From positions 32,871 to 96,870 of the forward strand of contig CAZLSW010000001.1 in NCBI GenBank assembly GCA_964562375.1: a stretch of DNA of 64,000 nucleotides. The letters run 5' to 3'. Of this stretch, positions 1 through 64,000 are shown piece after piece (position 1 is the first letter of the stretch; each line of letters starts with the position of its first letter). The DNA is from an uncultured Muribaculaceae bacterium (GTDB lineage: Bacteria; Bacteroidota; Bacteroidia; Bacteroidales; Muribaculaceae). The notes under the pieces were generated by a model. It had not been told where the DNA came from. It made no database searches and saw only the letters and a list, made by a program, of their open reading frames with translations. The translations under genes were made by a program, and so were the position numbers.

Positions 1-368
1 AACCATGTCAACATCGAACGCGTGGCGTAGTCCTTGTCGGCCTCAGCCATGGCGTAGAGGTTGTTGATCATGGCGGTCACCTTCTTCTCGTGGGCGAGGG
101 TAGCCTCGAAAGCGGCTAGGATGGAGGGCCACTCGGTGTCGACGGCGGCGATGGGAGCCAAAATCACGCGGCCACCGCGCGAGTTGACATAGTTCATGAG
201 GATTTCGGCGTGGGCCTGCTCCTCCTTGAACTGCACCTTGAACCAGTTGGCGATGCCACTCAAGCCTTTCGATTCCATGTCCATACCCATGGAAAGATAG
301 AGATATGCCGACCACAACTCGGCGTTAATCTGCTCATTCAGAGCCTTTTCCAAATCTTTGCTAAGCAT
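1..368 (-). CDS. Ferritin (non-heme), 3'-truncated by the window edge
   Basis: Hand translation from the ATG at 366-368 gives MLSKDLEKALNEQINAELWSAYLYLSMGMDMESKGL...EEQAHAEILMNYVNSRGG with no in-frame stop to position 3. Not in the ORF track because it runs off the window. Confidence 0.85.
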   Translation of the reverse strand, partial: MLSKDLEKALNEQINAELWSAYLYLSMGMDMESKGLSGIANWFKVQFKEEQAHAEILMNYVNSRGGRVILAPIAAVDTEWPSILAAFEATLAHEKKVTAMINNLYAMAEADKDYATRSMLTW

Positions 369-560
369 ATTTGTTACAAGTTTTAGCGGTTACACAATAG
401 TTGAATCTCGCTGGAGAACCCACTCGAAATCGAGGGGATTAACCGAGTGCAAACTTACCACTTTTTTTCGACAAATCGGCCCTTTAGCGCGGGTTTTTAA
501 AAATATTTATTGTAGTTTGGAAAAAACTTGCTACCTTTACACTTTGAAACGCCACTTGCC

Positions 561-1199
561 ATGGAAACAACCGACGGTTACATAGCAATCACGAAGGAGG
601 AGCTTGCTCCCCTGCCCATTGTGGCCTACCCCGGACGCATCACCGTAGTTGACAATCCGAGGGAGGCCAGGAAGGCGTTGGCGTTTTTGCGCGACGCCCG
701 TCGCGTAGGCTTTGACACGGAGACTCGCCCGTCGTTCCGCAAGGGGCATGTCAACACGGTGGCCCTGATCCAAATCTCCACGGCCGACCATTGTTTCCTT
801 TTCCGGCTGAAGAAGCTGGGCTTCCACGAGGAGCTGCGCGACTTCCTGGAGGACGAGACGGTGGAGAAAATCGGGCTCTCGCTGCGCGACGATTTCCTGG
901 TGCTGCACAAGATCAGCGAATTCGAGCCCCGCGGCTTTGTCGACCTGCAGGACTTCGTGAAGGGGTTCTCGATTCACGACGCGTCGCTCCAGAAGATTTA
1001 CGCCATCCTCTTCGGGGCGCGCATCTCCAAGAGCCAGCGGCTGAGCAACTGGGAGGCCGACACGCTCACCGAGTCGCAACAACGCTACGCGTCGATCGAC
1101 GCCTGGGCGTGCCTGCGCATCTACAACCACCTGAGAAGCGGCAATTTCGAACCCAATCAATCACCATATTGGAAAACCGTGGAGCGGCAAGGGGCCTAG
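561..1199 (+). CDS. 3'-5' exonuclease domain protein (DEDDy, RNase D/WRN-like)
   Basis: VGFDTETRP (ExoI), LSLRDDFLVL (ExoII) and YASIDAWA (ExoIII Y-x3-D) motifs. Start placed at METTDGY (ATG 561); the ORF is open from 528. Confidence 0.8.
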   Translation: METTDGYIAITKEELAPLPIVAYPGRITVVDNPREARKALAFLRDARRVGFDTETRPSFRKGHVNTVALIQISTADHCFLFRLKKLGFHEELRDFLEDETVEKIGLSLRDDFLVLHKISEFEPRGFVDLQDFVKGFSIHDASLQKIYAILFGARISKSQRLSNWEADTLTESQQRYASIDAWACLRIYNHLRSGNFEPNQSPYWKTVERQGA

Positions 1200-1247
1200 G
1201 CTCCCCCACCCCACCCCACCCTCAACCTTAATGACCAACAAAGACAC

Positions 1248-1442
1248 ATGAAACGATCTACCCTAATTCCCTCGCTGCTCGTCCTCTACCTAGGAGTGAT
1301 GAGCTGGATTGGATATCCCTCCTACGCGTCGGGAGAGTACTCAGCCTTGTACTATTTCGGCATCATCGGGGCCACCCTTTGCGTAATCGCCCTGCTGGCC
1401 TACCATATGCGACGCCGCGAGCGCGACCGCTCCAAAAATTAA
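1248..1442 (+). CDS. Small hypothetical membrane protein (two hydrophobic segments, basic tail)
   Basis: 64-aa ORF with an ATG start, two hydrophobic stretches and an RRRERDRSKN tail. No recognisable family. Confidence 0.35.
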   Translation: MKRSTLIPSLLVLYLGVMSWIGYPSYASGEYSALYYFGIIGATLCVIALLAYHMRRRERDRSKN

Positions 1443-1450
1443 CCCCCTCT

Positions 1451-1485
1451 TACTCTTTACTCTTTACTCTTTACTTTTTACTCTT
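1451..1485. repeat. Heptanucleotide tandem repeat (TACTCTT)x5 upstream of nagB
   Basis: Five direct consecutive 7-nt units, one variant TACTTTT, lying 30 nt upstream of the nagB ATG. Confidence 0.9.
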
Positions 1486-1514
1486 TAAGAACAATCAATA
1501 TAAAACATAAATCT

Positions 1515-2315
1515 ATGAGACTAATCATCCAACCCGATTATGAGCGCATGTCGCGCTGGGCAGCCCGATACGTTGCCGACCGCATCAACCAAGCCAAACC
1601 CACAGCCGAGCATCCTTTCGTGCTGGGACTTCCCACCGGCGGCTCCCCGCTGGGCATGTACCGCGAGCTTATCCTCCTGCACAAGAACGGTGAATTGTCG
1701 TTCAAGAACGTCGTCACATTCAACATGGACGAATACCGCGGCATCCCACAGGGACACCCCCAGAGCTACCACTCGTTCATGTGGACCAACTTCTTCAACC
1801 AGATCGACATCCCCGTAGAGAACGTCAACATCCTCGACGGCAACGCCCCCGTGCCCGAGGACGAGTGCGCCCGCTTCGAGGCAAAGATCGCCGCCATGGG
1901 TGGTATCGACCTGTTCGTGGGAGGCGTAGGTCCCGACGGACATATCGCTTTCAACGAGCCGGGCTCGTCGCTCACGTCGCGCACGCGCATGATGCGCCTC
2001 ACCACCGACACCATTTTGGCCAATTCTCGCTTCTTTGAGGGCGATAAGGACAAGGTGCCCACCACGGCGCTCACCGTGGGCGTAGGGACAATCATGGACG
2101 CCAAGAGCGTGATGCTGCTTGTCAACGGCCAGCACAAGGCCCGTGCGCTGAAACACGGCGTGGAGCTGGGCGTAAGCCAGATGTGGACCATCTCGGCGTT
2201 GCAACTTCACCCCAACGCGCTGATCGTATGCGACGACGACGCATGCTCTGAGCTCATGCTCGGCACCTACCGCTACTTCAAAGACGTTGAGCGCGACAAC
2301 CTCGACAACTACTAA
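1515..2315 (+). CDS. nagB: Glucosamine-6-phosphate deaminase
   Basis: 266 aa with GLPTGGSP and [14 protein letters not shown] motifs and the typical NagB length. Confidence 0.95.
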
Positions 2316-2329
2316 AGCTTTTAAAGTTT

Positions 2330-2480
2330 ATAGTTCAAGTTTCGCAAGTTATCCAAGAAACCACTAATTAACACTAATATTCACTAATTCAGCGATTAAA
2401 CTTATATTAATTAAGCTTTGCTGCGCAAAGAATTAACACGAATTTCCATAATGAAACGCTATCAACATTAGTGTAAATTA
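2330..2480 (+). repeat. AT-rich 3'-flank repeat element, copy A
   Basis: The 32-nt core AAGTTTCGCAAGTTATCCAAGAAACCACTAAT (2337-2368) recurs as an exact reverse complement at 23004-23035. The AATTAACACTAAT and GAATTTCCATAA..AACGCTATC blocks recur at 18560-18715. Confidence 0.75.
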
Positions 2481-2546
2481 TAAGGGAGTTAGTTCTTTAA
2501 TATTACTAGAATCGTAGTTAACTTATTGGTGTTCAAAAGATTGTAT

Positions 2547-2583
2547 AAAACCCGCCATCGGGGGTGACCGATGGCGGGTTTTA
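2547..2583. terminator. Bidirectional rho-independent terminator between convergent nagB and the FKBP gene
   Basis: Perfect 12-bp stem ACCCGCCATCGG / CCGATGGCGGGT with a 6-nt loop, flanked by an A-run on one side and a T-run on the other. Confidence 0.8.
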
Positions 2584-2676
2584 CTGTTGCGGATCTTGGC
2601 GTTGGCCGTCCAAGAGCGGCACCCTTAAGGCTGCGCGAACGCTTTCGATGGCCGGCCTGGAGGTGCCCCTATGGGT

Positions 2677-3591
2677 TTATTTTGCGGGCTCGGGGTTGAT
2701 GTCGAGCACCTCTACGTCGAAGACGAGCGTCGAGCAGGGACCGATGCCGGCCTGGGGAATGCCGTCAACGCCGTAGGCGAGGTCGGAGGGGATGTACAGG
2801 GTAGCCTTGCCGCCCTTTCCAAGAAGCATCAAGCCCTCGGTGAAGCCCGGAACGAAGTTGGAGGCAGGGAGAGTGATTCCCTCGTCGGATGATTTGTCAA
2901 ACTCGGTGCCGTCGACCAATTTGCCGGTGTATTTGATTTTCACGCGGTCGCTCTTCTGCACCTTGTCGCCAGTGCCTTCGTTCTCTACCTTGTAGGAGAG
3001 GCCGGTCTCGGAGGTTTGGATAGCGGGATCGGCAGCCTTGGCATCTTTGATGTACTTCTCACCAACGTTCTTGTTGGCGATGGCCTCGGCGGAATTGGCT
3101 TTCTCCTCCTGGGCTTTCTGCATTTGGATCTGCTGGATGCGCATGTTCAATTGCTGGAACTCGCTGTTGGCCTTGGATGCCTGAGCCTGGTCGACGCTGT
3201 CGGCGAGGAAAGCTTTCTCAAATTCCTTGAGGAAGGTGTTGATGTCGACTTGGGCGATCGACTGGTTTTGGCGCTGGGCGAAGTTCCAAGCGTTCAAGCC
3301 CACGTTGAAGCCGATCACGAAGCTTTGGTTGGTGGTATCGGTAGTGATGGCTGCCTTGAAGCCGCGCATGAAGTCGGCTTTGTTGAACTTGGCGCGATCG
3401 GCCGAGTCCTGACGCTCAACGAATTGTTTCCACTGCTGGGCGATTTCGTAGCCCATGGATTCGCCACCGAGGATGGAGATAGAATCAGAGAGAGCCTTGT
3501 CGGCGTTAGGGTTGGCCTTCTGAGAGCCACCGCAAGAGGCCATGGAGATGACCAAAGCGGCAGAAGCAAGGCCGAGAATGATTTTTTTCAT
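2677..3591 (-). CDS. FKBP-type peptidyl-prolyl cis-trans isomerase (FkpA-like lipoprotein)
   Basis: Signal and lipobox LVISMASCGG, a helical N-domain and a C-terminal FKBP domain (GKLVDGTEFDKS, LYIPSDLAYG). Confidence 0.9.
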   Translation of the reverse strand: MKKIILGLASAALVISMASCGGSQKANPNADKALSDSISILGGESMGYEIAQQWKQFVERQDSADRAKFNKADFMRGFKAAITTDTTNQSFVIGFNVGLNAWNFAQRQNQSIAQVDINTFLKEFEKAFLADSVDQAQASKANSEFQQLNMRIQQIQMQKAQEEKANSAEAIANKNVGEKYIKDAKAADPAIQTSETGLSYKVENEGTGDKVQKSDRVKIKYTGKLVDGTEFDKSSDEGITLPASNFVPGFTEGLMLLGKGGKATLYIPSDLAYGVDGIPQAGIGPCSTLVFDVEVLDINPEPAK

Positions 3592-3693
3592 TGCTTTATT
3601 AATTATTAATAGATTGATTGGTTGAAAGTTATAGTTGAAGGGAAAACTCCTTTCATCCTTTATTCCTTTAAAAATTACAGGATTAAAGGAGGT

Positions 3694-3715
3694 GTCGGGC
3701 CGGGGGCGGCCCGAC
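3694..3715. repeat. Single REP-like palindrome (variant) between the two FKBP genes
   Basis: GTCGGGCCG-GGGG-CGGCCCGAC followed by TTCCT, same family as the clustered elements, located 22 nt after the stop of the upstream FKBP gene. Confidence 0.8.
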
Positions 3716-3736
3716 TTCCTTCCTCTTGGGGAATAT

Positions 3737-4363
3737 TTACTTGGGGTTAACCTTGAGGAGCTCCACGTCGAAGATAAGGGTGGCGTTGGGCGGGATAGCG
3801 CCGGGTGCTCCCTGAGGGCCGTAAGCGAGGTTGGAGGGGATGAACAGGCGCCACTTTGAGCCTTCGTTCATGAGTTGAAGGGCCTCAACCCACCCGGGGA
3901 TAACCTGGGTGACACCAAAGGTGGCCGGGATACCGCGGTCGACCGAGGAGTCGAATACTGTGCCGTCGATCAACTTGCCGGTGTAATGAACCTCCACCTT
4001 GTCAGTGGCTGTAGGCTTGGGGCCTTCGCCTTGGGTAATCACCTCGTACTGCAGACCGCTGGGAGTGGTCAACACGTCGACACGCTTGCCGTTCTCGGCG
4101 AGGAACTCCTCACCGGCTTTCTTGTTGACCTCGGCCATGCGAGCGGCCTCGGCTTCTTGTTCCTTTTGCATCTTCTCGAAGAAGGCTTGAATCTCTTTCT
4201 TGGCCTCGTCGTAGCTCATCTTGGGAGCCGAGCCGTAGAAAACAGCGGCCACGCCGTCGGCGAAGTCTTGGATGTTGATTTCCTTGATTCCCGAAGCACG
4301 GAAATTGTTGCCCATGGAAAGGCCCAGGGCATAAGAGATACGGTCGAGGGAATTGGTTTCCAT
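3737..4363 (-). CDS. FKBP-type peptidyl-prolyl cis-trans isomerase
   Basis: 208 aa with YTGKLIDGTVFDSS and LFIPSNLAYG motifs. Confidence 0.9.
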   Translation of the reverse strand: METNSLDRISYALGLSMGNNFRASGIKEINIQDFADGVAAVFYGSAPKMSYDEAKKEIQAFFEKMQKEQEAEAARMAEVNKKAGEEFLAENGKRVDVLTTPSGLQYEVITQGEGPKPTATDKVEVHYTGKLIDGTVFDSSVDRGIPATFGVTQVIPGWVEALQLMNEGSKWRLFIPSNLAYGPQGAPGAIPPNATLIFDVELLKVNPK

Positions 4364-4483
4364 AATCGTTGAGTTTTAAGATTAATAGATTCGCGCCGCG
4401 AAGTTAAGCAAAATGCGGGCAAAAAATTAACAATTTTCTTTAAATTATGGTTCATGGCGTGCAACCTTAGCACCGCATTAGCT

Positions 4484-4503
4484 CCCCGCGGTAACCCGCG
4501 GGG
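4484..4503. repeat. GC hairpin CCCCGCGG-TAAC-CCGCGGGG downstream of vsr (CCGCGG-type palindrome family)
   Basis: Perfect 8-bp stem 63 nt after the vsr stop. Related CCGCGG-centred palindromes lie at 30961-30997, 49997-50032 and 53405-53442. Confidence 0.7.
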
Positions 4504-4565
4504 CACGCAACCGCTATGGAGGATCCTTTCATCCTTTCCTCCTTTAAGGGGTGGATAAGAGAGGA

Positions 4566-5060
4566 TTAGAGGGGGTCCTCGGCGGCGATGGTGAGGGGGA
4601 GGTCGTCGGGAGGGAAAGAGTAGGGGGATGGGGCCACTGGCTGGGAGCGGAAAGCCTCGAGGGTGGCGGCCAGGCGCTCCAGGGTAGCATGGCGTTGTGG
4701 TTTGGCCAGCTCACATTCCCAGATGGTAATCACATTCCATCCCATTTGTCTCAACTTTTGCGCTACCTCTTGATCCCGCTGGCGATTGCGCTCTATTTTG
4801 GCAAGCCAAAAAACGGAATTGGTTTTTGGAAGTCGAAAACAACTTCCATCATGGCCGTGCCAGAAACAACCATGGATAAAAATGACTGTTTTTATGCCTG
4901 GAAAGACAATGTCGGGACGGCCTGGTAGATCTGCCCGATAAAGGCGGTAACGGAATCCTCGTGTCCACAGGAATTGACGCACGAGTCGCTCGGGGCGCGT
5001 GTCGCGGGAGCGTACAGCGCTCATGCACCGATGTCGTTGCTCGGGTGTCATCTTGTCCAT
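4566..5060 (-). CDS. vsr: Very short patch repair endonuclease
   Basis: RSRDTRPE and GRPDIVFPGIKTVIFIHGCFWHGH motifs; 164 aa. Confidence 0.9.
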   Translation of the reverse strand: MDKMTPEQRHRCMSAVRSRDTRPERLVRQFLWTRGFRYRLYRADLPGRPDIVFPGIKTVIFIHGCFWHGHDGSCFRLPKTNSVFWLAKIERNRQRDQEVAQKLRQMGWNVITIWECELAKPQRHATLERLAATLEAFRSQPVAPSPYSFPPDDLPLTIAAEDPL

Positions 5061-5139
5061 GTAATAATAACGCTTTTAGGGGAATTTATATTTTATTTTT
5101 CTTACTGTCCCGCCGACACGATGTGACTTCCTTTCTGGA

Positions 5140-5481
5140 TGTTGATAACCATGTTGATAAGTGTTGATAATTGGATGAGGGATTTTTATAGATTGTATTT
5201 GGAGGGAAAGGAAAGTTGTATATACCTGAAAGTAAATTAAGCCTCCAAAAAAGATAGCGTAATGTTATAAGCGCGGAATAGACGCAGAAAATGGAAGTTA
5301 TCAATACCAAGTGTGGGGAAAATTTATTAACTTCGCGAGTTGTAAACATGGTGTTAATAAGTAATTGATTTCATTGTGTTTCAATGCGATTGGATGTTGA
5401 TAACCTGATAATAAAGCCAATCTTGATATTTATAACTTAAAATGCAAGAAAAAGAGGAAAAAGTTATAGAGGTTATCAACA
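5140..5481. promoter_or_regulatory. Cluster of DnaA-box-like 9-mers (TGTTGATAA / TTATCAACA) in an AT-rich 480-bp intergenic region; candidate oriC or DnaA-regulated region
   Basis: Boxes at 5140-5148, 5152-5160, 5162-5170, 5395-5403 and 5473-5481, with variants at 5298-5306 and 5352-5360. Each of the five exact copies is one mismatch from TTATCCACA. The region 5061-5543 is visibly far more AT-rich than its flanks. Confidence 0.45.
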
Positions 5482-5543
5482 CCCCATATAAATCATCATA
5501 AAGAAAGTTTTTTTGAAAAAAAATTTTTTTAAAAGAAAATATA

Positions 5544-6500
5544 ATGACTGTTGACAAACACCCGGAAAGGGATGCCGAAAAACTCAAAGAAGAGATAAAG
5601 CTACTGAAAGAGGAGCGCGGCGCGGTGATCCTGGGTCATTATTACACCGAAGGCGACGTGCAGGACGTGGCCGACTTCATCGGCGACTCGCTTGCCTTGG
5701 CTCAAGTGGCCAAGACCCTGGAGGCCCCAGTGGTGGTGATGTGCGGCGTTCACTTCATGGGGGAGACGGTGAAAATACTGTGCCCCGAGAAGACGGTGCT
5801 CGTTCCCGACTTGGCAGCCGGTTGCTCCCTTGCCGACAGTTGCCCGGCCGATGAGTTTGAGGCTTTCATCAAGGAGCATCCCGGCCACACAGTAATTTCC
5901 TATGTCAACACAACAGCCGGCGTGAAGGCCTTGACCGATATTGTGGTGACGTCGTCCAACGCCAAGAAGGTGGTGGATTCGTTACCCAAGGATGAAAAGA
6001 TAATCTTCGGTCCCGACCGCAATCTGGGTGATTACATCAACCGTTGCACGGGACGAAACATGGTGATATGGAACGGTGCATGCCACGTGCATGAGCAATT
6101 CTCGGTGGAAAAACTTGTGGAGCTTAAAAAGCAGCATCCCCAAGCCAAGGTTTTGGCCCATCCCGAGTGCAAGAAACCCATCCTGTTGCTCGCCGACAAG
6201 GTAGGATCCACCGCCGCTTTGCTCAACTTTGCCAAAGAGAGCGAAGCCAAGGAATTTATAGTGGTTACCGAGAGCGGCATCCTTCACCAGATGCGCAAGG
6301 ATTGCCCCGACAAGGTGTTCATTCCGGCTCCTCCCGAGGACAGCACCTGCGCTTGCAACAATTGCTCGTATATGAAACTCAACACCCTCGAGAAGATAAG
6401 CGACTGTTTGCGCGACCTTAAGCCTCAAATCGAGGTGGATGAGGCTATTATCGACCGTGCCCGCAAGCCAATCGAACGCATGCTGGAGATTAGTAAATAG
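5544..6500 (+). CDS. nadA: Quinolinate synthase
   Basis: 318 aa with ILGHYY and VHFMGE motifs and a cysteine cluster CACNNCSYM. Confidence 0.92.
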   Translation: MTVDKHPERDAEKLKEEIKLLKEERGAVILGHYYTEGDVQDVADFIGDSLALAQVAKTLEAPVVVMCGVHFMGETVKILCPEKTVLVPDLAAGCSLADSCPADEFEAFIKEHPGHTVISYVNTTAGVKALTDIVVTSSNAKKVVDSLPKDEKIIFGPDRNLGDYINRCTGRNMVIWNGACHVHEQFSVEKLVELKKQHPQAKVLAHPECKKPILLLADKVGSTAALLNFAKESEAKEFIVVTESGILHQMRKDCPDKVFIPAPPEDSTCACNNCSYMKLNTLEKISDCLRDLKPQIEVDEAIIDRARKPIERMLEISK

Positions 6501-6520
6501 TGGTGAGTTGTAAGTACTGT

Positions 6521-6590
6521 CGTGCACTCGTTTATTTGTTTATTCGTGCATTCGACATAATCCATAAACTAGAAACTAGAAACTAGAAAC
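6521..6590 (+). repeat. Modular leader array upstream of leuS: 8-mers (CGTGCACT-type) then (AACTAGA)x3
   Basis: CGTGCACT CGTTTATT TGTTTATT CGTGCATT, then AACTAGA x3, ending 12 nt before the leuS ATG. Confidence 0.85.
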
Positions 6591-6601
6591 TTTCAACCCG
6601 A

Positions 6602-9373
6602 ATGGAATACAATCATAAAGATATTGAAAGCCGGTGGCAAAACCGGTGGAGAGAAGATTGCACCTACCAGGTGTCCATTGACAAAAATCGTCCCAAATTT
6701 TATGTGCTCGACATGTTTCCTTACCCCTCGGGAGCCGGATTGCATGTTGGTCATCCCCTGGGATATATAGCAAGCGATATCTACTCGCGTTACAAGCGCC
6801 TGCAAGGCTTCAACGTGCTTCATCCCATGGGATACGACGCTTATGGTCTTCCCGCCGAGCAATACGCCATCCAGACGGGTCAACATCCCGAGAAAACCAC
6901 CATTGATAATATCAACCGTTACCGCGAGCAGCTCGACAAGATAGGTTTCTGCTATGACTGGAGCCGCGAGATAAAGACTTGTGACCCTGAGTATTATAAA
7001 TGGACACAGTGGGCCTTCATCGAGATGTTTGGCCACTATTACGACACTGCCAAAAGCAAAGCTATGCCTATTGCCGACCTCATCGCTCATTTTGAAAAGA
7101 ATGGCACCGAGGGGTTGACAGCCGCCGGCAGCAAGGAACTGAGTTTCACTGCCGATGAGTGGAAGGCGATGAGCGAAAAACAGAAGAGCGACACGCTGAT
7201 GAACTGGCGCATCGCCTATCTGGGCAACACGATGGTCAACTGGTGTCCAAAATTAGGCACGGTATTGGCCAACGATGAGGTAAGCGAGGGAGTGTCAATC
7301 AGAGGTGGCTATCCAGTGGAGCAGAAACTGATGTACCAGTGGTGCTTGCGCGTGTCGGCTTACGCCCAAAGGCTGCTCGACGGACTGGAGAAAATCGACT
7401 GGACCGACTCGTTGAAGGAGACCCAGCGCAATTGGATTGGCCGTAGCGAGGGTGCCGAGATGCGTTTCAAAATCGACAATAGCGACGTGGAGATGGAGAT
7501 CTTCACCACCCGCGCCGACACCGTATTTGGTGTAACATTCATGGTACTGGCTCCCGAAAGCACCTACGTCGACTTGATAACAACTCCGGAGCAACGCAAG
7601 GCAGTAGATGATTATATAGCTTCAATCAAGCACAAAACCGAGCGCGAGCGCATGATTGAAAAGCGAGTGAGCGGAGTGTTCACCGGTGCTTATGCCATCA
7701 ATCCATTGACTGGAAAGAAAATACCCGTATGGGTAAGCGACTATGTGCTCGCCGGTTACGGTACGGGCGCCATTATGGCCGTACCCGCCCACGACTCCCG
7801 CGACTGGGCGTTCGCCAAGCATTTCGACCTGCCTATTATCCCATTGATCGAGGGTGCCGACGTGTCGGAGGGCTCTTTCGACGCCAAGGAGGGCAAGATG
7901 ATCAACTCCTCCAACGGTGATTTCTCCCTCAACGGCCTCGAGGTCAAGCAAGCTATCGCAGCAACCAAGAAATATATAGAGGAGAAGGGCATCGGCAAGG
8001 TAAAGGTCAACTACCGTCTGCGCGACGCCATCTTCAGCCGCCAGCGCTACTGGGGCGAGCCATTCCCGGTATATTATAAAGATGGAGTGCCTCACATGAT
8101 GTCGCTCGAGGATCTCCCTCTGCTCCTTCCCGAGGTAGACAAATATCTCCCCACCGAGACGGGCGAGCCGCCCCTGGGCCGCGCCAAAAACTGGAAAACC
8201 CGCGAAGGCTATCCCATCGAGTTGAACACCATGCCAGGATTCGCTGGATCGTCGGCCTACTATCTGCGCTACATGGACCCTCGCAACAACGACGCTTTGG
8301 TATCCCAGGAGGCTGATGAGTATTGGCGCAACGTCGACCTCTACATAGGCGGCACCGAGCACGCCACGGGTCACCTAATCTACAGCCGATTCTGGAACAA
8401 ATTCCTCTACGACTTGGGTAAAGTAGTTGAGGATGAGCCGTTTAAAAAACTCATAAACCAGGGCATGATTCAGGGACGAAGCAACTTCGTATACCGAATC
8501 AAGGACACCAACACCTTCGTGTCATGCGGGCTGAAAGACCAATACGACACCACCCCTATCCACGTCGACGTCAATATCGTGAGCAACGACGTCCTCGACT
8601 TGGAGCGTTTCAAGGGTTGGCGACCCGAATTTGCCACCGCCGAATTCATCCTTGAGGATGGCAAATACATATGCGGCTGGGCCGTGGAGAAGATGTCGAA
8701 ATCGATGTTCAACGTGGTCAACCCCGACGACATCGTGGAGCGTTACGGTGCCGACACCCTACGCCTCTACGAAATGTTCCTCGGCCCGTTGGAGCAAAGC
8801 AAGCCTTGGGACACCAACGGCATCGACGGCGTTAACCGCTTTATCAAGAAACTTTGGGCCCTCTTCTACAAGGGTGGCCAGTGGCTGGTAACCGACGACG
8901 AGCCGTCCAAGGAATCGTTGAAATCGCTCCACAAGTTGATCAAGAAAGTTACCCAGGACATCGAGACATTCAGCTACAACACCTCGATAGCTGCCTTCAT
9001 GATATGTGTCAACGAGTTGACGCAACAAAAGTGCCACTCACGCCAAGTGCTTGAGCCACTGTTGATTCTGTTGGCGCCATTCGCTCCCCACGTTACAGAG
9101 GAGTTGTGGCACGCTTTGGGCCACGATACCACCATCTGCGACGCCCAATGGCCCGTGCACGACGAGGAATACCTGAAAGAAAACGAGGTGAACCTTGGCG
9201 TGTCGTTCAACGGCAAGGCCCGCTTCACCATCACCGTTCCTGCCGACCTCGACGCCGACTCTATCCAAAAACTCGCTCTGGAGCACGAAAGCGCCCAGAA
9301 ATGGCTCGAGGGCAAGACCGTCCGCAAGGTGATTGTGGTACCCGGTAAGATAGTTAATGTGGTAGTAGGATAA
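6602..9373 (+). CDS. leuS: Leucine--tRNA ligase
   Basis: 923 aa with HVGHPLGY (HIGH) and [10 protein letters not shown] (KMSKS) motifs. Confidence 0.97.
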
Positions 9374-9427
9374 TAAATTAGGCATTTTTACGTTATACAA
9401 TTGCCTAAGAATATTTTGGAAAAAGTA

Positions 9428-10009
9428 ATGAGCCGCAAAAAGATAGTAATGGCGACCAACAACGCCCACAAGTTGCAGGAAGCGAGGGAGATCCTTGCCG
9501 ACGGCGATTGGGAAGTTGTGTCGTTGAGCGATCTTGGCTGCCACGAGGATATACCTGAAACAGGCGCGACCTTGGAGGAAAACGCGTTGCAGAAAGCGCA
9601 ATGGGTTGCCCAAAGGTATGGCGTCGACTGTTTTGCCGACGATACTGGCTTGGAGGTATATAGCCTTGGTGGAGAGCCTGGAGTGCGTTCGGCTCGTTAT
9701 GCCGGTGAAGGTCACGACTCCCAGGCCAACATGAAGAAACTTTTGGAGCGCCTTGAGGGCAGTGGCGACCGCCGCGCCAGGTTCCGCACAGTCATCGCCT
9801 TGATACGTGGTGGGCAGGTGCAACAAATGGACGGCGTGGTGGAAGGCACTATTCGCCTCGAGCCATGCGGCCAAGGCGGATTCGGCTACGATCCCATCTT
9901 CCAGCCTGAGAATAAGGAAGTTACTTTTGCCGAAATGAGTGCCGAGGACAAAAACTCGATCAGTCACCGCGGTCGCGCGATGGCCAAATTAAAAGCGATT
10001 TTGCAATAA
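9428..10009 (+). CDS. rdgB: Non-canonical purine NTP pyrophosphatase (dITP/XTP pyrophosphatase)
   Basis: ATNNAHKLQE, FGYDPIF and SHRGRA motifs. Start placed at MSRKKIVMATNN; the ORF is open from 9401. Confidence 0.9.
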   Translation: MSRKKIVMATNNAHKLQEAREILADGDWEVVSLSDLGCHEDIPETGATLEENALQKAQWVAQRYGVDCFADDTGLEVYSLGGEPGVRSARYAGEGHDSQANMKKLLERLEGSGDRRARFRTVIALIRGGQVQQMDGVVEGTIRLEPCGQGGFGYDPIFQPENKEVTFAEMSAEDKNSISHRGRAMAKLKAILQ

Positions 10010-10032
10010 CATTCAGCATATACCCAATCTCT

Positions 10033-12513
10033 ATGATAAAGAAAATCCTCCTCTTATTATGTGCGGTCGTGCCCACGCTGGCGTCGGCCCAGGTGGCCAT
10101 GGGCTCATGGAAAATTCATCAGTCCTACATCCGTCCTAAAGCCTACGATACGGGAAATATATCTTCTAATCCGTTCTATGGTTACCAAATGCAGGAAACC
10201 CCTACTAAAGTGTACACTATTACTGAGACGGGTCGCACCCTTTTCTCCTATGACAAAGAAACCCAAGAGGTGTATAGCTATACACGTGCCAACTTATTGA
10301 ATGACAATTCAATAAATGGTATTTGGTACAACCAAAAGGAGAAATATTTATTGATTGCTTATGACAATGCCAATATTGACCTTTTGTACGAGGATGGCAA
10401 GGTCTACAATCTCCCTGATATCAAAAATGCGGTCATGACAATTACTAAAGGTATAAACGATGTGGCCTTTGGTGACAAACGCATCTACTTGGCTACCACT
10501 TTCGGTATTGTGGAGATTGACGATCAAAACCACTTTGTGGTGCAGTCGGGTAATTATAGCCAGAGTGTGGCATCGATTGCGTCGGTGGGAGATTACCTTG
10601 TAGCCACCAGTAACAACGTCTTGCGTTTTATTAAAAAGAGCGATAAGATAAATTCCTGGGACAATTTTACATCTCTAGGCAGTTTCTATGGCAACAACTT
10701 TATCGGTATTAGCGACACCAAGATGTTATGTCGTAGTACCTACGGAAGTGGCAATTACACCGCAAGATTGATGGATTTCGATTTTGACAATGCTACCTTC
10801 ACTTATAAATGGGTGATTGGTGCTGTTGATATTGACTATATTTACCCCATGTTTAACGGCAATTATTGGGTTAGACAAGCCAATTTCACCACCACTAGCT
10901 ACGAAATTACCCCGGAGGGCACATACACAACAATCACGCTTCCCGACGTATCCACTCAGTCCTACACTGTTACTTTTACTGTGCAGGGTGCCAAGAGTAT
11001 ATGGTACGGGACTAATGATGGCATTACCGAATATAATTGTAGTGGTGATTCTCCCGTAATAGCTACCAATACAATTCGTCCTAGTTATCTTAATAGCGTG
11101 AAGTCTACCCGATTGAAATTCGGCAACTCCAACGCTCTTTACATTGCCGGCCTCGGAGTATCCGCCTGGTGGAACGTCGCCTATTGGAATTATCAGGCCC
11201 TGTCGCGTATCCACGAGGATGGCACTATCGAGGATCTTAACTGCTACAAAACCCAGTCGCACAATCACAGCCACTGGGATCCGGCCCAAGCTTGCGGTAA
11301 TACCACCGATATTTGGGACGTTTACGACATGACCGAGGACCCTGAGGACCCTGATATTTACTACGTCAGCAACCGTTGGGACGGCATCTACAAAATTGGC
11401 AAAAACGCCAATGGCGAGTGGGAGTCGTTGATCAACTACTCCGTTGGCAACTCCAACTTCAAAGTCGTAGGCAACTGGGGTGTGCCTGTCGATGTTGTGG
11501 CTTTTGACAAAAACAACAACCTCTGGGCCGTTTTGTGCCAAAACGGCAGCAACAATCTCCACATGCTTCCCGCCGAAAAGCGCAAGCTTTCCACTGTCAG
11601 CGCTTCCGACTGGGTGACCATAGACATCCCTGGGATGAACGTCGACAACGACGGTTGTATCCTCATGTGCAAGCACTCCAACTTCATATTTATCACCGAC
11701 AGCTCCTGGAATGGCCGCTTGCTCGCTTACGACCACAAGGGCACTACCGACACCTCCGACGACGAGTTTTACCTCTGGGGCGATTTCCTTGACCAAGATG
11801 GTAAGACATTCACCAACAACTACTTGTATTGCGTAGCCGAGGACAATGACGGCAAGATTTGGATCGGCACTTATAGCGGCGTATTTGAGATTTCCAACCC
11901 CTCAGACGCCTTGAACCCCAACGCCTCTTTCACCCGCATCAAGGTACCTCGTAACGATGGTTCAGGATATGCCGACTACCTATGTGACAGCCAGGCTGTT
12001 ACCTCTATCGCTGTCGATGGAGCCAACCGCAAGTGGGTGGGTACCGAGACTTCTGGCCTCTATCTTGTGAGCCCCTCCGGCGATGAGATTTTGGAGAACT
12101 TTACCTCCGACAACTCCGACCTCCCCGACAACCTCATTTACTCCATCGCTTGCTCGCCATACAACAACTCAGTGTGGATCTCCACCAAGTATGGTTTGGC
12201 CGAGTATAGCTCCGATTCCTCACCCGCTGCCGACAACTTTAACGACGTTTACGCATATCCCAACCCTGTGCGCCCCGGCTACACCGGCTGGATCGTCATC
12301 AAGGGCTTGATGGATGGCTCACGCGTCAAGATTGCCGACGCCGCCGGTAACGTATTCCTCGACACCACCAGCACTGGCGGCATGGTCGCCTGGGACGGCT
12401 GCAACGCCTCCGGGCAACGCGTCCGCACTGGTGTTTACTACGTCTTCGCATCGGTTTCGGGTGAAGGTGTCTCCACTGAAGGCGCTGTTACCAAAATCTT
12501 GGTAGTCAACTAA
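10033..12513 (+). CDS. Beta-propeller surface protein with T9SS C-terminal sorting domain (PorZ-like)
   Basis: Signal peptide, repeated propeller-like segments (WIGTYSGVFEI, WVGTETSGLYLV, VWISTKYGLAEY) and a C-terminal VYAYPNPV...YYVFASV...KILVVN tail typical of T9SS CTDs. Confidence 0.6.
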   Translation: MIKKILLLLCAVVPTLASAQVAMGSWKIHQSYIRPKAYDTGNISSNPFYGYQMQETPTKVYTITETGRTLFSYDKETQEVYSYTRANLLNDNSINGIWYNQKEKYLLIAYDNANIDLLYEDGKVYNLPDIKNAVMTITKGINDVAFGDKRIYLATTFGIVEIDDQNHFVVQSGNYSQSVASIASVGDYLVATSNNVLRFIKKSDKINSWDNFTSLGSFYGNNFIGISDTKMLCRSTYGSGNYTARLMDFDFDNATFTYKWVIGAVDIDYIYPMFNGNYWVRQANFTTTSYEITPEGTYTTITLPDVSTQSYTVTFTVQGAKSIWYGTNDGITEYNCSGDSPVIATNTIRPSYLNSVKSTRLKFGNSNALYIAGLGVSAWWNVAYWNYQALSRIHEDGTIEDLNCYKTQSHNHSHWDPAQACGNTTDIWDVYDMTEDPEDPDIYYVSNRWDGIYKIGKNANGEWESLINYSVGNSNFKVVGNWGVPVDVVAFDKNNNLWAVLCQNGSNNLHMLPAEKRKLSTVSASDWVTIDIPGMNVDNDGCILMCKHSNFIFITDSSWNGRLLAYDHKGTTDTSDDEFYLWGDFLDQDGKTFTNNYLYCVAEDNDGKIWIGTYSGVFEISNPSDALNPNASFTRIKVPRNDGSGYADYLCDSQAVTSIAVDGANRKWVGTETSGLYLVSPSGDEILENFTSDNSDLPDNLIYSIACSPYNNSVWISTKYGLAEYSSDSSPAADNFNDVYAYPNPVRPGYTGWIVIKGLMDGSRVKIADAAGNVFLDTTSTGGMVAWDGCNASGQRVRTGVYYVFASVSGEGVSTEGAVTKILVVN

Positions 12514-12515
12514 TC

Positions 12516-13043
12516 ATGAAGCCCGACCTGAAATACAGCGACGACACTGACAAAGCCTACGGACTCGCCGGCATGGCCATCGCAATGGTGGCCATGGACG
12601 GCGAGCGCCTGTTGGAAAGCATGTCGTTGGACGCACAACCCGGCGAATCGGTGAGATTCACCCCCGATTTCTATTTCTCGGGCAATCCTCGCTTGTCGGC
12701 CCGAATCGCCTGGTATGAGATTTTAAAGCACTTTCAGCTCTCTACCGGCATGATTATCGGCAACGTCATGTGCCGTTCCTACGTGGGTAAACGCACCTCG
12801 GTTGCCGACAACGTTAGGCAAGGGCTATACGAATGTGTGGCCCAGGAAGGACACGACTCCTGTTCCCTCGATGACGACGAAATCCAGCAACTCTTTTCCA
12901 AAAGTTATAACGAAATGCACCGCATGTTTATCCACTCTGGTGTGCAGGCGGTCGCCAGGGAATTTGCTACCACCATTGAGCGGGTGCGTGAAATGTCGCG
13001 TGGCGATGTCATCGACCAGCTCCGAATGCTATCGATGTTGTAG
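12516..13043 (+). CDS. Hypothetical protein, probably co-transcribed with the PorZ-like gene
   Basis: 175-aa ORF with host-like codon usage that starts 3 nt after the upstream stop. No family recognised. Confidence 0.5.
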   Translation: MKPDLKYSDDTDKAYGLAGMAIAMVAMDGERLLESMSLDAQPGESVRFTPDFYFSGNPRLSARIAWYEILKHFQLSTGMIIGNVMCRSYVGKRTSVADNVRQGLYECVAQEGHDSCSLDDDEIQQLFSKSYNEMHRMFIHSGVQAVAREFATTIERVREMSRGDVIDQLRMLSML

Positions 13044-13183
13044 TGGTTAATGGTTAATGGTTAGTGGTTAGTGATTAGTGATTAAGTATGATAGTAAATA
13101 AGCTGAAAAGCCATTAAAAAATCAACTAACAACTAACAACTAACAACTAACAACTAACAACTAACAACTAACAACTAACAACT
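13041..13183. repeat. Two opposed heptamer arrays between convergent genes: (GGTTAAT/GGTTAGT/GATTAGT) and (AACTAAC)x8
   Basis: 13041-13086 carries GTTAATG/GTTAGTG-type units. 13123-13183 carries about 8.5 copies of AACTAAC. The arrays are partly complementary and the right one runs into the last codons of the WbqC-like ORF. Confidence 0.85.
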
Positions 13184-13790
13184 GCGCAAGATAGATCTGT
13201 GCCTCAGGGCCAAGGTTAAAGATAAGATCCAGGATAGAGAGCCCGGGAATAAACCCGAGGCTCTCTTGTCGTATTTGGTGGTAAGGGAGAGCCTCGCGAT
13301 CGGAGGCTTCGTGATCGGGTCGATTTAAGTCGATATTATCCGAGGCTTCTGAATTAATTCTCTGAGAGATCGTATCGAGGTCGAGAATGGCTGCCACGGC
13401 GTTTGCGGCGGCTTCTGAGAGCCTCGCTACCGTCGGGTAGATGTCGGGTGTGTCCCGACTGAAAAAGGGCGTCAGACGCGAAATATAGAACTCAAAGTAG
13501 GGAGTGCGCCCGTAAGCCGATTCCAGGGCAGTCATATGTTTGTCCCACCACTCTCCATGTCGCGAGATGCGCACGTCGTCCCAAGTGGGGCAAGTGGAGA
13601 AGTCGGGCTTCTCGATGGGCACCGTCAAGGCGATTTTACCGCGTGTATCGGCTATTTCAAAGCGATGGGTACCCTTGTTTCGCTTGTCGTAGCGCAACGC
13701 TTTATCGATCGTCCAGGAGCCATGAGAGGCCGCCTGGGCAAAATAGTAAGGCCCGGGAAAGAGTAGGGGAGGCAGGGTGATGCTCGCCAT
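13161..13790 (-). CDS. WbqC family protein
   Basis: Resembles the WbqC layout (…YFAQAASH…YDKRNKGTHRFEI…LTVPIEKP…ISRHGEWWDKHMTALESAYGRTPYFEFY). Start at MASITLPP (ATG 13790), abutting the lepB stop. Confidence 0.65.
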   Translation of the reverse strand: MASITLPPLLFPGPYYFAQAASHGSWTIDKALRYDKRNKGTHRFEIADTRGKIALTVPIEKPDFSTCPTWDDVRISRHGEWWDKHMTALESAYGRTPYFEFYISRLTPFFSRDTPDIYPTVARLSEAAANAVAAILDLDTISQRINSEASDNIDLNRPDHEASDREALPYHQIRQESLGFIPGLSILDLIFNLGPEAQIYLAQLLVVSC

Positions 13791-13791
13791 T

Positions 13792-15252
13792 TTAGTTCTT
13801 GTCGGGATTGGCATCCTTGAGGATACGATTCCAGCGGATGCCGCCGTCCAGGATGCCGTGATCCTTGTCAAAGGAGATAAGGACGCGCCACGGGGTACCC
13901 ACGACGTGGTCTTCAGGAACGAATCCCCAATAGCGCGAGTCGAGCGAGTTGTCGCGGTTGTCGCCCATCATGAAATAGTAGTCCATTCGGAACTGGTAGT
14001 GGGTCTGCGGCTCGCCGTTGATATACACGGTGTTACCCTCAAGATGGGCATCAGGGTTGTTCTCGTAGACGCGTATGCAACGCTCATAGATTGGCCAGGA
14101 TACAGAATCAAGCTTCAGTTTCACCCCTTTTTTGGGTATCCACAGGCCGTTGCTGCCGCCGTAATTGGAGCGAGTCCAGTTGGCCGACTGGCTCTCGGGG
14201 AACAGGAATTCACCCACGGGCGACGGCATTTGGAACACGAGATTGATCTGATGGTCGTTTTCGAGCGATTTTACCATCTGTTGCGTCAAGGGAAGCAAGT
14301 AGATTGGATTCATCACTCCCGTGCGTCCTACGGTGAAGCCAAGGCTCTCCATGGCCTCGTAATCCGATTCTTGGGGACGGTACCAAGCTCGGGTGTAATC
14401 GTCTCTGCTCACACCAAGTTCCTCCCAATACTCCTCCGTGAGCGGCTGACCGTTGGTTTGGACAAAGTAATTGAACTGGGCACTCTCGGGCATCGCCTGG
14501 GCCTCCCCGTTGATGTGGATTACGCCGTCGACGATGGAGATACGCTCGCCGGGTAGACCCACGCAACGCTTCACATAGTTCTCGCGACGGTCGACGGGGC
14601 GGTATATCACCTCGCCGAGTTCATCGGAATGGAGGGCGAGATTCTCCCGGCCGTACATCTTCACCAGCGTGTAATAATCAGGGTTGGATACCTTGGAGAA
14701 TACGGTGTCGCCAGCGGGGAAGTTGAACACCACAATGTCGCCCGACTCCACCGAGCGCTGCCCTTTCAAGCGGTGATAACCGGTGGACGGCGAGTCGAGG
14801 TAGCTTTTGCAGTTAAGGATAGGCAACGTGTTGTGTACCAATGGGAAATGAACGATCGTCATTGGCACGCGGGGTCCGTATACCGTCTTGTTGACGAATA
14901 GGAAGTCGCCTGTGAGCAACGTTTTCTCCAGCGATGAGGAGGGTATTTGATAGTTTTGGCCCAGAAAAGCGAACACAAAATACACCAGAATCAAAGCGTA
15001 GACGATGGCGTCGACCCAGCTCATAAGAGTTTTAACGGCCTTGTTTTTCGACTTTTTCCACCATGTGAAAGGGATGTAACCCGTGATGTAAATGTCGAAA
15101 AGCAAGAACAGGCCCAGAGCGAGCCAGGGATTGCCCATCCATATCACCCACAGGATGAAAATCACGGCAACCAGGGAGAAGCGCACCCATCGGGTGGCTT
15201 TGATTCCCGACGTGCGTGCTTTGAGCGAGGCTTTGATGCGGTCAGTGTTCAT
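13792..15252 (-). CDS. lepB: Signal peptidase I
   Basis: 486 aa with an N-terminal TM region, a catalytic Ser region IPSSSLEKTL and the GDNRDNSLDSRYWGFVP box. Confidence 0.92.
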   Translation of the reverse strand: MNTDRIKASLKARTSGIKATRWVRFSLVAVIFILWVIWMGNPWLALGLFLLFDIYITGYIPFTWWKKSKNKAVKTLMSWVDAIVYALILVYFVFAFLGQNYQIPSSSLEKTLLTGDFLFVNKTVYGPRVPMTIVHFPLVHNTLPILNCKSYLDSPSTGYHRLKGQRSVESGDIVVFNFPAGDTVFSKVSNPDYYTLVKMYGRENLALHSDELGEVIYRPVDRRENYVKRCVGLPGERISIVDGVIHINGEAQAMPESAQFNYFVQTNGQPLTEEYWEELGVSRDDYTRAWYRPQESDYEAMESLGFTVGRTGVMNPIYLLPLTQQMVKSLENDHQINLVFQMPSPVGEFLFPESQSANWTRSNYGGSNGLWIPKKGVKLKLDSVSWPIYERCIRVYENNPDAHLEGNTVYINGEPQTHYQFRMDYYFMMGDNRDNSLDSRYWGFVPEDHVVGTPWRVLISFDKDHGILDGGIRWNRILKDANPDKN

Positions 15253-15267
15253 TTTATGGAGATGGGG

Positions 15268-16002
15268 CTATTTTGACAAGATTTCGGAAAGCATATCTTG
15301 GACATCGTAGAATCCCTTGCGGCCTTGGAGCCACTCGGCGGCCATCACGGCGCCCAGAGCGAAACCGTCGCGCGACTTGGCCCGGTGCTCGATGGTGATG
15401 GTGTCCACAGGGCTATCCCAGGCGATGATATGGGTCCCGGGAACCTCCCCCTCGCGCTCGTGGGCTATGCCCAGGTGAGGTGCGGTTTGATCGGGGAGTT
15501 CGTTCCAGTCCTTATAGCGTGAATTGTTGGCTAAAATGCCTTCAGCCAAGGTAATAGCCGTGCCACTGGGATGGTCGAGCTTGTGGATGTGATGTATCTC
15601 CTTCATTGAGGCGTTGTACTGGTCGAAATGGTCCATGAGCTTGGCCAACTCGGCGTTAACCTTGAAGAACAGGTTGACACCGATGCTGTAATTGGAGCTC
15701 CACATAAAGCCCACGCCCTTGTCCTTGGCCAATTCTTTAGCTTCAGGCAGGGCGTCGGCCCAACCCGTTGACCCTGAGACTGTGGGGATGCCGCGGGAAA
15801 TCGCTTTGCGGCAATTGTCGGCCGCAGTGTGCGGTGTCGAGAATTCGATGATGGCATCCGAGGAGAGTAGGGCAGGCGAGTCCCAGTCCTGGGGATTGTC
15901 AACGTCAATCACACACGCTATTTCGTGGCCGCGCTCACGAGCGATGCGCTCAATCGCGTGGCCCATTTTTCCGTAACCTACGATGGAGATTTTCATTTTC
16001 AT
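15268..16002 (-). CDS. dapB: 4-hydroxy-tetrahydrodipicolinate reductase
   Basis: IVGYGKMGH NAD(P) fold and EIHHIHKLDHPSGTA motif. Start at MKMKISIV (ATG 16002, alternative 15996); the ORF is open to 16059. Confidence 0.92.
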   Translation of the reverse strand: MKMKISIVGYGKMGHAIERIARERGHEIACVIDVDNPQDWDSPALLSSDAIIEFSTPHTAADNCRKAISRGIPTVSGSTGWADALPEAKELAKDKGVGFMWSSNYSIGVNLFFKVNAELAKLMDHFDQYNASMKEIHHIHKLDHPSGTAITLAEGILANNSRYKDWNELPDQTAPHLGIAHEREGEVPGTHIIAWDSPVDTITIEHRAKSRDGFALGAVMAAEWLQGRKGFYDVQDMLSEILSK

Positions 16003-16081
16003 CAATTTATTAGACGCGAAGGTACAAAAAAAGTTGCAATCCTTTGGTGAAAATGACATATACCACGGCTCACCTCAACGG

Positions 16082-16089
16082 TAACTTTG
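16082..16089 (+). promoter_or_regulatory. Bacteroidetes-type -7 promoter box TAACTTTG
   Basis: Exact match to TAnnTTTG 14 nt upstream of the ATG at 16103. No clear -33 TTTG at standard spacing. Confidence 0.4.
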
Positions 16090-16102
16090 CGGAAAAAACT
16101 TT

Positions 16103-16648
16103 ATGGTAATCTCAATTTCACAATCTGAAATGCTGGTTCTGTGGCGCCAACTGCGCTATAATGAGCCTATTAGAAACGACGCCGCGGTAACCCGTGTGGA
16201 TGGTGTCGACCGCGACCGTCTCCACCAAGTGGAAATGCGCAACTGGTACCTCAATCTCCTGGCTACTGGTCATTTACGCTACCTGAAAATTAGCGATATC
16301 GCCACCCAGGTCGCCGTAACCGACATGGGCGACGGCACGGGTAGAGTGCTGTTGCCTGAGAAGTGTGTACGTCCACTGTGTGTTACCTTGGACGGCTGGG
16401 ATCGCTGCGCTCGGGTGGTGGAGCCCGATTCCCTAGAGGCTGAGATGCAGCTCAATGAATTCAGCCGGGGTAGAACGGTTGAGCCGGTGGCCGTGCATTA
16501 TCCGGGTCAACTGAGGCTATACTCCCTGGTCGATGGAGTAACGCCCAAGATCACATCCCTGCGCTGCGTCATGGAGCCCTCCGACGGCGTCTACGAGCTC
16601 GACGACAGCGCCCTATTAACCATTAACCCTTTAACCATTAACCATTAA
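16103..16648 (+). CDS. Hypothetical protein, first gene of the portal-like cluster
   Basis: 181-aa ORF ending 5 nt before the portal-like gene. The last codons are encoded by a (TTAACCA)n repeat. No family recognised. Confidence 0.5.
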   Translation: MVISISQSEMLVLWRQLRYNEPIRNDAAVTRVDGVDRDRLHQVEMRNWYLNLLATGHLRYLKISDIATQVAVTDMGDGTGRVLLPEKCVRPLCVTLDGWDRCARVVEPDSLEAEMQLNEFSRGRTVEPVAVHYPGQLRLYSLVDGVTPKITSLRCVMEPSDGVYELDDSALLTINPLTINH

Positions 16649-16652
16649 ACAA

Positions 16653-18032
16653 ATGGAAACCACTGAAAAAATTATCTCCCTTGAGGTCCTCGCCGCCTCC
16701 CGACGTGCCTGGAACCGCATGGCCAACATCCGCCAAAACCGCTCCCGTTTCAAGGATTTCACCTACGGCAAACAATGGGGCGACAAAGAGAAAACACCTG
16801 AGGGTATCACCCTCACCGAAGAGCAACTCACTATCAATCAAGGTGCTCGTCCCCAAACCAACAACCTCATCCGTCAGATGGTGAAGACCATCATTGGTCG
16901 ATATCGCCAGCAACAGGCCGAGCGACAAATCCAGCACGGCCTCAAGGGCCTTTATCGCCGAAATATGCTCCCCGAACTCGATTCCCGGCTCCTCGAGGAA
17001 TTCCTAATCTCGGGTTGCGCTATCCAACGTATAAGCACCGAAACCACCATGAAAGGCCGCGGCCCATGGGTGGAGAACGTAAATCCCAACACATTCTTTG
17101 TCAACGACTTCCGCGATCCTCGCGGCTGGGACGTGGAGCTTCTTGGCATGGTGCATGATTGGAGCCTACGTGAGGTGATCATGCGCTTCGGCCACGGCGA
17201 CCCCGACCGTATAGAGCGCCTTCGCGAGGTATACAGCATTGTCCGAGGAGAGTCGTTCCTCAATGGCGATTTTCTTGGCGGTCCTACCGACCGCTGCCGG
17301 GTAATCGAGGCTTGGACCCTTGAGAGTCATGGACTTATCGAAGTCCACGACCCCGTGAGAGGCGTCTATGAGGTGTTGGACGCCGCCTGCATCGATGATG
17401 TCAACGCTCAAAACGGCCAGCGACGCCGTAAAGGTATCCCCGAGCGTCGCGTGCGCCAGTGCATATCCACATTCTGGCGTTGCCGTTACATGTCGCCCAC
17501 AGGCGAGTTATTGCACAGTTATATCGCTGAGCAGCACCCATTTGTATTCAAGTTTTACCCCCTCACCGACGGCGAGGTACATTCCTTTGTCGAGGATATT
17601 ATCCATCAGCAAAAGCACGTCAACCGCATCATCACAATGGTCGATCAAGTGATGCGCACTTCAGCCAAGGGCGCTCTCCTTTATCCCGTGCAGTGCCTCA
17701 CAAAGGGTACCTCAATCAAGGACATTTCTAAGGTGTGGAGCGCACCCGACGCCGTCATTCCCTACAACGCTTCCAGCCTCGGCGAACCCCACCAGATCAC
17801 GACCTCCTCCGGCGACATTGGAGCCTACAACCTTTTGAATCTCGAGCTCCAACTCTTGCAGGATGTCTCTGGCGTTGGCGACGCCCTGTTGGGCAAAAAT
17901 ATCTCGGCCGCCAAGGGCGAAGGGGTATACGAGGCTCAGGTGAGAAACGCCACAATCGCCATCTCCGACCTTCTCGAAACATTCCAATCTCTCGTTGAAC
18001 AACGTGATCAAAAGTTGTTAAAATTGCAATAA
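16653..18032 (+). CDS. Phage portal-like protein
   Basis: The N-terminal RQNRSRFKDFTYGKQWGD...TEEQL...QGARPQTNNLI resembles the Y-x-G-x-QW opening of portal proteins. The C-terminal LELQLLQDVSGVGDALLGKN...AQVRNATIA resembles the portal stem and helix region. Recognition is by eye only. Confidence 0.5.
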   Translation: METTEKIISLEVLAASRRAWNRMANIRQNRSRFKDFTYGKQWGDKEKTPEGITLTEEQLTINQGARPQTNNLIRQMVKTIIGRYRQQQAERQIQHGLKGLYRRNMLPELDSRLLEEFLISGCAIQRISTETTMKGRGPWVENVNPNTFFVNDFRDPRGWDVELLGMVHDWSLREVIMRFGHGDPDRIERLREVYSIVRGESFLNGDFLGGPTDRCRVIEAWTLESHGLIEVHDPVRGVYEVLDAACIDDVNAQNGQRRRKGIPERRVRQCISTFWRCRYMSPTGELLHSYIAEQHPFVFKFYPLTDGEVHSFVEDIIHQQKHVNRIITMVDQVMRTSAKGALLYPVQCLTKGTSIKDISKVWSAPDAVIPYNASSLGEPHQITTSSGDIGAYNLLNLELQLLQDVSGVGDALLGKNISAAKGEGVYEAQVRNATIAISDLLETFQSLVEQRDQKLLKLQ

Positions 18033-18081
18033 TAGCAAAAATAATTGTAAGCTGTGCAATGAAATTGCCCATGCCGACTTG

Positions 18082-18089
18082 TAAATTTG
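18082..18089 (+). promoter_or_regulatory. Bacteroidetes-type -7 promoter box TAAATTTG
   Basis: Exact TAnnTTTG 31 nt upstream of the ATG at 18120. It overlaps the TTG that opens the ORF-track ORF at 18087, arguing for the later start. Confidence 0.45.
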
Positions 18090-18119
18090 TCAAAAATTCT
18101 AAGATATACATCTAAAACT

Positions 18120-18566
18120 ATGACAACTCGAAACACACAATCAATCTTGCGTCAGCGACGCGATCGCCACTTGGTTTTGGCGATCCGTCGCGTGATTCAG
18201 GAGGCTCACCACCGCGGCGAAATGCCCCTGATGAGCGAGGTCGCCGCAAGGGCCGTTAAGCAAGCCGCCCCCGGCTATTACGTGGAATATTCCACAGCTC
18301 AGCAGATGATGTACCGCAGCGTCGACCACTCACGGCTGTCGCCCCTCCATCAGGTAATGTGGCAAGAGATACGGCAAAAAGCCCAAGGGCGTATCGACAA
18401 TGGTCAAGCACCATCCATGGCTCGCGCCGTCGAAGAGGTCCTGCTTTTGGAGCCTGCCTCCCGTTACTTCATTACCCCCCAGCACGCCCAGCGCATCTAC
18501 CAGCGCCACCGCCACCGCAGGAAGGAAGGCGGTTCGACCTCCTCCCTCCAATATTCCTCTCGTTAG
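18120..18566 (+). CDS. Hypothetical basic protein in the portal-like cluster
   Basis: 148 aa from the ATG at 18120, Arg/His-rich, with its own -7 box. No family recognised. Confidence 0.45.
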   Translation: MTTRNTQSILRQRRDRHLVLAIRRVIQEAHHRGEMPLMSEVAARAVKQAAPGYYVEYSTAQQMMYRSVDHSRLSPLHQVMWQEIRQKAQGRIDNGQAPSMARAVEEVLLLEPASRYFITPQHAQRIYQRHRHRRKEGGSTSSLQYSSR

Positions 18567-18715
18567 TTCAACTTTCTCAAGTGTTGAAACCACGAATTAA
18601 CACTAATGAACACCAACAAATTAACAGGGTTTCTAATAAATTTTAGAGAGCTAACGCTCTTTAATTAACACTAATGCAGATAGCGTTGCGTTATGGAAAT
18701 TCGTGTTGATACTTC
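18560..18715 (+). repeat. AT-rich 3'-flank repeat element, copy B
   Basis: Shares TAGTTCAA.TTT..CAAGT...GAAACCAC.AATTAACACTAAT with copy A in direct orientation. The sub-block CACTAATG..GATAGCGTT.C.TTATGGAAATTCGTGTT is inverted relative to copy A. Confidence 0.7.
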
Positions 18716-18762
18716 TCCCAGCCCGGTCACGTCCCCTCCTTAATCCTTAATCCTTTATTTAT

Positions 18763-19164
18763 ATGACAGTTATCTCTTTATCCACTGTGGAAAAAACCAT
18801 CTACGCCCTGGCTGCATTGCGCAGCCACTACTCCCGCCGTCGTTCCGAGACGGTGCCCCTGTTGACCCGCGACCACGGGCCGGCCCTCCGACTGCTGGCC
18901 GTCGACGCTGTGGCCGACATCGCCCAGCGCATCGGCATCGAAGCCACCTACGACGGCGACGACCAGGTGACACTCCAGCTCGACTCTGACGACCTCACCG
19001 TTGTCCGGCTTATCCACCATGCCGCGGCTATGCTCACCCTCTCCACGGCCAATGTGGGCTACGACCCGGAGGCCGTCGACGACTACGCCGACAAGGCTGA
19101 GGGACTCATCGCCCAGCTTCCCCAGCCTAGCCTCACCATAGAGCGCAAGCTCCCCTACATGTAA
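18763..19164 (+). CDS. Hypothetical small helical protein (size and position compatible with a head-tail connector or adaptor)
   Basis: 133-aa ORF with an ATG start, followed by a perfect 18-bp hairpin. The functional guess rests only on context and size. Confidence 0.4.
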   Translation: MTVISLSTVEKTIYALAALRSHYSRRRSETVPLLTRDHGPALRLLAVDAVADIAQRIGIEATYDGDDQVTLQLDSDDLTVVRLIHHAAAMLTLSTANVGYDPEAVDDYADKAEGLIAQLPQPSLTIERKLPYM

Positions 19165-19166
19165 GA

Positions 19167-19208
19167 AAATCGTAATAACGTTATCACTCAATAACGTTAT
19201 TACGATTT
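19167..19208 (+). terminator. Perfect 18-bp stem-loop closing the portal-like cluster
   Basis: AAATCGTAATAACGTTAT / ATAACGTTATTACGATTT with a 6-nt loop, starting 3 nt after the stop at 19164. Confidence 0.6.
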
Positions 19209-19465
19209 CGTAATCAAATGATTACAATGGTTATTCACAAGGCGAGGGCAGTTATTATGCCAGCCAGAAGCGCCAGGCGCGCCAAGCGGGATATCCACCG
19301 AATGTGGCGGTCGCGGCGAGCGAAGCTGTCTTTGATATCGGTTACAATCGGTAGCATAGTTGTGTAAGCAAAGAAAGGGTTAATAAACTAAGTGAACATC
19401 ATTTTCCTTTATAACAATCAACTATGCCTTTTTGGCTCGCCAAAACCGCAAAAAAAGCGTTAAAG

Positions 19466-19566
19466 CAGGAGGTCCCGCCGTGTCGGCGGGACAGTTAGAC
19501 AAGAAGTCCCGCCGTGTCGGTGGGACAATAATTCTCTCGGGCCGACACGGCCCGACATCCTACTTG
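19466..19566. repeat. REP-like palindrome cluster (3 copies) downstream of asnS
   Basis: GTCCCGCCGTGTCGGCGGGAC, GTCCCGCCGTGTCGGTGGGAC and the inverted GGGCCGACACGGCCCGAC, with AGGA(A/G)GT / ACAG flanks. Confidence 0.9.
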
Positions 19567-19568
19567 CT

Positions 19569-20957
19569 TTAGAATTCGGCGTTCTTCGGCGTACGCGGGA
19601 ATGGGATCACGTCGCGGATATTGGTCATGCCCGTCACGAAAAGCACCAGACGCTCGAAACCAAGACCGAAACCGGCGTGAGGCACCGTGCCGAAACGGCG
19701 AGTATCGAGATACCACCACATGTCCTTCATCGGGATGTTCAGCTCCTCGATGCGGGCCATGAGCTTGTCGTAATTCTCCTCGCGTTCCGAGCCACCGATG
19801 ATCTCCCCGATGTTGGGGAACAGCACGTCCATGGCGCGCACGGTCTTGCCGTCCTCGTTCTGCTTCATGTAGAAAGCCTTGATCTCCTTGGGATAATCGG
19901 TGAGGATCACCGGGGTCTTGAAATGCTCCTCCACCAGGTAGCGCTCGTGCTCGCTCTGCAGGTCGGCGCCCCAGTAGACGGGGAACTCAAATTTCTTTCC
20001 CGATTTCTCCAAGATTTCCACGCCCTCGGTGTAGGTAAGGCGCTTGAATGGCTTGGCCAGTACCCCCTCCAAGCGCGCGATCAGCTCGGGGTCGTACATT
20101 TTCTGCAGGAACTCGATGTCGTCGCGGCAGTTGTCAAGGGCGTAACGGATGCAGTATTTCACGAACTCCTCGGCCAGGTCCATGTTGTCGGTGATGTCGT
20201 AGAAGGCCATCTCAGGCTCAATCATCCAGAACTCGGCCAAGTGGCGCGGGGTATTGGAATTCTCGGCGCGGAAGGTGGGGCCGAAGGTGTAAATCTCGCC
20301 GATCGCGGTGGCTCCAAGCTCGCCCTCCAGTTGGCCCGACACGGTCAATGCCGTGGGCTTGCCGAAGAAGTCCTGCGAGTAATCCACGGCACCCTCCTCG
20401 GTTTTGGGCAACTCATTAAGGGGTAAGGTGGTAACCTGGAACATCGCGCCGGCGCCCTCGCAGTCGCTTGCCGTGATCAACGGCGTGTTGAGGTAGTAGA
20501 AACCTTTATCCTGGAAGAACTTGTGGATGGCGTAGGCCAAAGCCGAGCGCACGCGCAGGACGGCCCCGAACGTGTTGGTGCGGGGACGCAAGTGGGCAAT
20601 CTCGCGCAGGAACTCCAGGGAGTGTCCTTTCTTCTGCAGCGGATAAGCCTCGGGATCGGCTGTGCCGTACACCTCAAGCTCGGTAGCTTGGATCTCGGTG
20701 GCCTGGCCCTTGCCCATCGATTCCACGAGGTCGCCCACGACGTGGATCGAGGCCCCGGTGGTGATAGGCTTAAGCTGCTCCTCGGTGAAGCGGTCGAGGG
20801 GGAACACGATCTGGATATTGTTGATCGTGGAGCCGTCGTTCAGTGCCACAAACTGCACGTTTTTGTTGCCGCGGCGGGTGCGCACCCACCCTTTGACGCT
20901 CACTTTCTCGCCCACTTTATCCTTGGTGAGAATATCCTTGATTTTGCTTCTTTTCAT
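19569..20957 (-). CDS. asnS: Asparagine--tRNA ligase
   Basis: Class II motifs [21 protein letters not shown] and GFGLGFERL. Start at [10 protein letters not shown] (ATG 20957). Confidence 0.95.
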
Positions 20958-20974
20958 TGTGATTGATTTATTAA

Positions 20975-21062
20975 TGCACTCGTGCACTCATGCATTCGTT
21001 TACTCGTTTACTCGAAAGCTCGAAGGCTCGAATGCACGAATGAACGAATACACGAATGCACG
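20975..21062. repeat. Array of eleven 8-nt units (TGCACTCG / TTTACTCG / AATGCACG types) in the asnS leader
   Basis: Strict 8-nt periodicity. The left and right halves contain mutually complementary words (TGCATTCG vs CGAATGCA), giving an imperfect long palindrome. Confidence 0.85.
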
Positions 21063-21088
21063 AGGGATCGAAATTACGATTTTTGAGA

Positions 21089-22627
21089 TTATTCGAAGGA
21101 GCCCATTTTGAGGAAGTTAACCTCTTCCTGGGTGAGGTAACGCCAGCGGCCGCGGGGGAGGTTTTTCTTGGTCAGGCCCGCGAAGTACACGCGGTCGAGC
21201 TTGGTCACGTGGTAACCCAGCGACTCGAAGATACGGCGAACGACGCGATTGCGGCCCGAGTGGATCTCGATGCCCGCCTGGTTGCGGTCGGTCTCGGTGG
21301 CGTAGGAGATGGCGTCGGCGTGGATGGGGCCGTCGTCAAGCTCGATGCCGTCGGCGATACGCTGCATATCCTCCTCGGCGATGTCCTTGTCACACCATAC
21401 GTGGTAGATTTTCTTCTTCACGTATTTGGGGTGGGTGAGCTTGGAGGCCAGGTCACCGTCGTTGGTCAACAGCAGCACGCCGGTGGTGTTGCGGTCCAAG
21501 CGACCCACGGGGTAGATACGCTCGTTGCATGCGCCCTTCACCAGGTCCATAACCGTGGTGCGGCCGTTGGGGTCGTCGCTCGTGGTGACGCAATCCTTCG
21601 GTTTGTTAAGCAGGATGTAGCATTTGCTCTCCAGAGCCACCACCTTCTCATCGTATTCAACGACATCCGAGTGGGAGATCTTGGTACCCAGCTCGGTAAC
21701 AACGTTGCCGTTGACCTTCACCAAGCCCTGCTGGATGAACTCGTCGGCCTCGCGGCGCGAGCAGATACCGGCGTTGGCCATGAACTTGTTCAGACGAATC
21801 TGCTCATTGGGATCGGGTATCGGCATTTCGTACTCGATACGCTTGGGGCGCGGAGTGAAGCTCTTGCCGCGTGAGGGCATGAACCCTTGCTGACCCTGCT
21901 GGCGACGGTTGTTGTACCCGCCTTGCTGACGGTTGTTGTAGCCGCCCTGGCGGTTATTGTAACCACCCTGGCGGTTGTTGTTGTAGCCACCCTGACGGTT
22001 GTTGTTGTAGCCACCCTGGCGGTTGTTGTTGTAGCCGCCCTGACGGTTGTATCCGCCCTGTTGGCGATTCTGGCCTTGGTGACCGGGGTTGTTGTAACCG
22101 CCTTGGCGATTGTTGTATCCGCCCTGGCGATTGTTGTTGTAACCGCCTTGGCGGTTGTTATTGTATCCACCCTGCTGGCGAGGCTGGTAGCCGCCGGCGT
22201 TGGGACGCGGCTGGTAGCCTGTGTTGGGGCGGGGCTGGTAGCCTTGGGTTGGGGTAGCGCCGGCTGCGCCCTCGGCGGTCTCGCCTTCCTTGGCCTCGCC
22301 CTGGGGGGCGGCGGAGGGGGTACCGTAGGTGTTGGGACGCGGCTGATAGCCACCACCTTGGTAGTTATTGTTATAGCGATTGTAGCCCCCCTGCTGGCGA
22401 TTTTGGTAGCCTCCAGCGTTGTTGTAGCGGTTTTGGTAACCACCCTGTTGGCGTGGCTGATAGGGGCGCGGCTGGTAGGGGCGGTCGCCCGTGGGGGCGG
22501 CGTCGCTGTTGTGATCGTTCATTGAGCTGTAGCTCGACTTTTCATAGCGTGAGCCTTCGTGATCGTCGGCCACCGCACGGCTCTCGCCGATTCTGGGTCG
22601 TTTCCCTTTTTTGTCGTTACTTTCCAT
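21089..22627 (-). CDS. Pseudouridine synthase (RluB/RsuA family) with a roughly 250-aa N-terminal Gly/Tyr/Asn/Gln/Arg repeat region
   Basis: C-terminal half has an S4 domain (IRLNKFMANAGICSRREADEFI) and the catalytic VGRLDRNTTGVLLLTNDG. The N-terminal half is NRQGGYNN-type repeats. Confidence 0.88.
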   Translation of the reverse strand: MESNDKKGKRPRIGESRAVADDHEGSRYEKSSYSSMNDHNSDAAPTGDRPYQPRPYQPRQQGGYQNRYNNAGGYQNRQQGGYNRYNNNYQGGGYQPRPNTYGTPSAAPQGEAKEGETAEGAAGATPTQGYQPRPNTGYQPRPNAGGYQPRQQGGYNNNRQGGYNNNRQGGYNNRQGGYNNPGHQGQNRQQGGYNRQGGYNNNRQGGYNNNRQGGYNNNRQGGYNNRQGGYNNRQQGGYNNRRQQGQQGFMPSRGKSFTPRPKRIEYEMPIPDPNEQIRLNKFMANAGICSRREADEFIQQGLVKVNGNVVTELGTKISHSDVVEYDEKVVALESKCYILLNKPKDCVTTSDDPNGRTTVMDLVKGACNERIYPVGRLDRNTTGVLLLTNDGDLASKLTHPKYVKKKIYHVWCDKDIAEEDMQRIADGIELDDGPIHADAISYATETDRNQAGIEIHSGRNRVVRRIFESLGYHVTKLDRVYFAGLTKKNLPRGRWRYLTQEEVNFLKMGSFE

Positions 22628-23003
22628 GATTTTTCCTTAGAGGATTTTAAAGTTGATTTTGTTGTGGACATTTTGCGGCATGTGCCTCTCGGCTTTGGTT
22701 TCTGGCCGCTCTGAGGGATTTGTTTGCTCCCTTAAATGTTGTTGATGGTTTTGATTAGTTGATTATGTTTTTACCTTATTAAATAAATGTTTTGTTGAAA
22801 TGCTTTGTTCAGAAAAATACCGGTTTTAGCGGATAAAAATGATTGGTTATCTCGAAAACTAATGTGTAAACTGGCTTTTGTCGATAACTTGCGAAGGGCT
22901 TGCGGCGGGCCCACAAGCCCTTCTGCGGGGCAAAGTTATAAAATTTTCCTCAATTACGAAAAAATTAAGGAAACTTTGTAGTAGTTAGTAGTTTTTAGTA
23001 ATC

Positions 23004-23035
23004 CATTAGTGGTTTCTTGGATAACTTGCGAAACT
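23004..23035 (-). repeat. AT-rich 3'-flank repeat element, copy C (core only)
   Basis: Exact reverse complement of 2337-2368, lying just 3' of the glucosaminidase-domain gene in the same relative orientation as copy A to nagB. Confidence 0.85.
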
Positions 23036-23102
23036 TCAATATCATGATTGTGAAAACTCGCCTTCAGCGTTTCCTGAGGAGATGAGCACTCAAGGGGGAG
23101 GA

Positions 23103-23690
23103 TTAGCGGGAGGATTTGATTCGGGCGTGGAGGTCGAGGATCTGCTTGCCGTACTGGGGGTTTTGGGCCCAGCGGCCCGAGAGGTCCTTCCATTTCGGGG
23201 CCGAGCCGCGCTTTACCAGGGAGAAGCGTGGGTCGACCAGCTTCTCCTTGCGCGGCAGGTCCTTGTTGCAGCAGTAGGCGTAGAGGTGCTGGATGTGGGC
23301 ACGCACGCCGTCCTCCACGGTGTCGAAACCGGCGCCTGTTTGGCCGTTTTTCACTACTCCGAGGCCACAATAATTGTGATGCTCGGGCTTCACGGCCGAG
23401 CCTTGGTAACGAAACCATCCCGTCTCGATAATGGCTTGACAGAGCGCTATATCGCCGCGCAGGCCGTATTTCTTGCCGATTTTAATGTAGGCCTCGGCGA
23501 TCGCCGGGTCGAAGTCGGGGTTGCGCTGCTGGATATACGCCGTAAGTTCCGAGGCTTTAAGCTCCGATTTCCCCTCGATCTTTTGGGCCAGGCATAGGGT
23601 AGGGGAGAGCAGCATTATCACCAGTATCAAGCTCCTCAGGAGGATGGAAGCCGGGGCGACCCGGCCCCGACAAAATAAGGTTTCTCTCAT
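23103..23690 (-). CDS. Glucosaminidase-domain (mannosyl-glycoprotein endo-beta-N-acetylglucosaminidase-like) protein with signal peptide
   Basis: LCQAIIETGWF...NYCGLG motifs. Start at MRETLF (ATG 23690), giving an ATGA overlap with the AraC stop; the ORF is open to 23840. Confidence 0.75.
   Translation of the reverse strand: MRETLFCRGRVAPASILLRSLILVIMLLSPTLCLAQKIEGKSELKASELTAYIQQRNPDFDPAIAEAYIKIGKKYGLRGDIALCQAIIETGWFRYQGSAVKPEHHNYCGLGVVKNGQTGAGFDTVEDGVRAHIQHLYAYCCNKDLPRKEKLVDPRFSLVKRGSAPKWKDLSGRWAQNPQYGKQILDLHARIKSSR
23644..23673. repeat. Second palindromic element family (ATGGAAGCCGG..CGACCCGGCCCCGACAA), copy inside the 5' end of a CDS
   Basis: Near-identical copy at 33599-33630. Here it encodes residues CRGRVAPAS of the predicted signal-peptide n-region. 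Confidence 0.75.
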
Positions 23691-24598
23691 GACTGCTGGT
23701 ACTGGGTGGGCGACATGCCCGTGAGGTGCTTGAAGTATTTCCCGAACGACGATTGGTTGGTGAAATTCAGCTCGTAGGCGATCTGCTGCACGTTTTTGCC
23801 TGAGAATTTCAGCAGATTCTTGGCCTCGAGAATGACGCACTGGTCGATCCAGGCAGTAGCGCTTTTACCGGTTACCTCCTTGATAATGAGCGAGAGATAT
23901 TTGGGGGAGATGAATAGCTTGTCGGCGTAGAAGCCTACCGATCGCTCCTCGCGGAAATGGTTTTTCACCAGGGCCATAAACTGGTTGACATAGCTCAGGC
24001 GACGCGTGGCGGGGCGCTCGTTTTCGGTGTCCTCCTCGCGGCGGTGGCTGAATTCCAGAATCTGGTAGAAGAGGGCCGACATGAGGTTGCGGGCGATGCT
24101 GCGGATATAGATATCCTCGTGGTTCTCGACGGTGTTGGAGTGCATCAACTCCATTATTTTGTTGAGGATGTTGAATTCCCCGTCGGTCAATTGTATCGAG
24201 AGCCTTTCCGGCGATTTGAATTGGGTGTTGGAGGCGGCCCAGGTGTTGAGGTCGATAGGAATAGTGTGCATGAAATCGTGATTGAGGGCGAGCAGTTGCA
24301 CGTCGATTTCCGCGTCCTCGCAGTCCTCGATGTTGACAATCGACATCGGGGGGATGAACATGATCATGTTTTTGCTCAACACATGGCGGTTGAGATTGAC
24401 GTCGATCACCATTTTGCCGCTGTGGCACAGGAGGAAAGTGAGTCCTTCGAATCGCAGGGATCGCATGGGGAATGAGGGACGTTCGCCGTTGACCAGGGGT
24501 GAGATATGGGCGTACACGTAGTCGCTGTCGTGCCGCGAGAAAGCGCTGGCCACGCGTTCCAGTTCAAATAATTGCTCTATATGCAGATGCTTTTCCAT
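23687..24598 (-). CDS. AraC family transcriptional regulator
   Basis: 303 aa with an N-terminal cupin-like domain and a C-terminal double HTH (ISPKYLSLIIKEVTGKSATAWI...FTNQSSFGKYFKHLTGMSP). Confidence 0.9.
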   Translation of the reverse strand: MEKHLHIEQLFELERVASAFSRHDSDYVYAHISPLVNGERPSFPMRSLRFEGLTFLLCHSGKMVIDVNLNRHVLSKNMIMFIPPMSIVNIEDCEDAEIDVQLLALNHDFMHTIPIDLNTWAASNTQFKSPERLSIQLTDGEFNILNKIMELMHSNTVENHEDIYIRSIARNLMSALFYQILEFSHRREEDTENERPATRRLSYVNQFMALVKNHFREERSVGFYADKLFISPKYLSLIIKEVTGKSATAWIDQCVILEAKNLLKFSGKNVQQIAYELNFTNQSSFGKYFKHLTGMSPTQYQQS

Positions 24599-24717
24599 TG
24601 TCGACCTGATACTTGTATTACGCCGCGAAAATAGGCAAAATATTCCAACATTTCACCTATTCACCCGTATAATAAGCCATTTGGGACAATAAATTGGACA
24701 TGCACGCCACTTGGTGC

Positions 24718-25383
24718 TTATAGCTCGAAAGTGCGTTGGTCGACCAGGTTGCTGTTGGCTACATGCACTGTGACACCCTCGCAGGTATCAAAGGAGAAGA
24801 TTTCGGAGGCGTCAAACGCGGCGTAGTATTGGCGGTCGTAGGTGGCTGTGTGGCCTATCGGTAGCTCGTGGACCAGGTATAGGTCGGGGTAGGGGGATGA
24901 TAGGGTGGACTCGTCGGCGAGCATGAAGAATCGGCGAGGGTTGTCGTCGTACGGCAGGCGGCAACGTACGATGATTTTGTCGCCCGCGCGCCATATCGCC
25001 ATCAGGTACACCTCGTCCTTGTCCCATGTGAGATACTTTCCGATTTGGTCGACCTGTACCTGTGAGTTGTTGATTTGGGAGTAGGTTATGGTCTTAACTT
25101 GTTGAGGATTACCCTCTTGAAGCACTTGATAACCAAGGAAGAAGCAGTCGCCAGCGACAATGACCGTGGCATCGAATTTTGTAGCGGTGGTCATGTACAC
25201 TGGCTCGGAGTCACCGTGTTTCAGCACCATTGAGGAGCCGGTGTCGCTCGAGGCCTCCAGCTCCACGATATTGTATAGGGTAGGGGTCTGCTCCCCGGGA
25301 TCACCCTCCTGGCAACCCGTCAAGAAGCCAAGCAGCAGCCCGCTTGCCACCAATCTTCTCATCAGCTTTATTACCTTCTCCAT
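24718..25383 (-). CDS. Hypothetical lipoprotein
   Basis: Signal and lipobox LLLGFLTGCQE; 221 aa, beta-rich. Family uncertain, possibly NigD-like. Confidence 0.55.
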   Translation of the reverse strand: MEKVIKLMRRLVASGLLLGFLTGCQEGDPGEQTPTLYNIVELEASSDTGSSMVLKHGDSEPVYMTTATKFDATVIVAGDCFFLGYQVLQEGNPQQVKTITYSQINNSQVQVDQIGKYLTWDKDEVYLMAIWRAGDKIIVRCRLPYDDNPRRFFMLADESTLSSPYPDLYLVHELPIGHTATYDRQYYAAFDASEIFSFDTCEGVTVHVANSNLVDQRTFEL

Positions 25384-25391
25384 CCGTCGTA

Positions 25392-25504
25392 CTTCTTCAC
25401 TTAATCCTTTACTCCTTTCCTCCTTTAAAGATTTAACGCCTTAAAGATTTAAAACTAGAAACTAGAAACTAGAAACTAGAAACTAGAAACTAGAAACTAG
25501 AAAC
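25392..25504. repeat. CCTTT-word block followed by (AACTAGA)x7
   Basis: TAATCCTTTACTCCTTTCCTCCTTTAAAG, then AACTAGA x7 (25453-25504), ending 2 nt before the stop of the ABC ATPase gene. Confidence 0.9.
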
Positions 25505-25506
25505 TC

Positions 25507-26163
25507 TTAACCCCCCTCCATCCTTCCATCCCGCAGCCTGATAATCAGGTCGCTATCCTCGGCGAGCGACATGTCGTGGGTGACGATGACAAACGTTTGT
25601 CCCAGGTCGCGCCGCAAGTCGAAGAACAGCCGGTGAAGCTCCTCGCGGTTGTGTGAGTCAAGGCTACCTGAAGGCTCGTCAGCCAGCACGACTCGTGGCG
25701 AATTGACCAGGGCGCGGGCCACTGCCGCGCGTTGGCATTCACCCCCGGACAGTTGCGCGGGTCGATGTTCCATGCGATCTCCAAGTCCAAGATAATCAAT
25801 CAGTTCCTTGGCGTGTTTTTCGGCTTTAGAACGCGGCTCGCCGCCGATCAAGGCTGGCATCATCACGTTCTCAAGGAGAGTGAATTCCGGCAACAGTTGG
25901 TGAAACTGGAAGACAAAACCCACGTTGCGGTTGCGCCATCGGGCCAGGGCATTACCCTTGAGCCGCAGCACATCCTCGCCGTCAAATTGGACGGTGCCCG
26001 AGTCGGGTCGATCCAACGTGCCAAGTATCTGAAGCATAGTGGTTTTGCCGGCCCCACTGGGGCCGACGATAGAGCATACCATGCCCCGGGGGATGTCGAT
26101 GGTGACGCCATCCAACACCCTCAGGGCACCGTAACTCTTCTGAATATTCTGAGCCTTAATCAC
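25507..26163 (-). CDS. ABC transporter ATP-binding protein (LolD/MacB-ATPase-like)
   Basis: Walker [10 protein letters not shown], signature LSGGECQR and Walker [10 protein letters not shown]. There is no ATG between the slyD overlap and Walker A. A GTG at 26163 gives (M)[11 protein letters not shown] and overlaps the slyD stop (GTGATTAA). Confidence 0.85.
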
Positions 26164-26779
26164 CGCAGCAGTCGGCTCCAAGGTGACCGTGGCTGTGGCC
26201 GCAACCGCAGGCGTCGTCGCCGCAGTGGTGGTGCTCGTCGCAGTCGCAACCGTCGGCGCAATCCTCGTGGTGACAACCGCAGCCGCAACCATGCACGGGC
26301 TGCAATTCCTCGGGAGTGGCGTCGCGCACGGCGAGGATTTCACCCTTGAAGCGTACGTCTTTGTCGGCCAACGGGTGGTTGAAGTCCATCTTTACGGTGT
26401 CGGGACCTACCTCCACGACCACGCCGTTGATACGGAATCCGTCGGAGGTCATCATGGGCACGATGGCACCCGGGGTGATGTTCTCCTCGTCAAATTTTCC
26501 GTCGATCTTGAAGATATCCTTCTCGAGGACGGCCACTTGCTCGGGGTCGTGGGTACCGAAGGCTTCCTTGGCCTCGACTTTCACATCGAATTTGCCGCCC
26601 TTTTCGAGGCCCAAGATGGCTTCTTCCAAGGGACGGATCATGCCTTGGGTGACGCCGTAGATGATTTTCTCGGGATCCTCAATGTCGGTTTGGTGGACGA
26701 GGATCTCGGTGCCGTCGGGCTTTACTTCGTAGAGGTCGTATCCGAGCTCCACGTATTTTCCAGGTTCAATCTTTTCCAT
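26156..26779 (-). CDS. slyD: FKBP-type peptidyl-prolyl isomerase SlyD with Cys/His-rich metal-binding tail
   Basis: FKBP plus insert-in-flap layout and a C-terminal [37 protein letters not shown] tail. Confidence 0.85.
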
Positions 26780-26787
26780 TTTTTATA

Positions 26788-26925
26788 TAGTTTTTAGTTT
26801 TTAGTTTTTAGTTTTTAGTTTCTAGTTTCTAGTTTTAAAGCATTAAAGCATTAAAGCTTTAAAGGAGTAAAGGAGGAAAGGATCCATTTATAAGCCCCCG
26901 CTTCGGGGGTTTGGGGGCCGCTTTA
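26788..26925. repeat. Composite repeat: (TAGTTTT)x4-(TAGTTTC)x2, (AAAGCATT)x2, (AAAGGAGN)x3, then GC hairpin AAGCCCCCG-CTTC-GGGGG
   Basis: Read directly from the sequence. The AAAGGAGG...GGAT...TTATAAGCCCCCG.TTCGGGGG..TGGGGGCCG part recurs at 55030-55105. Confidence 0.9.
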
Positions 26926-26940
26926 ATAACGGCAAAGCCG

Positions 26941-29562
26941 TTATGACTGTTTTCCTGTTATGATAGTTTTGATTTCGTTAAGCTTATTAAGGGCGGCGAT
27001 GGGTGAGAGGGCGTTGATGTCGAGGCCGAGAATCTCGTCGCGCACCTGCTCGAGCACGGGGTCGTCCAATTGGAAGAACGACATCTGCACGCCCTCCTCG
27101 GTTTGTGGCGCCAAGGTCGACGGCACCGGGCGATCGCCTCCCGGGGCCGATTCCTCAAGTTGCTTCAACACCTTGGTGGCGCGGTCCACTATCCACCGTG
27201 GCATGCCCGCCAGCTTGGCCACATGGATACCAAACGAGTGCTCCGAGCCTCCCGGGGCAAGTTTACGCAGGAACACGACCTTGCCGTCAATCTCTTTAAC
27301 CGACACGTTGAAATTTTTCACGCGCGTGAGGGAGCGTTCCATCTCGTTCAATTCGTGGTAGTGGGTCGCGAAAAGGGTTTTGGGATGGTCTTGACAGGAG
27401 TTGTGGAGGTACTCGACGATGGCCCAGGCGATGGAGATGCCGTCGTAGGTGGAGGTGCCGCGGCCAAGTTCGTCGAAGATAATCAACGAGCGGGCGCTCA
27501 TGTTGTTGAGTATCGAGGCCGCCTCGGTCATTTCCACCATAAAGGTCGACTCGCCCAGCGAGATATTGTCGGTGGCCCCCACGCGGGTGAACACCTTGTC
27601 GACCACGCCGATATGGGCGCTCGCTGCGGCCACAAAACAGCCCATTTGGGCCATTATAACGTTGAGGGCCGTCTGGCGCAGCAATGCTGATTTACCCGAC
27701 ATGTTTGGGCCGGTAATCATCATAATCTGCGTGGAGTTGTTGTCCAAGGTGACGGAATTGGAGATGTAAGGCTCGCCCGGGGGTAGCTGTTTTTCGATTA
27801 CGGGGTGACGCGCGTCGACCAGCTCCAGCTTGAGAGAATCGTCGACCACGGGGCGGTTGTAGCGGTTCTCCAAAGCTGCAACGGTGAACGACGTCAGGCA
27901 GTCCAATTGGGCCAGGAGGTGGGCGTCGCGCAGGATTTTTGCCACCCAGTCGCCAAGGTCGGTGACGAGCTGGTTGAACAGCCTCGACTCGATTTGCTCG
28001 ATGCGCTCTTGGGCGCCGAGGATTTTCTCCTCGTATTCCTTCAATTCTTGGGTGATGTAGCGCTCGGCGTTGACCAGGGTTTGCTTTCTTATCCAGTCGG
28101 CAGGCACCTTGCTCTTGTGGGTGTTGGTCACCTCTATATAATAACCGAAGACGTTGTTGAAACCGATCTTCAAGCTTGGGATACCCGTTGCGGCCACCTC
28201 GCGCGCCTGGATGTTTAATAGGTAGTCCTTGCCTTGCGAGGAGATCAGTCGCAGTTCGTCCAATTCCGAGTCGACGCCGTCGGCGATCACACGGCCTTTG
28301 CCCCAGATACTGGGTGCGTCGGGCACGATCTCGCGGTCGATACGCTCGCTCATTGCCTTGCACGGGTCGAGTTGCTCGCCCATGGCTCGCAGGGAGGTTT
28401 GCGCGGTGGCCATGCATCGCGTCTTTATCGGCTCGATCGACTGTAGGGCCACTTTCAATTGCACCACGTCGCGGGGCGACACGCGTCCCACGGCCACCTT
28501 GGAGATCAGTCGTTCCAAGTCGCCCATACGCTCCAGTTGCTCGCGGATGTCGTCGCGGGCGTCGGGGTCCTTCATGAAGTGCTCCACGACGTCCAAGCGG
28601 GCGTTGATTTCCTTGGGGTCGCGCAGGGGGAATTGCATCCAACGGCGCAACAGGCGGGCACCCATCGGGCTCACGGTTTTGTCGATCACTTGGAGCAGCG
28701 ATCGCCCTTCGTCGGTCATCGGCCGGAGCAATTCAAGGTTGCGTACGGTGAATTTGTCGAGCCTTACGTATTGCTCCTCCTCGATGCGCGAGAGGGTGGT
28801 GATATGGCTCGTGCGGGTGTGCTTGGTGAGGTCAAGATAGTAGAGGATGGCGCCCGAGGCCACGATCGCCGCCGGCATTCCGCTCACGCCGAATCCTTTC
28901 AGGGTTGTCGTCTCAAATTGCTTGAGCAGGCGCTCCATGCCGTTGGTGCCGGTGAACACCCAATCCTCCAGCGGCGTCACGCTCTTAGGGGCCGAAGGCA
29001 GATTTTGAATGGCGAAAGCGCGCTTTTCGTTCTCGACGAGAAGCTCCTTGGGGGCGAAGCTGCCAAGCAATTTGTCCACTTTCTCCAGAGTGCCCTCGGC
29101 GCACAGGAATTCGCCTGTGGAGATGTCGAGCAGGGCCAGTCCGACGGCTTGTTTGTCGATGTGGACAGCGGCCACGAAGTTGTTCTCGCGGTGGTCGAGG
29201 ATATTGTCGTTGATCGAAACGCCAGGAGTGACCAGCTCGGTGATTCCTCGCTTGACCAATTTTTTGGCCAATTTCGGGTCCTCCAACTGCTCGCAGATAG
29301 CCACGCGCTTTCCGGCTCTCACGAGCTTGGGCAGATACGTGTCGAGGGCGTGGTGGGGGAATCCGGCCAGCTCCACAAATTGCGCGGCTCCGTTGGCGCG
29401 GCGGGTAAGGGTGATACCCAAAATCTCGGAGGCTGTGATCGCGTCCTCCGAGAACGTTTCGTAAAAGTCGCCCACACGAAACAGAAGCACCGCGTCGGGG
29501 TGCTTGCGCTTCATCTCCACATATTGCCGCATCAGCGGGGTTTCTACTATCTTGTTTGCCAT
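26941..29562 (-). CDS. mutS: DNA mismatch repair protein MutS
   Basis: 873 aa with GPNMSGKSA Walker A and [13 protein letters not shown]. Confidence 0.97.
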
Positions 29563-29591
29563 GGCAACTGCAAATTTACAACAAATTTCCG

Positions 29592-29599
29592 TATCTTTG
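29592..29599 (+). promoter_or_regulatory. -7 promoter box TATCTTTG
   Basis: Exact TAnnTTTG 49 nt upstream of the ATG at 29648. Confidence 0.45.
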
Positions 29600-29647
29600 C
29601 GAAAATTATCACCACTGGCCGCTTTTGCGGCTTATCACACGTAAGCA

Positions 29648-30880
29648 ATGGTTCTGAATTATATATGGGTGGCGTTTTTCCTGGTGGCCGCGCTGGTGGC
29701 TATCGGAAAGACCATCTTTTGCGGCGACTATCAGGTGTGGAGCGACATCATGAGCGCATCGTTCACCTCGGCGGGCAACGCTTTTGAAATAGCTCTCGGC
29801 CTTACCGGCATCCTCTCCCTTTGGCTCGGACTGATGAAAATCGGCGAGCGGGGTGGGGTAGTGGAGTTCCTCGGCCGCGCCATCTCGCCCTTGTTCTCAC
29901 GGTTGTTTCCGGGAGTGCCCAAGGGTCACCCCGCTATGGGCTCGATTTTCATGAATGTCTCGGCCAACATGCTCGGCCTCGACAACGCCGCCACGCCGAT
30001 GGGTCTTAAGGCTATGCAGGAGTTGCAAAGCCTCAACAAAGAAAAGGACACCGCTACCGACGCGATGATCATGTTCCTTATCTTGAACGCCTCGGGCCTG
30101 TGCTTCATACCCATTTCTATAATGATGTATCGTGCGCAGGCGGGAGCCGCCAATCCCACCGACGTGTTCCTCCCCATCTTGCTCGCCACGTTCATCGCCA
30201 CGTTCGTGGGAATCATCACCCTTTGCATCAAGCAGCGCATCCGGTTGATGGATCCCGTGCTGCTGTCGTGGCTAGGCGGGATGGCGCTGATCATCCTCGG
30301 TATCGTGTGGTTTTTCTCGGCATTGCCCCAGGAGGCCGTGCAGGTCTACTCGGGTTTTATCGCCAATTTCCTCCTATTGGGCGTGATTGTCGCTTTCCTT
30401 GTTGCCGGGTTGTTCAAGAAGATTAATATGTACAACACCTTTATCGAGGGGGCCAAGGAGGGATTCAAGACGGCCGTGATGATTATCCCTTACTTGGTGG
30501 CAATCTTGGTGGCCATCGGCATGTTCCGCGCCTCGGGGGCTATGGACGTTATCACCGACGGCTTGGAGGCGTTCGTCACATGGCTGGGAATCGACGCGCA
30601 ATGGGTAGCCGCGTTGCCCACGGCATTAATGAAGCCGTTGAGCGGCTCAGGGTCACGCGGCATGATGGTGGACTTGATGAACACCTACGGCGCCGACGCG
30701 TTCGTGTCGCGCGTCTCTGCGGCCATCCAGGGATCGACCGACACGATGTTCTATGTGCTCGCTGTCTATTTTGGATCGGTGGGCGTTACCAAGACGCGCT
30801 ACGCTGTCCCCTACGCGTTGCTGGCCGATGTCACCGGCTCCATCGCCGGCATCATCGCCGCCTACATTTTCTTCGGATAA
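29648..30880 (+). CDS. Nucleoside-recognition (Gate) domain membrane protein, fused SpmA/SpmB-like
   Basis: 410-aa polytopic membrane protein with two Gate-like halves. Family assigned by resemblance. Confidence 0.6.
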   Translation: MVLNYIWVAFFLVAALVAIGKTIFCGDYQVWSDIMSASFTSAGNAFEIALGLTGILSLWLGLMKIGERGGVVEFLGRAISPLFSRLFPGVPKGHPAMGSIFMNVSANMLGLDNAATPMGLKAMQELQSLNKEKDTATDAMIMFLILNASGLCFIPISIMMYRAQAGAANPTDVFLPILLATFIATFVGIITLCIKQRIRLMDPVLLSWLGGMALIILGIVWFFSALPQEAVQVYSGFIANFLLLGVIVAFLVAGLFKKINMYNTFIEGAKEGFKTAVMIIPYLVAILVAIGMFRASGAMDVITDGLEAFVTWLGIDAQWVAALPTALMKPLSGSGSRGMMVDLMNTYGADAFVSRVSAAIQGSTDTMFYVLAVYFGSVGVTKTRYAVPYALLADVTGSIAGIIAAYIFFG

Positions 30881-30960
30881 AAAATCCCTTAAGATTTTAA
30901 AATTAGATTTGTATCATTCGTAGTCAATCTTGGATAGGGTAGGGGAGAGGCTCCCTGCGA

Positions 30961-30997
30961 CAAGCCACGGTGCCCCGCGGCCGAGCCGCGGTGGTTC
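30961..30997. repeat. CCGCGG-type palindromic element (CAAGCCAC.GTGCCCCGCGG...CCGCGGTGGT)
   Basis: Same element as 49997-50032 and 53405-53442. Stem CCACGGTGCCCCGCGG / CCGCGGTGG. Confidence 0.8.
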
Positions 30998-31171
30998 CTA
31001 ATACCCCAAAATCCTCGCGAAAATCACGACCTCCTTCCCGTAAAAATTGAAATTTTAAAATCTCGCAAGCCATTAACGAACATTAAAGCGTTGTAAATTA
31101 ATTCATTAAGTTAAAAATCCTCGCTTACCGAAATCCCTCAAAAAAATCGCTGACGGCTCAAAAATCCTCAA

Positions 31172-31203
31172 TTTGCATTTTTCAAGCCGTTTTATTAACT
31201 TTG
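31172..31203 (+). promoter_or_regulatory. Bacteroidetes sigma-A-type promoter (-33 TTTG, -7 TAACTTTG) for ybeY-mnmG
   Basis: TTTG at 31172-31175 and TAACTTTG at 31196-31203 with 20-nt spacing, 20 nt upstream of the ybeY ATG. Confidence 0.6.
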
Positions 31204-31222
31204 TGGGTTATTTTGCATAATT

Positions 31223-31675
31223 ATGGCTCGATTTCAATGGCTCGCCGACGGGGTCAAGCTCCCGGAGCTCGACTACCCTCTGTTAGAAAAATGGATTGAC
31301 ACAGTGGTTGCGTCATTTCAACGCATCACTGGCCCCGTCACATATATTTTCTGCGACGACCCGAAAATCCTCCGAGTAAATCTCGAGTTCCTCCAGCACG
31401 ATTACTTCACCGACATTATCACCTTCGACTATTGCCGGGGCGCGCTCGTGCGTGGCGACATCTTCATCTCCCTCGACACCGTTGCCAGCAACGCCAAGCA
31501 GGTTGGCGCCCCTTACGACCAGGAATTGCGCCGCGTGATAATCCACGGTATACTCCACCTTTGCGGGATAGATGATAAAGGTCCTGGTGAACGCGAGATT
31601 ATGGAAGCCCACGAGAATCGTGCCTTGGCAATGCTTGATAATCTCGAAAAAACTACGGAAAGCGATGAAATTTAA
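31223..31675 (+). CDS. ybeY: rRNA maturation RNase YbeY
   Basis: HGILHLCGIDD metal-binding motif; 150 aa. Confidence 0.9.
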   Translation: MARFQWLADGVKLPELDYPLLEKWIDTVVASFQRITGPVTYIFCDDPKILRVNLEFLQHDYFTDIITFDYCRGALVRGDIFISLDTVASNAKQVGAPYDQELRRVIIHGILHLCGIDDKGPGEREIMEAHENRALAMLDNLEKTTESDEI

Positions 31676-33542
31676 TTACGATGTGATAGTGGTAGGCGCC
31701 GGGCATGCCGGTTGCGAGGCGGCAATGGCGGCTTCGCGGCTCGGCGCGTCAACGCTGTTGATCACTATCGACATGAACAAAATCGCCCAGATGAGCTGCA
31801 ACCCAGCCGTCGGGGGCATCGCCAAAGGCCAGATCGTGCGGGAAATCGACGCCATGGGTGGCCATATGGGAATCATCACCGACCGATCGGCGATACAGTT
31901 CCGTATGCTCAACCGCTCGAAAGGTCCGGCAATGTGGAGTCCGCGTTCGCAGTGCGACCGTATGAAATTCTCACTCCTTTGGCGACACACGCTCGAAAAC
32001 GCCCCTAACTTGTACATGTGGCAGGACAACGTCACCTCGCTGCTCATCGAGGATGGCAAGCTCGCGGGAGTAAAAACCGCCCTCGGTGTTGAGTTTCGCT
32101 CAAAGGCAGTTGTGCTTACCGCCGGCACTTTCCTCAACGGATTGATGCACGTGGGGCGCGCCCAGGTGAAAGGTGGCCGCGTGGCCGAGCCAGCTTCGCA
32201 CGGCATCACCGAACAGTTGCGCGACCTGGGTTTCGCCACCGACCGAATGAAGACCGGCACGCCTGTGCGCATCGACGCACGCTCGGTCGACTGGTCGCTC
32301 ACTACCGAGCAACTCGGCGACAACGATTTCCATAAATTCTCCTACCTCCCCGAGGTGCGACGTGAGTTGCGACAACTCCCATGCGCTATCGTATACACCA
32401 ACGAGCGCACCCACGATGTGCTGCGCGCAGGATTGCCCGACTCTCCTCTTTACAACGGCCAAATCCAGAGCATCGGTCCGCGCTACTGTCCCAGTATCGA
32501 AACAAAGATCGTCACCTTCGCCGACAAAACCGAGCATCAGCTCTTCCTCGAGCCGGAAGGCGAGGATACCCAAGAATACTACCTCAACGGCTTCTCATCG
32601 TCGCTTCCCCTGAAAGTGCAGATTGAAGCCTTGCAGACAATCCCCGCGCTGCGCGACGTACACATTTACCGTCCGGGTTACGCCATCGAATACGACTTCT
32701 TCGACCCGACCCAACTCTACCACACACTCGAAACCAAACTCCTCCCGGGACTCTTTTTCGCCGGTCAGGTCAACGGTACCACGGGATACGAAGAAGCCGC
32801 GGGCCAAGGCCTGGTGGCAGGTGCCAACGCCGCTTTGAAGGTGCAGGGTAGGGGGGAGTTCACCCTCTCCCGCGACGAAAGCTACATTGGAGTGCTTATC
32901 GACGACCTCGTCACCAAGGGGGTCGACGAGCCTTACCGAATGTTCACCTCACGCGCTGAGTACCGCATACTCCTACGCCAGGACGACGCCGCCATGCGCC
33001 TCACCCCAAAAGCCTACGCCGTCGGTCTGGTTGACGAGCGTCGCTACCAACTTACCGAACGCAAGCGCGCCCTGCGCGACTCCCTAATAGAATTTGCTCG
33101 CCGCTACTCAATCAAGGCGGCGCTGATCAACCCCGCGCTTGAGCAACTTGGCACCGCGCCCCTCACCCAAGGCACGCGCCTCTACGATCTGCTCCTGCGT
33201 CCTCAGTTATCCATCCCCGCGCTTGTCCCCCTTATCGACGCCCTCCGCCGCCGCGTGGAGGAGATTCCCAATGACCTGCGCGACGAAGTGGTGGAGTGCG
33301 CCGAAATCCTCATCAAGTACCAAGGTTACATCGACCGCGAGGCTCAAATCGCCCAAAAGCTGCGACGCCTCGAGGAGGTGAAACTCGGCGACCGTTTCGA
33401 CTACTCCACCATCCACCAGCTCTCCACCGAGGCCCGACAAAAGCTCGCGAAAATCCAGCCCGCGACCGTCGGACAAGCCTCCCGAATCCCCGGCATTTCC
33501 CCCAGCGACATAAACATCCTTCTGTTGCTGTTGGGACGCTAA
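31665..33542 (+). CDS. mnmG: tRNA uridine 5-carboxymethylaminomethyl modification enzyme MnmG (GidA)
   Basis: MKFNYDVIVVGAGHAGCEAA FAD fold; 625 aa. The ATG at 31665 overlaps the ybeY end; the ORF is open from 31572. Confidence 0.96.
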   Translation: MKFNYDVIVVGAGHAGCEAAMAASRLGASTLLITIDMNKIAQMSCNPAVGGIAKGQIVREIDAMGGHMGIITDRSAIQFRMLNRSKGPAMWSPRSQCDRMKFSLLWRHTLENAPNLYMWQDNVTSLLIEDGKLAGVKTALGVEFRSKAVVLTAGTFLNGLMHVGRAQVKGGRVAEPASHGITEQLRDLGFATDRMKTGTPVRIDARSVDWSLTTEQLGDNDFHKFSYLPEVRRELRQLPCAIVYTNERTHDVLRAGLPDSPLYNGQIQSIGPRYCPSIETKIVTFADKTEHQLFLEPEGEDTQEYYLNGFSSSLPLKVQIEALQTIPALRDVHIYRPGYAIEYDFFDPTQLYHTLETKLLPGLFFAGQVNGTTGYEEAAGQGLVAGANAALKVQGRGEFTLSRDESYIGVLIDDLVTKGVDEPYRMFTSRAEYRILLRQDDAAMRLTPKAYAVGLVDERRYQLTERKRALRDSLIEFARRYSIKAALINPALEQLGTAPLTQGTRLYDLLLRPQLSIPALVPLIDALRRRVEEIPNDLRDEVVECAEILIKYQGYIDREAQIAQKLRRLEEVKLGDRFDYSTIHQLSTEARQKLAKIQPATVGQASRIPGISPSDINILLLLLGR

Positions 33543-33632
33543 ATAGGAAGTCCCGCCAGCACGGCAGGACAGTAAAACAGGTCTCCTACAATAGGAGAAT
33601 GGAAGCCGGCTCGACCCGGCCCCGACAATAAA
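33543..33632. repeat. REP-like variant (GTCCCGCCAGCACGGCAGGAC) plus a second-family element directly after the mnmG stop
   Basis: The TAA stop of mnmG is followed by ATAGGAAGTCCCGCC.... ATGGAAGCCGGCTCGACCCGGCCCCGACAA matches 23644-23673. Confidence 0.8.
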
Positions 33633-33634
33633 AT

Positions 33635-33650
33635 TGTTTCACGTGAAACA
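33635..33650. promoter_or_regulatory. parS: parS centromere-like site
   Basis: TGTTTCACGTGAAACA is a perfect 16-bp palindrome identical to the canonical ParB-binding parS consensus. parAB is 22 kb away in this window. Confidence 0.8.
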
Positions 33651-33706
33651 TTCATAACTCCAAGAAAATCAATTAACAAATATTTACCCCCCCTCTCCTC
33701 GACTGT

Positions 33707-33827
33707 CGTTTACTCGTTCATTCGTTTACTCGTTCATTCGTTAATTCGTATACTCGTGTACTCGTGTACTCGTTCACTCGAAAACCAAAAACCAAAAACC
33801 AAAAACTAGAAACTAGAAACTAGAAAC
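33707..33827 (+). repeat. Modular leader array upstream of apt: nine 8-mers (CGTTTACT/CGTTCATT/CGTGTACT), (AAAACCA)x3, (AACTAGA)x3
   Basis: Read directly. Same 8-mer-then-7-mer order as upstream of leuS and the acyl-CoA synthetase gene. Ends 16 nt before the apt ATG. Confidence 0.9.
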
Positions 33828-33842
33828 TTTAAAACTAAAATA

Positions 33843-34361
33843 ATGGAATACATTAAGAAAAAAATCCGCGACGTCCTCGATTTCCCCCAGAAGGGAATCG
33901 TCTTCAAGGACCTTACCACGGCGTTCAAGGATCCCCGCGCACTCCACATCATCGGCTGGGATCTCTCCCAACTCTACCGCGACAAAGGCGTAACCAAGGT
34001 TGTAGGAATCGAAAGCCGCGGCTTTATCGGCGGCTCCATCCTCGCCTTCGAATTAGGCGCCGGTTTCGTCCCCTGCCGCAAACCCGGCAAACTCCCCGCC
34101 GATACCATCTCGGCCTCCTATGACAAAGAATACGGCAAGGACGTAATTGAGATTCACCGCGACGCTATCACCGAGGACGACATCGTAGTCCTCCACGACG
34201 ACGTGCTCGCAACCGGTGGCACTATGGCAGCCGCCTACGACCTCGTATCGCAGCTCCATCCCAAGAAAATCTACATCAATTTCATCATCGAATTGACCGC
34301 CCTCAACGGCCGCTCAGTGCTCCCCCCCGACGCCGAAGTTACCTCCCTTATCCAGTATTAA
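33843..34361 (+). CDS. apt: Adenine phosphoribosyltransferase
   Basis: 172 aa with PRPP-binding VLHDDVLATGGT. Confidence 0.93.
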   Translation: MEYIKKKIRDVLDFPQKGIVFKDLTTAFKDPRALHIIGWDLSQLYRDKGVTKVVGIESRGFIGGSILAFELGAGFVPCRKPGKLPADTISASYDKEYGKDVIEIHRDAITEDDIVVLHDDVLATGGTMAAAYDLVSQLHPKKIYINFIIELTALNGRSVLPPDAEVTSLIQY

Positions 34362-34364
34362 CAA

Positions 34365-34389
34365 AGAGGGCGCCGCACGGCGTCCTCTT
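34365..34389 (+). terminator. Stem-loop after apt
   Basis: AGAGGGCGCC-GCAC-GGCGTCCTCT (one mismatch) followed by TTT, 4 nt after the stop. Confidence 0.55.
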
Positions 34390-34482
34390 TAGGCGGACCG
34401 TCGTTCGACGGTCATATAAATTTATCACGCGGATTCATATCGATAACAAATCGATTAAAATCCGCGTGATAAGTTTTTATAG

Positions 34483-34586
34483 CTGTCGGGCCGACACGGC
34501 CCGACCTCCTTCCTAAGCTAAGTAGGAGGTCCCGCCGTGTCGGCGGGACTGTTTTTCTGTCGGGCCGACACGGCCCGACTTCCTGT
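34483..34586. repeat. REP-like palindrome cluster (3 copies, alternating orientation)
   Basis: CTGTCGGGCCGACACGGCCCGACCTCCT, AGGAGGTCCCGCCGTGTCGGCGGGACTG and CTGTCGGGCCGACACGGCCCGACTTCCT. Confidence 0.92.
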
Positions 34587-34597
34587 CTAACCCTAGG

Positions 34598-36157
34598 CTA
34601 TTTCTTCAGCTTCTTCACGCTGCCGTCGGTGTAGCGAACGATGTTTACACCCGGCTGCACACCGTCGCGCAAGCGTCCCTGCAAGTCGTAAACAGCCTCT
34701 ATCTCGGCTTCGTCAAGCGACACATTCTCCACGCCCGTCGGGGTGGGGTGGCTAAACTCCATCGGCACGGTATAAAGCGTCAAAGGAAGCCCTAAAAAAT
34801 CGGCTGAGGCATTAAACAGCTCGTTGGAGAGCGAAGCATAGAGTGTGACCTTCTTGTCGCCATCGGTGTCGTAGACGTTGAAAATCTGATCGGAGATATT
34901 GAATTTCTTGTCAAGATCGGTTTGCTCAAACGCCCCGTAGGTGGCCTCATAGGCCGTGCTGTTGGCCTCCTTATAGTCCTTGAACGAAATGTAGAAACCC
35001 GAGTCGAGCTTCACGCCCTCGCGTGCCGTGTCGGTGCCAAACGGCGAGGGTGCATACCACGGCCCATAAGGATAATCCTCCACAGTGCCCAGGGTTGTAG
35101 AGTCATACACATAGAAACCGTTAAGCGTAGTCGGATAAGTTGTCCCGCTGAACGTTACAGGCTGCATATACTCGCTCAAATCCACGTAGAGTTCGTTGTA
35201 CGGCACCGTGATCTTGCGTTGCATGCAAGTGATGAAATAAAATGGGTAGATGCCATTAGTAGCCAAGACGGTTGGGCGCGTTTCCGACCATTTGATTGTG
35301 TGGAAAGCCAATTGATTTCCTTCAACAATGTAAAATGTGACATCCACATTGTTAGACAGGTCGATCGATTTAAGCTCAGCAAATTCGGCCATAAATTGTT
35401 GCAACCCCGTGGCTCCGCTCAAGTCCACTTTCTCAATCAATGTTTCCGAGATGTTAATGTCGTGCATCTTGGTGCAATTGGCCACGTCCAGTTCCTTGAT
35501 ATCATTTTGGCTCACTATAAGTTGCGTGAGCTCGGTGAGCATGCTCACGTCAAGTCTGGTCAGTTTGTTCTCGTTGCAAATCAATGAATAGATTTGGGGG
35601 CATTTGCTCACGTCGAGCGACTCTAAAAGATTGTTGCCGACATCAATCTGTCGCAGTTTTGTGCACTGGGAGAGGTCCAATTCTTTCAGCTTATTATATT
35701 GCAGAAAAAGGCTGACCAACTCAGTGTTCTTAGTCAGGTCAAGCGTCTCGATAGCTTGCTGGAATTTCAGGGTTAACGAGGTAAGCGCCGGGTCGCCTGT
35801 AACGTCAATAGCGGTGATTGGGTTGCTGTCGGGGAGAGTCTCGCCTCCCGACTCAACATCACATTTCTTGGTGAATGAGGTCACGCCCACTCCGTCCTCG
35901 GCGGTAATTACCCACGTCTCGTCGGCCGTCTCCGGGGTAATTGTGACTTCGGTGGCCGTGCCGGAACCGATGGTTACTGTGGTGCCCGAGTCGGCACCCT
36001 GCTTCTTTACCGTGACTTCGCCCGTGCCGTTAAGGGCGATTTTAGTAGACGATGTGGTGGAGAGTGTGAATGAAATCAAGGTGTTTTCTTCGCCGTGGGC
36101 CATAAGGCTGGCGGCCGCTAAAATACCCGAAAAAGCCATGATCTTCAACGCTTTCAT
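34598..36157 (-). CDS. Leucine-rich-repeat surface protein (BspA-like) with probable T9SS C-terminal domain
   Basis: Signal peptide, about 8 LRR units (L..LD(L/V)S.C..L..L) and a C-terminal ...VYDLQGRL...VNIVRYTDGSVKKLKK beta-sandwich-like tail. Confidence 0.7.
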   Translation of the reverse strand: MKALKIMAFSGILAAASLMAHGEENTLISFTLSTTSSTKIALNGTGEVTVKKQGADSGTTVTIGSGTATEVTITPETADETWVITAEDGVGVTSFTKKCDVESGGETLPDSNPITAIDVTGDPALTSLTLKFQQAIETLDLTKNTELVSLFLQYNKLKELDLSQCTKLRQIDVGNNLLESLDVSKCPQIYSLICNENKLTRLDVSMLTELTQLIVSQNDIKELDVANCTKMHDINISETLIEKVDLSGATGLQQFMAEFAELKSIDLSNNVDVTFYIVEGNQLAFHTIKWSETRPTVLATNGIYPFYFITCMQRKITVPYNELYVDLSEYMQPVTFSGTTYPTTLNGFYVYDSTTLGTVEDYPYGPWYAPSPFGTDTAREGVKLDSGFYISFKDYKEANSTAYEATYGAFEQTDLDKKFNISDQIFNVYDTDGDKKVTLYASLSNELFNASADFLGLPLTLYTVPMEFSHPTPTGVENVSLDEAEIEAVYDLQGRLRDGVQPGVNIVRYTDGSVKKLKK

Positions 36158-36357
36158 AGAATGAATCGTTTTAGTAGGATGAATTATGTGTGTCTAAAAA
36201 TTTACTTCCTTGTTTGTCCCGCAAAAATATATATTAATTTACCCCCCCATTTAAATTTAACACTCATTAACTCTTCCCTCCATCAAGGAGCGTGGGCTTC
36301 CCCCCGATAGCGCACTCCCTTGCTCCTTATTATCTGAATGCAATTCACCGAATTTGC

Positions 36358-36396
36358 AAAAAAATAATCGCTCGCAGGCTATTGCCTGCAAGCGAT
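36358..36396 (-). terminator. Rho-independent terminator downstream of tRNA-Pro
   Basis: Minus-strand stem ATCGCTTGCAGGC-AATA-GCCTGCGAGCGAT followed by TTATTTTTTT. Confidence 0.8.
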
Positions 36397-36412
36397 CACT
36401 GCTTCATTTAAG

Positions 36413-36488
36413 TCGGGGTGACTAGATTCGAACTAGCGACCACACGCCCCCCAGACGCGTACTCTAAACCTGGCTGAGCTACACCCCG
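36413..36488 (-). tRNA. tRNA-Pro (anticodon GGG)
   Basis: Hand-folded cloverleaf of 76 nt: acceptor CGGGGTG/CACCCCG, D-arm GCTC..GAGT, anticodon stem CGCGT/GCGTG with loop CTGGGGG, T-arm GCTAG-TTCGAAT-CTAGT. No encoded CCA. Confidence 0.85.
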
Positions 36489-36717
36489 ATTCGGTTTTAA
36501 AGCGGTGCAAAGGTAAGGCTATTTTCGTTCACAGCCAAGAAAACCACCCCCAATTAACCTTATTTAACGTCAAACCACTTTTTGGCAACCACTCACCGTT
36601 TAGGGATTTTAACCACGAAAGGACACAAACGGGACACAAACAGTGTTTTGTGTTTTTTGTGTTCTTTTGTGGTCGATACCCTTTTGTGGTCGATACCCTT
36701 TTGTGGTTACTAAGCCT

Positions 36718-37836
36718 TTAGTGGTAGGCGTTGAGGATGCTGGCGATGGCGCGGGCGTCGTCGGGGGTGGTGCAGCGGGTGATGGGCAGGGAGAGGCATT
36801 GGTCGGCTATTTGCTCGGCGAGGGGAAGGGAAAGACCGTTGTAACGGGCGTAGCAGGGCTGCAGGTGGGGAGGGGTGGGGTAGTTGATGTCGGTACCCAC
36901 GCCATGGGCGGTGAGGTATTGGCGCAGGCGGTCGCGCTCGTGGGTGAGGATGACGTATTGGTGCCACACCATCTCGTCGGTGTCGACGAAGAGGGGCTTG
37001 CGCACGGCCGTGTGGCGGATCTCTTGGTCGTATATGCGGGCAATCTCGCGGCGATAACCATTCTCGGCGGCAGTGTGGGGGAGCTTGACGTTGATGCATG
37101 CTGCCTGTATGGGGTCGAGGCGGCAGTTGAAGCCCTCGTATTCGTTGTGGTAGCGTTGAAAGGAGCCATAGTTGGCCAGAGCGCGAACGGTGCGGGCGAT
37201 GGCTGTGTCGTTGGTCGTGACGCAGCCGGCGTCGCCCAGGGCCCCGATGTTTTTGGTGGGATAGAAGGAGAACCCGGCGGCGTGGCCCAGGCTTCCAGCG
37301 ACTGTGGTGCCGTTGATTCCGGGGATGGGTGACACGGCGCCAATGGCCTGGGCGACATCCTCGACGACGACCAAGCGGTCGGCGAGGGCGTTGTAACGCT
37401 CGTCCCACGCGACGCGGCCGTAAAGGTGGACAACCAGGAGGCTGCGCACCGCGGGGTCGGCGGCGGCCTCCAAAACGCGCTCAGGATCGATGTTGAGCGT
37501 GTCGAGGCGGGGCTCGACAAAAACTGGTTCCAGTCCAGCGTCGGTGACAGCCAAAACCGACGCGATGTAGGTATTGGCCGGAACAAGCACCTTGTCGCCG
37601 GGCTTGAGGCGCCCATGTTCGATGAGGGAGCGGAAAATCAATCGCAGCGCGTCAAGACCATTGCTTACGCCAACGCAGTGGCGCGTCTGGGCCATCTGTG
37701 CCATATTATCCTCAAGTCGCTGACACACAGGGCCTCCAACGTACCATCCCGAGGTGACAACACGCTGGGTGGCGCGCTGTAGCTCTTCCATATAAGGGGC
37801 ATTAACGGTGGCGAGATTGAGGAAAGGATACCGCAT
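36718..37836 (-). CDS. DegT/DnrJ/EryC1 family sugar aminotransferase (FdtB/WecE-like)
   Basis: 372 aa with the PLP-lysine region FSFYPTKNIGALGDAG. Confidence 0.88.
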   Translation of the reverse strand: MRYPFLNLATVNAPYMEELQRATQRVVTSGWYVGGPVCQRLEDNMAQMAQTRHCVGVSNGLDALRLIFRSLIEHGRLKPGDKVLVPANTYIASVLAVTDAGLEPVFVEPRLDTLNIDPERVLEAAADPAVRSLLVVHLYGRVAWDERYNALADRLVVVEDVAQAIGAVSPIPGINGTTVAGSLGHAAGFSFYPTKNIGALGDAGCVTTNDTAIARTVRALANYGSFQRYHNEYEGFNCRLDPIQAACINVKLPHTAAENGYRREIARIYDQEIRHTAVRKPLFVDTDEMVWHQYVILTHERDRLRQYLTAHGVGTDINYPTPPHLQPCYARYNGLSLPLAEQIADQCLSLPITRCTTPDDARAIASILNAYH

Positions 37837-37839
37837 AGG

Positions 37840-38283
37840 TCAATCGTTTCGTTTGGACGATGTAAGTTGCTGAAAATCGGAAAATTGACGCACGTAATCG
37901 CTTTCACGGTACTCGCTGGATGTGAGCACCAGGCATACGCTGCCCGAGGAGAAGTCGTCGATTTCGCGCCAGATTCCCGGCGGGATGTACAGGCCCTCAT
38001 AGGGCCGCGAGAGGAGGAATCGGCGAGAGTCGACGCCGTCGGTGAGGGTGACGGAGAAGCACCCCGCGACGGCAATGATCATCTGATGGTCCTCATGGTG
38101 GGAATGACCTCCTCGCTGAGAGCCGACGGGCACGTCGTATAGGTAGAACACGCGACGAATAGCGAACGGGAGGTCGTCGCCGTTCTCGGCAACGGTGAGC
38201 GAGCCCAGGGCGTGTCGATGCCGCGGAAGAGTGATCATTCGGCACTGGTCAAGGCTGGATGTGGCGTGGCTATTGGTGTCCAT
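37840..38283 (-). CDS. WxcM/FdtA-like sugar 3,4-ketoisomerase cupin, second copy
   Basis: LPFAIRRVFYLYDVPVGSQRGGHSHH...GLYIPPGIWREIDDFS. Start uncertain, with candidates at 38238, 38283 and 38307. Confidence 0.7.
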   Translation of the reverse strand: MDTNSHATSSLDQCRMITLPRHRHALGSLTVAENGDDLPFAIRRVFYLYDVPVGSQRGGHSHHEDHQMIIAVAGCFSVTLTDGVDSRRFLLSRPYEGLYIPPGIWREIDDFSSGSVCLVLTSSEYRESDYVRQFSDFQQLTSSKRND

Positions 38284-38293
38284 GGCGGTGTGG

Positions 38294-38695
38294 CTATTCG
38301 GCTCCATTGAAGTGGTCAAAGAGTTGGAAATCACGTATATAGTCATCCTCGTCGTAGAGGGTGGAGGCGAGAACCATGGCAACCGAGTTGGTGGCGAAGT
38401 CGTCGATCACGCGCCAGTGCAAAGGTGGCACGTGCAGGGCTTGCCAAGGGTGACTGAGGCGGAACTGCTTGGTCTCGCCGCCGGCTGTCACCTCTACTGT
38501 GAAACTGCCGCTGAGAGCCACAATCAGCTCATGTGTCGTGTAATAGGCATGTCCCACACGGCTCTCGCCGGCAGGGACGTCGTACACCCAATAGCACCTG
38601 GCGATCTCGAACGGACATGCCTGGGGATACTGGATGAACGAGAGGTTGCCGCGGGGATCGCTAACCTTCGGAATTTCAATTAGTTTGGCTTCCAT
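38294..38695 (-). CDS. WxcM/FdtA-like sugar 3,4-ketoisomerase cupin, first copy
   Basis: KVSDPRGNLSFIQ...PFEIARCYWVYDVPAGESRVGHAY...ALHVPPLHWRVIDDFS. Its ATG overlaps the upstream stop (TAATG). Confidence 0.8.
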   Translation of the reverse strand: MEAKLIEIPKVSDPRGNLSFIQYPQACPFEIARCYWVYDVPAGESRVGHAYYTTHELIVALSGSFTVEVTAGGETKQFRLSHPWQALHVPPLHWRVIDDFATNSVAMVLASTLYDEDDYIRDFQLFDHFNGAE

Positions 38696-40362
38696 TAGGC
38701 GTTGTAAAGGTACCGCTTGATCGATTTCTTGGGGGTCTTCTCAAATTCCTGGGCGATGAGCTGAATCTTCTGGATCTGCTCGTAAGGGGCGACAAGTTTG
38801 TTGAGATCCTTGCGCACTTGCTCCATCAGTTCGGGGAGGGCTTGGGGCGAGAGGCCTTCGGCGTCGACCGCCTCGAAGTCGGGGTAAACCAGCGCCGTCA
38901 AGCCCTTGCCGCGCTCTACCACGAGGCTCTCGGCCACGTAGGGCATGTTGTTGAGCTTGGCCTCGATCTCCTCGGGATAGATGTTTTGTCCGCTTGCCGA
39001 GAGGATCATGGTCTTGTAACGTCCGCGGATATAGATAGTGCCGTCGTCGTCGACGGTGCCCATGTCGCCCGTGTGGAGCCAGCCGTCTTCGTCGAGCACG
39101 GCCTCGGTGGCGGCGGGGTTTTTGTAGTAGCCCTTCATCACATTCTGCCCCTTGACGCAAATCTCGCCAGGGATGGTTTTGGGATTGCTGCTCAACACTT
39201 TAACCTCCATAATGGGGAGGATTCGACCGGCCGAACCGCAGATGAACTGTCGCCAAGGGGTATAGCTGATCAGTGGACCACACTCGGTCATGCCGTAACC
39301 CACGGTGAACGGGAATTTGATGGTGTGCAGGAAGTCCTCCACCTCGCGGTTGAGCGGCGCGCCGCCTACGATCACCTCCTCAAACTCACCGCCGAACGCC
39401 GCAACAAGTTTGCGGCGTATCTGGGCGTAAATCGCTGAGTCCAAGAATGGTATGGCGAGCGCCCAGCGCATTGGCCGCTTGATGAGCATTGGCACAATCT
39501 GCTTGCGGTAAACCTTTTCAAGAATCAGCGGCACGCAAATCACCAGGTTCGGCTTCACCTGGGCCAAGGCCCCCAGCAAAAGTTTGGGACTGGGAACTCT
39601 CCCGAAGAGGGTGACATGGGTGCCGACCGCCAAGGGCACCAGCATGTCGAAAGCGCAACCGTAGGCGTGAGCCAGCGGGAGGAACGACAAGCAGTGGGAG
39701 CCTTGATAATGGAGTCGGGAACGAATGCCGAAGACAACGTTACCGGTGAGGTTGCCGTAGGTGAGCATAACGCCCTTTGAGAAACCGGTGGTGCCGGATG
39801 TGTAGTTGAGCACCGCGGTTTGGTCGGCCGGCGCCGGGGGATAGTTGACGTCCTGGCGACGGAAATCGTGCGGATAACGGCGACGGAATTGCCGGGTGAG
39901 GTTTTTGACAACCTTGGAAATAGACACCTCGTTGTCGTCGCGCTCGGCCAGCACGCGACGCGTTTCGAGAGAAACGGCGGCCTTGATCTGGGGCATGCGC
40001 TCAAACTCCAACGTTTCGAAAATCGACTCGGAGACGAACAACATAACGGCGTCCGAGTGGTTGACGATATGCTGCGTGTCGGTGGGGTTGAAGTCCTGGA
40101 GTATCGGCACGATCACGGCCCCGTAGGTGATGGCCGAGATGAACACCGACACCCAGGTGATGTTGTTCTTGCCCACGAGGGCGATTTTGTCGCCGGGGTG
40201 TATTCCACTTTGCTCGTAGAAAAGGTGTAGGCGTGCCACACGACGCGCGAATTCGCCGTAGGTCAAGGATTCGTTGTTGCCATATTCCGAGAGGGCGGGG
40301 AGGGTCCAGTTGTCGCGGAAACTCTCGGCGTAGATATGGTTAAGGTCGTCGTTGTAATTCAT
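38695..40362 (-). CDS. AMP-dependent synthetase/ligase (long-chain acyl-CoA synthetase-like)
   Basis: YTSGTTGFSKGV, GYGMTE and GWLHTGDMG motifs. Start at MNYNDDL (ATG 40362). Confidence 0.88.
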   Translation of the reverse strand: MNYNDDLNHIYAESFRDNWTLPALSEYGNNESLTYGEFARRVARLHLFYEQSGIHPGDKIALVGKNNITWVSVFISAITYGAVIVPILQDFNPTDTQHIVNHSDAVMLFVSESIFETLEFERMPQIKAAVSLETRRVLAERDDNEVSISKVVKNLTRQFRRRYPHDFRRQDVNYPPAPADQTAVLNYTSGTTGFSKGVMLTYGNLTGNVVFGIRSRLHYQGSHCLSFLPLAHAYGCAFDMLVPLAVGTHVTLFGRVPSPKLLLGALAQVKPNLVICVPLILEKVYRKQIVPMLIKRPMRWALAIPFLDSAIYAQIRRKLVAAFGGEFEEVIVGGAPLNREVEDFLHTIKFPFTVGYGMTECGPLISYTPWRQFICGSAGRILPIMEVKVLSSNPKTIPGEICVKGQNVMKGYYKNPAATEAVLDEDGWLHTGDMGTVDDDGTIYIRGRYKTMILSASGQNIYPEEIEAKLNNMPYVAESLVVERGKGLTALVYPDFEAVDAEGLSPQALPELMEQVRKDLNKLVAPYEQIQKIQLIAQEFEKTPKKSIKRYLYNA

Positions 40363-40452
40363 AAATGGTTGCGTTAAGGGCCACACGAGCCGTAAATTAC
40401 CGCAAAATAACTAAAATTTTGGAGAAGAAGCAAGAAATACCCCCCGGAAAAT

Positions 40453-40640
40453 TAAGTAGGACGTCAAGTAGGAAGTCGGGCCGTGTCGGCCCGACAGATC
40501 AGAAAGGAAGTCGGGCCGTGCCGCCCCGACAGATTAGAAAGGAAGTCGGGCCGTGTCGGCCCGACAAATTAGAAAGGAGGTCGGGCCGACACGGCCCGAC
40601 AACCAATTCCGTCCCGCCGACACGGCGGGACATCCTATTT
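40453..40640. repeat. REP-like palindrome cluster (5 copies, about 35-nt period)
   Basis: Three forward copies of AGGAAGTCGGGCCGTG(T/C)CGGCCCGACA spaced by ATCAGAA/ATTAGAA, then two inverted copies (…GCCGACACGGC…). Confidence 0.95.
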
Positions 40641-40727
40641 AGCGGGGGCCAATCTCCTATTTACCATTGTCATTTTTCCACAAAAATCATTTTATTTCAA
40701 GAAAAATGTAAAATTATTTTGGTAATT

Positions 40728-40758
40728 TAAAGCAAAGTGCTATCTTTGCGCCGTGTTT
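40728..40758 (+). promoter_or_regulatory. Bacteroidetes promoter (-33 TTTG, -7 TATCTTTG) for the ammonium transporter
   Basis: TTTG at 40728-40731 and TATCTTTG at 40751-40758 with 19-nt spacing, 47 nt upstream of the ATG at 40805. Confidence 0.6.
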
Positions 40759-40804
40759 CAATGACTCAATTACACGTAGTACTTATTTTTAATTTATAGC
40801 CCCT

Positions 40805-42247
40805 ATGGTTACAATTGCAGGTAAAAGGTTCAAAAAGCGCTGGATTATATTGTTTCTGGCGGCACTGGGCATCAGTGTTTTAGGTTTGTGCGTGAGTCCC
40901 GACGAGGGAAAATGGGACATGGCCAACGATAATCTGTACGCCAACATCGCCTGGATGATCACGGCCACGATTTTCGTGTTGATGATGACCCCGGGATTGT
41001 CGTTCTTCTACGGCGGAATGGTAAGGGCCAAGAACGTGATTTCCACCATGTTGCAGAGCTTTATCGTGATGGGTGTGGTGAGTGTGATTTGGATTGTTTT
41101 TGGCTTTGGACTGTCGTTTGGCGATGATATTTGGCACGTCATCGGCAATCCATGCGATTTCTTCATGTTTGAGAAAGTGGGAGTGGCGAATGTGACGGCT
41201 GCCGAGAGCGAGCGTGTGGCAACGTTGAGCCAGATCGACTTGGCGACGACCACGATTCCCTTGGCGTTGTTCGCTCTGTTCCAGATGAAATTCGCCATTA
41301 TTACGCCAAGCTTGATCACCGGCTCGTTTGCCGAGCGCGTGCGTTTCTCGGGCTATCTGGTGTTTATGATATTGTGGGTGGTGATTGTATATTGTCCTTT
41401 GGCCCATTGCACATGGCATCCCGAGGGGTTGTTTGCCAAGATGCACGTTCACGACTTCGCCGGTGGCATTGTGGTGCACGCGGCCTCGGGTATAGCGGCG
41501 TTGGCGGGTGCTATCTTCTTGGGACGGCGCGCCGACGTGAGCGACTCCAAACCGGCCAACGTGCCGTTCGTGCTTTTGGGCGCCGCTCTGCTGTGGCTGG
41601 GATGGTTCGGTTTCAACGGTGGTAGCTCCCTCGCTGCCGACGGAATCGCAATCTCGGCTTTCTTGAACACCAATACTGCGGCTGCCACGGCAATGGTCAC
41701 CTGGGTGGTATTTGATGCCCTACGTGGCCACAAACCCTCGGCGATGGGAGCCGCTATCGGCGCTGTTGTAGGCTTGGTGGCAATCACTCCCTGCGCCGGC
41801 TGGGTAACGGTGGGGCAGAGCGTGTTTATCGCTTTTGTGATCACGATATGCTGCAACTTGGCTGTGACGTGGAAGAACGCCCGCCACACGTTTGACGACG
41901 CTCTCGACGTGTTCCCCACACACGGCTTGGGAGGCATCCTCGGCACCGTGCTCACCGGTATTTTCGCCTACGATTTCTTTGCTCGCGAGGATCCCGAGAT
42001 GATCTCACGCACGGAATTTTTCTGGGCCCACATATTGGTACTGGTAATAGTGTTTGTGTACACGTTCGGCGTTAGCTACGGGCTTTATTGGCTCACCAAC
42101 AAGATGATACCGATGCGCGTGTCGCGTCGCAGCGAGATGATTGGCTTGGACAAGAGCCAGCACGACGAGGAATACGGCACCGAGGTGACGACCGAGTTGG
42201 CCGAGGACACCATCTCGGATAGCGACTGGTATCAATCAATGGAATAG
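40805..42247 (+). CDS. amt: Ammonium transporter
   Basis: 480-aa polytopic protein with DFAGGIVVHAASGIAALAGAI and WFGFNGGS motifs. Confidence 0.92.
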   Translation: MVTIAGKRFKKRWIILFLAALGISVLGLCVSPDEGKWDMANDNLYANIAWMITATIFVLMMTPGLSFFYGGMVRAKNVISTMLQSFIVMGVVSVIWIVFGFGLSFGDDIWHVIGNPCDFFMFEKVGVANVTAAESERVATLSQIDLATTTIPLALFALFQMKFAIITPSLITGSFAERVRFSGYLVFMILWVVIVYCPLAHCTWHPEGLFAKMHVHDFAGGIVVHAASGIAALAGAIFLGRRADVSDSKPANVPFVLLGAALLWLGWFGFNGGSSLAADGIAISAFLNTNTAAATAMVTWVVFDALRGHKPSAMGAAIGAVVGLVAITPCAGWVTVGQSVFIAFVITICCNLAVTWKNARHTFDDALDVFPTHGLGGILGTVLTGIFAYDFFAREDPEMISRTEFFWAHILVLVIVFVYTFGVSYGLYWLTNKMIPMRVSRRSEMIGLDKSQHDEEYGTEVTTELAEDTISDSDWYQSME

Positions 42248-43330
42248 TTAACAACTCTTTGGCTCACCCCTATACTGGTAGTGGTTGCGTAGTGATTCGA
42301 AGGCTTGCGGCCGGGCTTTTAGCTCGGCCGTATCCTTTCGGGGGTCGTAGCTGGCCAAAAGCGCCTCCACGCTCACAGTATCGGCCACAGGTGGTAGTTT
42401 AGGCAGGAAGTCGGGCCGTGTCGGCCCGACAGAAAGAAAGTCCCGCCGTGTCGGCCCGACAGAAAGGAAGTCCCGCCGTGTCGGCCCGACAGAAAGGAAG
42501 TGCTCCCTCACGGCGGCGACGGCTATCAGGGTAGCCCGTTGCTTGCCTTCCAGGGAGTAACCGGCTATATGCGGCGTGGCGATCTCGGCAAGCGACAATA
42601 ACCCGGGACTGATGTTAGGCTCTCCCTCCCAGCAGTCAATCGCGGCGCCAGTAATTTGGCCGCTCCGCAACGCCTCAACCAGTGCAGGCGTATCGACCAC
42701 TGGGCCGCGAGCCGCATTGAAAATCAGCGGTTTTTGCTCGCACTTGCCGAAGAAATCGGCATCGGCCATATGGAATGTTCGATCCTCGCCTTCGCGGGTG
42801 AGAGGCGTGTGGAAAGTTATCACGTTGGCTTCGCGAGCGATCTCGTCGAGCGTCACGAAACCCTCAGCGCCCTCCTCGCGAGCTCTTGGCGGGTCGCAGA
42901 GTAGCACCTTGATTCCCAATCCCTTGGCCCATCTTTGGACAATCTTGCCCACATGGCCCACGCCAACTATTCCCAAAACTGTGCCCTCGAGTGGGCGCAT
43001 GGCCATCAGCGACGTGAGCACCCACTGGGCCACGCCCGGAGCGTTGCAGCCAGGGGCGTTCCTCACCTCAATTCCACGCGACGCGCAATAGGGGAGGTCG
43101 ATATGGTCGGTGCCGATAGTCGCGGTCGCAATCATCTGGCAACGAGAGTGTTCCAGCAAGTTGGCGTTGCATTTCGTGCGTGTGCGGGTAACCAGCGCAT
43201 CGACGTCGCGCATCGCCTCCGGCGTGATTTCCTCGGCGGGGAGATACCTCACCTGGCCAAGGTCCTCAAGCATTCCTTGGATGAACGGGATGTTGGCCTC
43301 GACCACGATGTTTAAGCCGTGAGATTCCAT
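42248..43330 (-). CDS. pdxB: D-isomer-specific 2-hydroxyacid dehydrogenase, erythronate-4-phosphate dehydrogenase (PdxB)-like, carrying three in-frame repeat insertions
   Basis: GIVGVGHVGK NAD fold and ATPHIAGYS. Start at MESHGLNIVV (ATG 43330). FLSVGPTRRD x3 is encoded by REP-like copies. Confidence 0.75.
   Translation of the reverse strand: MESHGLNIVVEANIPFIQGMLEDLGQVRYLPAEEITPEAMRDVDALVTRTRTKCNANLLEHSRCQMIATATIGTDHIDLPYCASRGIEVRNAPGCNAPGVAQWVLTSLMAMRPLEGTVLGIVGVGHVGKIVQRWAKGLGIKVLLCDPPRAREEGAEGFVTLDEIAREANVITFHTPLTREGEDRTFHMADADFFGKCEQKPLIFNAARGPVVDTPALVEALRSGQITGAAIDCWEGEPNISPGLLSLAEIATPHIAGYSLEGKQRATLIAVAAVREHFLSVGPTRRDFLSVGPTRRDFLSVGPTRPDFLPKLPPVADTVSVEALLASYDPRKDTAELKARPQAFESLRNHYQYRGEPKSC
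42401..42500. repeat. Three tandem REP-like copies (30-nt period) inside the pdxB-like CDS
   Basis: Cores at 42410-42430, 42440-42460 and 42470-42490. The 30-nt period equals 10 codons and reads through as (F)LSVGPTR(R/P)D. Confidence 0.95.
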
Positions 43331-44292
43331 AGGTAAAGTGCTGAGTAAACGATGATTATCGTGAGTATGGGAATTGCCGAAGCACGGGTGCGGTGGGTGG
43401 CGAACAGGTGCCCGGCTTGGTAGGCCACTGCGCAATTGAGAAGCGGCACGTAAATGTAGGCCTGATAGAAGTCAAACACTGCCAGCAGGGCGGCTCCAAT
43501 CATCAGCACGGTCATGAATCCGTTGCAGGCGCGCGTGCGGGAATTATAGGAAAGGAAGCGGATGAAATTGCCCATCAAGCAAGTGATACCCAGCAGGATA
43601 GTCACGCCGATTGTGGCCACCAGTGGCACGATTTCGCCTGTGTTTAATTGGCTGAAGAAGTTGGTGAACGTGGGCAACGTGAAGTTACGGTAATCAATTA
43701 GACCGAATCCAATCAGAATCCACGCCGGGGTAATCATGCCCAGTAGCGCTGCCACGAAGGTGCGCCACGATAGCACGCGCATCTGCGCGCATCCAATCAA
43801 CGCGAGCGGTATTAAACCGATTGCCGCGTATTGCGTCATCGCCGTCAGGGCGATCAGGAAAAACGCCAAGAACACGCTGCGTGACTGTCCAGGCTGCCCA
43901 TAAACGTCGAACAGTATCGCCGCCACCACAATGGCCAGCAGAGCCAACAGAGTGCCTCCGTAGAAGCCCTCCATGAGGTCGGGAGTGGCCGCCTGGAGAA
44001 TCAGGAACAAGCCGGGGCCGAGCATCGACATGCCTCGCAACAGGTTGTAGGCGCGGTTGAGGTAAACCATCAGCAGAGCTATGGCCACGTTTACGGCGAA
44101 ATTAACCCCCAGCGAGATCCACCCCGCCGGAAGCCATTGGTTAGGCGACATCAACCCAAGGCCACGATTGACGTGCACGGCTTGCGCGGGATAGTTCTCG
44201 GCGGCGAACCATACGGCGGCCAAGGCCACCAGCATCAACACCGCGGCCCCAGCCCTATCGTGAAAAAACCTCGTCAGCGCCCCCTTCATCAT
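43312..44292 (-). CDS. Polytopic membrane protein of unknown function
   Basis: 326 aa with about 9 hydrophobic segments. Overlaps the pdxB-like start and the toxin stop. Confidence 0.6.
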   Translation of the reverse strand: MMKGALTRFFHDRAGAAVLMLVALAAVWFAAENYPAQAVHVNRGLGLMSPNQWLPAGWISLGVNFAVNVAIALLMVYLNRAYNLLRGMSMLGPGLFLILQAATPDLMEGFYGGTLLALLAIVVAAILFDVYGQPGQSRSVFLAFFLIALTAMTQYAAIGLIPLALIGCAQMRVLSWRTFVAALLGMITPAWILIGFGLIDYRNFTLPTFTNFFSQLNTGEIVPLVATIGVTILLGITCLMGNFIRFLSYNSRTRACNGFMTVLMIGAALLAVFDFYQAYIYVPLLNCAVAYQAGHLFATHRTRASAIPILTIIIVYSALYLWNLTA

Positions 44293-44564
44293 TTATCTTC
44301 GTAATGGCCGTAAACCGTAATCACCAACACCTGTACCGTTTCGTCGTATACACGGTACACCAAGCGATGTTTTCTCGAAAGTCGACGCGACCAAGTAGGT
44401 TCGTTAAAATTGCGCAATTGCTCTATTTGACCGGTTCCAGTATAAGGATGTTCCCTTAATTCCAACAGCAATGCGTTAAGTTTCTTGGCGACAGTCGGTT
44501 CATTCCGTTGCAATAGGCGTTGCCCTTGCATAGCTCGTTTTGAGAGTACAATTTTATAACTCAT
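44289..44564 (-). CDS. yoeB: Type II toxin, YoeB/Txe family
   Basis: 91 aa with WSRRLSRKHRLVYRV...VLVITVYGHYEDK, typical of YoeB. Overlaps the upstream antitoxin by 11 nt. Confidence 0.8.
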   Translation of the reverse strand: MSYKIVLSKRAMQGQRLLQRNEPTVAKKLNALLLELREHPYTGTGQIEQLRNFNEPTWSRRLSRKHRLVYRVYDETVQVLVITVYGHYEDK

Positions 44565-44826
44565 CCTCAGCTACTCGATTAAAGAAATCTTCCGGGGACT
44601 CATCTTCTCTCATCTCATACACCTCACCACGATTAGCTTCCTCAATTGCAGAATTAACCATGGCGTAGAATTGCTCCTCGGTCATCAACGAGTCGTCCTC
44701 GGAAACCGGGGTGATTTTGAAGGAACCCTCGGAGCGCGTTTTGAGAACAACATCCTGGCCCTCTTTCACCATTCTTAGATATTTGCCTTGGTTGGCGCGA
44801 AATTCGCGCGTACTGATGATAATCAT
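44554..44826 (-). CDS. Type II antitoxin (Phd/YefM-like)
   Basis: 90 aa with an N-terminal MIIISTREFRANQGKYLRMVKEGQDVVL, typical of Phd/YefM antitoxins, and an acidic C-terminus. Confidence 0.7.
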   Translation of the reverse strand: MIIISTREFRANQGKYLRMVKEGQDVVLKTRSEGSFKITPVSEDDSLMTEEQFYAMVNSAIEEANRGEVYEMREDESPEDFFNRVAEDEL

Positions 44827-44862
44827 GACTTTCCTATTTTTGGCGTAAAGATAACGAAAATA

Positions 44863-44903
44863 TTTTTGGTATCCAAATTGGAAACCATTTTGGATACCAA
44901 AAA
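44863..44903. promoter_or_regulatory. 15-bp inverted repeat TTTTTGGTATCCAAA / TTTGGATACCAAAAA: purD terminator and/or toxin-antitoxin operator
   Basis: Perfect arms separated by 11 nt, located between the purD stop (44908) and the antitoxin start (44826). Confidence 0.55.
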
Positions 44904-44907
44904 GTTC

Positions 44908-46179
44908 TTATTTCATCAGATCTTGGCCAATATCGCGACGGTAGTAGGCGCCGTCGAAGGCGATGCGGGAGATGGAATCGTAGCTCTTGCGCAAGGCCGA
45001 GGGGATGTCGTCGCCAAGCGACGATACGGCCAACACGCGACCACCCGAGGTCAACAGTCGGTCGCCGTCACGCTTAGTGCCGGCGTGGAACACGGTGGAA
45101 TCCTCAGTCTCCTCCAAGCCTGTGATTTCCAGTCCCTTGGGATAGGAGCCAGGATAACCTTTTGAGGTCATGATCACGGTAACAGCAGTCGCGGGGTTCT
45201 CCTCGAGCATCAGTTGGCTCAGGGTGCCCTCCGCGGCGCCTTTCATCAGCTCAACCAGGTCGGAAGCCACTCGCAGCATCACCACCTCGGTCTCAGGGTC
45301 GCCCATGCGCACGTTGTACTCAATCACCATCGGCTCGCCGGCGACGTTGATCAGCCCCAGGAAGATGAATCCGCGATAGGTGATTCCCTCGTCGATAAGC
45401 CCCTTGACGGTGGGACGGATAATGCGCTCGTCGACCTTGGCCATAAACTCGCCATCGGCGAATGGCACGGGGCTTACGGCTCCCATACCGCCCGTGTTGG
45501 GGCCGGTATCGCCCTCGCCCACGCGCTTGTAATCCTTGGCCACGGGGAGCACGCGGTAGCCGCCGTTGCCGTCGGTGAGCACGAACACCGAGCACTCGAT
45601 GCCGCTCAGGAACTCCTCGATCACCACCGTTGCCGACGACTTGCCGAACATGCCGTCGAGCATCTCACGGAGCGACTTCTTGGCCTCGTCCAAGTCGTTG
45701 ATAATCAGCACGCCCTTACCTGCAGCCAGTCCGTCGGCTTTAAGCACGTAGGGTGCTTGCAATGACTCGAGGAACCGGTAGCCGTCATCGATGGTTTCAG
45801 CCGTGAACGATCGGTAGCGAGCCGTGGGGATGCCGTGGCTCTCCATGAACCGCTTGGCGAAATCCTTGGAGCCCTCGAGCTGGGCACCCTCCTTTGAAGG
45901 GCCAACAACCAGCACCTCCGGGCGATTGTCGCGCATCCAGTCCCAGATGCCTGCCACCAGCGGATCCTCGTTGCCCACGACCACCATGTCGATTTCTTTG
46001 TCGTCGACCACCTGGGTCACTGCCTCGAAATCGAGAGGCGACACGGCAACGTTGGTGCCGTATTGACCTGTGCCGCCGTTGCCGGGGGCGATATAAAGAT
46101 TGTCGGTGAGGGGGGATTGGGCGATTTTCCATGCGAGGGCCGATTCGCGGCCTCCCGAGCCAAGCAGTAGTATATTCAT
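44908..46179 (-). CDS. purD: Phosphoribosylamine--glycine ligase
   Basis: MNILLLGSGGRESALAWK with an ATP-grasp core. Start at ATG 46179; the ORF is open to 46239. Confidence 0.95.
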   Translation of the reverse strand: MNILLLGSGGRESALAWKIAQSPLTDNLYIAPGNGGTGQYGTNVAVSPLDFEAVTQVVDDKEIDMVVVGNEDPLVAGIWDWMRDNRPEVLVVGPSKEGAQLEGSKDFAKRFMESHGIPTARYRSFTAETIDDGYRFLESLQAPYVLKADGLAAGKGVLIINDLDEAKKSLREMLDGMFGKSSATVVIEEFLSGIECSVFVLTDGNGGYRVLPVAKDYKRVGEGDTGPNTGGMGAVSPVPFADGEFMAKVDERIIRPTVKGLIDEGITYRGFIFLGLINVAGEPMVIEYNVRMGDPETEVVMLRVASDLVELMKGAAEGTLSQLMLEENPATAVTVIMTSKGYPGSYPKGLEITGLEETEDSTVFHAGTKRDGDRLLTSGGRVLAVSSLGDDIPSALRKSYDSISRIAFDGAYYRRDIGQDLMK

Positions 46180-46240
46180 AACGCGATAATTTTCCCGCAA
46201 AGTTACAACATTTTCTCTAAATAGCGAGTTTACCCTCAAT

Positions 46241-46405
46241 CAAGTAGGAAGTCGGGCCGTGCCGGCCCGACAGATAGAAAGGACGTCGGGCCGTGTCGGC
46301 CCGACAGATCAGAAAGGAAGTCGGGCCGTGCCGGCCCGACAGAAAACGTGTCCCGCCGGCACGGCGGGACATCCTACTTATAAAAGGGGACATCCTACTT
46401 ATAAA
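46241..46405. repeat. REP-like palindrome cluster (4 copies) plus a duplicated flank (GGACATCCTACTTATAAAAG x2)
   Basis: Three forward GTCGGGCCGTG(C/T)CGGCCCGAC copies and one GTCCCGCCGGCACGGCGGGAC. Confidence 0.95.
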
Positions 46406-46466
46406 AGCGAGAGGAATCCCCCGCATGCGGGAAATTCCTCTCGTAAATGGGTGGTAAAGTGGAAGG

Positions 46467-47465
46467 TTACTCAGCCTTGCCAGCCGAACCAAGCACGTTC
46501 TCGATTTTGTGCTTGTAGAGCTTCTCCATCTCGTCGCGAGCCGGGCCCAGATACTTGCGGGGGTCAAACTCACCGGGCTTCTCGTCGAACACCTTGCGAA
46601 CGGCGGCGGTCATGGCCAGACGCGAGTCGCTGTCGATGTTGATCTTGCATACGGCGCTCTTGGCGGCCTTGCGGAGCTCCTCCTCGGGGATACCGATGGC
46701 ATCAGGCAACTTGCCACCGTGCTTGTTGATCATGTCAACATACTCCTGGGGAACCGAGCTGGAGCCGTGGAGAACGATGGGGAAACCGGGGAGCTTCTCC
46801 ATTACGGCGTCGAGCACGTCGAATGCCAATGGCGGGGGAACCAGCTTGCCCTCGGCGTTGCGAGTGCACTGCTCGGGGGTGAACTTGTAGGCGCCGTGGC
46901 TGGTGCCGATGGAGATGGCCAACGAGTCGCAACCAGTGCGGGTAGCGAAGTCGATTACCTCCTCAGGGTCGGTGTAGGTGTGGTGGTCGGCCGATACCTC
47001 GTCCTCTACGCCGGCGAGCACGCCCAGCTCACCCTCAACCGTTACGTCAAACTGGTGGGCGTAGTCAACCACTTTCTTGGTCAGGGCCACGTTCTCCTCG
47101 TAGGGCAGGTGGCTACCGTCGATCATCACCGACGAGAAACCGTTGTCGATGCACGATTTGCACAGCTCGAAGGAATCGCCGTGGTCCAAGTGAAGCACAA
47201 TTTGGGGATGCTCCCAGCCGAGCTCCTTGGCGTAGGCAACAGCGCCCTGAGCCATATAGCGCAGAAGGGTGGCGTTGGCATAGTTGCGTGCGCCCTTCGA
47301 TACCTGGAGGATTACAGGCGATTTCTCCTCGGCTGATGCCTTGATGATGGCCTGTAGCTGCTCCATGTTGTTGAAGTTGAAGGCGGGGATGGCATATCCT
47401 CCCTTGATGGCTTTGGCGAACATCTCACGGGTGTTGACCAAACCTAAGTCTTTGTAGCTTACCAT
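46467..47465 (-). CDS. fba: Class II fructose-bisphosphate aldolase
   Basis: AIPAFNFNN, LHLDHG and MIDGSH motifs. Start at MVSYKDLGL (ATG 47465). Confidence 0.95.
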   Translation of the reverse strand: MVSYKDLGLVNTREMFAKAIKGGYAIPAFNFNNMEQLQAIIKASAEEKSPVILQVSKGARNYANATLLRYMAQGAVAYAKELGWEHPQIVLHLDHGDSFELCKSCIDNGFSSVMIDGSHLPYEENVALTKKVVDYAHQFDVTVEGELGVLAGVEDEVSADHHTYTDPEEVIDFATRTGCDSLAISIGTSHGAYKFTPEQCTRNAEGKLVPPPLAFDVLDAVMEKLPGFPIVLHGSSSVPQEYVDMINKHGGKLPDAIGIPEEELRKAAKSAVCKINIDSDSRLAMTAAVRKVFDEKPGEFDPRKYLGPARDEMEKLYKHKIENVLGSAGKAE

Positions 47466-47512
47466 TTGAAACTTATTTATTGGTGAATTTCTGAAATTGC
47501 TATTTCCGAGCG

Positions 47513-47520
47513 CAAATTTA
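47513..47520 (-). promoter_or_regulatory. -7 promoter box TAAATTTG for fba
   Basis: Exact TAnnTTTG on the minus strand 48 nt upstream of the fba ATG. Confidence 0.45.
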
Positions 47521-47592
47521 CTGATTTTTTCTCTCGCGGTGAAATTTTTGGCATAAAAACCGTATCTTCGCGTTATAAAAACCAATCATATT

Positions 47593-48150
47593 ATGGATGA
47601 TCATTTGCAGCAGGTAGCATCGCGCCTGCGTGGCCTGCGCGACGCTTTGGAACTTTCTATCGACGACGTGGCCCGCGCCGCCAACGTCGAGCCGTCTACT
47701 GTCGAGGAATACGAAAGCGGCTCCCGAGACATCCCCGTGAGCTTCCTCCACCGCCTCGCTGCCGCCTACGGCGTGGAGTTGACCGCTTTGCTCTTTGGAG
47801 AGGAGCCCAAAATGGCCTCTTATTTCGTCACCCGAGCCGGAAAAGGCGTCAAGGCCGAGCGCACCAAGGTGTACTCCTACCAGGACATCGCCGCCGGTTT
47901 CGCCCATCGCAAGCTTGCCCCATTCATTGTCACCGTCGAGCCGAAAAAGGGCCAAGGCGACGTCCATCTGAACACTCACCAGGGTCACGAGTTCAACTAC
48001 GTCCTCGAGGGCGAGATGGAAATCACCATCGGCTCCAAGAAGATCAAGCTCTCCCCGGGCGACTCTATCATGTTTGACGCCTCGCGTCCCCACGGTATGC
48101 TTACCCTGGGCGACCAGCCCGTGCGTTTCCTCGCCATCATCACCAATTAA
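47593..48150 (+). CDS. XRE-family HTH regulator with C-terminal cupin domain
   Basis: N-terminal HTH (LRGLRDALELSIDDVARAANVEPSTVEEYESG) and C-terminal cupin (HQGHEFNYVLEGEMEI...GDSIMFDASRPH). Confidence 0.85.
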   Translation: MDDHLQQVASRLRGLRDALELSIDDVARAANVEPSTVEEYESGSRDIPVSFLHRLAAAYGVELTALLFGEEPKMASYFVTRAGKGVKAERTKVYSYQDIAAGFAHRKLAPFIVTVEPKKGQGDVHLNTHQGHEFNYVLEGEMEITIGSKKIKLSPGDSIMFDASRPHGMLTLGDQPVRFLAIITN

Positions 48151-48174
48151 TCCTCACCTCGTTTCCTCGATAGT

Positions 48175-48252
48175 CGTGCACTCGTGTATTCGTGCATTCG
48201 TGCATTCGAAAAATCACCCCTCTTTCTGAAAACTGAAAACTGAAAACTGAAA
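48175..48252 (+). repeat. Modular leader array: 8-mers (CGTGCACT CGTGTATT CGTGCATT CGTGCATT) then (CTGAAAA)x4
   Basis: Read directly. Ends 11 nt before the ATG at 48263. Confidence 0.9.
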
Positions 48253-48262
48253 GCTCCCTTAT

Positions 48263-49927
48263 ATGCTCGAAAGATTCCTCGATAAAACCCAATTCTCCTC
48301 CTACGACGACTTCATGGAGAATTTCCATGTCAACGTCCCGGAAAATTTCAATTTCGGCTACGACGTGGTCGACGCCTGGGCCGCTGAAGACCCCACGCGC
48401 CCGGCCCTGTTGTGGACCAACGAGGCTGGCGAGGAGCGCCGATTCACCTTCGCCGACCTCAAGCGCGACTCCGACGCCACCGCATCGTTCTTTCAGGAGC
48501 TGGGCATAGGCCGCGGCGACCGCGTGATGCTCATTCTCAAGCGCCACTACCCATTCTGGTGGGCCATCACCGCCCTCCACAAGTTAGGTGCGGTCGTCAT
48601 CCCCGCCACCCACCTGTTGACCGAAAAAGATATCATCTACCGCTGCGAGCGAGCCGATATCAAGGCGATTGTGGCCTCCGGCGACCCCATCGTCACCGGC
48701 CATATCGACAAGGCCCTTCCACAATGCCCTTCGGTAAAGTACAGGATTTCAACCGGTCCGCTGGTCCCCGAGGGCTGGCTCGACTTCAACACTGGCGTGG
48801 AATTGGCCCCCGAGTTCAAGCGTCCCGAGCATCCCAACACCAACGACGACATCTCGCTGCTCTACTTCACCTCCGGCACCACCGGCGAGCCCAAAATGGT
48901 GGCCCACGATTTCACCTACCCCTTGGGCCACATAATCACAGCCTCCTACTGGCACAACCTCCATCCCGGATCGCTGCATCTCACCCTGGCCGACACCGGT
49001 TGGGGTAAGGCCGTATGGGGGAAACTTTATGGCCAATGGATCGCTGGCGCCGAGGTCTTTGTCTACGACTTCGAGAAATTCGAGCCAGTGGATGTCCTGG
49101 AGATGATCCACAAGTACAAAATCACCTCCTTCTGCGCCCCTCCCACGGTGTTCCGCTTCCTCATTCGCGAGGACCTCACGAAATACGACATATCATCCCT
49201 GAAATATTGCACCATCGCCGGCGAGGCCCTCAACCCCTCGGTCTACGAGCAGTGGCTTAAATTGACGGGAATCAAACTTATGGAGGGCTTTGGCCAGACC
49301 GAGACCACCCTCACCATCGCCACTTATCCCTGGCTCGAGCCAAAGCCCGGCTCCATGGGCAAGAAAGGACCGGAATACGACATCGACCTCCTCACCCCCG
49401 ACGGCCGCTGGGCCGAGGACGGCGAGCAGGGAGAAATCGTGGTTAAGCTCCCCAAGGACGGCCACAAGCCCCTGGGATTGTTCAAGGAGTACCTGCGCGA
49501 CCCGCAGCTCACCGCTGAGGCCATCAACAATGGCGTCTATCACACGGGCGACGTGGCTTGGAGAGACGAGGATGGGTACTACTGGTTCGTTGGGCGCACC
49601 GACGACGTTATCAAGTCGTCAGGCTATCGTATTGGCCCGTTCGAGGTCGAGTCGGCCCTCATGACCCATCCCGCCGTGGTGGAGTGCGCCATCACCGGCG
49701 TCCCCGACGACATCCGCGGCCAGGTGGTGAAAGCCACTATCGTCCTCGCCAAGGACTACGTGGAACGCGCCAAGACCGAGGGTGAAAAGCTCATCAAGGA
49801 GATACAGAACCACGTAAAGCGCGTCACGGCCCCCTATAAATATCCCCGAATCATCGAATTCGTCAAAGAGCTCCCCAAAACCATCAGCGGCAAAATACGC
49901 CGTGTGGAAATCCGCGACAAAAAATAG
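48263..49927 (+). CDS. AMP-binding acyl-CoA synthetase (medium-chain/acetyl-CoA-synthetase-like)
   Basis: YFTSGTTGEPKMV, GFGQTE, YHTGDVAWRDEDGYYWFVGRTDDVIK and a terminal SGKIRR. Confidence 0.9.
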   Translation: MLERFLDKTQFSSYDDFMENFHVNVPENFNFGYDVVDAWAAEDPTRPALLWTNEAGEERRFTFADLKRDSDATASFFQELGIGRGDRVMLILKRHYPFWWAITALHKLGAVVIPATHLLTEKDIIYRCERADIKAIVASGDPIVTGHIDKALPQCPSVKYRISTGPLVPEGWLDFNTGVELAPEFKRPEHPNTNDDISLLYFTSGTTGEPKMVAHDFTYPLGHIITASYWHNLHPGSLHLTLADTGWGKAVWGKLYGQWIAGAEVFVYDFEKFEPVDVLEMIHKYKITSFCAPPTVFRFLIREDLTKYDISSLKYCTIAGEALNPSVYEQWLKLTGIKLMEGFGQTETTLTIATYPWLEPKPGSMGKKGPEYDIDLLTPDGRWAEDGEQGEIVVKLPKDGHKPLGLFKEYLRDPQLTAEAINNGVYHTGDVAWRDEDGYYWFVGRTDDVIKSSGYRIGPFEVESALMTHPAVVECAITGVPDDIRGQVVKATIVLAKDYVERAKTEGEKLIKEIQNHVKRVTAPYKYPRIIEFVKELPKTISGKIRRVEIRDKK

Positions 49928-49934
49928 CAGTACG

Positions 49935-50035
49935 ATCAAGCCACCGTGCCCCGCGGTCAGAAAGGAAGCCGGGCCGTGTCGGCCCGGCAGTATAAACAAG
50001 CCACCGTGCCCCGCGGTTTGCCGCGGTGGTCTTCC
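49935..50035. repeat. Nested composite: CCGCGG-type element interrupted by a REP-like copy, then a complete CCGCGG-type element
   Basis: CAAGCCACCGTGCCCCGCGG | TCAGAAAGGAAGCCGGGCCGTGTCGGCCCGGCAGTATAAA | CAAGCCACCGTGCCCCGCGGTTTGCCGCGGTGGTC. Confidence 0.85.
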
Positions 50036-50083
50036 CCCCAGTTCGATTTCCCTCGATTTCCCCCGATTTCAGTCGAAAAAATT

Positions 50084-51199
50084 ATGAAATATTCCCGCCT
50101 AGCCGTCAAAATCGGCTCCAACGTCCTCTCCCGCCCCGACGGCACCCTCGACATCACCCGAATGAGCGCCCTGGTCGACCAAGTGGCCGAGCTGCGTCGC
50201 ATGGGTCTCGACATCGTCATGATCTCATCGGGAGCAGTCGCCGCCGGCCGCTCCGAGCTCAGAAAGGATGTCGGGCCGTGTCGGCCCGACAGAGACACGC
50301 CAAAACCCCTCGACTCCGTCTCCCAGCGACAGCTCTTCTCAGCCGTCGGCCAAGCCAAATTAATCAACCGCTACTACGAGCTCTTCCGCGACCACGGCCT
50401 ATCCTGCGGCCAGGTCCTCACCACCAAAGAAAACTTCTCCACCCGCCGCCATTACCTCAACCAAAAGCACTGCATGGAGGTAATGCTCGCCGCTGGCGTC
50501 ATTCCTATCGTCAACGAAAACGACACCGTGTCGCTCACCGAACTGATGTTCACCGACAACGACGAGCTCTCGGGCCTGATCGCCGCCATGATGGGCATGG
50601 ACGTTTTGGTGATCCTAAGCAATATAGATGGTGTATACGACGGCGATCCCGCCGACCCGGAGTCGCGTCTTATCACCGACGTGGCTCCGGTTGACGACCC
50701 CACGCGCTACGTGCAAGCGGCCAAATCCTCGCTCGGCCGCGGGGGGATGGGCACCAAGATGCGCATCGCCCGCAAGGTGGCCTCCGAGGGCCTCGATGTG
50801 ATTATCGCCAACGGCAAACGCCCCAACATCCTCATCGACCTTATCTCGCGTGACGACACCCCCTGCACCGTCTTCCACGCCGCTGCCGTCGAGCCCTCGA
50901 GCGTTAAGAAATGGATTGCCCACAGCGAGGGATTCGCCAAGGGTGAGGTGCATGTCAACCAAGGCGCTGCCGACGCGCTCCTCTCAGGCACCGGCGCCAG
51001 CCTTTTGGCTGTAGGAGTTACCCGCATTGTGGGCGATTGGGAAAAGGACGACGTCGTGAAAGTAATCGCCCCCGATGGCCGCCAGATCGCCCTCGGCCGA
51101 GTCAGCTACTCCTCGTCCACTACTGCCAAGGTAATGGGCCGCACAGGCCAGCGCCCAGTAATCCACAGCGATTACCTCTACCTCGAAGGCTGCCCTTAA
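50084..51199 (+). CDS. proB: Glutamate 5-kinase (with PUA domain), carrying one in-frame repeat insertion
   Basis: VKIGSNVL, SSGAVAAG, AVGQAKL and a C-terminal PUA domain. Start at MKYSRLAV (ATG 50084). Confidence 0.92.
   Translation: MKYSRLAVKIGSNVLSRPDGTLDITRMSALVDQVAELRRMGLDIVMISSGAVAAGRSELRKDVGPCRPDRDTPKPLDSVSQRQLFSAVGQAKLINRYYELFRDHGLSCGQVLTTKENFSTRRHYLNQKHCMEVMLAAGVIPIVNENDTVSLTELMFTDNDELSGLIAAMMGMDVLVILSNIDGVYDGDPADPESRLITDVAPVDDPTRYVQAAKSSLGRGGMGTKMRIARKVASEGLDVIIANGKRPNILIDLISRDDTPCTVFHAAAVEPSSVKKWIAHSEGFAKGEVHVNQGAADALLSGTGASLLAVGVTRIVGDWEKDDVVKVIAPDGRQIALGRVSYSSSTTAKVMGRTGQRPVIHSDYLYLEGCP
50261..50295. repeat. REP-like copy inside the proB CDS
   Basis: AGAAAGGATGTCGGGCCGTGTCGGCCCGACAGAG, read through as RKDVGPCRPDR between SSGAVAAGRSEL and the AVGQ region. 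Confidence 0.95.
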
Positions 51200-51227
51200 T
51201 GCTTTAAAGGTTTAATGATTTAAATCC

Positions 51228-52412
51228 TTATAGCTTTAAGGCTTTAAGGCTGAGGCGATCCACCAGCGTCGCCAGCGCGCAATCCCCCGTGACGTTACAC
51301 GCCGTCCCGAAATTATCCATCGCGATATACAACGCGATCATCAACGCATTCATCTCCTCGGTAAAGCCAAGGATTGACGACAAGATGCCCAATGAAGCCA
51401 TAATCGCGCCGCCTGGGATACCCGGCGCGGCCACAATCGCTATACCCAGCATCGCGGCCAGTTGCAGGAACATCCCCGCGTCGTAGGGCACGCCCTGGTA
51501 AATCATCAACGCCAGCGCGCACGCCACGATTTTCAGTGCCGAGCCGCTCATGTGGATTGTCGCGCATAGGGGGATAACAAAACCCGCCACGCTCTCGTTG
51601 ACACCCGTCTTGATTGTCTGCTTCAGCGTCACTGGTATCGTGGCGGCTGAGCTCTGCGTGCCCAGCGCGGTCATATACGCCGGAAGCATCGTGCGCAGCA
51701 TCTTCAGCGGATTCCGCTTGGCGGCCGCTCCCGCGATGCTGTATTGCAGCAACAAGATGCCGATATGAAGCACGAAAATCACCGCGATCACCTTCACGAA
51801 CGTCTGCAGGATCGCTCCCACCTGCCCCTCCATGGTCATCGTAAGGAAGATTCCGAAGATGTACACCGGCAGCAACGGGATTATCACGCCGCGGATGGTC
51901 AAGTCGATGATGTCGCGAAATTGTCGGGCCGCTTTGCTCAGACCGTCAGCGTGGGTGTAAGCTATGCCGATGCCCACGGTGAACGACAGCACAAGCGCGG
52001 TCATCACCCCCATCGGCGCCGGTATCTCCACCGTGAACCACGGCTTAGAAAGGATGTCGGGCCGTGTCGGTCCGACAGTATAGGCCCCCTCAGGTGAAAT
52101 GATATCCGGGAAAATCGCCGCGCCGGTAAAATATGAAATCGCGCCCGCGAGGAACGTCGCCGAATAGGCAAGCACCACGGTTGTTAGCAGCATCTTGCCG
52201 GCACCGCGCCCGATGTCGCCGATTGCCGGCGTGACAAAGCCGATGATAATCAGCGGAATAAGGAACCCCAGGAACTGGCCGAAAATACCGTTGAATGTGG
52301 CGCACAGAGCCGCCAACCACCCCGGCGCCACCATTCCCGCGCCTATTCCCAGCGCGATAGCTATTATAATGCGGGGAAGCAACCCCATCTTGGTTAACGC
52401 TTTGAAACTCAT
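51228..52412 (-). CDS. Sodium:dicarboxylate/amino-acid symporter family transporter (SstT-like), carrying one in-frame repeat insertion
   Basis: Polytopic protein with PLCATIHMSGSAL and AAPGIPGGAIMA motifs. Start at MSFKALTK (ATG 52412); the longer ORF to 52493 only translates repeat DNA. Confidence 0.85.
   Translation of the reverse strand: MSFKALTKMGLLPRIIIAIALGIGAGMVAPGWLAALCATFNGIFGQFLGFLIPLIIIGFVTPAIGDIGRGAGKMLLTTVVLAYSATFLAGAISYFTGAAIFPDIISPEGAYTVGPTRPDILSKPWFTVEIPAPMGVMTALVLSFTVGIGIAYTHADGLSKAARQFRDIIDLTIRGVIIPLLPVYIFGIFLTMTMEGQVGAILQTFVKVIAVIFVLHIGILLLQYSIAGAAAKRNPLKMLRTMLPAYMTALGTQSSAATIPVTLKQTIKTGVNESVAGFVIPLCATIHMSGSALKIVACALALMIYQGVPYDAGMFLQLAAMLGIAIVAAPGIPGGAIMASLGILSSILGFTEEMNALMIALYIAMDNFGTACNVTGDCALATLVDRLSLKALKL
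52047..52080. repeat. REP-like copy inside the transporter CDS
   Basis: AGAAAGGATGTCGGGCCGTGTCGGTCCGACAGTA, read through on the minus strand as TVGPTRPDILS. Confidence 0.95.
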
Positions 52413-52450
52413 ATTCCTAAAACGCAGAAATCCCCCGCTTATTGCCTTAG

Positions 52451-52562
52451 CTAAGTAAGTAGGAAGTCCCGCCGTGCCGGCGGGACAGCTCAAGTAGGAA
52501 GTCCCGCCGTGCCGGCGGGACAGTTTTCTCTGGCGGGCCGTGCCGGCCCGCCTTCCTTTCTA
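52451..52562. repeat. REP-like palindrome cluster (3 copies) upstream of the transporter
   Basis: Two AAGTAGGAAGTCCCGCCGTGCCGGCGGGACAG copies and one GGCGGGCCGTGCCGGCCCGCC variant. Confidence 0.92.
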
Positions 52563-52690
52563 AATGAGGGATACCCCTTGTAACAATCCTGTAACAAAAA
52601 ATCTCAAAATTTAATCATCAGTTATTCAATTATTTATCCTTAAAAATCCCTATCTCTTAAAATTTTTAACAAAAAATATTTGTAAAATTA

Positions 52691-52719
52691 TTTGCACAGA
52701 AAAATATTTTGTATATTTG
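52691..52719 (+). promoter_or_regulatory. Candidate promoter (-33 TTTG, -7 TATATTTG) for the ECF sigma factor
   Basis: TATATTTG at 52712-52719 and TTTG at 52691-52694. The 17-nt spacing is slightly short. 78 nt upstream of the ATG. Confidence 0.45.
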
Positions 52720-52796
52720 AGACGTGAAACGGAAAAATCGACTATTTACCCTATCGCGCTATTTACTAATTTCTATTCATCTAAAACTTCACTACT

Positions 52797-53300
52797 ATGG
52801 GCTCCTCTAAATTCCAATCCAATCTCATGAAGCTGCAAAGCAATATGCTCAACTTCGCTTATATGCTTACCGCCAACCGCGACGACGCTTACGACCTCCT
52901 CCAGGACACCACCCTCAAAGCTCTCGACAACGAAGAGAAGTACATCGACAACACCAACTTCAAAGGCTGGGTGTTCACCATCATGCGCAACATCTTCATC
53001 AACAATTACCGCCGCGTGGCCCGCGCAGCCACTGTTGTCGACTCCACCGAAAACCTCTACCACCTGAATCTCTCCCAGGATTCAGGCTTGGAAACTCCCG
53101 AAGGCGCCTTTGGCGCCAAGGAGATCACTCAATACCTGAGCGAGTTTCCCGACGAATATCGCGTTCCTTTCTCGATGCACGTCGCCGGCTACAAGTACAA
53201 CGAGATCGCCGAGAAGATGAACCTCCCCCTTGGCACCGTCAAGAGCCGCATCTTCTTCGCCCGCCAGCGCCTCCAGAAGCGTTTCGCCGATTACCGCTAA
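52797..53300 (+). CDS. RNA polymerase sigma-70 factor, ECF subfamily
   Basis: Region 2 (DLLQDTTLKAL...GWVFTIMRNIFINNYRR) and region 4 (YNEIAEKMNLPLGTVKSRIFFARQRL). No adjacent anti-sigma gene. Confidence 0.9.
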   Translation: MGSSKFQSNLMKLQSNMLNFAYMLTANRDDAYDLLQDTTLKALDNEEKYIDNTNFKGWVFTIMRNIFINNYRRVARAATVVDSTENLYHLNLSQDSGLETPEGAFGAKEITQYLSEFPDEYRVPFSMHVAGYKYNEIAEKMNLPLGTVKSRIFFARQRLQKRFADYR

Positions 53301-53445
53301 GTAGGAGGTCCCGCCGTGCCGGCGCCCCAGCTTAAGTAGGAAGTCCCGCCGTGCCGGCGCCCCAGCTTAAGTAGGAAGCTGGGCCGTGTCGGCCCAGCAG
53401 TATCAACAAGCCACTGTGCCCCGCGGTTTGCCGCGGTGGTCTCCT
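53298..53445. repeat. REP-like cluster (3 copies) plus a CCGCGG-type element, starting on the sigma-factor stop codon
   Basis: TAAGTAGGAGGTCCCGCCGTGCCGGCGCCCCAGC x2, then AGGAAGCTGGGCCGTGTCGGCCCAGCAG and CAAGCCACTGTGCCCCGCGGTTTGCCGCGGTGGTC. Confidence 0.92.
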
Positions 53446-53482
53446 GAAAAAGCCCCCATAGTTACTTAAATACGCAATTGAA

Positions 53483-53510
53483 AGGGCCGTCCCCGGCTGG
53501 GGACGGCCCT
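53483..53510 (-). terminator. Stem-loop downstream of the capsid-like gene
   Basis: AGGGCCGTCCCC-GGCT-GGGGACGGCCCT, a perfect 12-bp stem, followed on the minus strand by TTTCAATT. Confidence 0.6.
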
Positions 53511-53553
53511 CAATCATGCGTCAGCCCTGGGAGGGGACGGCCTTAATCACCTG

Positions 53554-54975
53554 CTACTGCTCTTCCTCGGCGGCTGCCAGGGCTGCTTCCTCTTCCTTGG
53601 TGAGCCACTTCACGCGCACGTGGGTCTCAGGGTAGCGGAGAACCATGCAAGAGGCCTCGGTGATGACGATCGCGTCGGTGTTGCGCTGGCCCGAGGTGCG
53701 CAGGTCCAGTTTCTCCGTCTGGAAGGGAATGTGGCAGTACTTGGTCACATACTCAGGGTCGAGAATCAATCCGTCGCGCTCGTGGCCGCACTGGTCGAAC
53801 GTCTCGCAAGGCAACACGTAGAGGGAGCCGAATTTGCTCACGATCTCGTTGAAGTCGATGCCCCACTTGGTCACGCGTTCCTGGGAATTCACCAGGCGAT
53901 TGAACGTTAGGCAGTTGATCTCCTCCACAAGTTTCGACCCCGCAATCAAGATCTTGCGCGTCGATCCGTTGTTCTTGGTGAACGCCTTGTAGCACAGCGC
54001 CACCAGGTCCTTCTCTTTGAAGGTCGACGGCATATTGTGGTCGCGGCCGGCCTGGTTCCAGATTCCGCCGGTGAGGTAAATCTCCCCCTTGGTGGGGTCG
54101 TTGACCTTGGCCTTGGTGCCGAACAGGAAGTTCTTCTCCATGCCCAGGCGCATGTCGTAGATGGCTACCTCCTCCTGGTCGCTGAGGGTCCAGCCTACCT
54201 CTTTGTTGGCCAGTTTCATAAGCGTCGACTGCTCGATCTGGGCCTTGAAGATTTGGCAGTAGTTGTCGGCCTTGGTGGGTACCGCCTCGAAGGAGGTCGT
54301 CTGCACGTCAAGCTCGCCGGCAGCGCGGCCCATGCGGATGAGTTTGGTCCCCTTGTCCATTGCGGGAACCACGGCCACGCCTGAGGTGTCGAAGTTGTTT
54401 ACCGAGATCACGTTGACCGTCTTGGTTTGAGTGCGCGAAACCACATAGAGCACGAGGGGCTGTTGGCTCGAGGCCGTAATGGAGGGCACGAGAATCGTCT
54501 CCGAGGCCTCAAACATGTTCTCCTTGGCTACCGTCAGGGTGAGAGGAGAGTTGGTCGAGCTCCCTTCGGTGGACTTCGCTAGCTCGGTTTCAGTCTCCTT
54601 GGTGTCCACCGAGTAGTACTGCACAGTCATTGAGTCGGCGGCGCGGCTGCCGGTGCAGCGAGTAATCTGGTCAACCGGGGTGGCCATGGGACGGATCTTG
54701 GTGATGCGGTTGTCGATCTCGCTACGCAAGAGGCCCGGGGCTACCTCCTCGGTGACCGAGGTGGTGAGGGGGCCGTCGGTGACGTGGGTCCCTCCCGCGG
54801 TACCCGCTACAACAGCCGCCGAAGCGTAGATCATGTCTCCGTCGCCGCCCAAGGCGAGCCAAAGGGCCACTGTGGCAATCGCCACGAGAAGGGTTACTAC
54901 GCCGTTGTCGCTTTTCACCCACTGGATCATCTGGTCAATCATGCCAGAAAGATTCTTCACATTGAAATTTTTCAT
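53554..54975 (-). CDS. HK97-fold major-capsid-like protein (SU10/DUF5309-type resemblance)
   Basis: 473 aa. ...EIDNRITKIRPMATPVDQI... resembles the N-terminal isP.dTPf signature. Also LSDQEEVAIYDMRLGMEKNFLFG and a C-terminal NTDAIVITEASCMVLRYPE. Recognition is by eye only. Confidence 0.55.
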   Translation of the reverse strand: MKNFNVKNLSGMIDQMIQWVKSDNGVVTLLVAIATVALWLALGGDGDMIYASAAVVAGTAGGTHVTDGPLTTSVTEEVAPGLLRSEIDNRITKIRPMATPVDQITRCTGSRAADSMTVQYYSVDTKETETELAKSTEGSSTNSPLTLTVAKENMFEASETILVPSITASSQQPLVLYVVSRTQTKTVNVISVNNFDTSGVAVVPAMDKGTKLIRMGRAAGELDVQTTSFEAVPTKADNYCQIFKAQIEQSTLMKLANKEVGWTLSDQEEVAIYDMRLGMEKNFLFGTKAKVNDPTKGEIYLTGGIWNQAGRDHNMPSTFKEKDLVALCYKAFTKNNGSTRKILIAGSKLVEEINCLTFNRLVNSQERVTKWGIDFNEIVSKFGSLYVLPCETFDQCGHERDGLILDPEYVTKYCHIPFQTEKLDLRTSGQRNTDAIVITEASCMVLRYPETHVRVKWLTKEEEAALAAAEEEQ

Positions 54976-55112
54976 AAAAGTTGAATGTTGAAAGTTGAAT
55001 GTTGAAAGGTTTCTAGTTCCTAGTTTTTAGTTAATGGGGTAATTTTAAAGGAGGAAAGGATAAAAGGGGCTATTATAAGCCCCCGTTTCGGGGGGGTGGG
55101 GGCCGATTCGGC

Positions 55113-55442
55113 TTAGTCCCAGATGGAGCGTCGGATGTGATTGAGGATCAGGGCCTTGGCCGACTGCGTGGGAGCTTCCAGCTCGCGAGGCCGCGACATC
55201 AGCTCCTCAATGCGTTCATTACGGCCCTTAAGATAACCGCGGCGCTCAGCCGCAGCAAGAACCTCTTCAAGATCCACTCGAGTGACCTCCGGCCTGGGCC
55301 CTTGCGACGCCACTGGCTCGGCTGAGGTGGCACCCTCTTCATTGTGCCCCGTGCACTCTTCACTGAGCCCTGTGCGCTCTTCGTTGTGCCCTGTGCACTC
55401 TTCATTGTGCACTTCCTGGTTGATGGTTTCATTTTCTTCCAT
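55113..55442 (-). CDS. Small acidic/helical protein upstream of the capsid-like gene (scaffold-like position)
   Basis: 109 aa. N-terminus built from 4 x 21-nt repeats (HNEECTG/HNEERTG/LSEECTG/HNEEGAT) and a helical charged C-half (LEEVLAAAERRGYLKGRNERIEELM). Confidence 0.45.
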   Translation of the reverse strand: MEENETINQEVHNEECTGHNEERTGLSEECTGHNEEGATSAEPVASQGPRPEVTRVDLEEVLAAAERRGYLKGRNERIEELMSRPRELEAPTQSAKALILNHIRRSIWD

Positions 55443-55653
55443 AGCATTATTGGTTTTTGGTGGTTAAGAATTACGGTACAAAATTACCCCCGGCTATGGG
55501 CCGAGGGTATGTCATTTTCACCAAAAGCATATTTTTTTTCATGTTATCGACAATTTTGGGCAGTTATCAACACGGGAGGCGGTTTTTGCTTTTTAGTTTT
55601 TGGTATTTGACGGAAATGATGTTACTTTGCATTGTGCAAAATTATAATTGCTT

Positions 55654-56427
55654 ATGGGTAAAATAATTGCAATAGCCAATCAGAAAGGCGGAGTAGGAAA
55701 AACCACCACCACCATCAACTTGGGAGCCTCCCTCGCGGCCGCCGGCCAAAAAGTGCTTATTATCGACGCCGACCCCCAGGCCAACGCCACATCGGGATAC
55801 GGTATCGACCCAAAATCGATGACCTCATCCATTTACGAGTGCCTGGTGGACAACTACCCCCTGCAAGGCTCCCAAGTGAAGACGTGTGTCGAGGGCCTCG
55901 ACCTTATCGGCTCCCGTATCGACCTCGCTGGCGCCGAGCTTGAACTGATCAACAAATCCGACCGCGAGCGCGTGCTTCAACACCTACTGGAGCCTATCGC
56001 TCCACAATACGACTATATCCTCATCGACTGCTCCCCGTCGCTGGGCTTGATAACTGTGAACGCGTTGACAGCCGCGCAGTCGGTAATAATCCCGGTCCAG
56101 GCCGAGTATTTCGCCCTCGAGGGAATCTCCAAGTTGTTGAACACTATACGCATCATCAAGTCGCGACTCAACCCCCATCTCGAGATTGAGGGATTCCTCT
56201 TGACAATGTACGACGCGCGCCTGCGCTTGGCCAACCAGATTTACGAGGAGCTGAAGGGACATTTCGGGCAGATGGTGTTTGACACCGTCATCCCGCGCAA
56301 CATCCGCCTAAGCGAGGCCCCGAGCCACGGCCTGCCGGCGCTCCTCTACGACCCCGAGAGCCGCGGAGCCACATCCCACGTGATGCTCGCCAAAGAAATC
56401 ATCTCCAAGAACTCCAAGAATAAATAA
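55654..56427 (+). CDS. parA: Chromosome partitioning ATPase ParA (Soj)
   Basis: Deviant Walker [15 protein letters not shown] at 55654; the ORF-track start at 55648 is a TTG. Confidence 0.95.
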
Positions 56428-56428
56428 T

Positions 56429-57307
56429 ATGGCATTGAAACGCAACGCATTAGGGCGAGGCCTTGACTCGCTAATACCAATGGACGACGTGCCCGCCGCC
56501 GGCACGACGGCTATAAACACCGTGCCACTAAGCCAAATCTCGCCCAATCCCGATCAACCTCGCCAGACATTCGCCCAGGATGCTCTGGACGACTTGACGC
56601 GCTCGATCACAACGTATGGCGTGCTTCAGCCCATTTCCCTGAGGCAAGTTGGCCCCTCAAGCTACCAGATAATCGCTGGTGAGCGTCGCTATCGTGCCGC
56701 TTTGGCCGCAGGTCTGCGCGAGATCCCCGCATATATACGCGACGCCAACGAGCAAGAGCTCACCGAGATGGCTCTAATCGAGAACATCCAGCGCGAGGAT
56801 CTCAACCCCATCGAAATCGCCCTTACCTACAACAAGCTCATCGACCAATATCACCTCACCCAGGAGCAGCTTTCGGAACGCATCGGCAAAAGTCGAGCTG
56901 TGATCGCCAACGCGTTGCGCATGCTTCGCCTGCACGCTGATGTGCAATTGGCCCTGAGCGAGAGGCGATTGACCGAGGGACATGCCCGCGCTATTCTAAG
57001 GTTGGACGACCACCAGATGCAGAATAAACTGTTCCATCGTATCCTGGCCGAGGACCTGAGCGTGCGCCGCGCCGAAGAGCTTGCCAAAGAGATGCTCGAG
57101 GGGGTGGAAATAACCCCCAAGAAACCCACGCTAAAACGCGAAAAAAACCGCCTTTTCGACGAATTGAAGCAAAACCTCTCCGCCCGCTTTTCCGCTCCCG
57201 TCCAGCTCCATTGCGACGCCAACGGAAAAGGCCGCATTACCTTCTCCTTCCGCGACCAAGAGCAGCTCACCCGCCTGATCGCCCTCTTCGACCAAATCCA
57301 AGGCTAA
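56429..57307 (+). CDS. parB: Chromosome partitioning protein ParB (Spo0J)
   Basis: GERRYRAA box and an HTH region; 292 aa. Starts 2 nt after parA. Confidence 0.95.
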   Translation: MALKRNALGRGLDSLIPMDDVPAAGTTAINTVPLSQISPNPDQPRQTFAQDALDDLTRSITTYGVLQPISLRQVGPSSYQIIAGERRYRAALAAGLREIPAYIRDANEQELTEMALIENIQREDLNPIEIALTYNKLIDQYHLTQEQLSERIGKSRAVIANALRMLRLHADVQLALSERRLTEGHARAILRLDDHQMQNKLFHRILAEDLSVRRAEELAKEMLEGVEITPKKPTLKREKNRLFDELKQNLSARFSAPVQLHCDANGKGRITFSFRDQEQLTRLIALFDQIQG

Positions 57308-57358
57308 GTAGGAAGTCCCGCCGTTAAGTAGGAAGTCCCGCCGTGCCGGCGGGACAGC
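57305..57358. repeat. REP-like copies (one truncated, one full) starting on the parB stop codon
   Basis: TAAGTAGGAAGTCCCGCCGT | TAAGTAGGAAGTCCCGCCGTGCCGGCGGGACAG. Confidence 0.92.
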
Positions 57359-57370
57359 TCCTCCCCTCGG

Positions 57371-57500
57371 GCTCGACTTCCCTCGATTTAAGTCGATTTA
57401 AATCGATTTAAGTCGAAAGAAATCGAGAGAAATCGAGAGAAATCGAAAGAAATCGAGAGAAGTCGAAAGAAATCGAAAAAAATCGATATAAATCCGCGTG
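57371..57500. repeat. Thirteen-unit 10-nt tandem array (AAATCGAGAG / AAATCGAAAG / AAGTCGATTT types)
   Basis: Strict 10-nt period with a phased A-tract and TCGA in each unit, between convergent parB and the beta-helix lipoprotein gene. Confidence 0.92.
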
Positions 57501-57511
57501 GAAAAAGCCCA

Positions 57512-58900
57512 CTATTCATAGGCCCCTATCGCCCCGGCGCGTGCCGTCCCGTAGCGGTCGTAGGCCGCCGCCGGTAGCGTCAACGACGCGTCGGCCGCTC
57601 CCCGCGCCGGTGAATCCTCCTTCAACCGATAGTCGAAGTAATAATCCTCCCGCACGGTATAGTACAGCGGGTCGGTGTCCCACAGGCAGTTGATGAAATT
57701 ATCGTCATCCGCCCCGGCTGATTTCAGCACGCAGCGCCGCATCAACACCGTCGAGCCCTCCAGGTCGCCGTGCGACAGGTCCGTCCCGTTGCCGTAAACG
57801 ATGGTGTTGTCGATGTTGGCCTTCAGGTAGGGGAGTCCCGAGGAGTCGTCATCCTCGCTCGTCACGTGGGCAAGCTGTAACGAAGGCCCCCCAAGTGCGG
57901 TGAACAGGTAGTAATTGGCTATGGTACAATGATTTAATGTCAACTCGCCGCCACGTACATACATTACGCCCAGCGAAGCGTCCGAGAACTCGCACCCGAT
58001 TGCGGTGACACCCGTGTGGGCCGCTTGAAACACATAGCTCCCCGAGTTGTGAAGCTGGCAATTGAGCATATACAGCTCAGGGGCGTTCATCGAGCCCCCC
58101 AGCGAGTCGGCCACCACGCCGTAGCTTGTGTTGCGTATCGACGTGTGGCTCAGCTTGTTCCCTTTCGACGAAGGAGTGAAGAACAATCCCTCCCACTGCG
58201 ACGCCAACAACTCAAACGGTATCGTCGTCACAACGTTCCCCAAGCGGTCGCCCACCATCTCCACCGGCTGCTCGGCCGTGCCGTTCACCTCCAGGGTGCC
58301 GCGCACGATAAATTCAGCCTTGTCGTGGAAATACAGCGTGACGCCGGGATCGACGATCAATTTCGCGCCCTCCTCTACCACGATCGAGTCCCACACCTGG
58401 TAGGGGTACTCGGCCGTCATTCGGGAGTCTTGGGTGATCACCAGCGAGCGTATCGGCTCCACGTCAAAGCCATCGGCGTGCAACACCACCGACCGTGTCA
58501 CTCCCAGGGTAGTGAAATCCAAATGGTCCTCGACGGCGAGGAGCCCCGGCTTGCCGTTCACCGGCGCCGTGGCCTCCACAAACACGTAGATTGAGTCGTT
58601 GGGGCGTATCTCCACGTTGGAGAACGTGCGTCCCGACTGACCGTCCACGTTCAGACGAAACACTCCCGAGGCGTCGTTCCTCAGGGATATCGTATTGATA
58701 TTAATGATTTTGTCGTGACGGTTGTACACCACGAAACGGTGAGTGGGGGTGCCTTGGCCAGTGAAGACGTTACCGAGCTTGAGCGTATCGACCGAGAATG
58801 TCGGCTGGTCGCTCGATGAGGTCGACACGCCGTCCTCGATGCACGAGACAACGCAGATGGGCAGCAGGGCGAGTATAATGATTCTTATAAAATTCTTCAT
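57512..58900 (-). CDS. Lipoprotein with right-handed parallel beta-helix repeats
   Basis: Lipobox LLPICVVSC. The central region has repetitive G/N/S-rich beta-helix-like turns. Start at MKNFIRI (ATG 58900, alternative 58909); the ORF-track start at 58918 is a TTG. Confidence 0.6.
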   Translation of the reverse strand: MKNFIRIIILALLPICVVSCIEDGVSTSSSDQPTFSVDTLKLGNVFTGQGTPTHRFVVYNRHDKIININTISLRNDASGVFRLNVDGQSGRTFSNVEIRPNDSIYVFVEATAPVNGKPGLLAVEDHLDFTTLGVTRSVVLHADGFDVEPIRSLVITQDSRMTAEYPYQVWDSIVVEEGAKLIVDPGVTLYFHDKAEFIVRGTLEVNGTAEQPVEMVGDRLGNVVTTIPFELLASQWEGLFFTPSSKGNKLSHTSIRNTSYGVVADSLGGSMNAPELYMLNCQLHNSGSYVFQAAHTGVTAIGCEFSDASLGVMYVRGGELTLNHCTIANYYLFTALGGPSLQLAHVTSEDDDSSGLPYLKANIDNTIVYGNGTDLSHGDLEGSTVLMRRCVLKSAGADDDNFINCLWDTDPLYYTVREDYYFDYRLKEDSPARGAADASLTLPAAAYDRYGTARAGAIGAYE

Positions 58901-59052
58901 AACAATCATATAACGCAATCCCCCGCCGTTTATTGCCTCCTCATTTGTCTTGAATGGTCAATGCAATCTGGCCAAGAATCGGCCCATATTTTGCTCGGGA
59001 AATAAGGTGGGCATACATGGCGTCCTCCCCTTCTCCTACGATGATGCGTTGG

Positions 59053-59340
59053 TTAAGATAAGCATCCAACCTTTACATCATTAACGTTATCGCAATAGAA
59101 ACATAGCACCGCAAGATCATTATCTCGTAAAAAGGCAGCTAAAGTTTCTGAAATTTTCGATAGGAGGGTGTATTCGATATATTCCGAGCCAGACTCCCTC
59201 ATAAGAGTGACATCATAAAACTCTAATGACAAAGCGGTGGGGTCGGATGTGAAGGATGATAACACTGTTTCGTGGTAACGAGAAAGGGCGACTCGTAATT
59301 GGTCGCCCTTATCGTTTTTTATAATGAACGAAATTTCCAT
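59053..59340 (-). CDS. Hypothetical protein in an AT-rich islet
   Basis: 95-aa ORF, clearly more AT-rich than its neighbours. No family recognised. Confidence 0.4.
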   Translation of the reverse strand: MEISFIIKNDKGDQLRVALSRYHETVLSSFTSDPTALSLEFYDVTLMRESGSEYIEYTLLSKISETLAAFLRDNDLAVLCFYCDNVNDVKVGCLS

Positions 59341-59474
59341 TATACCTTAATCTCGAAAGTACATGTGTCCTTGGCAGCCAATTTCTTTGGCTGCTCATGC
59401 TTGCGTTTTTCCCAATTCTTAAAGAATTGAACTGCTTCAGCACTGGGGTGAGATATAATAATATCTTGCGTCAT
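59340..59474 (-). CDS. Hypothetical 44-aa ORF overlapping the start of the 95-aa ORF (TAATG)
   Basis: Hand translation gives MTQDIIISHPSAEAVQFFKNWEKRKHEQPKKLAAKDTCTFEIKV. It is below the ORF-track length cut-off. Confidence 0.3.
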   Translation of the reverse strand: MTQDIIISHPSAEAVQFFKNWEKRKHEQPKKLAAKDTCTFEIKV

Positions 59475-59561
59475 AATCGGGTATTCTTAGCCTTGCAAAA
59501 TTAAATATAAAACAAGAGAATATCAAACTCGAGTCGCCAAAAAGAGGTAATTTAACCATTT

Positions 59562-61229
59562 TTAATAGTGGAAGGAGGAGCCGCCCAGGAATTCACGCAG
59601 GAGCGACGTGGGAGGTATCATTTTGTCGGGAATCTGCTGGAAGTACCCCAGGAAGGTGATCAGGCGCGAGGCCTCTCCGTACTCGGGGATGTCCCTCGGC
59701 ACGTGCTTGAGAATCTCCTCCCCGTACTCCTTCATGACGCCCAGCTCGAAAAGCAGCGAGGAGTTGAACGTTGCGTTGGCGTTCTCTTGATACGGGAAAA
59801 TCCACCGCTCCTCGCCGCGGCGCACCGACGGCCAGCGCTTGATGGTGTCCTCGGCGGTCACGCCGCGGTACTTGTAGTCGCGGATTATGCGGCGTAGCAG
59901 GCGGTTGTCGGTCGTCGGCACCCAGTTGTGGTCGTCAATCGACAACGTCGTGAGAGCCGACACGTAGATTCGGTACTTCATGCGCTCCTCGATGTGGGAC
60001 GTGAGCTCGGGATTCAACCCGTGGATACCCTCGATCAACAGCACCGAGCCCTCCTCCAATTTCACCTTCTCGCCGCGGAACTCGCGTTTCCCCAGCTCGA
60101 AATTATAATAAGGGAGCTCCACCTCCTGTCCTTGCAACAGCGCGTTGAGGTCGTTGTTGAAACGGTCGAGATCCAGAGCGTAGAGGCTCTCGAAGTCGTA
60201 GTCGCCGTTCTCCTCGCGGGGTGTGTGCTCCCGGTCGAGGAAATAGTTGTCGAGCGAAATCATCTGGGGACGCAACAGGTTGCACACCAGCTGCACGGCC
60301 AGACGCTTGGTGGTGGTGGTTTTGCCCGACGACGACGGACCGGCGATCAACACGAAGCGAGCCCCGCCCTCGCGGTATCGCGCCGCGATATCGTCGGCGA
60401 TCGAGCCGATTTTCTTGTCGTGCATCGCCTCGGCCACGTTAATCAGAAGGTTGGCGCGACGATCGATGACGGCCTCGTTCAACTCCCCCACGTTTTTCAC
60501 CCCCACAACCTCGTTGAACAGCAGGTGCTCGGTGAACGCGTGGTACATCTTCTCCTGCGTTATCGGCTGTTGTGGCACATCGGGATTCGTCGGGTCCTGG
60601 CCCATCAGCAGCATTCCCTCCTTGTAGGGGATAAGGTCGAAGACCCGCAGCAATCCGGTGGATGGAGCCAACACGCCGTAATAGCTGTCGCAAAGGCCGT
60701 CGAGACGGTAGTATATCGTGTAGAGCTCGCGGGTGGTTTGGAGCAGTTTCACTTTGTCCATCAACCCTTGGCGCTCAAAAATCGGAATCACGTCCTTGGT
60801 CAAGCGCTCCTTGCGCTCAAAGGGGATGTCGCGCTCCACCAGGCGTATCATCTCGTCGCGCAGCGAGGCTACCACCTCGGGGGTCACCTCTTGTCCGTGG
60901 AGGCAAGCGTAGTAGCCGCGGGATATGGAATGCTCAATGCGCAGTGTAGCCTGTGGGTAGAGCGTGTTTACGGCCTTGTAGAGCATCATGCACAGCGAGC
61001 GGATGTAGGCGCGGCTCCCCGAGGCCGAGGTGGTGGTGAGAAATTCCACCTGCTTGGGGGCGAACACGGGATATTGCAAGTCCTCTGTCTTGTTGTTGAC
61101 GCGTGCGCATATTGGGCGGAAAGGGATATAGCCCCCCAGGCGCTCCAGGATCTCACTCAGGGTCTCGCCCCCGGTAATCGGCACATATTGCTCGATATTC
61201 TTGCAGTAGATTTTCAGTTGGTTGCTCAT
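59562..61229 (-). CDS. Uridine kinase-family nucleoside kinase with N-terminal TGS-like extension
   Basis: 555 aa with the P-loop IAGPSSSGKTTT in the C-terminal half. Confidence 0.75.
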   Translation of the reverse strand: MSNQLKIYCKNIEQYVPITGGETLSEILERLGGYIPFRPICARVNNKTEDLQYPVFAPKQVEFLTTTSASGSRAYIRSLCMMLYKAVNTLYPQATLRIEHSISRGYYACLHGQEVTPEVVASLRDEMIRLVERDIPFERKERLTKDVIPIFERQGLMDKVKLLQTTRELYTIYYRLDGLCDSYYGVLAPSTGLLRVFDLIPYKEGMLLMGQDPTNPDVPQQPITQEKMYHAFTEHLLFNEVVGVKNVGELNEAVIDRRANLLINVAEAMHDKKIGSIADDIAARYREGGARFVLIAGPSSSGKTTTTKRLAVQLVCNLLRPQMISLDNYFLDREHTPREENGDYDFESLYALDLDRFNNDLNALLQGQEVELPYYNFELGKREFRGEKVKLEEGSVLLIEGIHGLNPELTSHIEERMKYRIYVSALTTLSIDDHNWVPTTDNRLLRRIIRDYKYRGVTAEDTIKRWPSVRRGEERWIFPYQENANATFNSSLLFELGVMKEYGEEILKHVPRDIPEYGEASRLITFLGYFQQIPDKMIPPTSLLREFLGGSSFHY

Positions 61230-61453
61230 AGTTGTAAGTTGAAAACGCTAGCTCTCAGGCTCGAAATGGCCCTTGGACGCCCGTTGTAAGTTGAAACGAT
61301 ATCCCTCAAGAGGGCTACGCCGCTTCAAAATTAATGATTTTTTGGGAAAATTTGTTCACTTGCACCCAAAAATACCAGCATTGACAGCCTGCGGCAGCAA
61401 AATAACCGCCGCAGGCTCAACGAGGGGCTTGCGGCGGAATCTCTTGGTAATTG

Positions 61454-61495
61454 GCTAAACGCTAAACGCTAAATGCTAAATGCTAAACGCTAAAC
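61454..61495. repeat. Heptanucleotide tandem repeat (GCTAAAY)x6
   Basis: Six consecutive units ending 6 nt before the stop of the ferritin-like gene. Confidence 0.92.
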
Positions 61496-61500
61496 GCTTC

Positions 61501-62013
61501 CTACTTTCCTTGGAAATACTTGCGGGCCGTGTCGATGTCGTCGATAAAGTCCTGCATATCCTGTTCGTGGTCGGCCTCCTCGGCCAGAATCTTCTTGGCC
61601 AGGTCGCAGGTCACGAAATCCTTGCCCTCAGTGAGCTCGGCAATCTCCTGGTAACGGCGCATGGCGCACTCCTCGGCCGCGCGAATCACCTTGACGAAAT
61701 ACTCCGAGGTGAACTCCGTGGGGGTGTCGTACACGCAGCGAGCGTGTGTGAGCCAATCCTGAGGGGTCAACACTGGCACGCCCTCCAGCTCGATGATACG
61801 GTCGATTACCCACCCGGCGTGCTTGAGCTCTGCGTCGGCGTGTTTCTCAAACTCTTTCTCGATTGATTCCCTCTGGGCGCCTTTCACCATCTTGGCGGCG
61901 GTCCAGTATTGATAATATGCCAGCCACTCCTCGCTCAGGGCGGCGTTCAATTGGTCCAGAACCAACGACACATCGATTTTGCCTTTCAACAAGGCCACAC
62001 TTTCTTTTGCCAT
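61501..62013 (-). CDS. Ferritin-like (Dps-like/DPSL) protein
   Basis: 170-aa four-helix-bundle pattern with di-iron ligand-like EEWLAYYQY, EKHADAELKH and EEADHEQD. Confidence 0.75.
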   Translation of the reverse strand: MAKESVALLKGKIDVSLVLDQLNAALSEEWLAYYQYWTAAKMVKGAQRESIEKEFEKHADAELKHAGWVIDRIIELEGVPVLTPQDWLTHARCVYDTPTEFTSEYFVKVIRAAEECAMRRYQEIAELTEGKDFVTCDLAKKILAEEADHEQDMQDFIDDIDTARKYFQGK

Positions 62014-62069
62014 AGTAGTATTTGTTTTTTAGACTATTCAGTAATTATAGAACACCGAGAGGGGGGATT

Positions 62070-62196
62070 AAGTTTATAGTTTCTTGTTTATAGTTTCTAG
62101 TTTCTAGTTTCTAGTTTCGCTAAATTGAATATTCACCGCTTTTCACCCCTTGAGCTATTAACTAGAAACTAGAAACTAGAAACTAGAAACTATAAA
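62070..62196. repeat. Inverted heptamer arrays (TAGTTTC)n ... (AACTAGA)n in a divergent promoter region
   Basis: The left array 62091-62118 (TAGTTTC x4) is the reverse complement of the right array 62160-62190. A 41-nt spacer separates them. Confidence 0.9.
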
Positions 62197-62324
62197 CCCC
62201 AAAACTTGGCCGCATCGCGAAAAACGCGTATCTTTGGGCCGTGAAAGGGCTAAGGCCGCATGATTGTGTTGAATATAACTCAATTCTACCCTTAAATATA
62301 CCAACATTAAACACGATAACCCGC

Positions 62325-64000
62325 ATGAAACAACATTTACTGCTGGTCCTGGCGCTGGCCGGGAGTACTGCCGCCGCAGCTTCCACCGTGCATGAGCTGC
62401 GTGGCGTTAAATACGATGTCGACACCGTCGCCTATTACAAGGCCGGTCCAGGCATGATGCACACCCGTCTACGCTATCAAAGTCAAGAGACAACTTCCAA
62501 GCACTTCACTGCCAACGTGCTAACCATCGACTTGAACAACTCGCCCAACCTCGAGCTGCGCATGCACCTTGGGTGTGACTCGGTGCACACCTCCGAGAAA
62601 ATGACCCGCGTGGCCAGCCGTCACCAGGACGACAACAACCAATACGTGGCCTGGATCAACGGCGACTTCTTCATCACCTGGGGCTCAACCCCACTGATGC
62701 TCGGCTACCCCAACATGACGGCTTGCCACCAAGGCCAAATGGCCATCTCTGACAACGTCGACCACGACAACCACATCGACGCCTGGATTATGGACTGGAA
62801 CCGCGGTATGTGGTGCGACCAAACTGTCCTCAACAACACCGCTACCCTCCCCTCGGGCCAGGTGTTGTCGCTGTATGGTGTAAACTTCGCCCGACGCGAC
62901 GATGCCCGACGCGACGCCGAGGACGACTCGTCGGACATCGTCCTTTTCAACCAATATCGCGGTCACTATACCCACTCGGCCGCTGGATGGACCGAGGTTG
63001 CCCTCGAGCTGGCCGACGGCGCTGAGTGGAAAATCAACTCACCTGTTACCCTCAAGGTGGTTTCCGCGCCTTCAACGGGTGGCAACATGGCAATCGCTAC
63101 GGGTGGAGCCGTGCTGGCCGCCGGTCCCTCGGTAGGTTCCACCCTCGCCGCCTTGCAACCCGGTGACGAGGTCACCGTCAACATCGGCCTCACCTTGCCC
63201 ACCTTCGACAACCTTGCCCCCGACGTGAAGGAGGTGGTGGGCGGCGACGTCACCCTCCTGCGCAATGGCGAGGCCGTGATGACAGCCAACCGCTTCATCA
63301 ACTCCCGCGACTCGGAATATCCCCGCACGATGATAGGTTACGACCAGAATCGCACCCGCTTCGTGATGTGCACCGTCGATGGCAAAACGGCTCTAAATAC
63401 GGGAGTTAGCTATCCTCAGGGAGCCGAGCTGATGCGTTGCCTGGGATGCTGGGACGCTCTCGACCTCGACGGTGGCGGCTCAACCATGATGTGGCTCCAA
63501 CAGGAAGGCTTCGTCAACACCCCAAGCGACGGCTCGGAGCGCGCCGTTGGCTCGGGCCTATTCGCCGTAATCACCTCGCCCAACGACAACGAGGTGACCG
63601 AAATCAGTTTCTACGACCAGTCGAAGACCATCCCCCAATACGGCTACTACACCCCTAAAGTGTTGGCTTACAACCAGTATGGCCAGTTGATAGATATGGA
63701 GTTTACCGACTATACCCTGTCGGCTCCCGCTGGCACGGTTACAATAAGCGACGACGGTCGCTCGATCATGGCCCCGCAGCCCTGCTCATTTGCCCTCACC
63801 GCCACCTACGGCGACGCCACGGCCACCATCCCCGTCTACGTGGCTCAGGCGAGCGAGATCGCGCTGGGTTACAGCTCGTTGCTCATCGACAACATTCACC
63901 CCGTCACCATCCCCGCCAACGCGGTGGTCGACGGTGACCTGATGCCCCTCGACGCCGCCGCGCTGGCCTGGAACACCACCGACGCCGCTGTGGCCGCTAT
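62325..64000 (+). CDS. Phosphodiester glycosidase family protein (NAGPA/DUF2233-like), secreted, 3'-truncated by the window edge
   Basis: Hand translation from the ATG at 62325 gives signal peptide MKQHLLLVLALAGSTAAAAS and the DALDLDGGGSTMMW motif. Open to the window end, so absent from the ORF track. Confidence 0.75.
   Translation, partial: MKQHLLLVLALAGSTAAAASTVHELRGVKYDVDTVAYYKAGPGMMHTRLRYQSQETTSKHFTANVLTIDLNNSPNLELRMHLGCDSVHTSEKMTRVASRHQDDNNQYVAWINGDFFITWGSTPLMLGYPNMTACHQGQMAISDNVDHDNHIDAWIMDWNRGMWCDQTVLNNTATLPSGQVLSLYGVNFARRDDARRDAEDDSSDIVLFNQYRGHYTHSAAGWTEVALELADGAEWKINSPVTLKVVSAPSTGGNMAIATGGAVLAAGPSVGSTLAALQPGDEVTVNIGLTLPTFDNLAPDVKEVVGGDVTLLRNGEAVMTANRFINSRDSEYPRTMIGYDQNRTRFVMCTVDGKTALNTGVSYPQGAELMRCLGCWDALDLDGGGSTMMWLQQEGFVNTPSDGSERAVGSGLFAVITSPNDNEVTEISFYDQSKTIPQYGYYTPKVLAYNQYGQLIDMEFTDYTLSAPAGTVTISDDGRSIMAPQPCSFALTATYGDATATIPVYVAQASEIALGYSSLLIDNIHPVTIPANAVVDGDLMPLDAAALAWNTTDAAVAA

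Follow-up and report, generated by a model that had tools for sequence, protein, structure and literature searches.

Why does the vitamin B6 synthesis gene pdxB of an uncultured Muribaculaceae bacterium contain three tandem copies of a palindromic repeat, and how does the encoded protein accommodate them? A first-pass annotation of the window (the whole 64,000-nucleotide stretch of DNA analyzed here) had described three tandem REP-like copies placed in frame within this gene. Our analysis agrees with that description: Tandem Repeats Finder (TRF) locates a repeat at 42405-42501 with a period of 30 nt (3.2 copies, 94% matches, score 173), the cores begin at 42410, 42440, and 42470, and the open reading frame (ORF) that contains them is free of stop codons. 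Very probably, the array consists of three tandem units of a REP-like repeat, lineage specific and GTAG tagged, and has gone to fixation within the coding sequence of pdxB.

RESULTS

The gene and its product

The coding sequence occupies positions 42248 to 43330 of the minus strand and encodes 360 amino acids starting with MESHGL, an assignment based on the ORF, Pfam, NCBIfam, PDB, and orthologue columns. It lies within a minus-strand ORF (42248-43435) that has no stop and is translated through the array as ...AVREHFLSVGPTRRDFLSVGPTRRDFLSVGPTRPDFLPKLPPVADTV... The Pfam domains are 2-Hacid_dh (PF00389), 2-Hacid_dh_C (PF02826), and DUF3410 (PF11890), the last with 28.8 bits, below its cut-off of 31.4. 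The NCBIfam PdxB equivalog NF001309 matches as one stretch over residues 6 to 357 with 380 bits (cut-off, 434), the best PDB matches are PdxB (3oet, E value 2.8e-67), and the search found 8000 homologues, which carry the name 4-phosphoerythronate dehydrogenase in their sources. All columns that are invariant in 16 orthologues are present, including those of the C-terminal domain beyond the array. Judged by these full-length sequence matches, the repeat-bearing gene is clearly pdxB.

The array lies where the first-pass annotation had placed it, between the catalytic and C-terminal domains: 2-Hacid_dh/2-Hacid_dh_C covers residues 32 to 277, and DUF3410 covers residues 323 to 358. PdxB of Salmonella and Pseudomonas (PDB 3oet and 2o4c) has the same catalytic, NAD-binding, and C-terminal dimerization domains, joined by a linker. 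In PDB comparisons the gammaproteobacterial enzymes have by nature a longer linker at the array site, whereas that of Bacteroidales PdxB is normally much shorter, and here the linker consists of REP DNA.

Could pdxB be inactivated, an incipient pseudogene whose frame is open by coincidence? The NCBIfam score below the curated cut-off would fit such a gene. However, the 360-codon frame is unbroken. The invariant columns are complete on both sides of the array, the structure model is confident outside the linker, and a random insertion of 90 to 100 nt would keep the frame in only 1 of 3 cases. We regard inactivation as highly improbable.

The neighboring ORF on the plus strand (40805-42247), which from its translation alone reads like an ammonium transporter, is convergent with pdxB. 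The stop codons of the two genes directly abut, with no intergenic spacer, and the same gene order is kept in the sister species L001 and L002.

Three units in a 30-nt register

The array extends from 42398 to 42499 on the minus strand and encodes residues 279 to 311, as supported by TRF, alignment with intergenic units, and pLDDT. It reads LSVGPTRRDF twice, then LSVGPTRPDF and LPK; its final 3 nt are the codon of the native, invariant F278. Copy 1 (core 42410-42430, with the tag TTTAGGCAGGAA at 42398-42409) is a type-A palindrome, GTCGGGCCG-TGT-CGGCCCGAC, with a perfect 9-bp stem and a hairpin of -18.5 kcal/mol (z -5.4). Copies 2 (42440-42460) and 3 (42470-42490) have identical hybrid cores, GTCCCGCCG-TGT-CGGCCCGAC, which combine a type-B left arm with a type-A right arm; each has two stem mismatches and folds at -9.9 kcal/mol (z -1.5 and -1.0, respectively), while the full array folds with a z of -5.4. 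The hybrid nature and the broken stem pairs of these copies had been recognized in the annotation, and the hybrid core is absent elsewhere in the window, but broken stems are not unique to pdxB, as the right arm is degenerate in the intergenic units at 53308 and 53343, too. The pdxB units are separated by 9 nt, compared with 13 to 14 nt in intergenic arrays, and the 30-nt period occurs solely here, whereas all five intergenic arrays have periods of 34 to 35 nt.

In orthologues at 55 to 60% identity the native linker has 11 to 12 residues. The REP peptide is absent from them, contrary to the possibility, raised in the annotation, that orthologues carry the same peptide. In the alignment about 33 REP-derived residues (279-311) substitute for the native linker, a net gain of about 23 rather than the exactly 30 extra residues that had been expected, and both flanks are collinear with the orthologues. 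On this alignment, the array in pdxB is an insertion. AlphaFold assigns a pLDDT below 50 to residues 282 to 308, between two helices, with confident structure outside the linker; hence, the prediction for the REP-derived segment is a disordered loop, in line with the surface loop that had been anticipated.

The exact PdxB protein is known from one contig of a metagenome-assembled genome (MAG), and genomes rich in REPs are prone to assembly errors, so that the array or its copy number could stem from a short-read collapse or mis-join of a highly repeated element. Had an intergenic array been mis-joined here, however, it would have brought the 34- to 35-nt period and 13- to 14-nt spacers with it, whereas the pdxB array has its own spacer, a window-unique core, and a frame-keeping period. 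The collinear flanks, the two further genic units that keep the frame (in proB and an SDF transporter gene), and an analogous in-frame array present on three contigs of a sister species also speak against an artifact, which we consider improbable.

A dispersed family of hairpin repeats

The family unit has a 21-nt core, made of a 9-bp stem and a 3-nt loop, and a tag, AAGTAGGAA or AGAAAGGAA. The 64-kb window contains 29 units, distributed over 12 loci, of which nine are intergenic and three are genic. The core pattern has 27 to 38 matches in the window and none in 100 dinucleotide-preserving shuffles. The hairpin is supported by compensatory stem changes: 95.4% of the cells are paired, four of the nine pairs show changes on both sides (24 such cells), and none of 500 shuffles was as good. 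Unit hairpins reach -18 to -20 kcal/mol (z -3.8 to -5.7). The tag AAGTAGGA stands 3 nt ahead of the stem in 11 of the 29 units; the internal array units and all genic units have GAAAGGA or CAGGAA in place of GTAG. None of the six frames of the core contains a stop codon. Because the tag and core of the pdxB unit are identical to those of intergenic units, the three pdxB units are, by sequence, members of this dispersed, lineage-specific REP-like family.

The intergenic arrays were located with TRF and unit alignment or with unit alignment alone. Two start with three direct type-A units: that at 40475-40631 (35-nt period) continues with an inverted A and an inverted B unit, and that at 46251-46370 (periods of 34 and 35 nt) ends with an inverted B unit. 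Trimers are present at 34485-34579, in the order A(-) B(+) A(-) with convergent genes on either side, and at 19472-19556, in the order B(+) B(+) A(-). In the array at 52466-52552, a pair of type-B units (35-nt period) is accompanied by a GGCGGGCCG/CGGCCCGCC variant. On the plus strand, 53308-53398 holds two identical units whose right arm, CGGCGCCCC, is degenerate, together with a GCTGGGCCG/CGGCCCAGC variant (TRF, unit alignment, and folding); the TAA of its tag TAAGTAGGA is the stop codon of a sigma-factor gene. The stop codon of parB is likewise the TAA of a REP tag, that of a lone plus-strand type-B unit at 57305-57355, which is accompanied by a 20-nt partial duplication of tag and left arm (TRF and unit alignment). 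The other lone units are a degenerate type-B unit with two stem mismatches at 33550-33570, 8 nt past the end of ORF 31572-33542, and a compensated stem variant, GCCGGGCCG/CGGCCCGGC, found by unit alignment upstream of proB (49968-49988, plus strand).

Rfam identified no known RNA family at the repeats or elsewhere in the window. A CRISPR array was excluded, as the spacers are constant and the units dispersed. The tag plus core had no match in the JGI metagenomes; a looser core pattern matched at least 120 contigs there, with one match each and from unrelated environmental sources, and these matches look like chance or unrelated hairpins. A 72-residue composite of the REP-encoded peptide gave no match among 5.8 billion proteins, a search that also missed the PdxB studied here, probably due to repeat or composition filtering.

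In-frame units in two other genes

The proB gene (glutamate 5-kinase, 50084-51199, plus strand; Pfam AA_kinase and PUA) contains a single in-frame unit at 50260-50292, read as RKDVGPCRPDR. It is missing in orthologues that are 89 to 91% identical, amounts to 11 additional amino acids (33 nt) relative to Muribaculaceae, and corresponds to extra residues in comparison with E. coli G5K (2j5t). The gene of an SDF-family transporter (51228-52412, minus strand; Pfam SDF) has a single in-frame unit at 52045-52081 on the minus strand, read as YTVGPTRPDILSK, which has one stem mismatch, folds at -12.5 kcal/mol, and lies in a variable loop with a net gain of two amino acids over orthologues. Frame and domains are thus kept at all three genic loci. 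All three also use the codon register GTC-GGG-CCG, which yields VGP(T/C)R(P/R)D; by chance, the three loci would have one frame in common about 1 time in 9.

Might the array serve pdxB as a nucleic acid element, for transcription stop or attenuation (of the convergent transporter gene or within pdxB), for mRNA stabilization, or for the pacing of translation between domains? The absence of a spacer between the two abutting genes leaves no room for a terminator, the units on the minus strand form a hairpin followed by a T-rich CTTCCTTTCT tail and were flagged as terminator-like, and the full array folds with a z of -5.4. The genic units with the CTTCCTTTCT tail have weakened stems, and the perfect genic hairpins lack this tail. 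A terminator for the convergent gene is unsupported, as the plus strand, the sense strand of that gene, has AGAAAGGAA after the units and no T run. Moreover, some intergenic arrays lie between divergent genes, where a terminator role is impossible, unrelated sequences suffice at the linker site in sister species, and with five genic units the sample is too small to test the idea. Overall, we consider co-option of this kind unlikely. More speculatively, strong hairpins with a U-rich tail in the mRNA may have been selected against, which would explain the weak stems of copies 2 and 3, judging from the same five genic units; a simple scan, however, still flagged these weakened copies as terminator-like.

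The linker in sister species

Four clade members with 81 to 100% identity, including the window PdxB, have linkers of 24 to 45 residues, whereas other Bacteroidales have 11 to 12; these expanded linkers are of three unrelated sequences. In the sister species L081, which comes from sample SRR15219682 and whose protein is present on three contigs, a different palindromic repeat with two 42-nt units occupies the same pdxB linker, and this unit length is also a multiple of 3. Are these linkers decayed copies of the window REP? Local alignment against shuffles did not establish such a relationship: the L001 and L002 linkers had no significant similarity to the REP, and the L081 linker gave a P value of about 0.012 before correction for 12 tests. 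The REP core has no copies in 81 pdxB loci of other species. As the family is confined to its own lineage, related loci could not date the pdxB insertion.

The expansion in all four clade members might mean that the repeat peptide is itself under selection, with REP DNA as the raw material for a linker whose greater length, flexibility, and charge tune PdxB dimerization or domain movement. The long linker of gammaproteobacterial PdxB and the single frame used by the three genic REPs would be consistent with this, but the linker sequence is not conserved even between sister species, the segment is predicted to be disordered, and the common frame would arise by chance in about 1 of 9 cases. We consider a selected linker unlikely.

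Search for a transposase

Among the ten ORFs near or containing repeats in the 64-kb window, Pfam detected no RAYT or other transposase; eight belong to housekeeping families and two have no match. Two of the ten have repeat loci on both sides; one encodes an ECF sigma factor, the other a phosphoribosyltransferase. As no transposase was found among the scanned ORFs, we can only infer how the repeats are mobilized.

DISCUSSION

How did the array arise, and why did it persist? We hypothesize that the family, which is normally intergenic as single units or arrays with a 34- to 35-nt period, spread most likely like other REPs and REPINs, through a REP-associated tyrosine transposase and/or recombination and slippage. 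REP-associated transposases are known in Bacteroidota (PMC6006769). One unit would have inserted at, and substituted for, the short linker that joins the catalytic/NAD-binding body of PdxB to its C-terminal dimerization domain, and would then have been shortened to the 30-nt, 10-codon register and multiplied by local tandem duplication. One unit presumably arose by recombination between the A and B stem subtypes, and its duplication would have produced the identical copies 2 and 3; the intergenic pair 53308/53343, which has one degenerate arm in common, is a parallel for such local duplication. The insert could survive because the core lacks stops in all six frames, the period is divisible by three, and the site is a flexible surface linker. 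PdxB would thus carry 33 residues of REP origin, which lengthen it by about 23 in net terms and form a disordered linker rich in Gly, Pro, Arg, and Asp. The REP peptide is most likely a tolerated passenger without a function of its own.

Such events are not without precedent. Intragenic REPs tagged with GTAG/CGTC occur in several phyla, for example, in Opitutus terrae, Thauera, Xanthomonas, and Rickettsia conorii (RPE-4/6) (Di Nocera et al. 2013, PMC3733652); some lie wholly within ORFs, singly, as dimers, or in clusters that encode 20 to 82 residues (PMC3733652). The window repeat shares with that superfamily a GC-rich stem-loop of 20 to 40 bp, in 11 of its 29 units a GTAG tag, dispersed and mostly intergenic copies, stem subfamilies with compensated changes, tags that often provide the stop codons of flanking genes, an intragenic minority, and different REPs at about the same gene site in related species (PMC3733652). 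It differs in its host, an uncultured member of the Bacteroidales, as the GTAG repeats of that survey are in other phyla only; in the GAA (3 nt) between GTAG and stem; in the GAAAGGA or CAGGAA of its internal array and genic units; in its mostly head-to-tail arrays, which are rare in the survey; and in its targets, metabolic and transport genes instead of DNA repair genes (PMC3733652). The pdxB array is a further case of this known type of event, and these intragenic REPs are a closer precedent than the Rickettsia palindromic elements (RPEs) to which the first-pass annotation had likened it.

RPEs are likewise palindromic and lie in frame in many unrelated housekeeping genes (Ogata et al., per PMC10969869 and PMC3733652), adding peptide segments where fold and function allow (PMC10969869, PMC3733652). 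The likeness holds for in-frame insertion with intact ORFs. Beyond this it is an analogy, since classical RPEs have about 100 to 150 bp, a conserved peptide of their own, families RPE-1 to RPE-10, and an obligate intracellular alphaproteobacterial host, whereas the window unit has 30 to 35 nt and is tandemly amplified. In its mode of action the repeat resembles an RPE without belonging to that group, and no sequence relationship is evident.

As in REPIN/RAYT systems and the BIME arrays of E. coli, hairpins in the window are dispersed and clustered and include inverted A/B pairs (46320+/46350- and 34485-/34529+). REPINs are typically inverted doublets. Direct tandem arrays dominate in the window, and the scanned ORFs include no RAYT.

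A bolder reading, which we judge possible but rather unlikely, is that, as in Rickettsia, repeats are being inserted into proteins across the whole proteome of this lineage, here from a REP family with very short units. The PdxB linker would then be a recurrent site of landing and turnover, rebuilt independently by different REP families in sister species (three 30-nt units here, two 42-nt units in L081, and single hairpins in L001 and L002). Three of the 12 repeat loci in the 64 kb lie within housekeeping genes and use one codon register. If this reading were true, the lineage would offer a natural system to watch non-coding repeats turn into protein sequence.

Our literature search found no report from Bacteroidota of a REP turned into protein sequence. 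To that extent the novelty proposed in the annotation stands for the phylum, but not for the phenomenon, given the intragenic REPs of other phyla (PMC3733652). As the type of event is already documented there, our finding adds to known biology without altering it. For the annotation of REP-rich MAGs it is a warning that genuine genes can hold repeat-derived inserts and should not be taken for pseudogenes or split ORFs. In summary, a non-coding mobile or duplicative hairpin repeat is becoming protein sequence in a free-living, probably gut-associated member of the Bacteroidales, and the selective filter on this process can be read in the sequence: the period of 30 instead of 34 to 35 nt, the single codon register, the placement in loops, and, more speculatively, the weakened stems.

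Results

The minus-strand pdxB gene carries at 42405 to 42501 a tandem array with a period of 30 nt (3.2 copies, 94% matches in Tandem Repeats Finder); its three cores, each of 21 nt, begin at 42410, 42440, and 42470. Copy 1 is a perfect palindrome, GTCGGGCCG-TGT-CGGCCCGAC, and copies 2 and 3 both read GTCCCGCCG-TGT-CGGCCCGAC, with two stem positions unpaired. The minus-strand reading frame stays open through the array (...AVREHF-LSVGPTRRDF-LSVGPTRRDF-LSVGPTRPDF-LPKLPPVADTV...). The first-pass annotation had described these cores, their period, the read-through, and the broken stem pairs, and all of them are present.

Is the gene that hosts the array functional? Judged from its sequence, pdxB is intact, neither split nor decayed. 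The ORF runs uninterrupted from the first ATG at 43330 to the stop at 42248 (360 residues), so the division into two ORFs that the first-pass annotation had considered does not occur. Pfam places 2-Hacid_dh and 2-Hacid_dh_C at residues 32 to 277 and DUF3410 at 323 to 358, the NCBIfam PdxB equivalog NF001309 matches in one stretch over residues 6 to 357 (380 bits, below its cut-off of 434 bits), and the top solved-structure matches are the Salmonella, Vibrio, and Pseudomonas PdxB enzymes. When the protein is aligned with 15 orthologues, no invariant column is lost before or after the repeat, and the C-terminal Y328...R354-x-E356 block is among those kept; this full conservation on both flanks contradicts a pseudogene, which we regard as extremely improbable. 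At 40805 to 42247, a convergent ORF resembling an ammonium transporter gene ends exactly at the pdxB end, leaving no spacer between the two genes.

The array lies at the interdomain linker and is absent from Bacteroidales orthologues at 55 to 60% identity (332 to 348 aa), in which 11 to 12 residues separate the invariant F278 from the PPVA motif, versus 35 in the window. Codon-to-DNA mapping assigns residues 279 to 311 (42398 to 42496) to the REP-like sequence, counting the tag of copy 1, TTTAGGCAGGAA, which matches the tag of intergenic unit 34559 at 10 of 12 positions. Hence, the array took the place of the native linker, and the net gain estimated from the alignment is about 23 residues and not exactly 30 as first claimed. 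An AlphaFold2 model built from a 16-sequence alignment (mean pLDDT of 84, pTM of 0.81) predicts residues 282 to 308 as coil with pLDDT below 50, between helices 260 to 280 and 321 to 327, in agreement with the surface loop that had been anticipated. The fold can accommodate a long linker, since enterobacterial PdxB (378 to 381 aa) is naturally longer than the Bacteroidales enzymes by about 30 residues in the linker region.

The array belongs to a family of 29 units at 12 loci in the window. The nine intergenic loci are at 19472 to 19556, 33550, 34485 to 34579, 40475 to 40631, 46251 to 46370, 49968, 52466 to 52552, 53308 to 53398, and 57335. Read in one orientation, the unit consists of a tag (AAGTAGGAA in first units, AGAAAGGAA in internal units), a core (consensus GTCSSGCCG-TGY-CGGSSSGAC), and AG. 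The core pattern gives 27 to 38 both-strand hits in the window and none in 100 dinucleotide-preserving shuffles. Nearly all stems are self-complementary, with two main subtypes, A (GTCGGGCCG/CGGCCCGAC) and B (GTCCCGCCG/CGGCGGGAC), and rarer ones (GCCGGGCCG/CGGCCCGGC, GCTGGGCCG/CGGCCCAGC, and GGCGGGCCG/CGGCCCGCC). Of the stem-pairing cells in the 29 units, 95.4% are paired, and 4 of 9 pairs changed on both sides, a covariation reached in 0 of 500 shuffles; the folding energy of perfect units is −18 to −20 kcal/mol (z of −3.8 to −5.7). The first three bases of the tag TAAGTAGGAA, TAA, form the stop codon of an ECF sigma-factor gene (53298 to 53300) and of parB (57305 to 57307), and REP units abut the ends of both genes without a spacer. 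No Rfam family matches the repeat, and the 10 ORFs scanned near repeats include no transposase, both ORFs bracketed by repeat loci being housekeeping genes. On sequence grounds, the repeat appears to have the properties of the GTAG-tagged REP elements described by Di Nocera et al. (PMC3733652). Association with a RAYT transposase is what defines REP elements.

Two further genes contain single in-frame units. In proB (50084 to 51199, plus strand), the unit at 50260 to 50292 is read RKDVGPCRPDR; it is absent from sister-species orthologues that are 89 to 91% identical, and Muribaculaceae ProB enzymes are shorter at this position by exactly the 11 residues that one unit (33 nt) encodes. In an SDF-family transporter gene (51228 to 52412, minus strand), the unit at about 52045 to 52081 is read YTVGPTRPDILSK in a loop that differs from one orthologue to the next, and the net gain of only 2 residues indicates that native sequence was replaced there too. 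All three genic loci share the register GTC-GGG-CCG-NNN-CGG-SSS-GAC. Being palindromic, the core yields VGP(T/C)R(P/R)D from either strand (VGPCRPD in proB, VGPTRPD in the transporter), and because it is open in all six frames, a common register has by our own calculation a chance of about 1/9; the chance that the frame is kept at all three loci is about 1/27. The genic copies, which make up 3 of 12 loci and 5 of 29 units, have tags of the GAAAGGA or CAGGAA form; with the GTAG form, a unit oriented as in proB would contain an in-frame TAG.

Three sister-species proteins share 81 to 82% identity with PdxB of the window; in all of them the linker is expanded and differs in sequence from that of the window. 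P0002 (370 aa; locus L081, 3153 to 3236, Logan SRR15219682, found on 3 contigs) has two 42-nt units of 14 codons each, GTCGACCCGGGAGCGGATTTCCGAGGGTCGACCCGAGGGGGG, that form perfect 10-bp hairpins. P0003 (locus L002) and P0004 (locus L001) have non-repeated linkers of 24 to 27 residues, each containing a hairpin (GACCGCTG-CCCT-CAGCGGTC at about 3853 to 3882 in L002), with a fold z of about −2.4, versus no hairpin and a z of +0.7 for the short Muribaculaceae linker. The window's REP is absent from these pdxB loci, and the similarity of their linkers to it is not significant. L002 also carries an unrelated intergenic repeat of its own at 473 to 585 (TGTCGCGGGCGAGGGCGCCCACGCTCCTTGTTTGCTAT, 38 nt, three copies, 100% identity); each species of the clade seems to have a private repeat family.

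Other repeats were seen in the same DNA. Intergenic tandem arrays of 7-nt units lie at 1450 to 1487, 6566 to 6591, 13044 to 13183, 16615 to 16648, 25452 to 25505, 26788 to 26836, 33781 to 33840, 61454 to 61498, and 62071 to 62197, and at 3415 to 3444 in L081. Their units (AAACTAG, CAACTAA, TAGTTTT, GCTAAAC, ATTAACC, TGGTTAA, and AGTTGTT) hold a stop codon on one strand, which the 7-nt period brings into each of the three frames; 8-nt arrays (TCGTTTAC, TTAAAGCA) are often found next to these arrays. A second module, CAAGCCACYGTGCCCCGCGGT(TTGCCGCGGTGG), follows REP units and AGTATMAA at 49937 to 49957, 49999 to 50030, and 53408 to 53430; at 49937/49999 it flanks REP as a 21-nt direct repeat, and the two may form a composite element or a duplication footprint. 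Tandem repeats of 10 nt (TCGATTT/TCGAAAG type, up to 8 copies) occupy 57383 to 57494, between parB and the next gene, and 50043 to 50070, upstream of proB. About 11 copies of a 24-nt (8-codon) repeat unrelated to the REP family lie at 21906 to 22254 within a minus-strand ORF (21089 to 22627, 512 aa) and would encode an N/Q/G/Y-rich low-complexity repeat (approximately NRQGGYNN). Several ENA glutamate 5-kinase entries (P0123 to P0126 and P0186; 430 to 507 aa) contain whole internally duplicated domains, probably assembly or gene-calling artefacts unrelated to REP.

Discussion

A member of a dispersed hairpin family thus sits in frame, with a coding-compatible period, in the predicted disordered linker of an intact gene whose orthologues lack it. 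How did it arise? In pdxB, the period is 30 nt and the spacers measure 9 nt, versus 34 to 35 nt and 13 to 14 nt in all five intergenic arrays, and the pdxB array is therefore not a wholesale copy of one of these; its period keeps the frame. The hybrid core, with a B left arm and an A right arm, occurs in the window only in pdxB copies 2 and 3, whose hairpins are weak (−9.9 kcal/mol, z of −1.0 to −1.5, versus −18.5 for copy 1). The simplest explanation for this core is recombination inside the 11 nt common to A and B (GCCG-TGT-CGGC), followed by duplication. Already-mutated units were locally duplicated outside genes as well: the same degenerate arm occurs in units 53308 and 53343, and 57305 to 57344 is a partial 20-nt duplication. 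We propose, as the most probable history, that insertion or recombination of a REP came first and local tandem duplication second, and that the array would be translated into a near-neutral peptide. An assembly artefact is very improbable given the private spacer, the hybrid core, and the frame-preserving period.

In the mRNA sense of pdxB and the SDF gene, the unit is a hairpin followed by CUUCCUUUCU and appears terminator-like in a simple scan. All three genic units with this tail have weakened stems; the tail is missing from the two perfect genic hairpins, namely pdxB copy 1, after which CUUCCUGCC comes, and the unit in proB, which has the opposite orientation. The pattern fits selection against intragenic termination, a speculative reading of five units only; stems are imperfect in 6 of 24 intergenic units, too. 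That the array is a co-opted RNA or DNA element we consider quite unlikely.

Alternatively, the longer linker might be a selected feature of the protein, given its expansion in all four clade members; its sequence is not conserved, and we consider this explanation unlikely. Given the differing palindromic linkers of the sister species, the PdxB linker of this clade is permissive for palindromic DNA and possibly a recurrent target of it; one ancestral insertion with turnover or several independent hits may lie behind this. The situation is similar to that of two Xanthomonas species with different REPs at about the same recB site (PMC3733652).

In-frame palindromic inserts are known classically from the Rickettsia palindromic elements of about 100 to 150 bp (PMC10969869), and Di Nocera et al. 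found in 2013 ordinary GTAG and CGTC REPs inside ORFs of several phyla, more than half of them dimers or grouped units coding for 20 to 30 residues, with some clusters coding for 43 to 82 (PMC3733652). In that survey, GTAG repeats occurred in Proteobacteria, Cyanobacteria, Chloroflexi, and the PVC group, and Bacteroidetes had CGTC repeats only (PMC3733652); two subclasses of REP-associated transposases, 2.4 and 2.6, have been recorded from Bacteroidetes (PMC6006769). In our literature search, no account of REP translation in Bacteroidales came up. Hence, the finding is a known sort of event in a new lineage and not a new kind of system. What makes it modestly notable is the density of genic copies (3/12 loci, 5/29 units) and the apparent rebuilding of the same PdxB linker by different palindromic repeats in sister species.

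Follow-up and report, generated by a model that had tools for sequence, protein, structure and literature searches.

The window, as we call the whole 64-kb stretch of DNA analyzed here, comes from a Muribaculaceae-like member of the Bacteroidales and contains an intact gene for glutamate 5-kinase (proB). The start of the predicted protein agrees with that of its relatives (MKYSRLAVKIG). A profile search against TIGR01027 gave 308.9 bits, well above the curated cutoff of 186, Escherichia coli glutamate 5-kinase (PDB 2J5T) was matched with an E-value of 3.8e-58, and every family-invariant column is retained. The product is a full-length ProB, comprising the AA-kinase and PUA domains. Inside this reading frame lies a short palindromic unit:

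50084..51199, plus strand: proB (glutamate 5-kinase), 371 aa, intact, ATG at 50084 and stop codon at 51197-51199
50261..50293, plus strand (the forward orientation of the element): REP-like unit in proB, 33 nt or 11 codons, in frame
50269..50291, plus strand: core of the hairpin in the proB unit, whose 10-bp stem is free of mismatches and encloses a 3-nt loop

The sequence at 50261-50294 is AGAAAGGATGTCGGGCCGTGTCGGCCCGACAGAG, and the 11 codons at 50261-50293 encode RKDVGPCRPDR, flanked by SSGAVAAGRSEL and DTPKPLDSVSQRQLFSAVGQAKL. The preliminary description of this DNA had recognized a REP-like element inserted in frame in proB, with this translation (the string it quoted, AGGATGTCGGGCCGTGTCGGCCCGACAGAG, is located at 50265-50294), and both statements hold: the open reading frame is intact, the peptide is the one read in the proB frame, and the palindrome belongs to a family with 30 copies in the window. 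The hairpin, with arms UGUCGGGCCG/CGGCCCGACA, has a predicted folding energy of -20 kcal/mol (z = -3.2), equaled in none of 200 shuffles; it is stable, as had been claimed, and its 10-bp stem slightly exceeds the 9 bp initially counted. The host gene had also been called essential. It is indeed intact and conserved, and essentiality applies conditionally, because proB is required for proline prototrophy and is not strictly essential.

The family to which the proB unit belongs is present at a density of about one copy per 2 kb of the window. Its 15-nt core, GGGCCGTGTCGGCCC, occurs 19 times at up to two mismatches in the 64-kb window, against 0.34 occurrences expected, and a scan with two 28-nt stem variants identified 30 units, compared to none in each of 20 shuffles. 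The 28-nt consensus can be written as AGGAAGTC-GGG/CCC-CCGTGTCGG-CCC/GGG-GACAG. A hidden Markov model (HMM) built from the units recovers them with E-values of 1e-4 to 1e-11; the proB copy is detected by nhmmer at 3.2e-10 and differs from the consensus at a single position. Most units (25 of 30) are intergenic, either as singletons or in arrays of two to five direct and inverted copies with a 34/35-nt period. The intergenic units discussed here are the following:

5103..5137, minus strand: solitary degenerate unit
19463..19567, no single strand: cluster of three units oriented +, +, -
33540..33574, plus strand: solitary degenerate unit
34480..34590, no single strand: cluster of three units oriented -, +, -
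40466..40641, no single strand: array of four direct units at a 35-nt period and one inverted unit
46242..46380, no single strand: array of three direct units and one inverted unit
49959..49992, plus strand: unit in the spacer, 156 nt long and filled with repeats, that separates proB from the acyl-CoA-synthetase-like gene
52457..52562, no single strand: array of two direct units and one inverted unit
53298..53402, plus strand: array of three units whose first TAA terminates the ECF sigma factor gene
57325..57359, plus strand: unit following a 20-nt half unit (57305-57324), adjacent to the stop codon of parB

Convergent, divergent, and tandem spacers are all populated, and the orientation of the units relative to gene ends is inconsistent. 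The TAA at the 5' end of the units serves as the stop codon at two sites, 53298-53300 (ECF sigma factor gene) and 57305-57307 (parB).

The stems of these units appear to be maintained as stems. Across the 30 copies, 93.9% of the stem cells are paired, and four of the nine stem pairs vary on both sides (GG/CC in some units and CC/GG in others), with a covariation score that was reached in none of 500 shuffles. The label REP-like fits because the family is abundant, mostly intergenic, and palindromic and has compensatory stem variants. The units are short imperfect palindromes of 30-35 nt with a 9-10-bp stem and a 3-nt loop, and within this one 64-kb window they occur at high copy, mainly outside genes, as singletons, clusters, and inverted dimers. 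Other classes of elements were considered and rejected. An intrinsic terminator was rejected in view of both the lack of a sense-strand U-run after the proB hairpin (the sense strand continues with AGAGACACG) and the lack of an orientation bias of the units relative to gene ends. MITEs are 70-300 bp long, with terminal inverted repeats of 15-30 bp and target-site duplications, in contrast to the single 30-35-nt hairpin seen here; no clear target-site duplication was seen, with the unit ends sharing just AGA/CAGA. Nor do the units form a CRISPR-like array, as they directly adjoin one another, with no spacers in between. The Rfam search yielded no match at positions 49900-50400 at E-values up to 1, and one tRNA and no other match in the whole window at the gathering threshold.

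Among the known systems, the E. coli REP/BIME sequences and the Pseudomonas REPIN-RAYT system consist of imperfect palindromes of about 35 nt that form direct and inverted arrays and show extreme lineage specificity. The window family resembles them in unit length, in the direct and inverted arrays, and in lineage specificity; the difference is that classical REPs are extragenic by definition and this family is partly intragenic. A closer parallel is provided by the GTAG- and CGTC-tagged REPs surveyed by Di Nocera, De Gregorio and Rocco in 2013 (PMC3733652). In that survey, REP families consist of short palindromes that fall into sub-families distinguished by alternative, complementary stem residues, occur in clusters and as inverted dimers, and can supply stop codons from the ends of their units; the window family agrees with this anatomy. 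The GTAG/CGTC REPs share with the window family a palindrome of 20-40 nt, high copy number, a mostly intergenic location as single units, clusters, and inverted dimers, and the stop-codon ends. Intragenic GTAG/CGTC-tagged units were reported, for example, in Opitutus terrae, Thauera, and Stenotrophomonas; the minority of REPs located wholly inside open reading frames of known proteins encode 10-30 or more amino acids, which were proposed to form flexible loops or linkers (PMC3733652).

In the GTAG-1/2 families, the tetranucleotide and two to three unpaired bases precede the stem (PMC3733652). In the window, GTAG is found in 12 of the 30 units (AAGTAGGA-stem), and the others read AGAAAGGA, AGGCAGGA, and similar; CGTC is present in just one of the 30. 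GTAG is missing from the AGAAAGGA subtype, to which all intragenic units belong (proB, the sdf transporter gene, and pdxB, see below). In the frame used in proB, the GTAG subtype would bring in a TAG stop codon, and the AGAAAGGA subtype is open. The window family thus differs from the GTAG REPs in its phylum, in carrying GTAG in only 12 of 30 units and never in an intragenic one, and in that a Pfam scan of 28 window ORFs detected neither a RAYT nor any other transposase. The host genes differ as well, being biosynthetic and transport genes in the window versus DNA-repair genes for the intragenic GTAG/CGTC REPs. In the 2013 survey, GTAG repeats were recorded in Proteobacteria, Cyanobacteria, Chloroflexi, and PVC bacteria, and Bacteroidetes were represented by CGTC repeats only (PMC3733652).

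The behavior of the intragenic units is also reminiscent of the Rickettsia palindromic elements (RPEs; Ogata et al. 2000), which, in the passages of PMC10969869 and PMC3733652 that deal with them, are portrayed as selfish palindromes inserted in frame in unrelated housekeeping genes without inactivating them. As with the window units, the RPE insertions can be accommodated by the protein fold. The RPEs are CGTC-tagged, and RPE-1 has a length of about 100-150 bp and encodes 30-50 amino acids, compared to 30-35 nt for the window unit, to which it shows no sequence similarity. The elements are confined to Rickettsia, an obligate intracellular alpha-proteobacterium, as opposed to a gut Bacteroidales bacterium. 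Despite the similar behavior, membership in the RPEs was therefore rejected on the basis of unit length (30-35 nt), the Bacteroidales host, and CGTC being present in 1 of 30 units.

To place the insert in the context of the ProB family, we measured the linker from the SGAVxxGR motif to RQLxSAVGQ in 119 sequences, namely, the window protein and the best 118 ProB hits. The lengths are distributed as follows:

14 aa: 90 of 119 sequences
15 aa: 11 of 119 sequences
16 aa: 7 of 119 sequences
17 aa: 9 of 119 sequences
19 aa: P0001 only
25 aa: the window protein only

The natural range in relatives is thus 14-17 aa, with P0001 at 19. Removal of the 11 REP codons leaves SEL-DTPKP-LD, that is, exactly the majority length of 14 aa, and the alignment to 2J5T gives exactly 11 extra residues, in line with the excess of about 11-12 over E. 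coli ProB that had been estimated. The closest relatives, P0001 (locus L001) and P0002 (locus L005), are 91% and 89% identical to the window ProB at the amino acid level, share the same gene order, and have intermediate linkers of 19 and 17 aa, respectively. Most orthologs accordingly lack the insert. The preliminary description had reasoned that the same peptide in relatives devoid of the palindrome would speak against an inserted element; P0001 comes partway to this, having RQEVG at the site, with a 5' half-element and no palindrome. At the nucleotide level, the L001 site reads TAGGCAGGAGGTGGGGTCGT-CGC, a 17/20 match to the REP 5' half that includes the shared AGG.AGGAGGTGGGG.CGT, and the 3' arm and the hairpin are missing; L005 retains AAGGAG at most. 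RQEVG looks like a decayed or truncated copy of the element rather than a native peptide.

Divergence at four-fold-degenerate sites is 39-42% between the three genomes (K of about 0.55-0.62), which amounts to a near trichotomy. ProB, the acyl-CoA-synthetase-like protein, and the transporter encoded next to proB nonetheless show 89-98% protein identity among the window and its sisters, and for the window and L001 proB, 91% amino acid identity stands against a 40% difference at four-fold sites. Given the high protein identity relative to the four-fold-site divergence, proB is under purifying selection. A dead gene copy, which had been raised as an objection to the inserted element, is not what the window shows: proB is intact and conserved, with its invariant residues in place. 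We regard as extremely improbable the explanation that combines this possibility with misassembly of a repeat into proB. The assembly is apparently unannotated, with proteins that have no accessions, and such repeats do break short-read assemblies; indeed, Logan contig L014 ends in repeats. However, the reading frame is uninterrupted, the sequence to either side of the unit aligns collinearly with the orthologs, all invariant residues are present along with the strong signature of purifying selection, and a 34-nt unit is shorter than a sequencing read, so that no chimeric joins arise within 1.1 kb of unique sequence. Furthermore, L014 (SRR10165005, 1.8 kb, covering the neighboring gene) is an independent contig that is identical to the window base for base up to position 49988 and ends inside the unit at 49959-49992. 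Collinear flanks and this agreement across the neighboring REP make an artifact unlikely.

For the structural context, an AlphaFold2 model of the window ProB was built from 69 homologs (mean pLDDT of 81.7). The Foldseek search with this model retrieved 2J5T (E-value of 7.6e-34), and the isolated kinase domain 2W21 superimposed with a TM-score of 0.89. Mapped on the model, as the preliminary description had suggested, the insertion falls in a low-confidence coil: residues 60-75, between helices 51-63 and 78-103, with a block pLDDT of 57-66. In the alignment with Drosophila P5CS (7F5T), residues 111-141 pair with the REP-bearing linker. This segment of P5CS is the "region I/hook", 17 residues of which are absent from E. 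coli glutamate 5-kinase (PMC8963878). The same loop of the amino-acid-kinase fold thus carries the eukaryotic hook and the REP peptide, which makes the site a naturally permissive insertion point of the fold, tolerating insertions of 11-17 residues. The two inserts are not homologous: the hook is a conserved helix-loop-helix that makes filament contacts (PMC8963878), in contrast to the REP peptide, which is predicted to form a coil.

Two additional genes carry in-frame units, so that three such genes are located within 10 kb:

42248..43330, minus strand: pdxB (erythronate-4-phosphate dehydrogenase; PDB 3OET, E-value of 2.8e-67; Pfam 2-Hacid_dh_C and DUF3410)
42401..42494, plus strand: REP array in pdxB, three tandem units with a 30-nt period, in frame
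51228..52412, minus strand: SDF-family (SstT-like) amino-acid transporter gene (PF00375 in homologs; NF010151, E-value of 5e-22)
52047..52080, plus strand: REP unit in the SDF transporter gene, read on the minus strand as YTVGPTRPDILSK

In the transporter, the unit, which has one stem mismatch and a folding energy of -14.5 kcal/mol, provides 13 codons in place of 12 native ones; the length of this loop is constant in every ortholog down to 63% identity, so the loop has been replaced, not lengthened. The pdxB array, translated on the minus strand as LSVGPTRRDF-LSVGPTRRDF-LSVGPTRPDF, makes up the linker before the C-terminal DUF3410 domain. At this position, the sisters have unrelated linkers of 22-25 aa, and those of the nearest outgroups are about 20 aa shorter. 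Units 2 and 3 of the array are GGG/CCC hybrids with two stem mismatches and weakened stems. No other REP array in the window has a period that is a multiple of three. The palindrome is translated in one relative frame (VGPxRPD) in each of the three genes, although with three events this coincidence is not significant (P of about 0.11).

The pattern in the transporter bears on how REP sequence enters genes. A simple insertion model leaves the replacement of the transporter loop unexplained, and one could envisage that proB, too, originally had a slightly longer native linker, similar to the 17-19-aa variants, that was overwritten from a REP copy by microhomology-seeded, short-patch gene conversion or template switching, without any transposition-type insertion. 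The exact exchange of 12 native for 13 REP codons with loop length retained, the pdxB array taking up most of a 22-25-aa linker, the 15-19-aa ProB linkers of relatives, and the motif that L001 shares with the REP 5' half would all agree with such a scenario. For proB itself, however, exact removal of 33 nt restores the majority linker of 14 aa, donor and recipient tracts cannot be defined, and the REP HMM makes no call on the L001 remnant. Overwriting thus appears to be an unlikely origin of the proB segment.

The distribution of the family among the sister genomes is strikingly uneven. The syntenic region contains 17 units in the window compared to a single degenerate one in the available sequence of L001 (19.5 kb) and none in that of L005 (13.3 kb), and no intergenic unit site is shared with either sister. 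The L001 unit, TAGAAAAGAAGTCGCGCCGTCCCGGCGGGACGG, is located at 8205-8235, right after a stop codon, where the window has no unit. An nhmmer search of L001 and L005 with the REP HMM detected this one intergenic copy and did not call the proB remnant. These counts indicate that the family exists in the clade but was expanded or retained only in the window lineage, and the L001 unit shows that the family predates the species split, with greatly different abundance in its descendants. Because L001 holds a 5' half-element at the same codon, the comparison of these sequences suggests that the proB insertion is also older than the split from the L001 lineage (K4 of about 0.55). If so, about six substitutions would be expected in the 28 nt, compared to the one that is observed (Poisson P of about 0.01). 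Such preservation of an old copy hints that it was homogenized with other units, that the palindrome is under selection, or that a hot spot received a younger unit by re-insertion.

Beyond the sister genomes, the exact core GTCGGGCCGTGYCGGCCCGAC was sought in 185,579 GTDB species representatives, yielding no family and only eight single, evidently chance matches in unrelated high-GC taxa. The scan of JGI metagenomes for both stem variants produced zero matches, and the protein search with the six-frame translation of tandem REP units, aimed at further ORFs decorated with or derived from REPs, found nothing at E-values up to 10. Likewise, the literature collection searched contained no paper linking Muribaculaceae with REPs. 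With exact cores absent from GTDB and JGI, no link in the literature, and only CGTC repeats reported for Bacteroidetes in the 2013 survey, the repeat family itself appears to be undescribed and highly lineage specific.

An alternative explanation is that the palindrome of the proB copy is a selected cis-regulatory RNA or DNA element, acting as a translational pause site, an RNase-processing or mRNA-stability determinant, an antisense terminator, or a protein-binding site, with the peptide as a by-product. The stem of this copy is a perfect 10 bp, the copy has changed less than neutral decay predicts if the insertion has the age suggested by the L001 remnant, and on the antisense strand the hairpin is followed by a weak TCCTTTCT tail that was flagged as terminator-like. 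The same unit, however, occurs 30 times, in every type of context and in three unrelated genes with inconsistent orientation, the sister species manage without a hairpin in proB, the other two intragenic sites have weakened stems, and there is no Rfam match. The presence of the unit in every genomic context and the hairpin-free sisters, in particular, make a regulatory role in proB very unlikely.

In our assessment, the proB segment is very probably a unit of a lineage-specific, REP-type selfish repeat that persists as a nearly neutral, frame-preserving passenger in a permissive loop and not as a regulatory device. This reading is supported by the in-frame loop or linker units in two further genes, by the contrast with the sister genomes, and by reports from other phyla of intragenic REPs occupying loops and linkers in functional proteins (PMC3733652, PMC10969869). 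According to this scenario, a REP-type selfish family would have colonized a Muribaculaceae-related genome, and one unit would have entered proB in frame, in a surface loop of variable length that connects helices two and three of the amino-acid-kinase domain. The Gly/Pro/Arg/Asp-rich peptide is predicted to be disordered there and to lie at a distance from the conserved catalytic motifs. Survival of the unit in proB could then be explained by its length being a multiple of three, by the subtype being stop-free in this frame, and by the peptide fitting as a disordered loop; with the insert accommodated in this manner, the enzyme is predicted to be functional and the insertion to be a nearly neutral passenger. 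The copy number and distribution of the units point to their mobility, and movement presumably would proceed via a REP-associated tyrosine transposase or through replication or recombination at the hairpins. The replacement in the transporter hints at an additional route, which might be short-patch conversion or insertion followed by a compensating deletion.

A broader possibility, which we put forward tentatively and hold to be rather doubtful, is that the REP family is a recurrent source of loops and linkers, whereby units enter or overwrite variable loops in a preferred frame (VGPxRPD), expand only in codon phase, and decay into ordinary-looking loops, as exemplified by the half-element in the ProB of the sister species; an insert at the hook site of ProB might even alter the assembly of the kinase. 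Codon-phased expansion is suggested by the 30-nt period in pdxB versus 34/35 nt outside genes. Unless such loop remodeling proves general, the understanding of proline biosynthesis and of REP biology is unchanged. The phenomenon itself is already established, so far chiefly for Rickettsia and for a small number of Proteobacteria and PVC bacteria, and the window supplies a tidy new example, from a gut Bacteroidales (Muribaculaceae-like) bacterium, of selfish palindromes inside functional housekeeping genes. It also represents a natural experiment on how a loop tolerates and acquires sequence, given that a sister species keeps a half-decayed copy at the same codon. On the practical side, such repeats fragment short-read assemblies and can make gene callers and reviewers suspect a pseudogene.

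Several other features of the window merit mention. In both sisters (L001 and L005), there is a 4-nt overlap (ATGA) between proB and the acyl-CoA-synthetase-like gene; in the window, 156 nt of repeats separate the two genes. The segment 49925-50083 combines a REP unit with two copies of CAAGCCACCGTGCCCCGCGGT and with (TCGATTTCCC)n, and the insert is flanked by CGACAAAAAAT and CGAAAAAATT, a possible target duplication. A second palindromic family, CAAGCCACYGTGCCCCGCGGTTTGCCGCGGTGGTCT (a CCGCGG hairpin), adjoins REP units at 49930-50035 and 53402-53442. Many intergenic spacers contain microsatellites with 7-10-nt repeats, including (AAACTAG)n, (CAACTAA)n, (TCGTTTAC)n, (TCGAAAGAAA)n, and (GCTAAAC)n, for example, at 6566, 13123, 21013, 25452, 26788, 33706-33840, 48174-48252, 57383-57494, 61454, and 62071-62197. 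(AAACTAG)n is found at no fewer than six loci, in both orientations, and this wealth of microsatellites is unusual for a bacterial genome. Among coding repeats, a 24-nt tandem repeat with about 11 copies (21906-22254) lies inside a 512-aa ORF at 21089-22627 on the minus strand.

The interval from the gene for the ECF sigma factor to parA/parB contains a gene (53554-54975 in the window, minus strand; 13445-14866 in L001) that encodes an SU10 major-capsid-protein domain (PF17236, E-value of 4.6e-51). Its chromosomal synteny is conserved in the P0001 species (contigs L001 and L002), and it is possibly a domesticated capsid (or encapsulin-like) gene or what is left of an old prophage. Finally, the window includes a vsr gene, for a very-short-patch repair endonuclease (4566-5060, minus strand), and its presence implies that the genome also encodes a Dcm-type methyltransferase. 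CCGG and GGCC sites are found in the REP core.

Follow-up and report, generated by a model that had tools for sequence, protein, structure and literature searches.

Intragenic GTAG/CGTC REPs are known from Opitutus terrae, Rickettsia conorii, and other bacteria, where linkers and loops are believed to tolerate them (PMC3733652). These 20-40 nt hairpins (Di Nocera, De Gregorio and Rocco 2013; GTAG-17/18/19 of O. terrae) are mostly extragenic, and their termini adjoin or provide stop codons. The few copies that are wholly intragenic occur as singles, dimers, and groups, and are proposed to be neutral there; the recurring peptides that they encode have 7-30 residues and are rich in Gly, Pro, and Ala (for example, VAGVADPGPGSxSPA and GTGVPPV; PMC3733652). 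The GTAG REPs found in that survey came from Proteobacteria, Cyanobacteria, Chloroflexi, and the PVC group, and all REPs found in Bacteroidetes were of the CGTC type; constant-length replacement of native loops and remnants in relatives were not analysed there (PMC3733652). The repeat described here, from a 64-kb stretch of a metagenome-assembled Bacteroidales genome (the window), resembles these REPs in hairpin size, location, contacts with stop codons, and rare intragenic copies. However, its sequence is unrelated to the published families, a GTAG tag is present in only approximately 11 of the 30 copies and lies 3 nt from the stem, and the arrays are 35-nt direct tandems rather than chiefly inverted dimers.

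The RPE-1 to RPE-10 elements (Ogata et al. 2000/2002) are palindromic selfish repeats which, according to the passages on them in PMC10969869 and PMC3733652, lie in frame in unrelated housekeeping genes and encode a conserved peptide judged compatible with fold and function. The present copies likewise reside in frame at tolerant sites, namely the 3-4 loop of an SDF-family transporter, a ProB loop absent from the structure 2J5T, and the linker of a PdxB-like enzyme. In the same passages, the RPEs are elements of ~100-150 bp with unrelated sequences that add 30-50 aa in alphaproteobacterial obligate intracellular hosts, whereas the element here has 34 nt and encodes 11-13 aa per unit. Membership in the RPE families was rejected because of the 34-35 nt unit, the Bacteroidales genome, and the lack of a repeat match in the species genomes scanned (see below) and of a match in Rfam. 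Intragenic REPs and Rickettsia RPEs are nevertheless established precedents for the three intragenic sites.

The REP, BIME, and REPIN-RAYT systems of Enterobacteria and Pseudomonas (PMC2817692, PMC3116915, PMC3337134) share with our repeat high copy numbers of imperfect palindromes, clustering, stem variants that compensate one another in a single genome, and lineage-specific bursts; their GTAG-type tag at the 5' end has a counterpart in part of our copies. They differ from it in being essentially extragenic; moreover, the clusters in the window are mostly head-to-tail, and no match to a Y1_Tnp or RAYT-type transposase was found among its approximately 50 ORFs. REP-type systems do exist in the phylum, as the Bacteroidetes TnpA-REP (Y1 HUH) subclasses 2.4 and 2.6 demonstrate (Quentin et al. 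2018, PMC6006769). By analogy, this enzyme class is a plausible candidate for mobilising the repeat, although the structures given for it, 'atypical secondary structures' or 'long/double-foot' REPs, are unlike the hairpin found here (PMC6006769). Intragenic MITEs (ERIC, Correia, Nezha, and others; PMC10969869) are also small non-autonomous repeats that can form in-frame fusions. However, MITEs are 70-300 bp long, end in inverted repeats, and are flanked by target-site duplications. The repeat shows none of these features, and MITE identity was rejected on its 34-nt unit and the lack of a duplication when filled sites were compared with the empty sites of two syntenic relatives, L001 and L005.

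Results

Repeat family in the window

The unit of approximately 34 nt consists of a purine-rich head, a GC-rich hairpin with two 9-nt arms and a 3-nt loop (9+3+9), and a short tail. A structural scan located 30 copies at 13 sites in the window, and the principal features are collected in Table 1. With up to three mismatches, the 21-nt core has 27 matches in the window as against 0.00 in 100 shuffles, and the consensus hairpin has a folding energy of -17.3 kcal/mol (z = -4.5). Stem variants are compensated on both arms (GTCGGG/CCCGAC, GTCCCG/CGGGAC, GCCGGG/CCCGGC, GCTGGG/CCCAGC, and GGCGGG/CCCGCC). The head of the GTAG-tagged copies is AAGTAGGAAG, and the remaining copies have AGAAAGGAAG or variants of it. 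A short stable stem-loop and a dispersed high copy number, with 25 of the 30 copies extragenic in 86% coding DNA, are among the characteristics of the GTAG-tagged REP superfamily.

Copies are strongly depleted from coding DNA. The coding fraction of the window is 0.856, and only 5 of the 30 copies (P = 7e-17) at 3 of the 13 sites (P = 7e-7) are intragenic. In the clusters that begin at 19463, 40466, 46242, and 52457, two to four 35-nt units stand head-to-tail, and a single inverted unit comes after them. The period given by TRF is 35 nt in all four intergenic arrays and 30 nt in the sole intragenic array, that of pdxB. All three intragenic sites carry an AGAAAGG or AGGCAGG head without the GTAG tag. 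Such heads fit copying from array-internal units as well as transposition.

Outside the window, 185,579 species genomes were scanned for the exact core; it did not occur as a repeat in any of them, and the five matches, all single-copy, were in high-GC organisms. A scan of metagenome contigs for the core with a TGY loop gave five matches, single-copy only. Both scans covered collections from which this genome and its close kin are missing. A six-frame query built from the REP peptides met no candidate with three shared words among 5.8 billion proteins, in a word index evidently unsuited to short motifs. Rfam contained no match to the repeat; one tRNA exceeded the gathering threshold in the whole window, and weak chance matches fell on one array. 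A HMMER search of the intergenic array ORF at 40365-40727 against 1.84 billion representatives returned two unrelated low-complexity matches.

Table 1. Positions of the host genes, the intragenic copies, and the intergenic copies and clusters of the repeat in the window.
Feature	Position	Strand	Description
SDF/DAACS-family cation symporter gene	51228..52412	-	394 aa, intact; Pfam PF00375, full length, E = 8.9e-87, 292 bits
REP-type copy in SDF gene	52047..52080	+	head AGAAAGGATG, then hairpin, tail CAGTA
Element-derived codons in SDF gene	52044..52082	-	13 codons, translated as YTVGPTRPDILSK, residues 111-123 (Y111-K123)
Hairpin core (21 nt) of SDF copy	52056..52076	.	GTCGGGCCG-TGT-CGGTCCGAC; sole stem mismatch at 52071
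proB (glutamate 5-kinase)	50084..51199	+	TIGR01027, 309 bits (cutoff 186); Pfam AA_kinase and PUA
REP copy in proB	50261..50296	+	in frame, sense, perfect stem; encodes RKDVGPCRPDRD; net gain of 11 codons
pdxB-like 4-phosphoerythronate dehydrogenase gene	42248..43330	-	NF001309, 380 bits, below cutoff 434; PDB 3OET, E = 2.8e-67
Three tandem REP units in pdxB	42398..42496	-	30-nt period; in frame, antisense; encode 33 aa, LSVGPTRRDFLSVGPTRRDFLSVGPTRPDFLPK
Intergenic cluster	19463..19567	+	two direct copies and one inverted
Intergenic cluster	34483..34590	.	three copies in alternating orientation
Intergenic array	40466..40642	+	35-nt period; four copies with plus-strand heads (fourth with inverted loop), then one inverted
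Intergenic array	46242..46381	+	35-nt period; three direct copies and one inverted
Solo intergenic copy	49959..49992	+	compensated stem GCCGGG...CCCGGC; in the 156-nt repeat-filled acs-proB spacer, absent in relatives
Intergenic cluster directly upstream of SDF gene	52457..52563	+	two direct copies with CCC-type stem and one inverted; site empty in relatives
Intergenic array	53299..53402	+	three copies; starts on the stop codon of an ECF sigma factor gene
Intergenic copy	57326..57359	+	immediately past the stop codon of a parB-like gene

Copy in the transporter gene

The initial annotation had described a REP-like element inserted in frame in an SstT-like transporter. The element itself is confirmed: it belongs to the 30-copy family, and the 394-codon reading frame is open throughout. 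The likeness to SstT does not extend beyond the superfamily, since the product scores 78.4 bits against the NCBIfam equivalog NF010151, which has a cutoff of 308. The product is 91% identical in amino acid sequence to its syntenic orthologues, and its dN/dS of 0.05-0.08 (0.05-0.10 for the SDF, proB, and pdxB genes together), averaged over a long branch (dS 0.65-0.87) on which a recent inactivation would stay hidden, indicates that the gene is under purifying selection.

The plus strand at the copy reads AGAAAGGATGTCGGGCCGTGTCGGTCCGACAGTA; the element is oriented on this strand, antisense to its host gene. In the direct-repeat analysis of the window, the copy was assigned to the families D2, D3, and D6. 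Among the copies of the window, that of proB, at a distance of 1.8 kb, resembles it most, with 96% identity over 26 nt of head plus arm (D6). Minus-strand translation places the block in the context ISPEGA-YTVGPTRPDILSK-PWFTVEIP, and the peptide TVGPTRPDILS between ISPEGAY and KPWFTVEIP is thus as first read. The arm CGGTCCGAC differs from the consensus CGGCCCGAC by one base, and the 21-nt hairpin is weakened to -10.1 kcal/mol, as had been anticipated. However, the change is C-to-T on the plus strand and G-to-A in the mRNA sense, not G-to-T as first stated; it converts GGG to GGA and is synonymous.

An inter-helix location of the block is supported by modelling and alignment. The AlphaFold model (pTM 0.80) has helices at residues 69-104 and 136-153 and no helix in the segment 105-135 between them, and the pLDDT is below 50 at residues 114-118 (GPTRP). 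An alignment with EAAT1 assigns the residues up to 107 to the end of TM3. In an alignment of 65 homologues, sequence conservation within the region is lowest in the loop P102-P124, whose length is 18-21 aa (21 aa in the present product). The copy encodes 13 Gly, Pro, and charged residues in the TM3-TM4 loop. All of the invariant residues of the family alignment are retained, and the transporter, as judged from its intact ORF and its dN/dS, is most likely still functional.

The copy was not simply inserted. In L001 and L005 (82-85% nucleotide identity), the element is absent and the loop DNA is unrelated, with 36 nt in place of the 39 nt found here. The 13 element codons stand in place of 12 variable loop residues of the orthologues, a net gain of one codon. 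Because the length of the loop is conserved and its sequence is free, the block fills the room of the 12 native residues. No REP remnant was found in the SDF loop of L001 or L005; the sole 13/19 match, in L005, falls in a conserved coding segment away from the loop. A palindromic repeat in frame within a transporter gene, whose loop was replaced and not lengthened, is a real event of an already known kind.

Copies in proB and pdxB

Of 56 ProB homologues, 39 have 9 aa in the loop R56-D77; the present protein has 20 aa there, and the repeat segment falls in a gap relative to the E. coli glutamate 5-kinase (2J5T). The alignment indicates that this copy is a clean 11-codon insertion with no native codons lost. 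At the orthologous position, proB of L001 has AGGCAGGAGGTGGGGTCGT; in 36.6 kb, only two segments agree with the REP head and arm at 14 or more of 19 positions, and this is one of them. By its position and sequence, this segment is a decayed REP remnant, which makes the REP at the proB site older than the split from L001 (dS ~0.74). The proB copy of the window itself matches the family consensus exactly. REP arrays were suspected in some long ProB homologues (432-507 aa) and rejected, since these sequences contain internal duplications from assemblies.

In the pdxB product, the array replaces an inter-domain linker of 22-25 aa, placed by the alignment with 3OET, for a net gain of 8 to 11 aa. 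Two of its three units have hybrid arms with two stem mismatches each. Three insertions within approximately 10 kb had been proposed for the transporter, proB, and pdxB. The three in-frame sites are there, within 9.7 kb; insertion applies to proB only, and the other two are replacements.

Shared peptide core

Translation reproduces the expected core VGP(C/T)RPD in all three unrelated proteins. The proB gene reads the element in sense (TGT loop, Cys), and the SDF and pdxB genes read it in antisense (ACA loop, Thr); the central residue marks the orientation, and both orientations therefore occur. The initial annotation had deduced one tolerated frame and orientation rule from the common core. 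The orientation part is refuted, and the core itself follows from symmetry, because a 9+3+9 palindrome of 21 nt, or seven codons, gives the same flanking codons on either strand when it is read in its own register. Among the six frames, stops are mostly absent from f1 (with the AGAAAGG head), f2, r1, and r2, and they mostly close f3 and r3. Were each of the four open frames used with equal probability, all three sites would be in the core register with P ~1/8; a frame rule cannot be established from three events.

Discussion

The repeat is probably a lineage-specific REP-type element that has multiplied in this Bacteroidales genome and whose intragenic copies are tolerated in unconstrained segments, the transporter loop being replaced. 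Nearly all of its copies lie outside genes, as solos or as arrays of 35-nt period capped by an inverted copy, and a RAYT-type HUH transposase is presumed, by analogy with related systems, to have mobilised it. A copy within a gene would survive only if the net length is a multiple of three, the register is stop-free, and the site is unconstrained in sequence, and it may then erode through in-frame deletion, as in the proB case. The peptide derived from the element in the transporter is most likely a passenger rather than a module.

For the entry into the loop, we somewhat favour an insertion with later in-frame deletions that compensated for it, the length of the loop being under selection. 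Random insertion plus deletion fits a little uneasily with an exact replacement of the loop in which both ends of the element are intact. A tentative alternative is that the loop segment was overwritten in one step by templated repair from a neighbouring REP, such as the proB copy, through ectopic gene conversion, template switching, or homology-facilitated illegitimate recombination. In that case the mechanism itself, rather than subsequent selection, would account for the constant length. A block with intact head and tail that covers exactly the variable segment agrees with this possibility, as does the presence of the closest copy of the window in the adjacent gene. Furthermore, the consensus sequence of the proB copy at a site older than the L001 split points to homogenisation or conversion between copies. 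Short microhomologies are present at the head junction of the SDF copy (TTA) and at a junction of the pdxB array ((C)TTCC). However, at 3-6 nt they are within chance expectation and were set aside as indecisive evidence for gene conversion. The clean insertion in proB, where the native codons were kept, means that the family does not always overwrite, and the longer pdxB linker means that length is not always constant.

A broader proposal, which we regard as doubtful, is that REPs overwrite unconstrained loops and linkers of essential genes at near-constant length through copy-templated repair, are kept at consensus by conversion, and are admitted only in the symmetric register that gives VGP-x-RPD on either strand. 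If it were true, overwriting would be a distinct repeat-driven route of protein loop replacement, beyond simple decoration.

It is improbable that the copies are kept because the VGPxRPD peptide or the mRNA hairpin was co-opted for a selected function, for example as a site for proteases or interactions in exposed loops, as a pause in translation, or as an element that affects mRNA stability. One peptide core in three unrelated proteins might suggest it, but a common core follows automatically from the symmetry of the palindrome and a single family, and such inserts have been treated as neutral decorations (PMC3733652). The synonymous change in the transporter, which kept the peptide while the hairpin was relaxed, and the perfect conservation of the proB copy at an old site also agree with selection. 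However, stem mismatches are not significantly commoner in intragenic than in intergenic copies (Fisher P = 0.30), and the closest relatives have no element in the transporter gene and a decayed one in proB. The hosts also differ in place and role, with an extracytoplasmic loop of a transporter on the one hand and two cytoplasmic enzymes on the other.

The 3-4 loop of glutamate-transporter homologues has been reported to be important for transport. Inactivation by the element, with the gene as a young pseudogene that is so far free of stops, would accord with this importance, and a very recent loss would be compatible with the dN/dS values. It is nonetheless very unlikely, since the frame is open over 394 codons, the loop length is within the family range, and every invariant residue is present. 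Moreover, the copies in all three genes are in frame, for which unselected insertions would have a chance of ~1/3 each before stops are counted, and the 30-nt period of the pdxB array preserves the frame. An assembly chimera or a chance resemblance is hardly credible, because, even though repeats can mislead assemblers and several of the long ProB entries in the databases were plainly duplicated in assembly, both flanks are halves of one gene collinear with its relatives where a chimera would join unrelated flanks, a 34-nt repeat is below the usual assembly k-mer length, and the shuffles exclude chance.

Only a few genomes are listed as translating REP-type selfish palindromes in housekeeping proteins, and this locus contributes one from the Bacteroidales. 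Three outcomes are found within 10 kb, a clean insertion in proB, a frame-preserving array in place of the pdxB linker, and a constant-length loop replacement in the transporter, and the decayed remnant in L001 provides a time axis. For annotation, REP-rich metagenome-assembled genomes call for caution, since ORFs with false extensions and genuine proteins with peptides encoded by repeats are to be expected in them. If a register preference and a concerted evolution of the intragenic copies hold genome-wide, the lineage would be a convenient natural system for studying how proteins absorb repeat-encoded peptides, and how the length of a loop, as opposed to its sequence, is policed.

Structure and copies of the REP element

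The element under study belongs to the REP family of the window, a palindromic repeat of approximately 34 nt with a purine-rich head (AAGTAGGAAG or AGAAAGGA(A/T)G), a 9+3+9 hairpin, and a short tail (CAG(A/T)T). A search with the 21-nt core (GTCGGGCCG-TGT-CGGCCCGAC, at most 3 mismatches) matched 27 times in the window and did not match in any of 100 dinucleotide shuffles, and a structure-based scan together with the repeat families placed 30 copies at 13 sites. Full compensation is seen in several variants of the stem (GTCGGG/CCCGAC, GTCCCG/CGGGAC, GCCGGG/CCCGGC, GCTGGG/CCCAGC, and GGCGGG/CCCGCC); therefore, it is the pairing that is conserved. The folding energy of the consensus hairpin is −17.3 kcal/mol.

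The initial annotation described a REP-like element in frame in a transporter gene, and this copy is real. The G-to-T change that it assigned to one arm exists as a difference but was mislabelled; it is a C-to-T change on the plus strand (Table), which turns GGG into the synonymous Gly codon GGA in the mRNA and creates an A·C mismatch that reduces the stem energy to −10.1 kcal/mol. An excess of stem mismatches in intragenic over intergenic copies was not significant among the 30 copies of the window (P = 0.30). In some copies a plus-orientation head is combined with an inverted (ACA or GCA) loop. Orientation therefore cannot be read reliably from the loop, and probably the hairpin flips or inverted copies recombine with each other.

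Replacement of a loop in the SDF transporter gene

The host is a 394-codon gene (the SDF gene). Its product matches the sodium:dicarboxylate symporter family over the full length (PF00375, E = 8.9e-87, profile positions 1–386 of 387). The SstT-like label initially proposed holds only at the superfamily level, as the product is not an SstT equivalog (NF010151, 78 bits against a cutoff of 308). Its nearest database relatives are annotated as "dicarboxylate/amino acid:cation symporter" from uncultured Bacteroidales (90–92% identity), followed by a second tier from Muribaculaceae (approximately 66% identity). For DNA comparison we used two relatives, L001 (GCA_965328225) and L005 (GCA_020859755), which are syntenic with the window over the fetched stretch (up to 18 kb). 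The dN/dS of the SDF gene is 0.05–0.08, and therefore the gene family is under strong purifying selection; the dS of 0.65–0.87 means that the nearest available genomes are distant from the window genome.

The element was thought to be inserted, but the alignments show a replacement, with 39 nt of element in place of 36 nt of unrelated sequence in the relatives. The segment between ISPEGA and PWF reads YTVGPTRPDILSK in the window, LATASEAATSVR in L001, and MAAQAQSTTSVA in L005. In 65 homologues, the invariant residues P102 and P124 are 18–21 residues apart (20 in 36 and 19 in 24 of them; 21 in the window), and the columns between them are the least conserved of the region. The loop is constrained in length and free in sequence, and its sequence is now supplied by the element.

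The suggested inter-helix position is borne out by two structural comparisons. In an AlphaFold model (pTM 0.80), residues 105–135 are non-helical and lie between helices 69–104 and 136–153, with the lowest confidence at residues 114–118 (GPTRP). In an alignment with EAAT1 (PDB), the residues up to 107 form the end of TM3. Going by the published GltPh topology, we take residues 105–135 to be the extracytoplasmic 3–4 loop. The gene and its protein architecture are intact, with a family copy in frame in the loop-coding segment.

Copies in proB and pdxB

The proB copy is in sense orientation, has a perfect stem, and encodes RKDVGPCRPDRD. The segment R56..D77 has 20 residues in the window, 14 in L001, 12 in L005, and 9 in 39 of 56 homologues, and E. 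coli glutamate 5-kinase (2J5T) has no residues aligned to the REP segment. Here the proposed in-frame insertion holds, and it is a clean gain of 11 codons. L001 has a decayed half-REP, AGGCAGGAGGTGGGGTCGT, at the orthologous position of proB. It matches the REP head and left arm at 14–16 of 19 positions; only 2 matches of at least 14/19 occur in L001 (36.6 kb, both strands), the other being a bona fide intergenic REP-like hairpin. Therefore, a REP was present in proB before the split of the lineages (dS ~0.74). Its right half (18 nt) has gone in frame in L001. The window copy is still identical to the family consensus, which hints that the copies are homogenised or that a REP was inserted there anew. 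Long ProB entries of 390–507 aa (P0123–P0126, P0186, and P0220) were considered as repeat insertions and rejected; they come from ENA assemblies, carry ProB segments that are duplicated internally in tandem, and are probably assembly artefacts.

In pdxB the element occurs as three tandem antisense units, which together code for 33 residues (LSVGPTRRDF, LSVGPTRRDF, and LSVGPTRPDFLPK). According to an alignment with 3OET, these residues link the dehydrogenase core to the C-terminal domain. The units are in frame as claimed; the relatives have an unrelated linker of 22–25 residues there. This sole intragenic array has a period of 30 nt, against 35 nt in each of the four intergenic arrays. The difference is a 5-nt spacer loss (AGATCAGAAAGG to AGAAAGG), the trace that selection for frame would leave.

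Reading register and orientation

The 9+3+9 palindrome spans seven codons, and in the end register either strand reads GTC GGG CCG nnn CGG CCC GAC (VGP-x-RPD); the shared peptide follows from this symmetry. The two orientations differ in the central codon, which is either TGT (Cys) or ACA (Thr). The proB copy has Cys and the copies in the SDF gene and pdxB have Thr, which shows that genes tolerate the element in either orientation, contrary to the single orientation rule first suggested.

We translated all 30 copies in six registers, taking 41 nt per copy so that a few flanking bases were covered. Registers r3 (e.g., CRADTARLPF*; stops in 22/30) and f3 (18/30) are mostly closed. Stops occur in 11 of 30 copies in both f1 (e.g., VGPCRPD), mainly from the TAG of AAGTAGG heads, with AGAAAGG heads open, and r1 (e.g., VGPTRPD), where they come from flanking or spacer sequence beyond the head and hairpin. 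Register f2 (e.g., SGRVGPT; 7/30) is mostly open and r2 (e.g., SGRHGPT; 2/30) almost always. All three sites use the core register, as a frame rule would have it, but with four usable registers the chance of this is approximately 1/8, and the preference is suggestive at most. Both single-register and multi-register patterns occur in published intragenic REP lists: GTAG-17 of O. terrae is almost always read as VAGVADP...PGSxSPA, and GTAG-19 in several registers (GTGVPPV, HGRDARAT, TGGTPVP, and WHGRPAR).

Although 86% of the window is coding, only 5 of the 30 copies (P = 7e-17) and 3 of the 13 sites (P = 7e-7) are intragenic. This depletion fits purifying selection against most intragenic landings.

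Origin of the copy in the SDF loop

We favour a route in which a REP would have inserted into the loop and in-frame deletions would then have restored the original loop length, because the proB remnant proves such erosion in the clade and the long branch (dS ~0.7) leaves time for it. A serious alternative is that a neighbouring copy served as the template for a patch in one step. The SDF element has intact ends, its closest match is the adjacent proB copy (96%), and the proB data imply conversion between copies; the junction microhomologies are only 3–6 nt. A selected role for the peptide or hairpin is unlikely, since the relatives lack the REP or let it decay and the palindrome symmetry accounts for the shared peptide. 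We infer that the SDF copy is a tolerated passenger and that the REP-bearing proteins are functional.

Other repeats and genes

The two copies of a 70-nt composite repeat are 94% identical; a compensated-stem REP is followed by CAGTATxAACAAGCCACxGTGCCCCGCGGTTTGCCGCGGTGGTCT with a second hairpin. Short-period tandem repeats abound in the intergenic DNA and have units of 7 nt (AAACTAG, CAACTAA, GCTAAAC), 8 nt (TCGTTTAC, TCGTGCAT), or 10 nt (TCGAAAGAAA); identical units recur at several loci of the window, and similar arrays occur in L001 and L005. The window and its relatives share another conserved hairpin family, unrelated to the REP, with the sequence AAGCCCCCG-nnn-CGGGGGnTT and then GGGGGCCG. 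A pseudouridine synthase (S4 and PseudoU_synth_2) has an N-terminal extension of approximately 270 aa made of 24-nt tandem repeats; the low-complexity sequence that they encode has much Gly, Tyr, Asn, Gln, and Arg. Housekeeping genes surround a P22-portal-like gene and an SU10-type major-capsid-like gene, of which the second is conserved at the same place in the relatives; they could be a domesticated or remnant phage module.

Positions of the features (window coordinates unless L001 is named)
Feature	Position	Strand	Remark
REP copy in SDF gene	52047-52080	plus	AGAAAGGATGTCGGGCCGTGTCGGTCCGACAGTA
Translated REP segment	52044-52082	minus	YTVGPTRPDILSK
Arm change	52071	plus	C to T
SDF gene	51228-52412	minus	
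proB	50084-51199		
pdxB	42248-43330		
pdxB REP array	42405-42501		
Intergenic REP arrays	40470-40601, 46246-46343, 52457-52523, 53298-53393		
Inverted-loop copies	40580-40600, 33550, 52532		
ECF sigma gene stop	53298-53300		TAA running into head (TAAGTAGG or TAAATAGG)
parB-like gene stop	57305-57307		same
mnmG stop	33540-33542		same
acs-proB spacer	49928-50083		
acs-proB overlap	L001 9466-9469		
proB half-REP	L001 9274-9292	minus	
Composite repeat	49963-50032, 53373-53442		
Short-period repeats	6566-6591, 13123-13183, 21013-21063, 25452-25505, 26788-26872, 33706-33840, 48174-48252, 57383-57494, 61454-61498, 62071-62197		
Second hairpin family	26892-26912, 55077-55097; L001 4236, 4326		
Pseudouridine synthase	21089-22627	minus	24-nt repeats at 21906-22254
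Portal-like gene	16653-18032		
Capsid-like gene	53554-54975; L001 4604-6025		

Lineage range and relation to known REPs

The exact core gave only single-copy matches, all in high-GC organisms, in 185,579 species genomes and five single-copy matches in the JGI metagenome set, and a translated array found no counterpart in 1.84 billion representative proteins, which makes the family narrowly lineage-specific. No Rfam family matched it. Over the syntenic region (up to 18 kb), the relatives have just one diverged copy and the proB remnant, compared with approximately 20 copies over the same genes in the window, where several intergenic spacers are repeat-expanded. One case is the acs–proB junction, where the genes have a 4-nt overlap in the relatives and are 156 nt apart in the window, with a REP, a 10-nt tandem (TCGATTTCCC), and the composite repeat between them; this spacer probably uncouples the translation of the two genes. 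Judged from these sequence comparisons, the copy excess and spacer expansion point to a REP burst in the window lineage.

The element resembles REPs in being short, palindromic, high in copy number, mostly extragenic, and clustered, and part of the copies have a GTAG-containing head. It often begins right on a stop codon (Table), as do GTAG REPs, a type not reported for Bacteroidetes in the 2013 survey (PMC3733652). No RAYT-type transposase was found within the 64-kb window. TnpA-REP subclasses 2.4 and 2.6 occur in Bacteroidetes (PMC6006769) and, by analogy, may be linked to the element.

In-frame REPs and RPEs have already been documented (PMC3733652, PMC10969869), and the 2013 survey proposed that intragenic inserts are neutral, since they lie in linkers and loops (PMC3733652). 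What is new here is the REP family and its host lineage, the replacement at constant loop length, the contrast between the 30-nt and 35-nt array periods, and a datable remnant in a relative.
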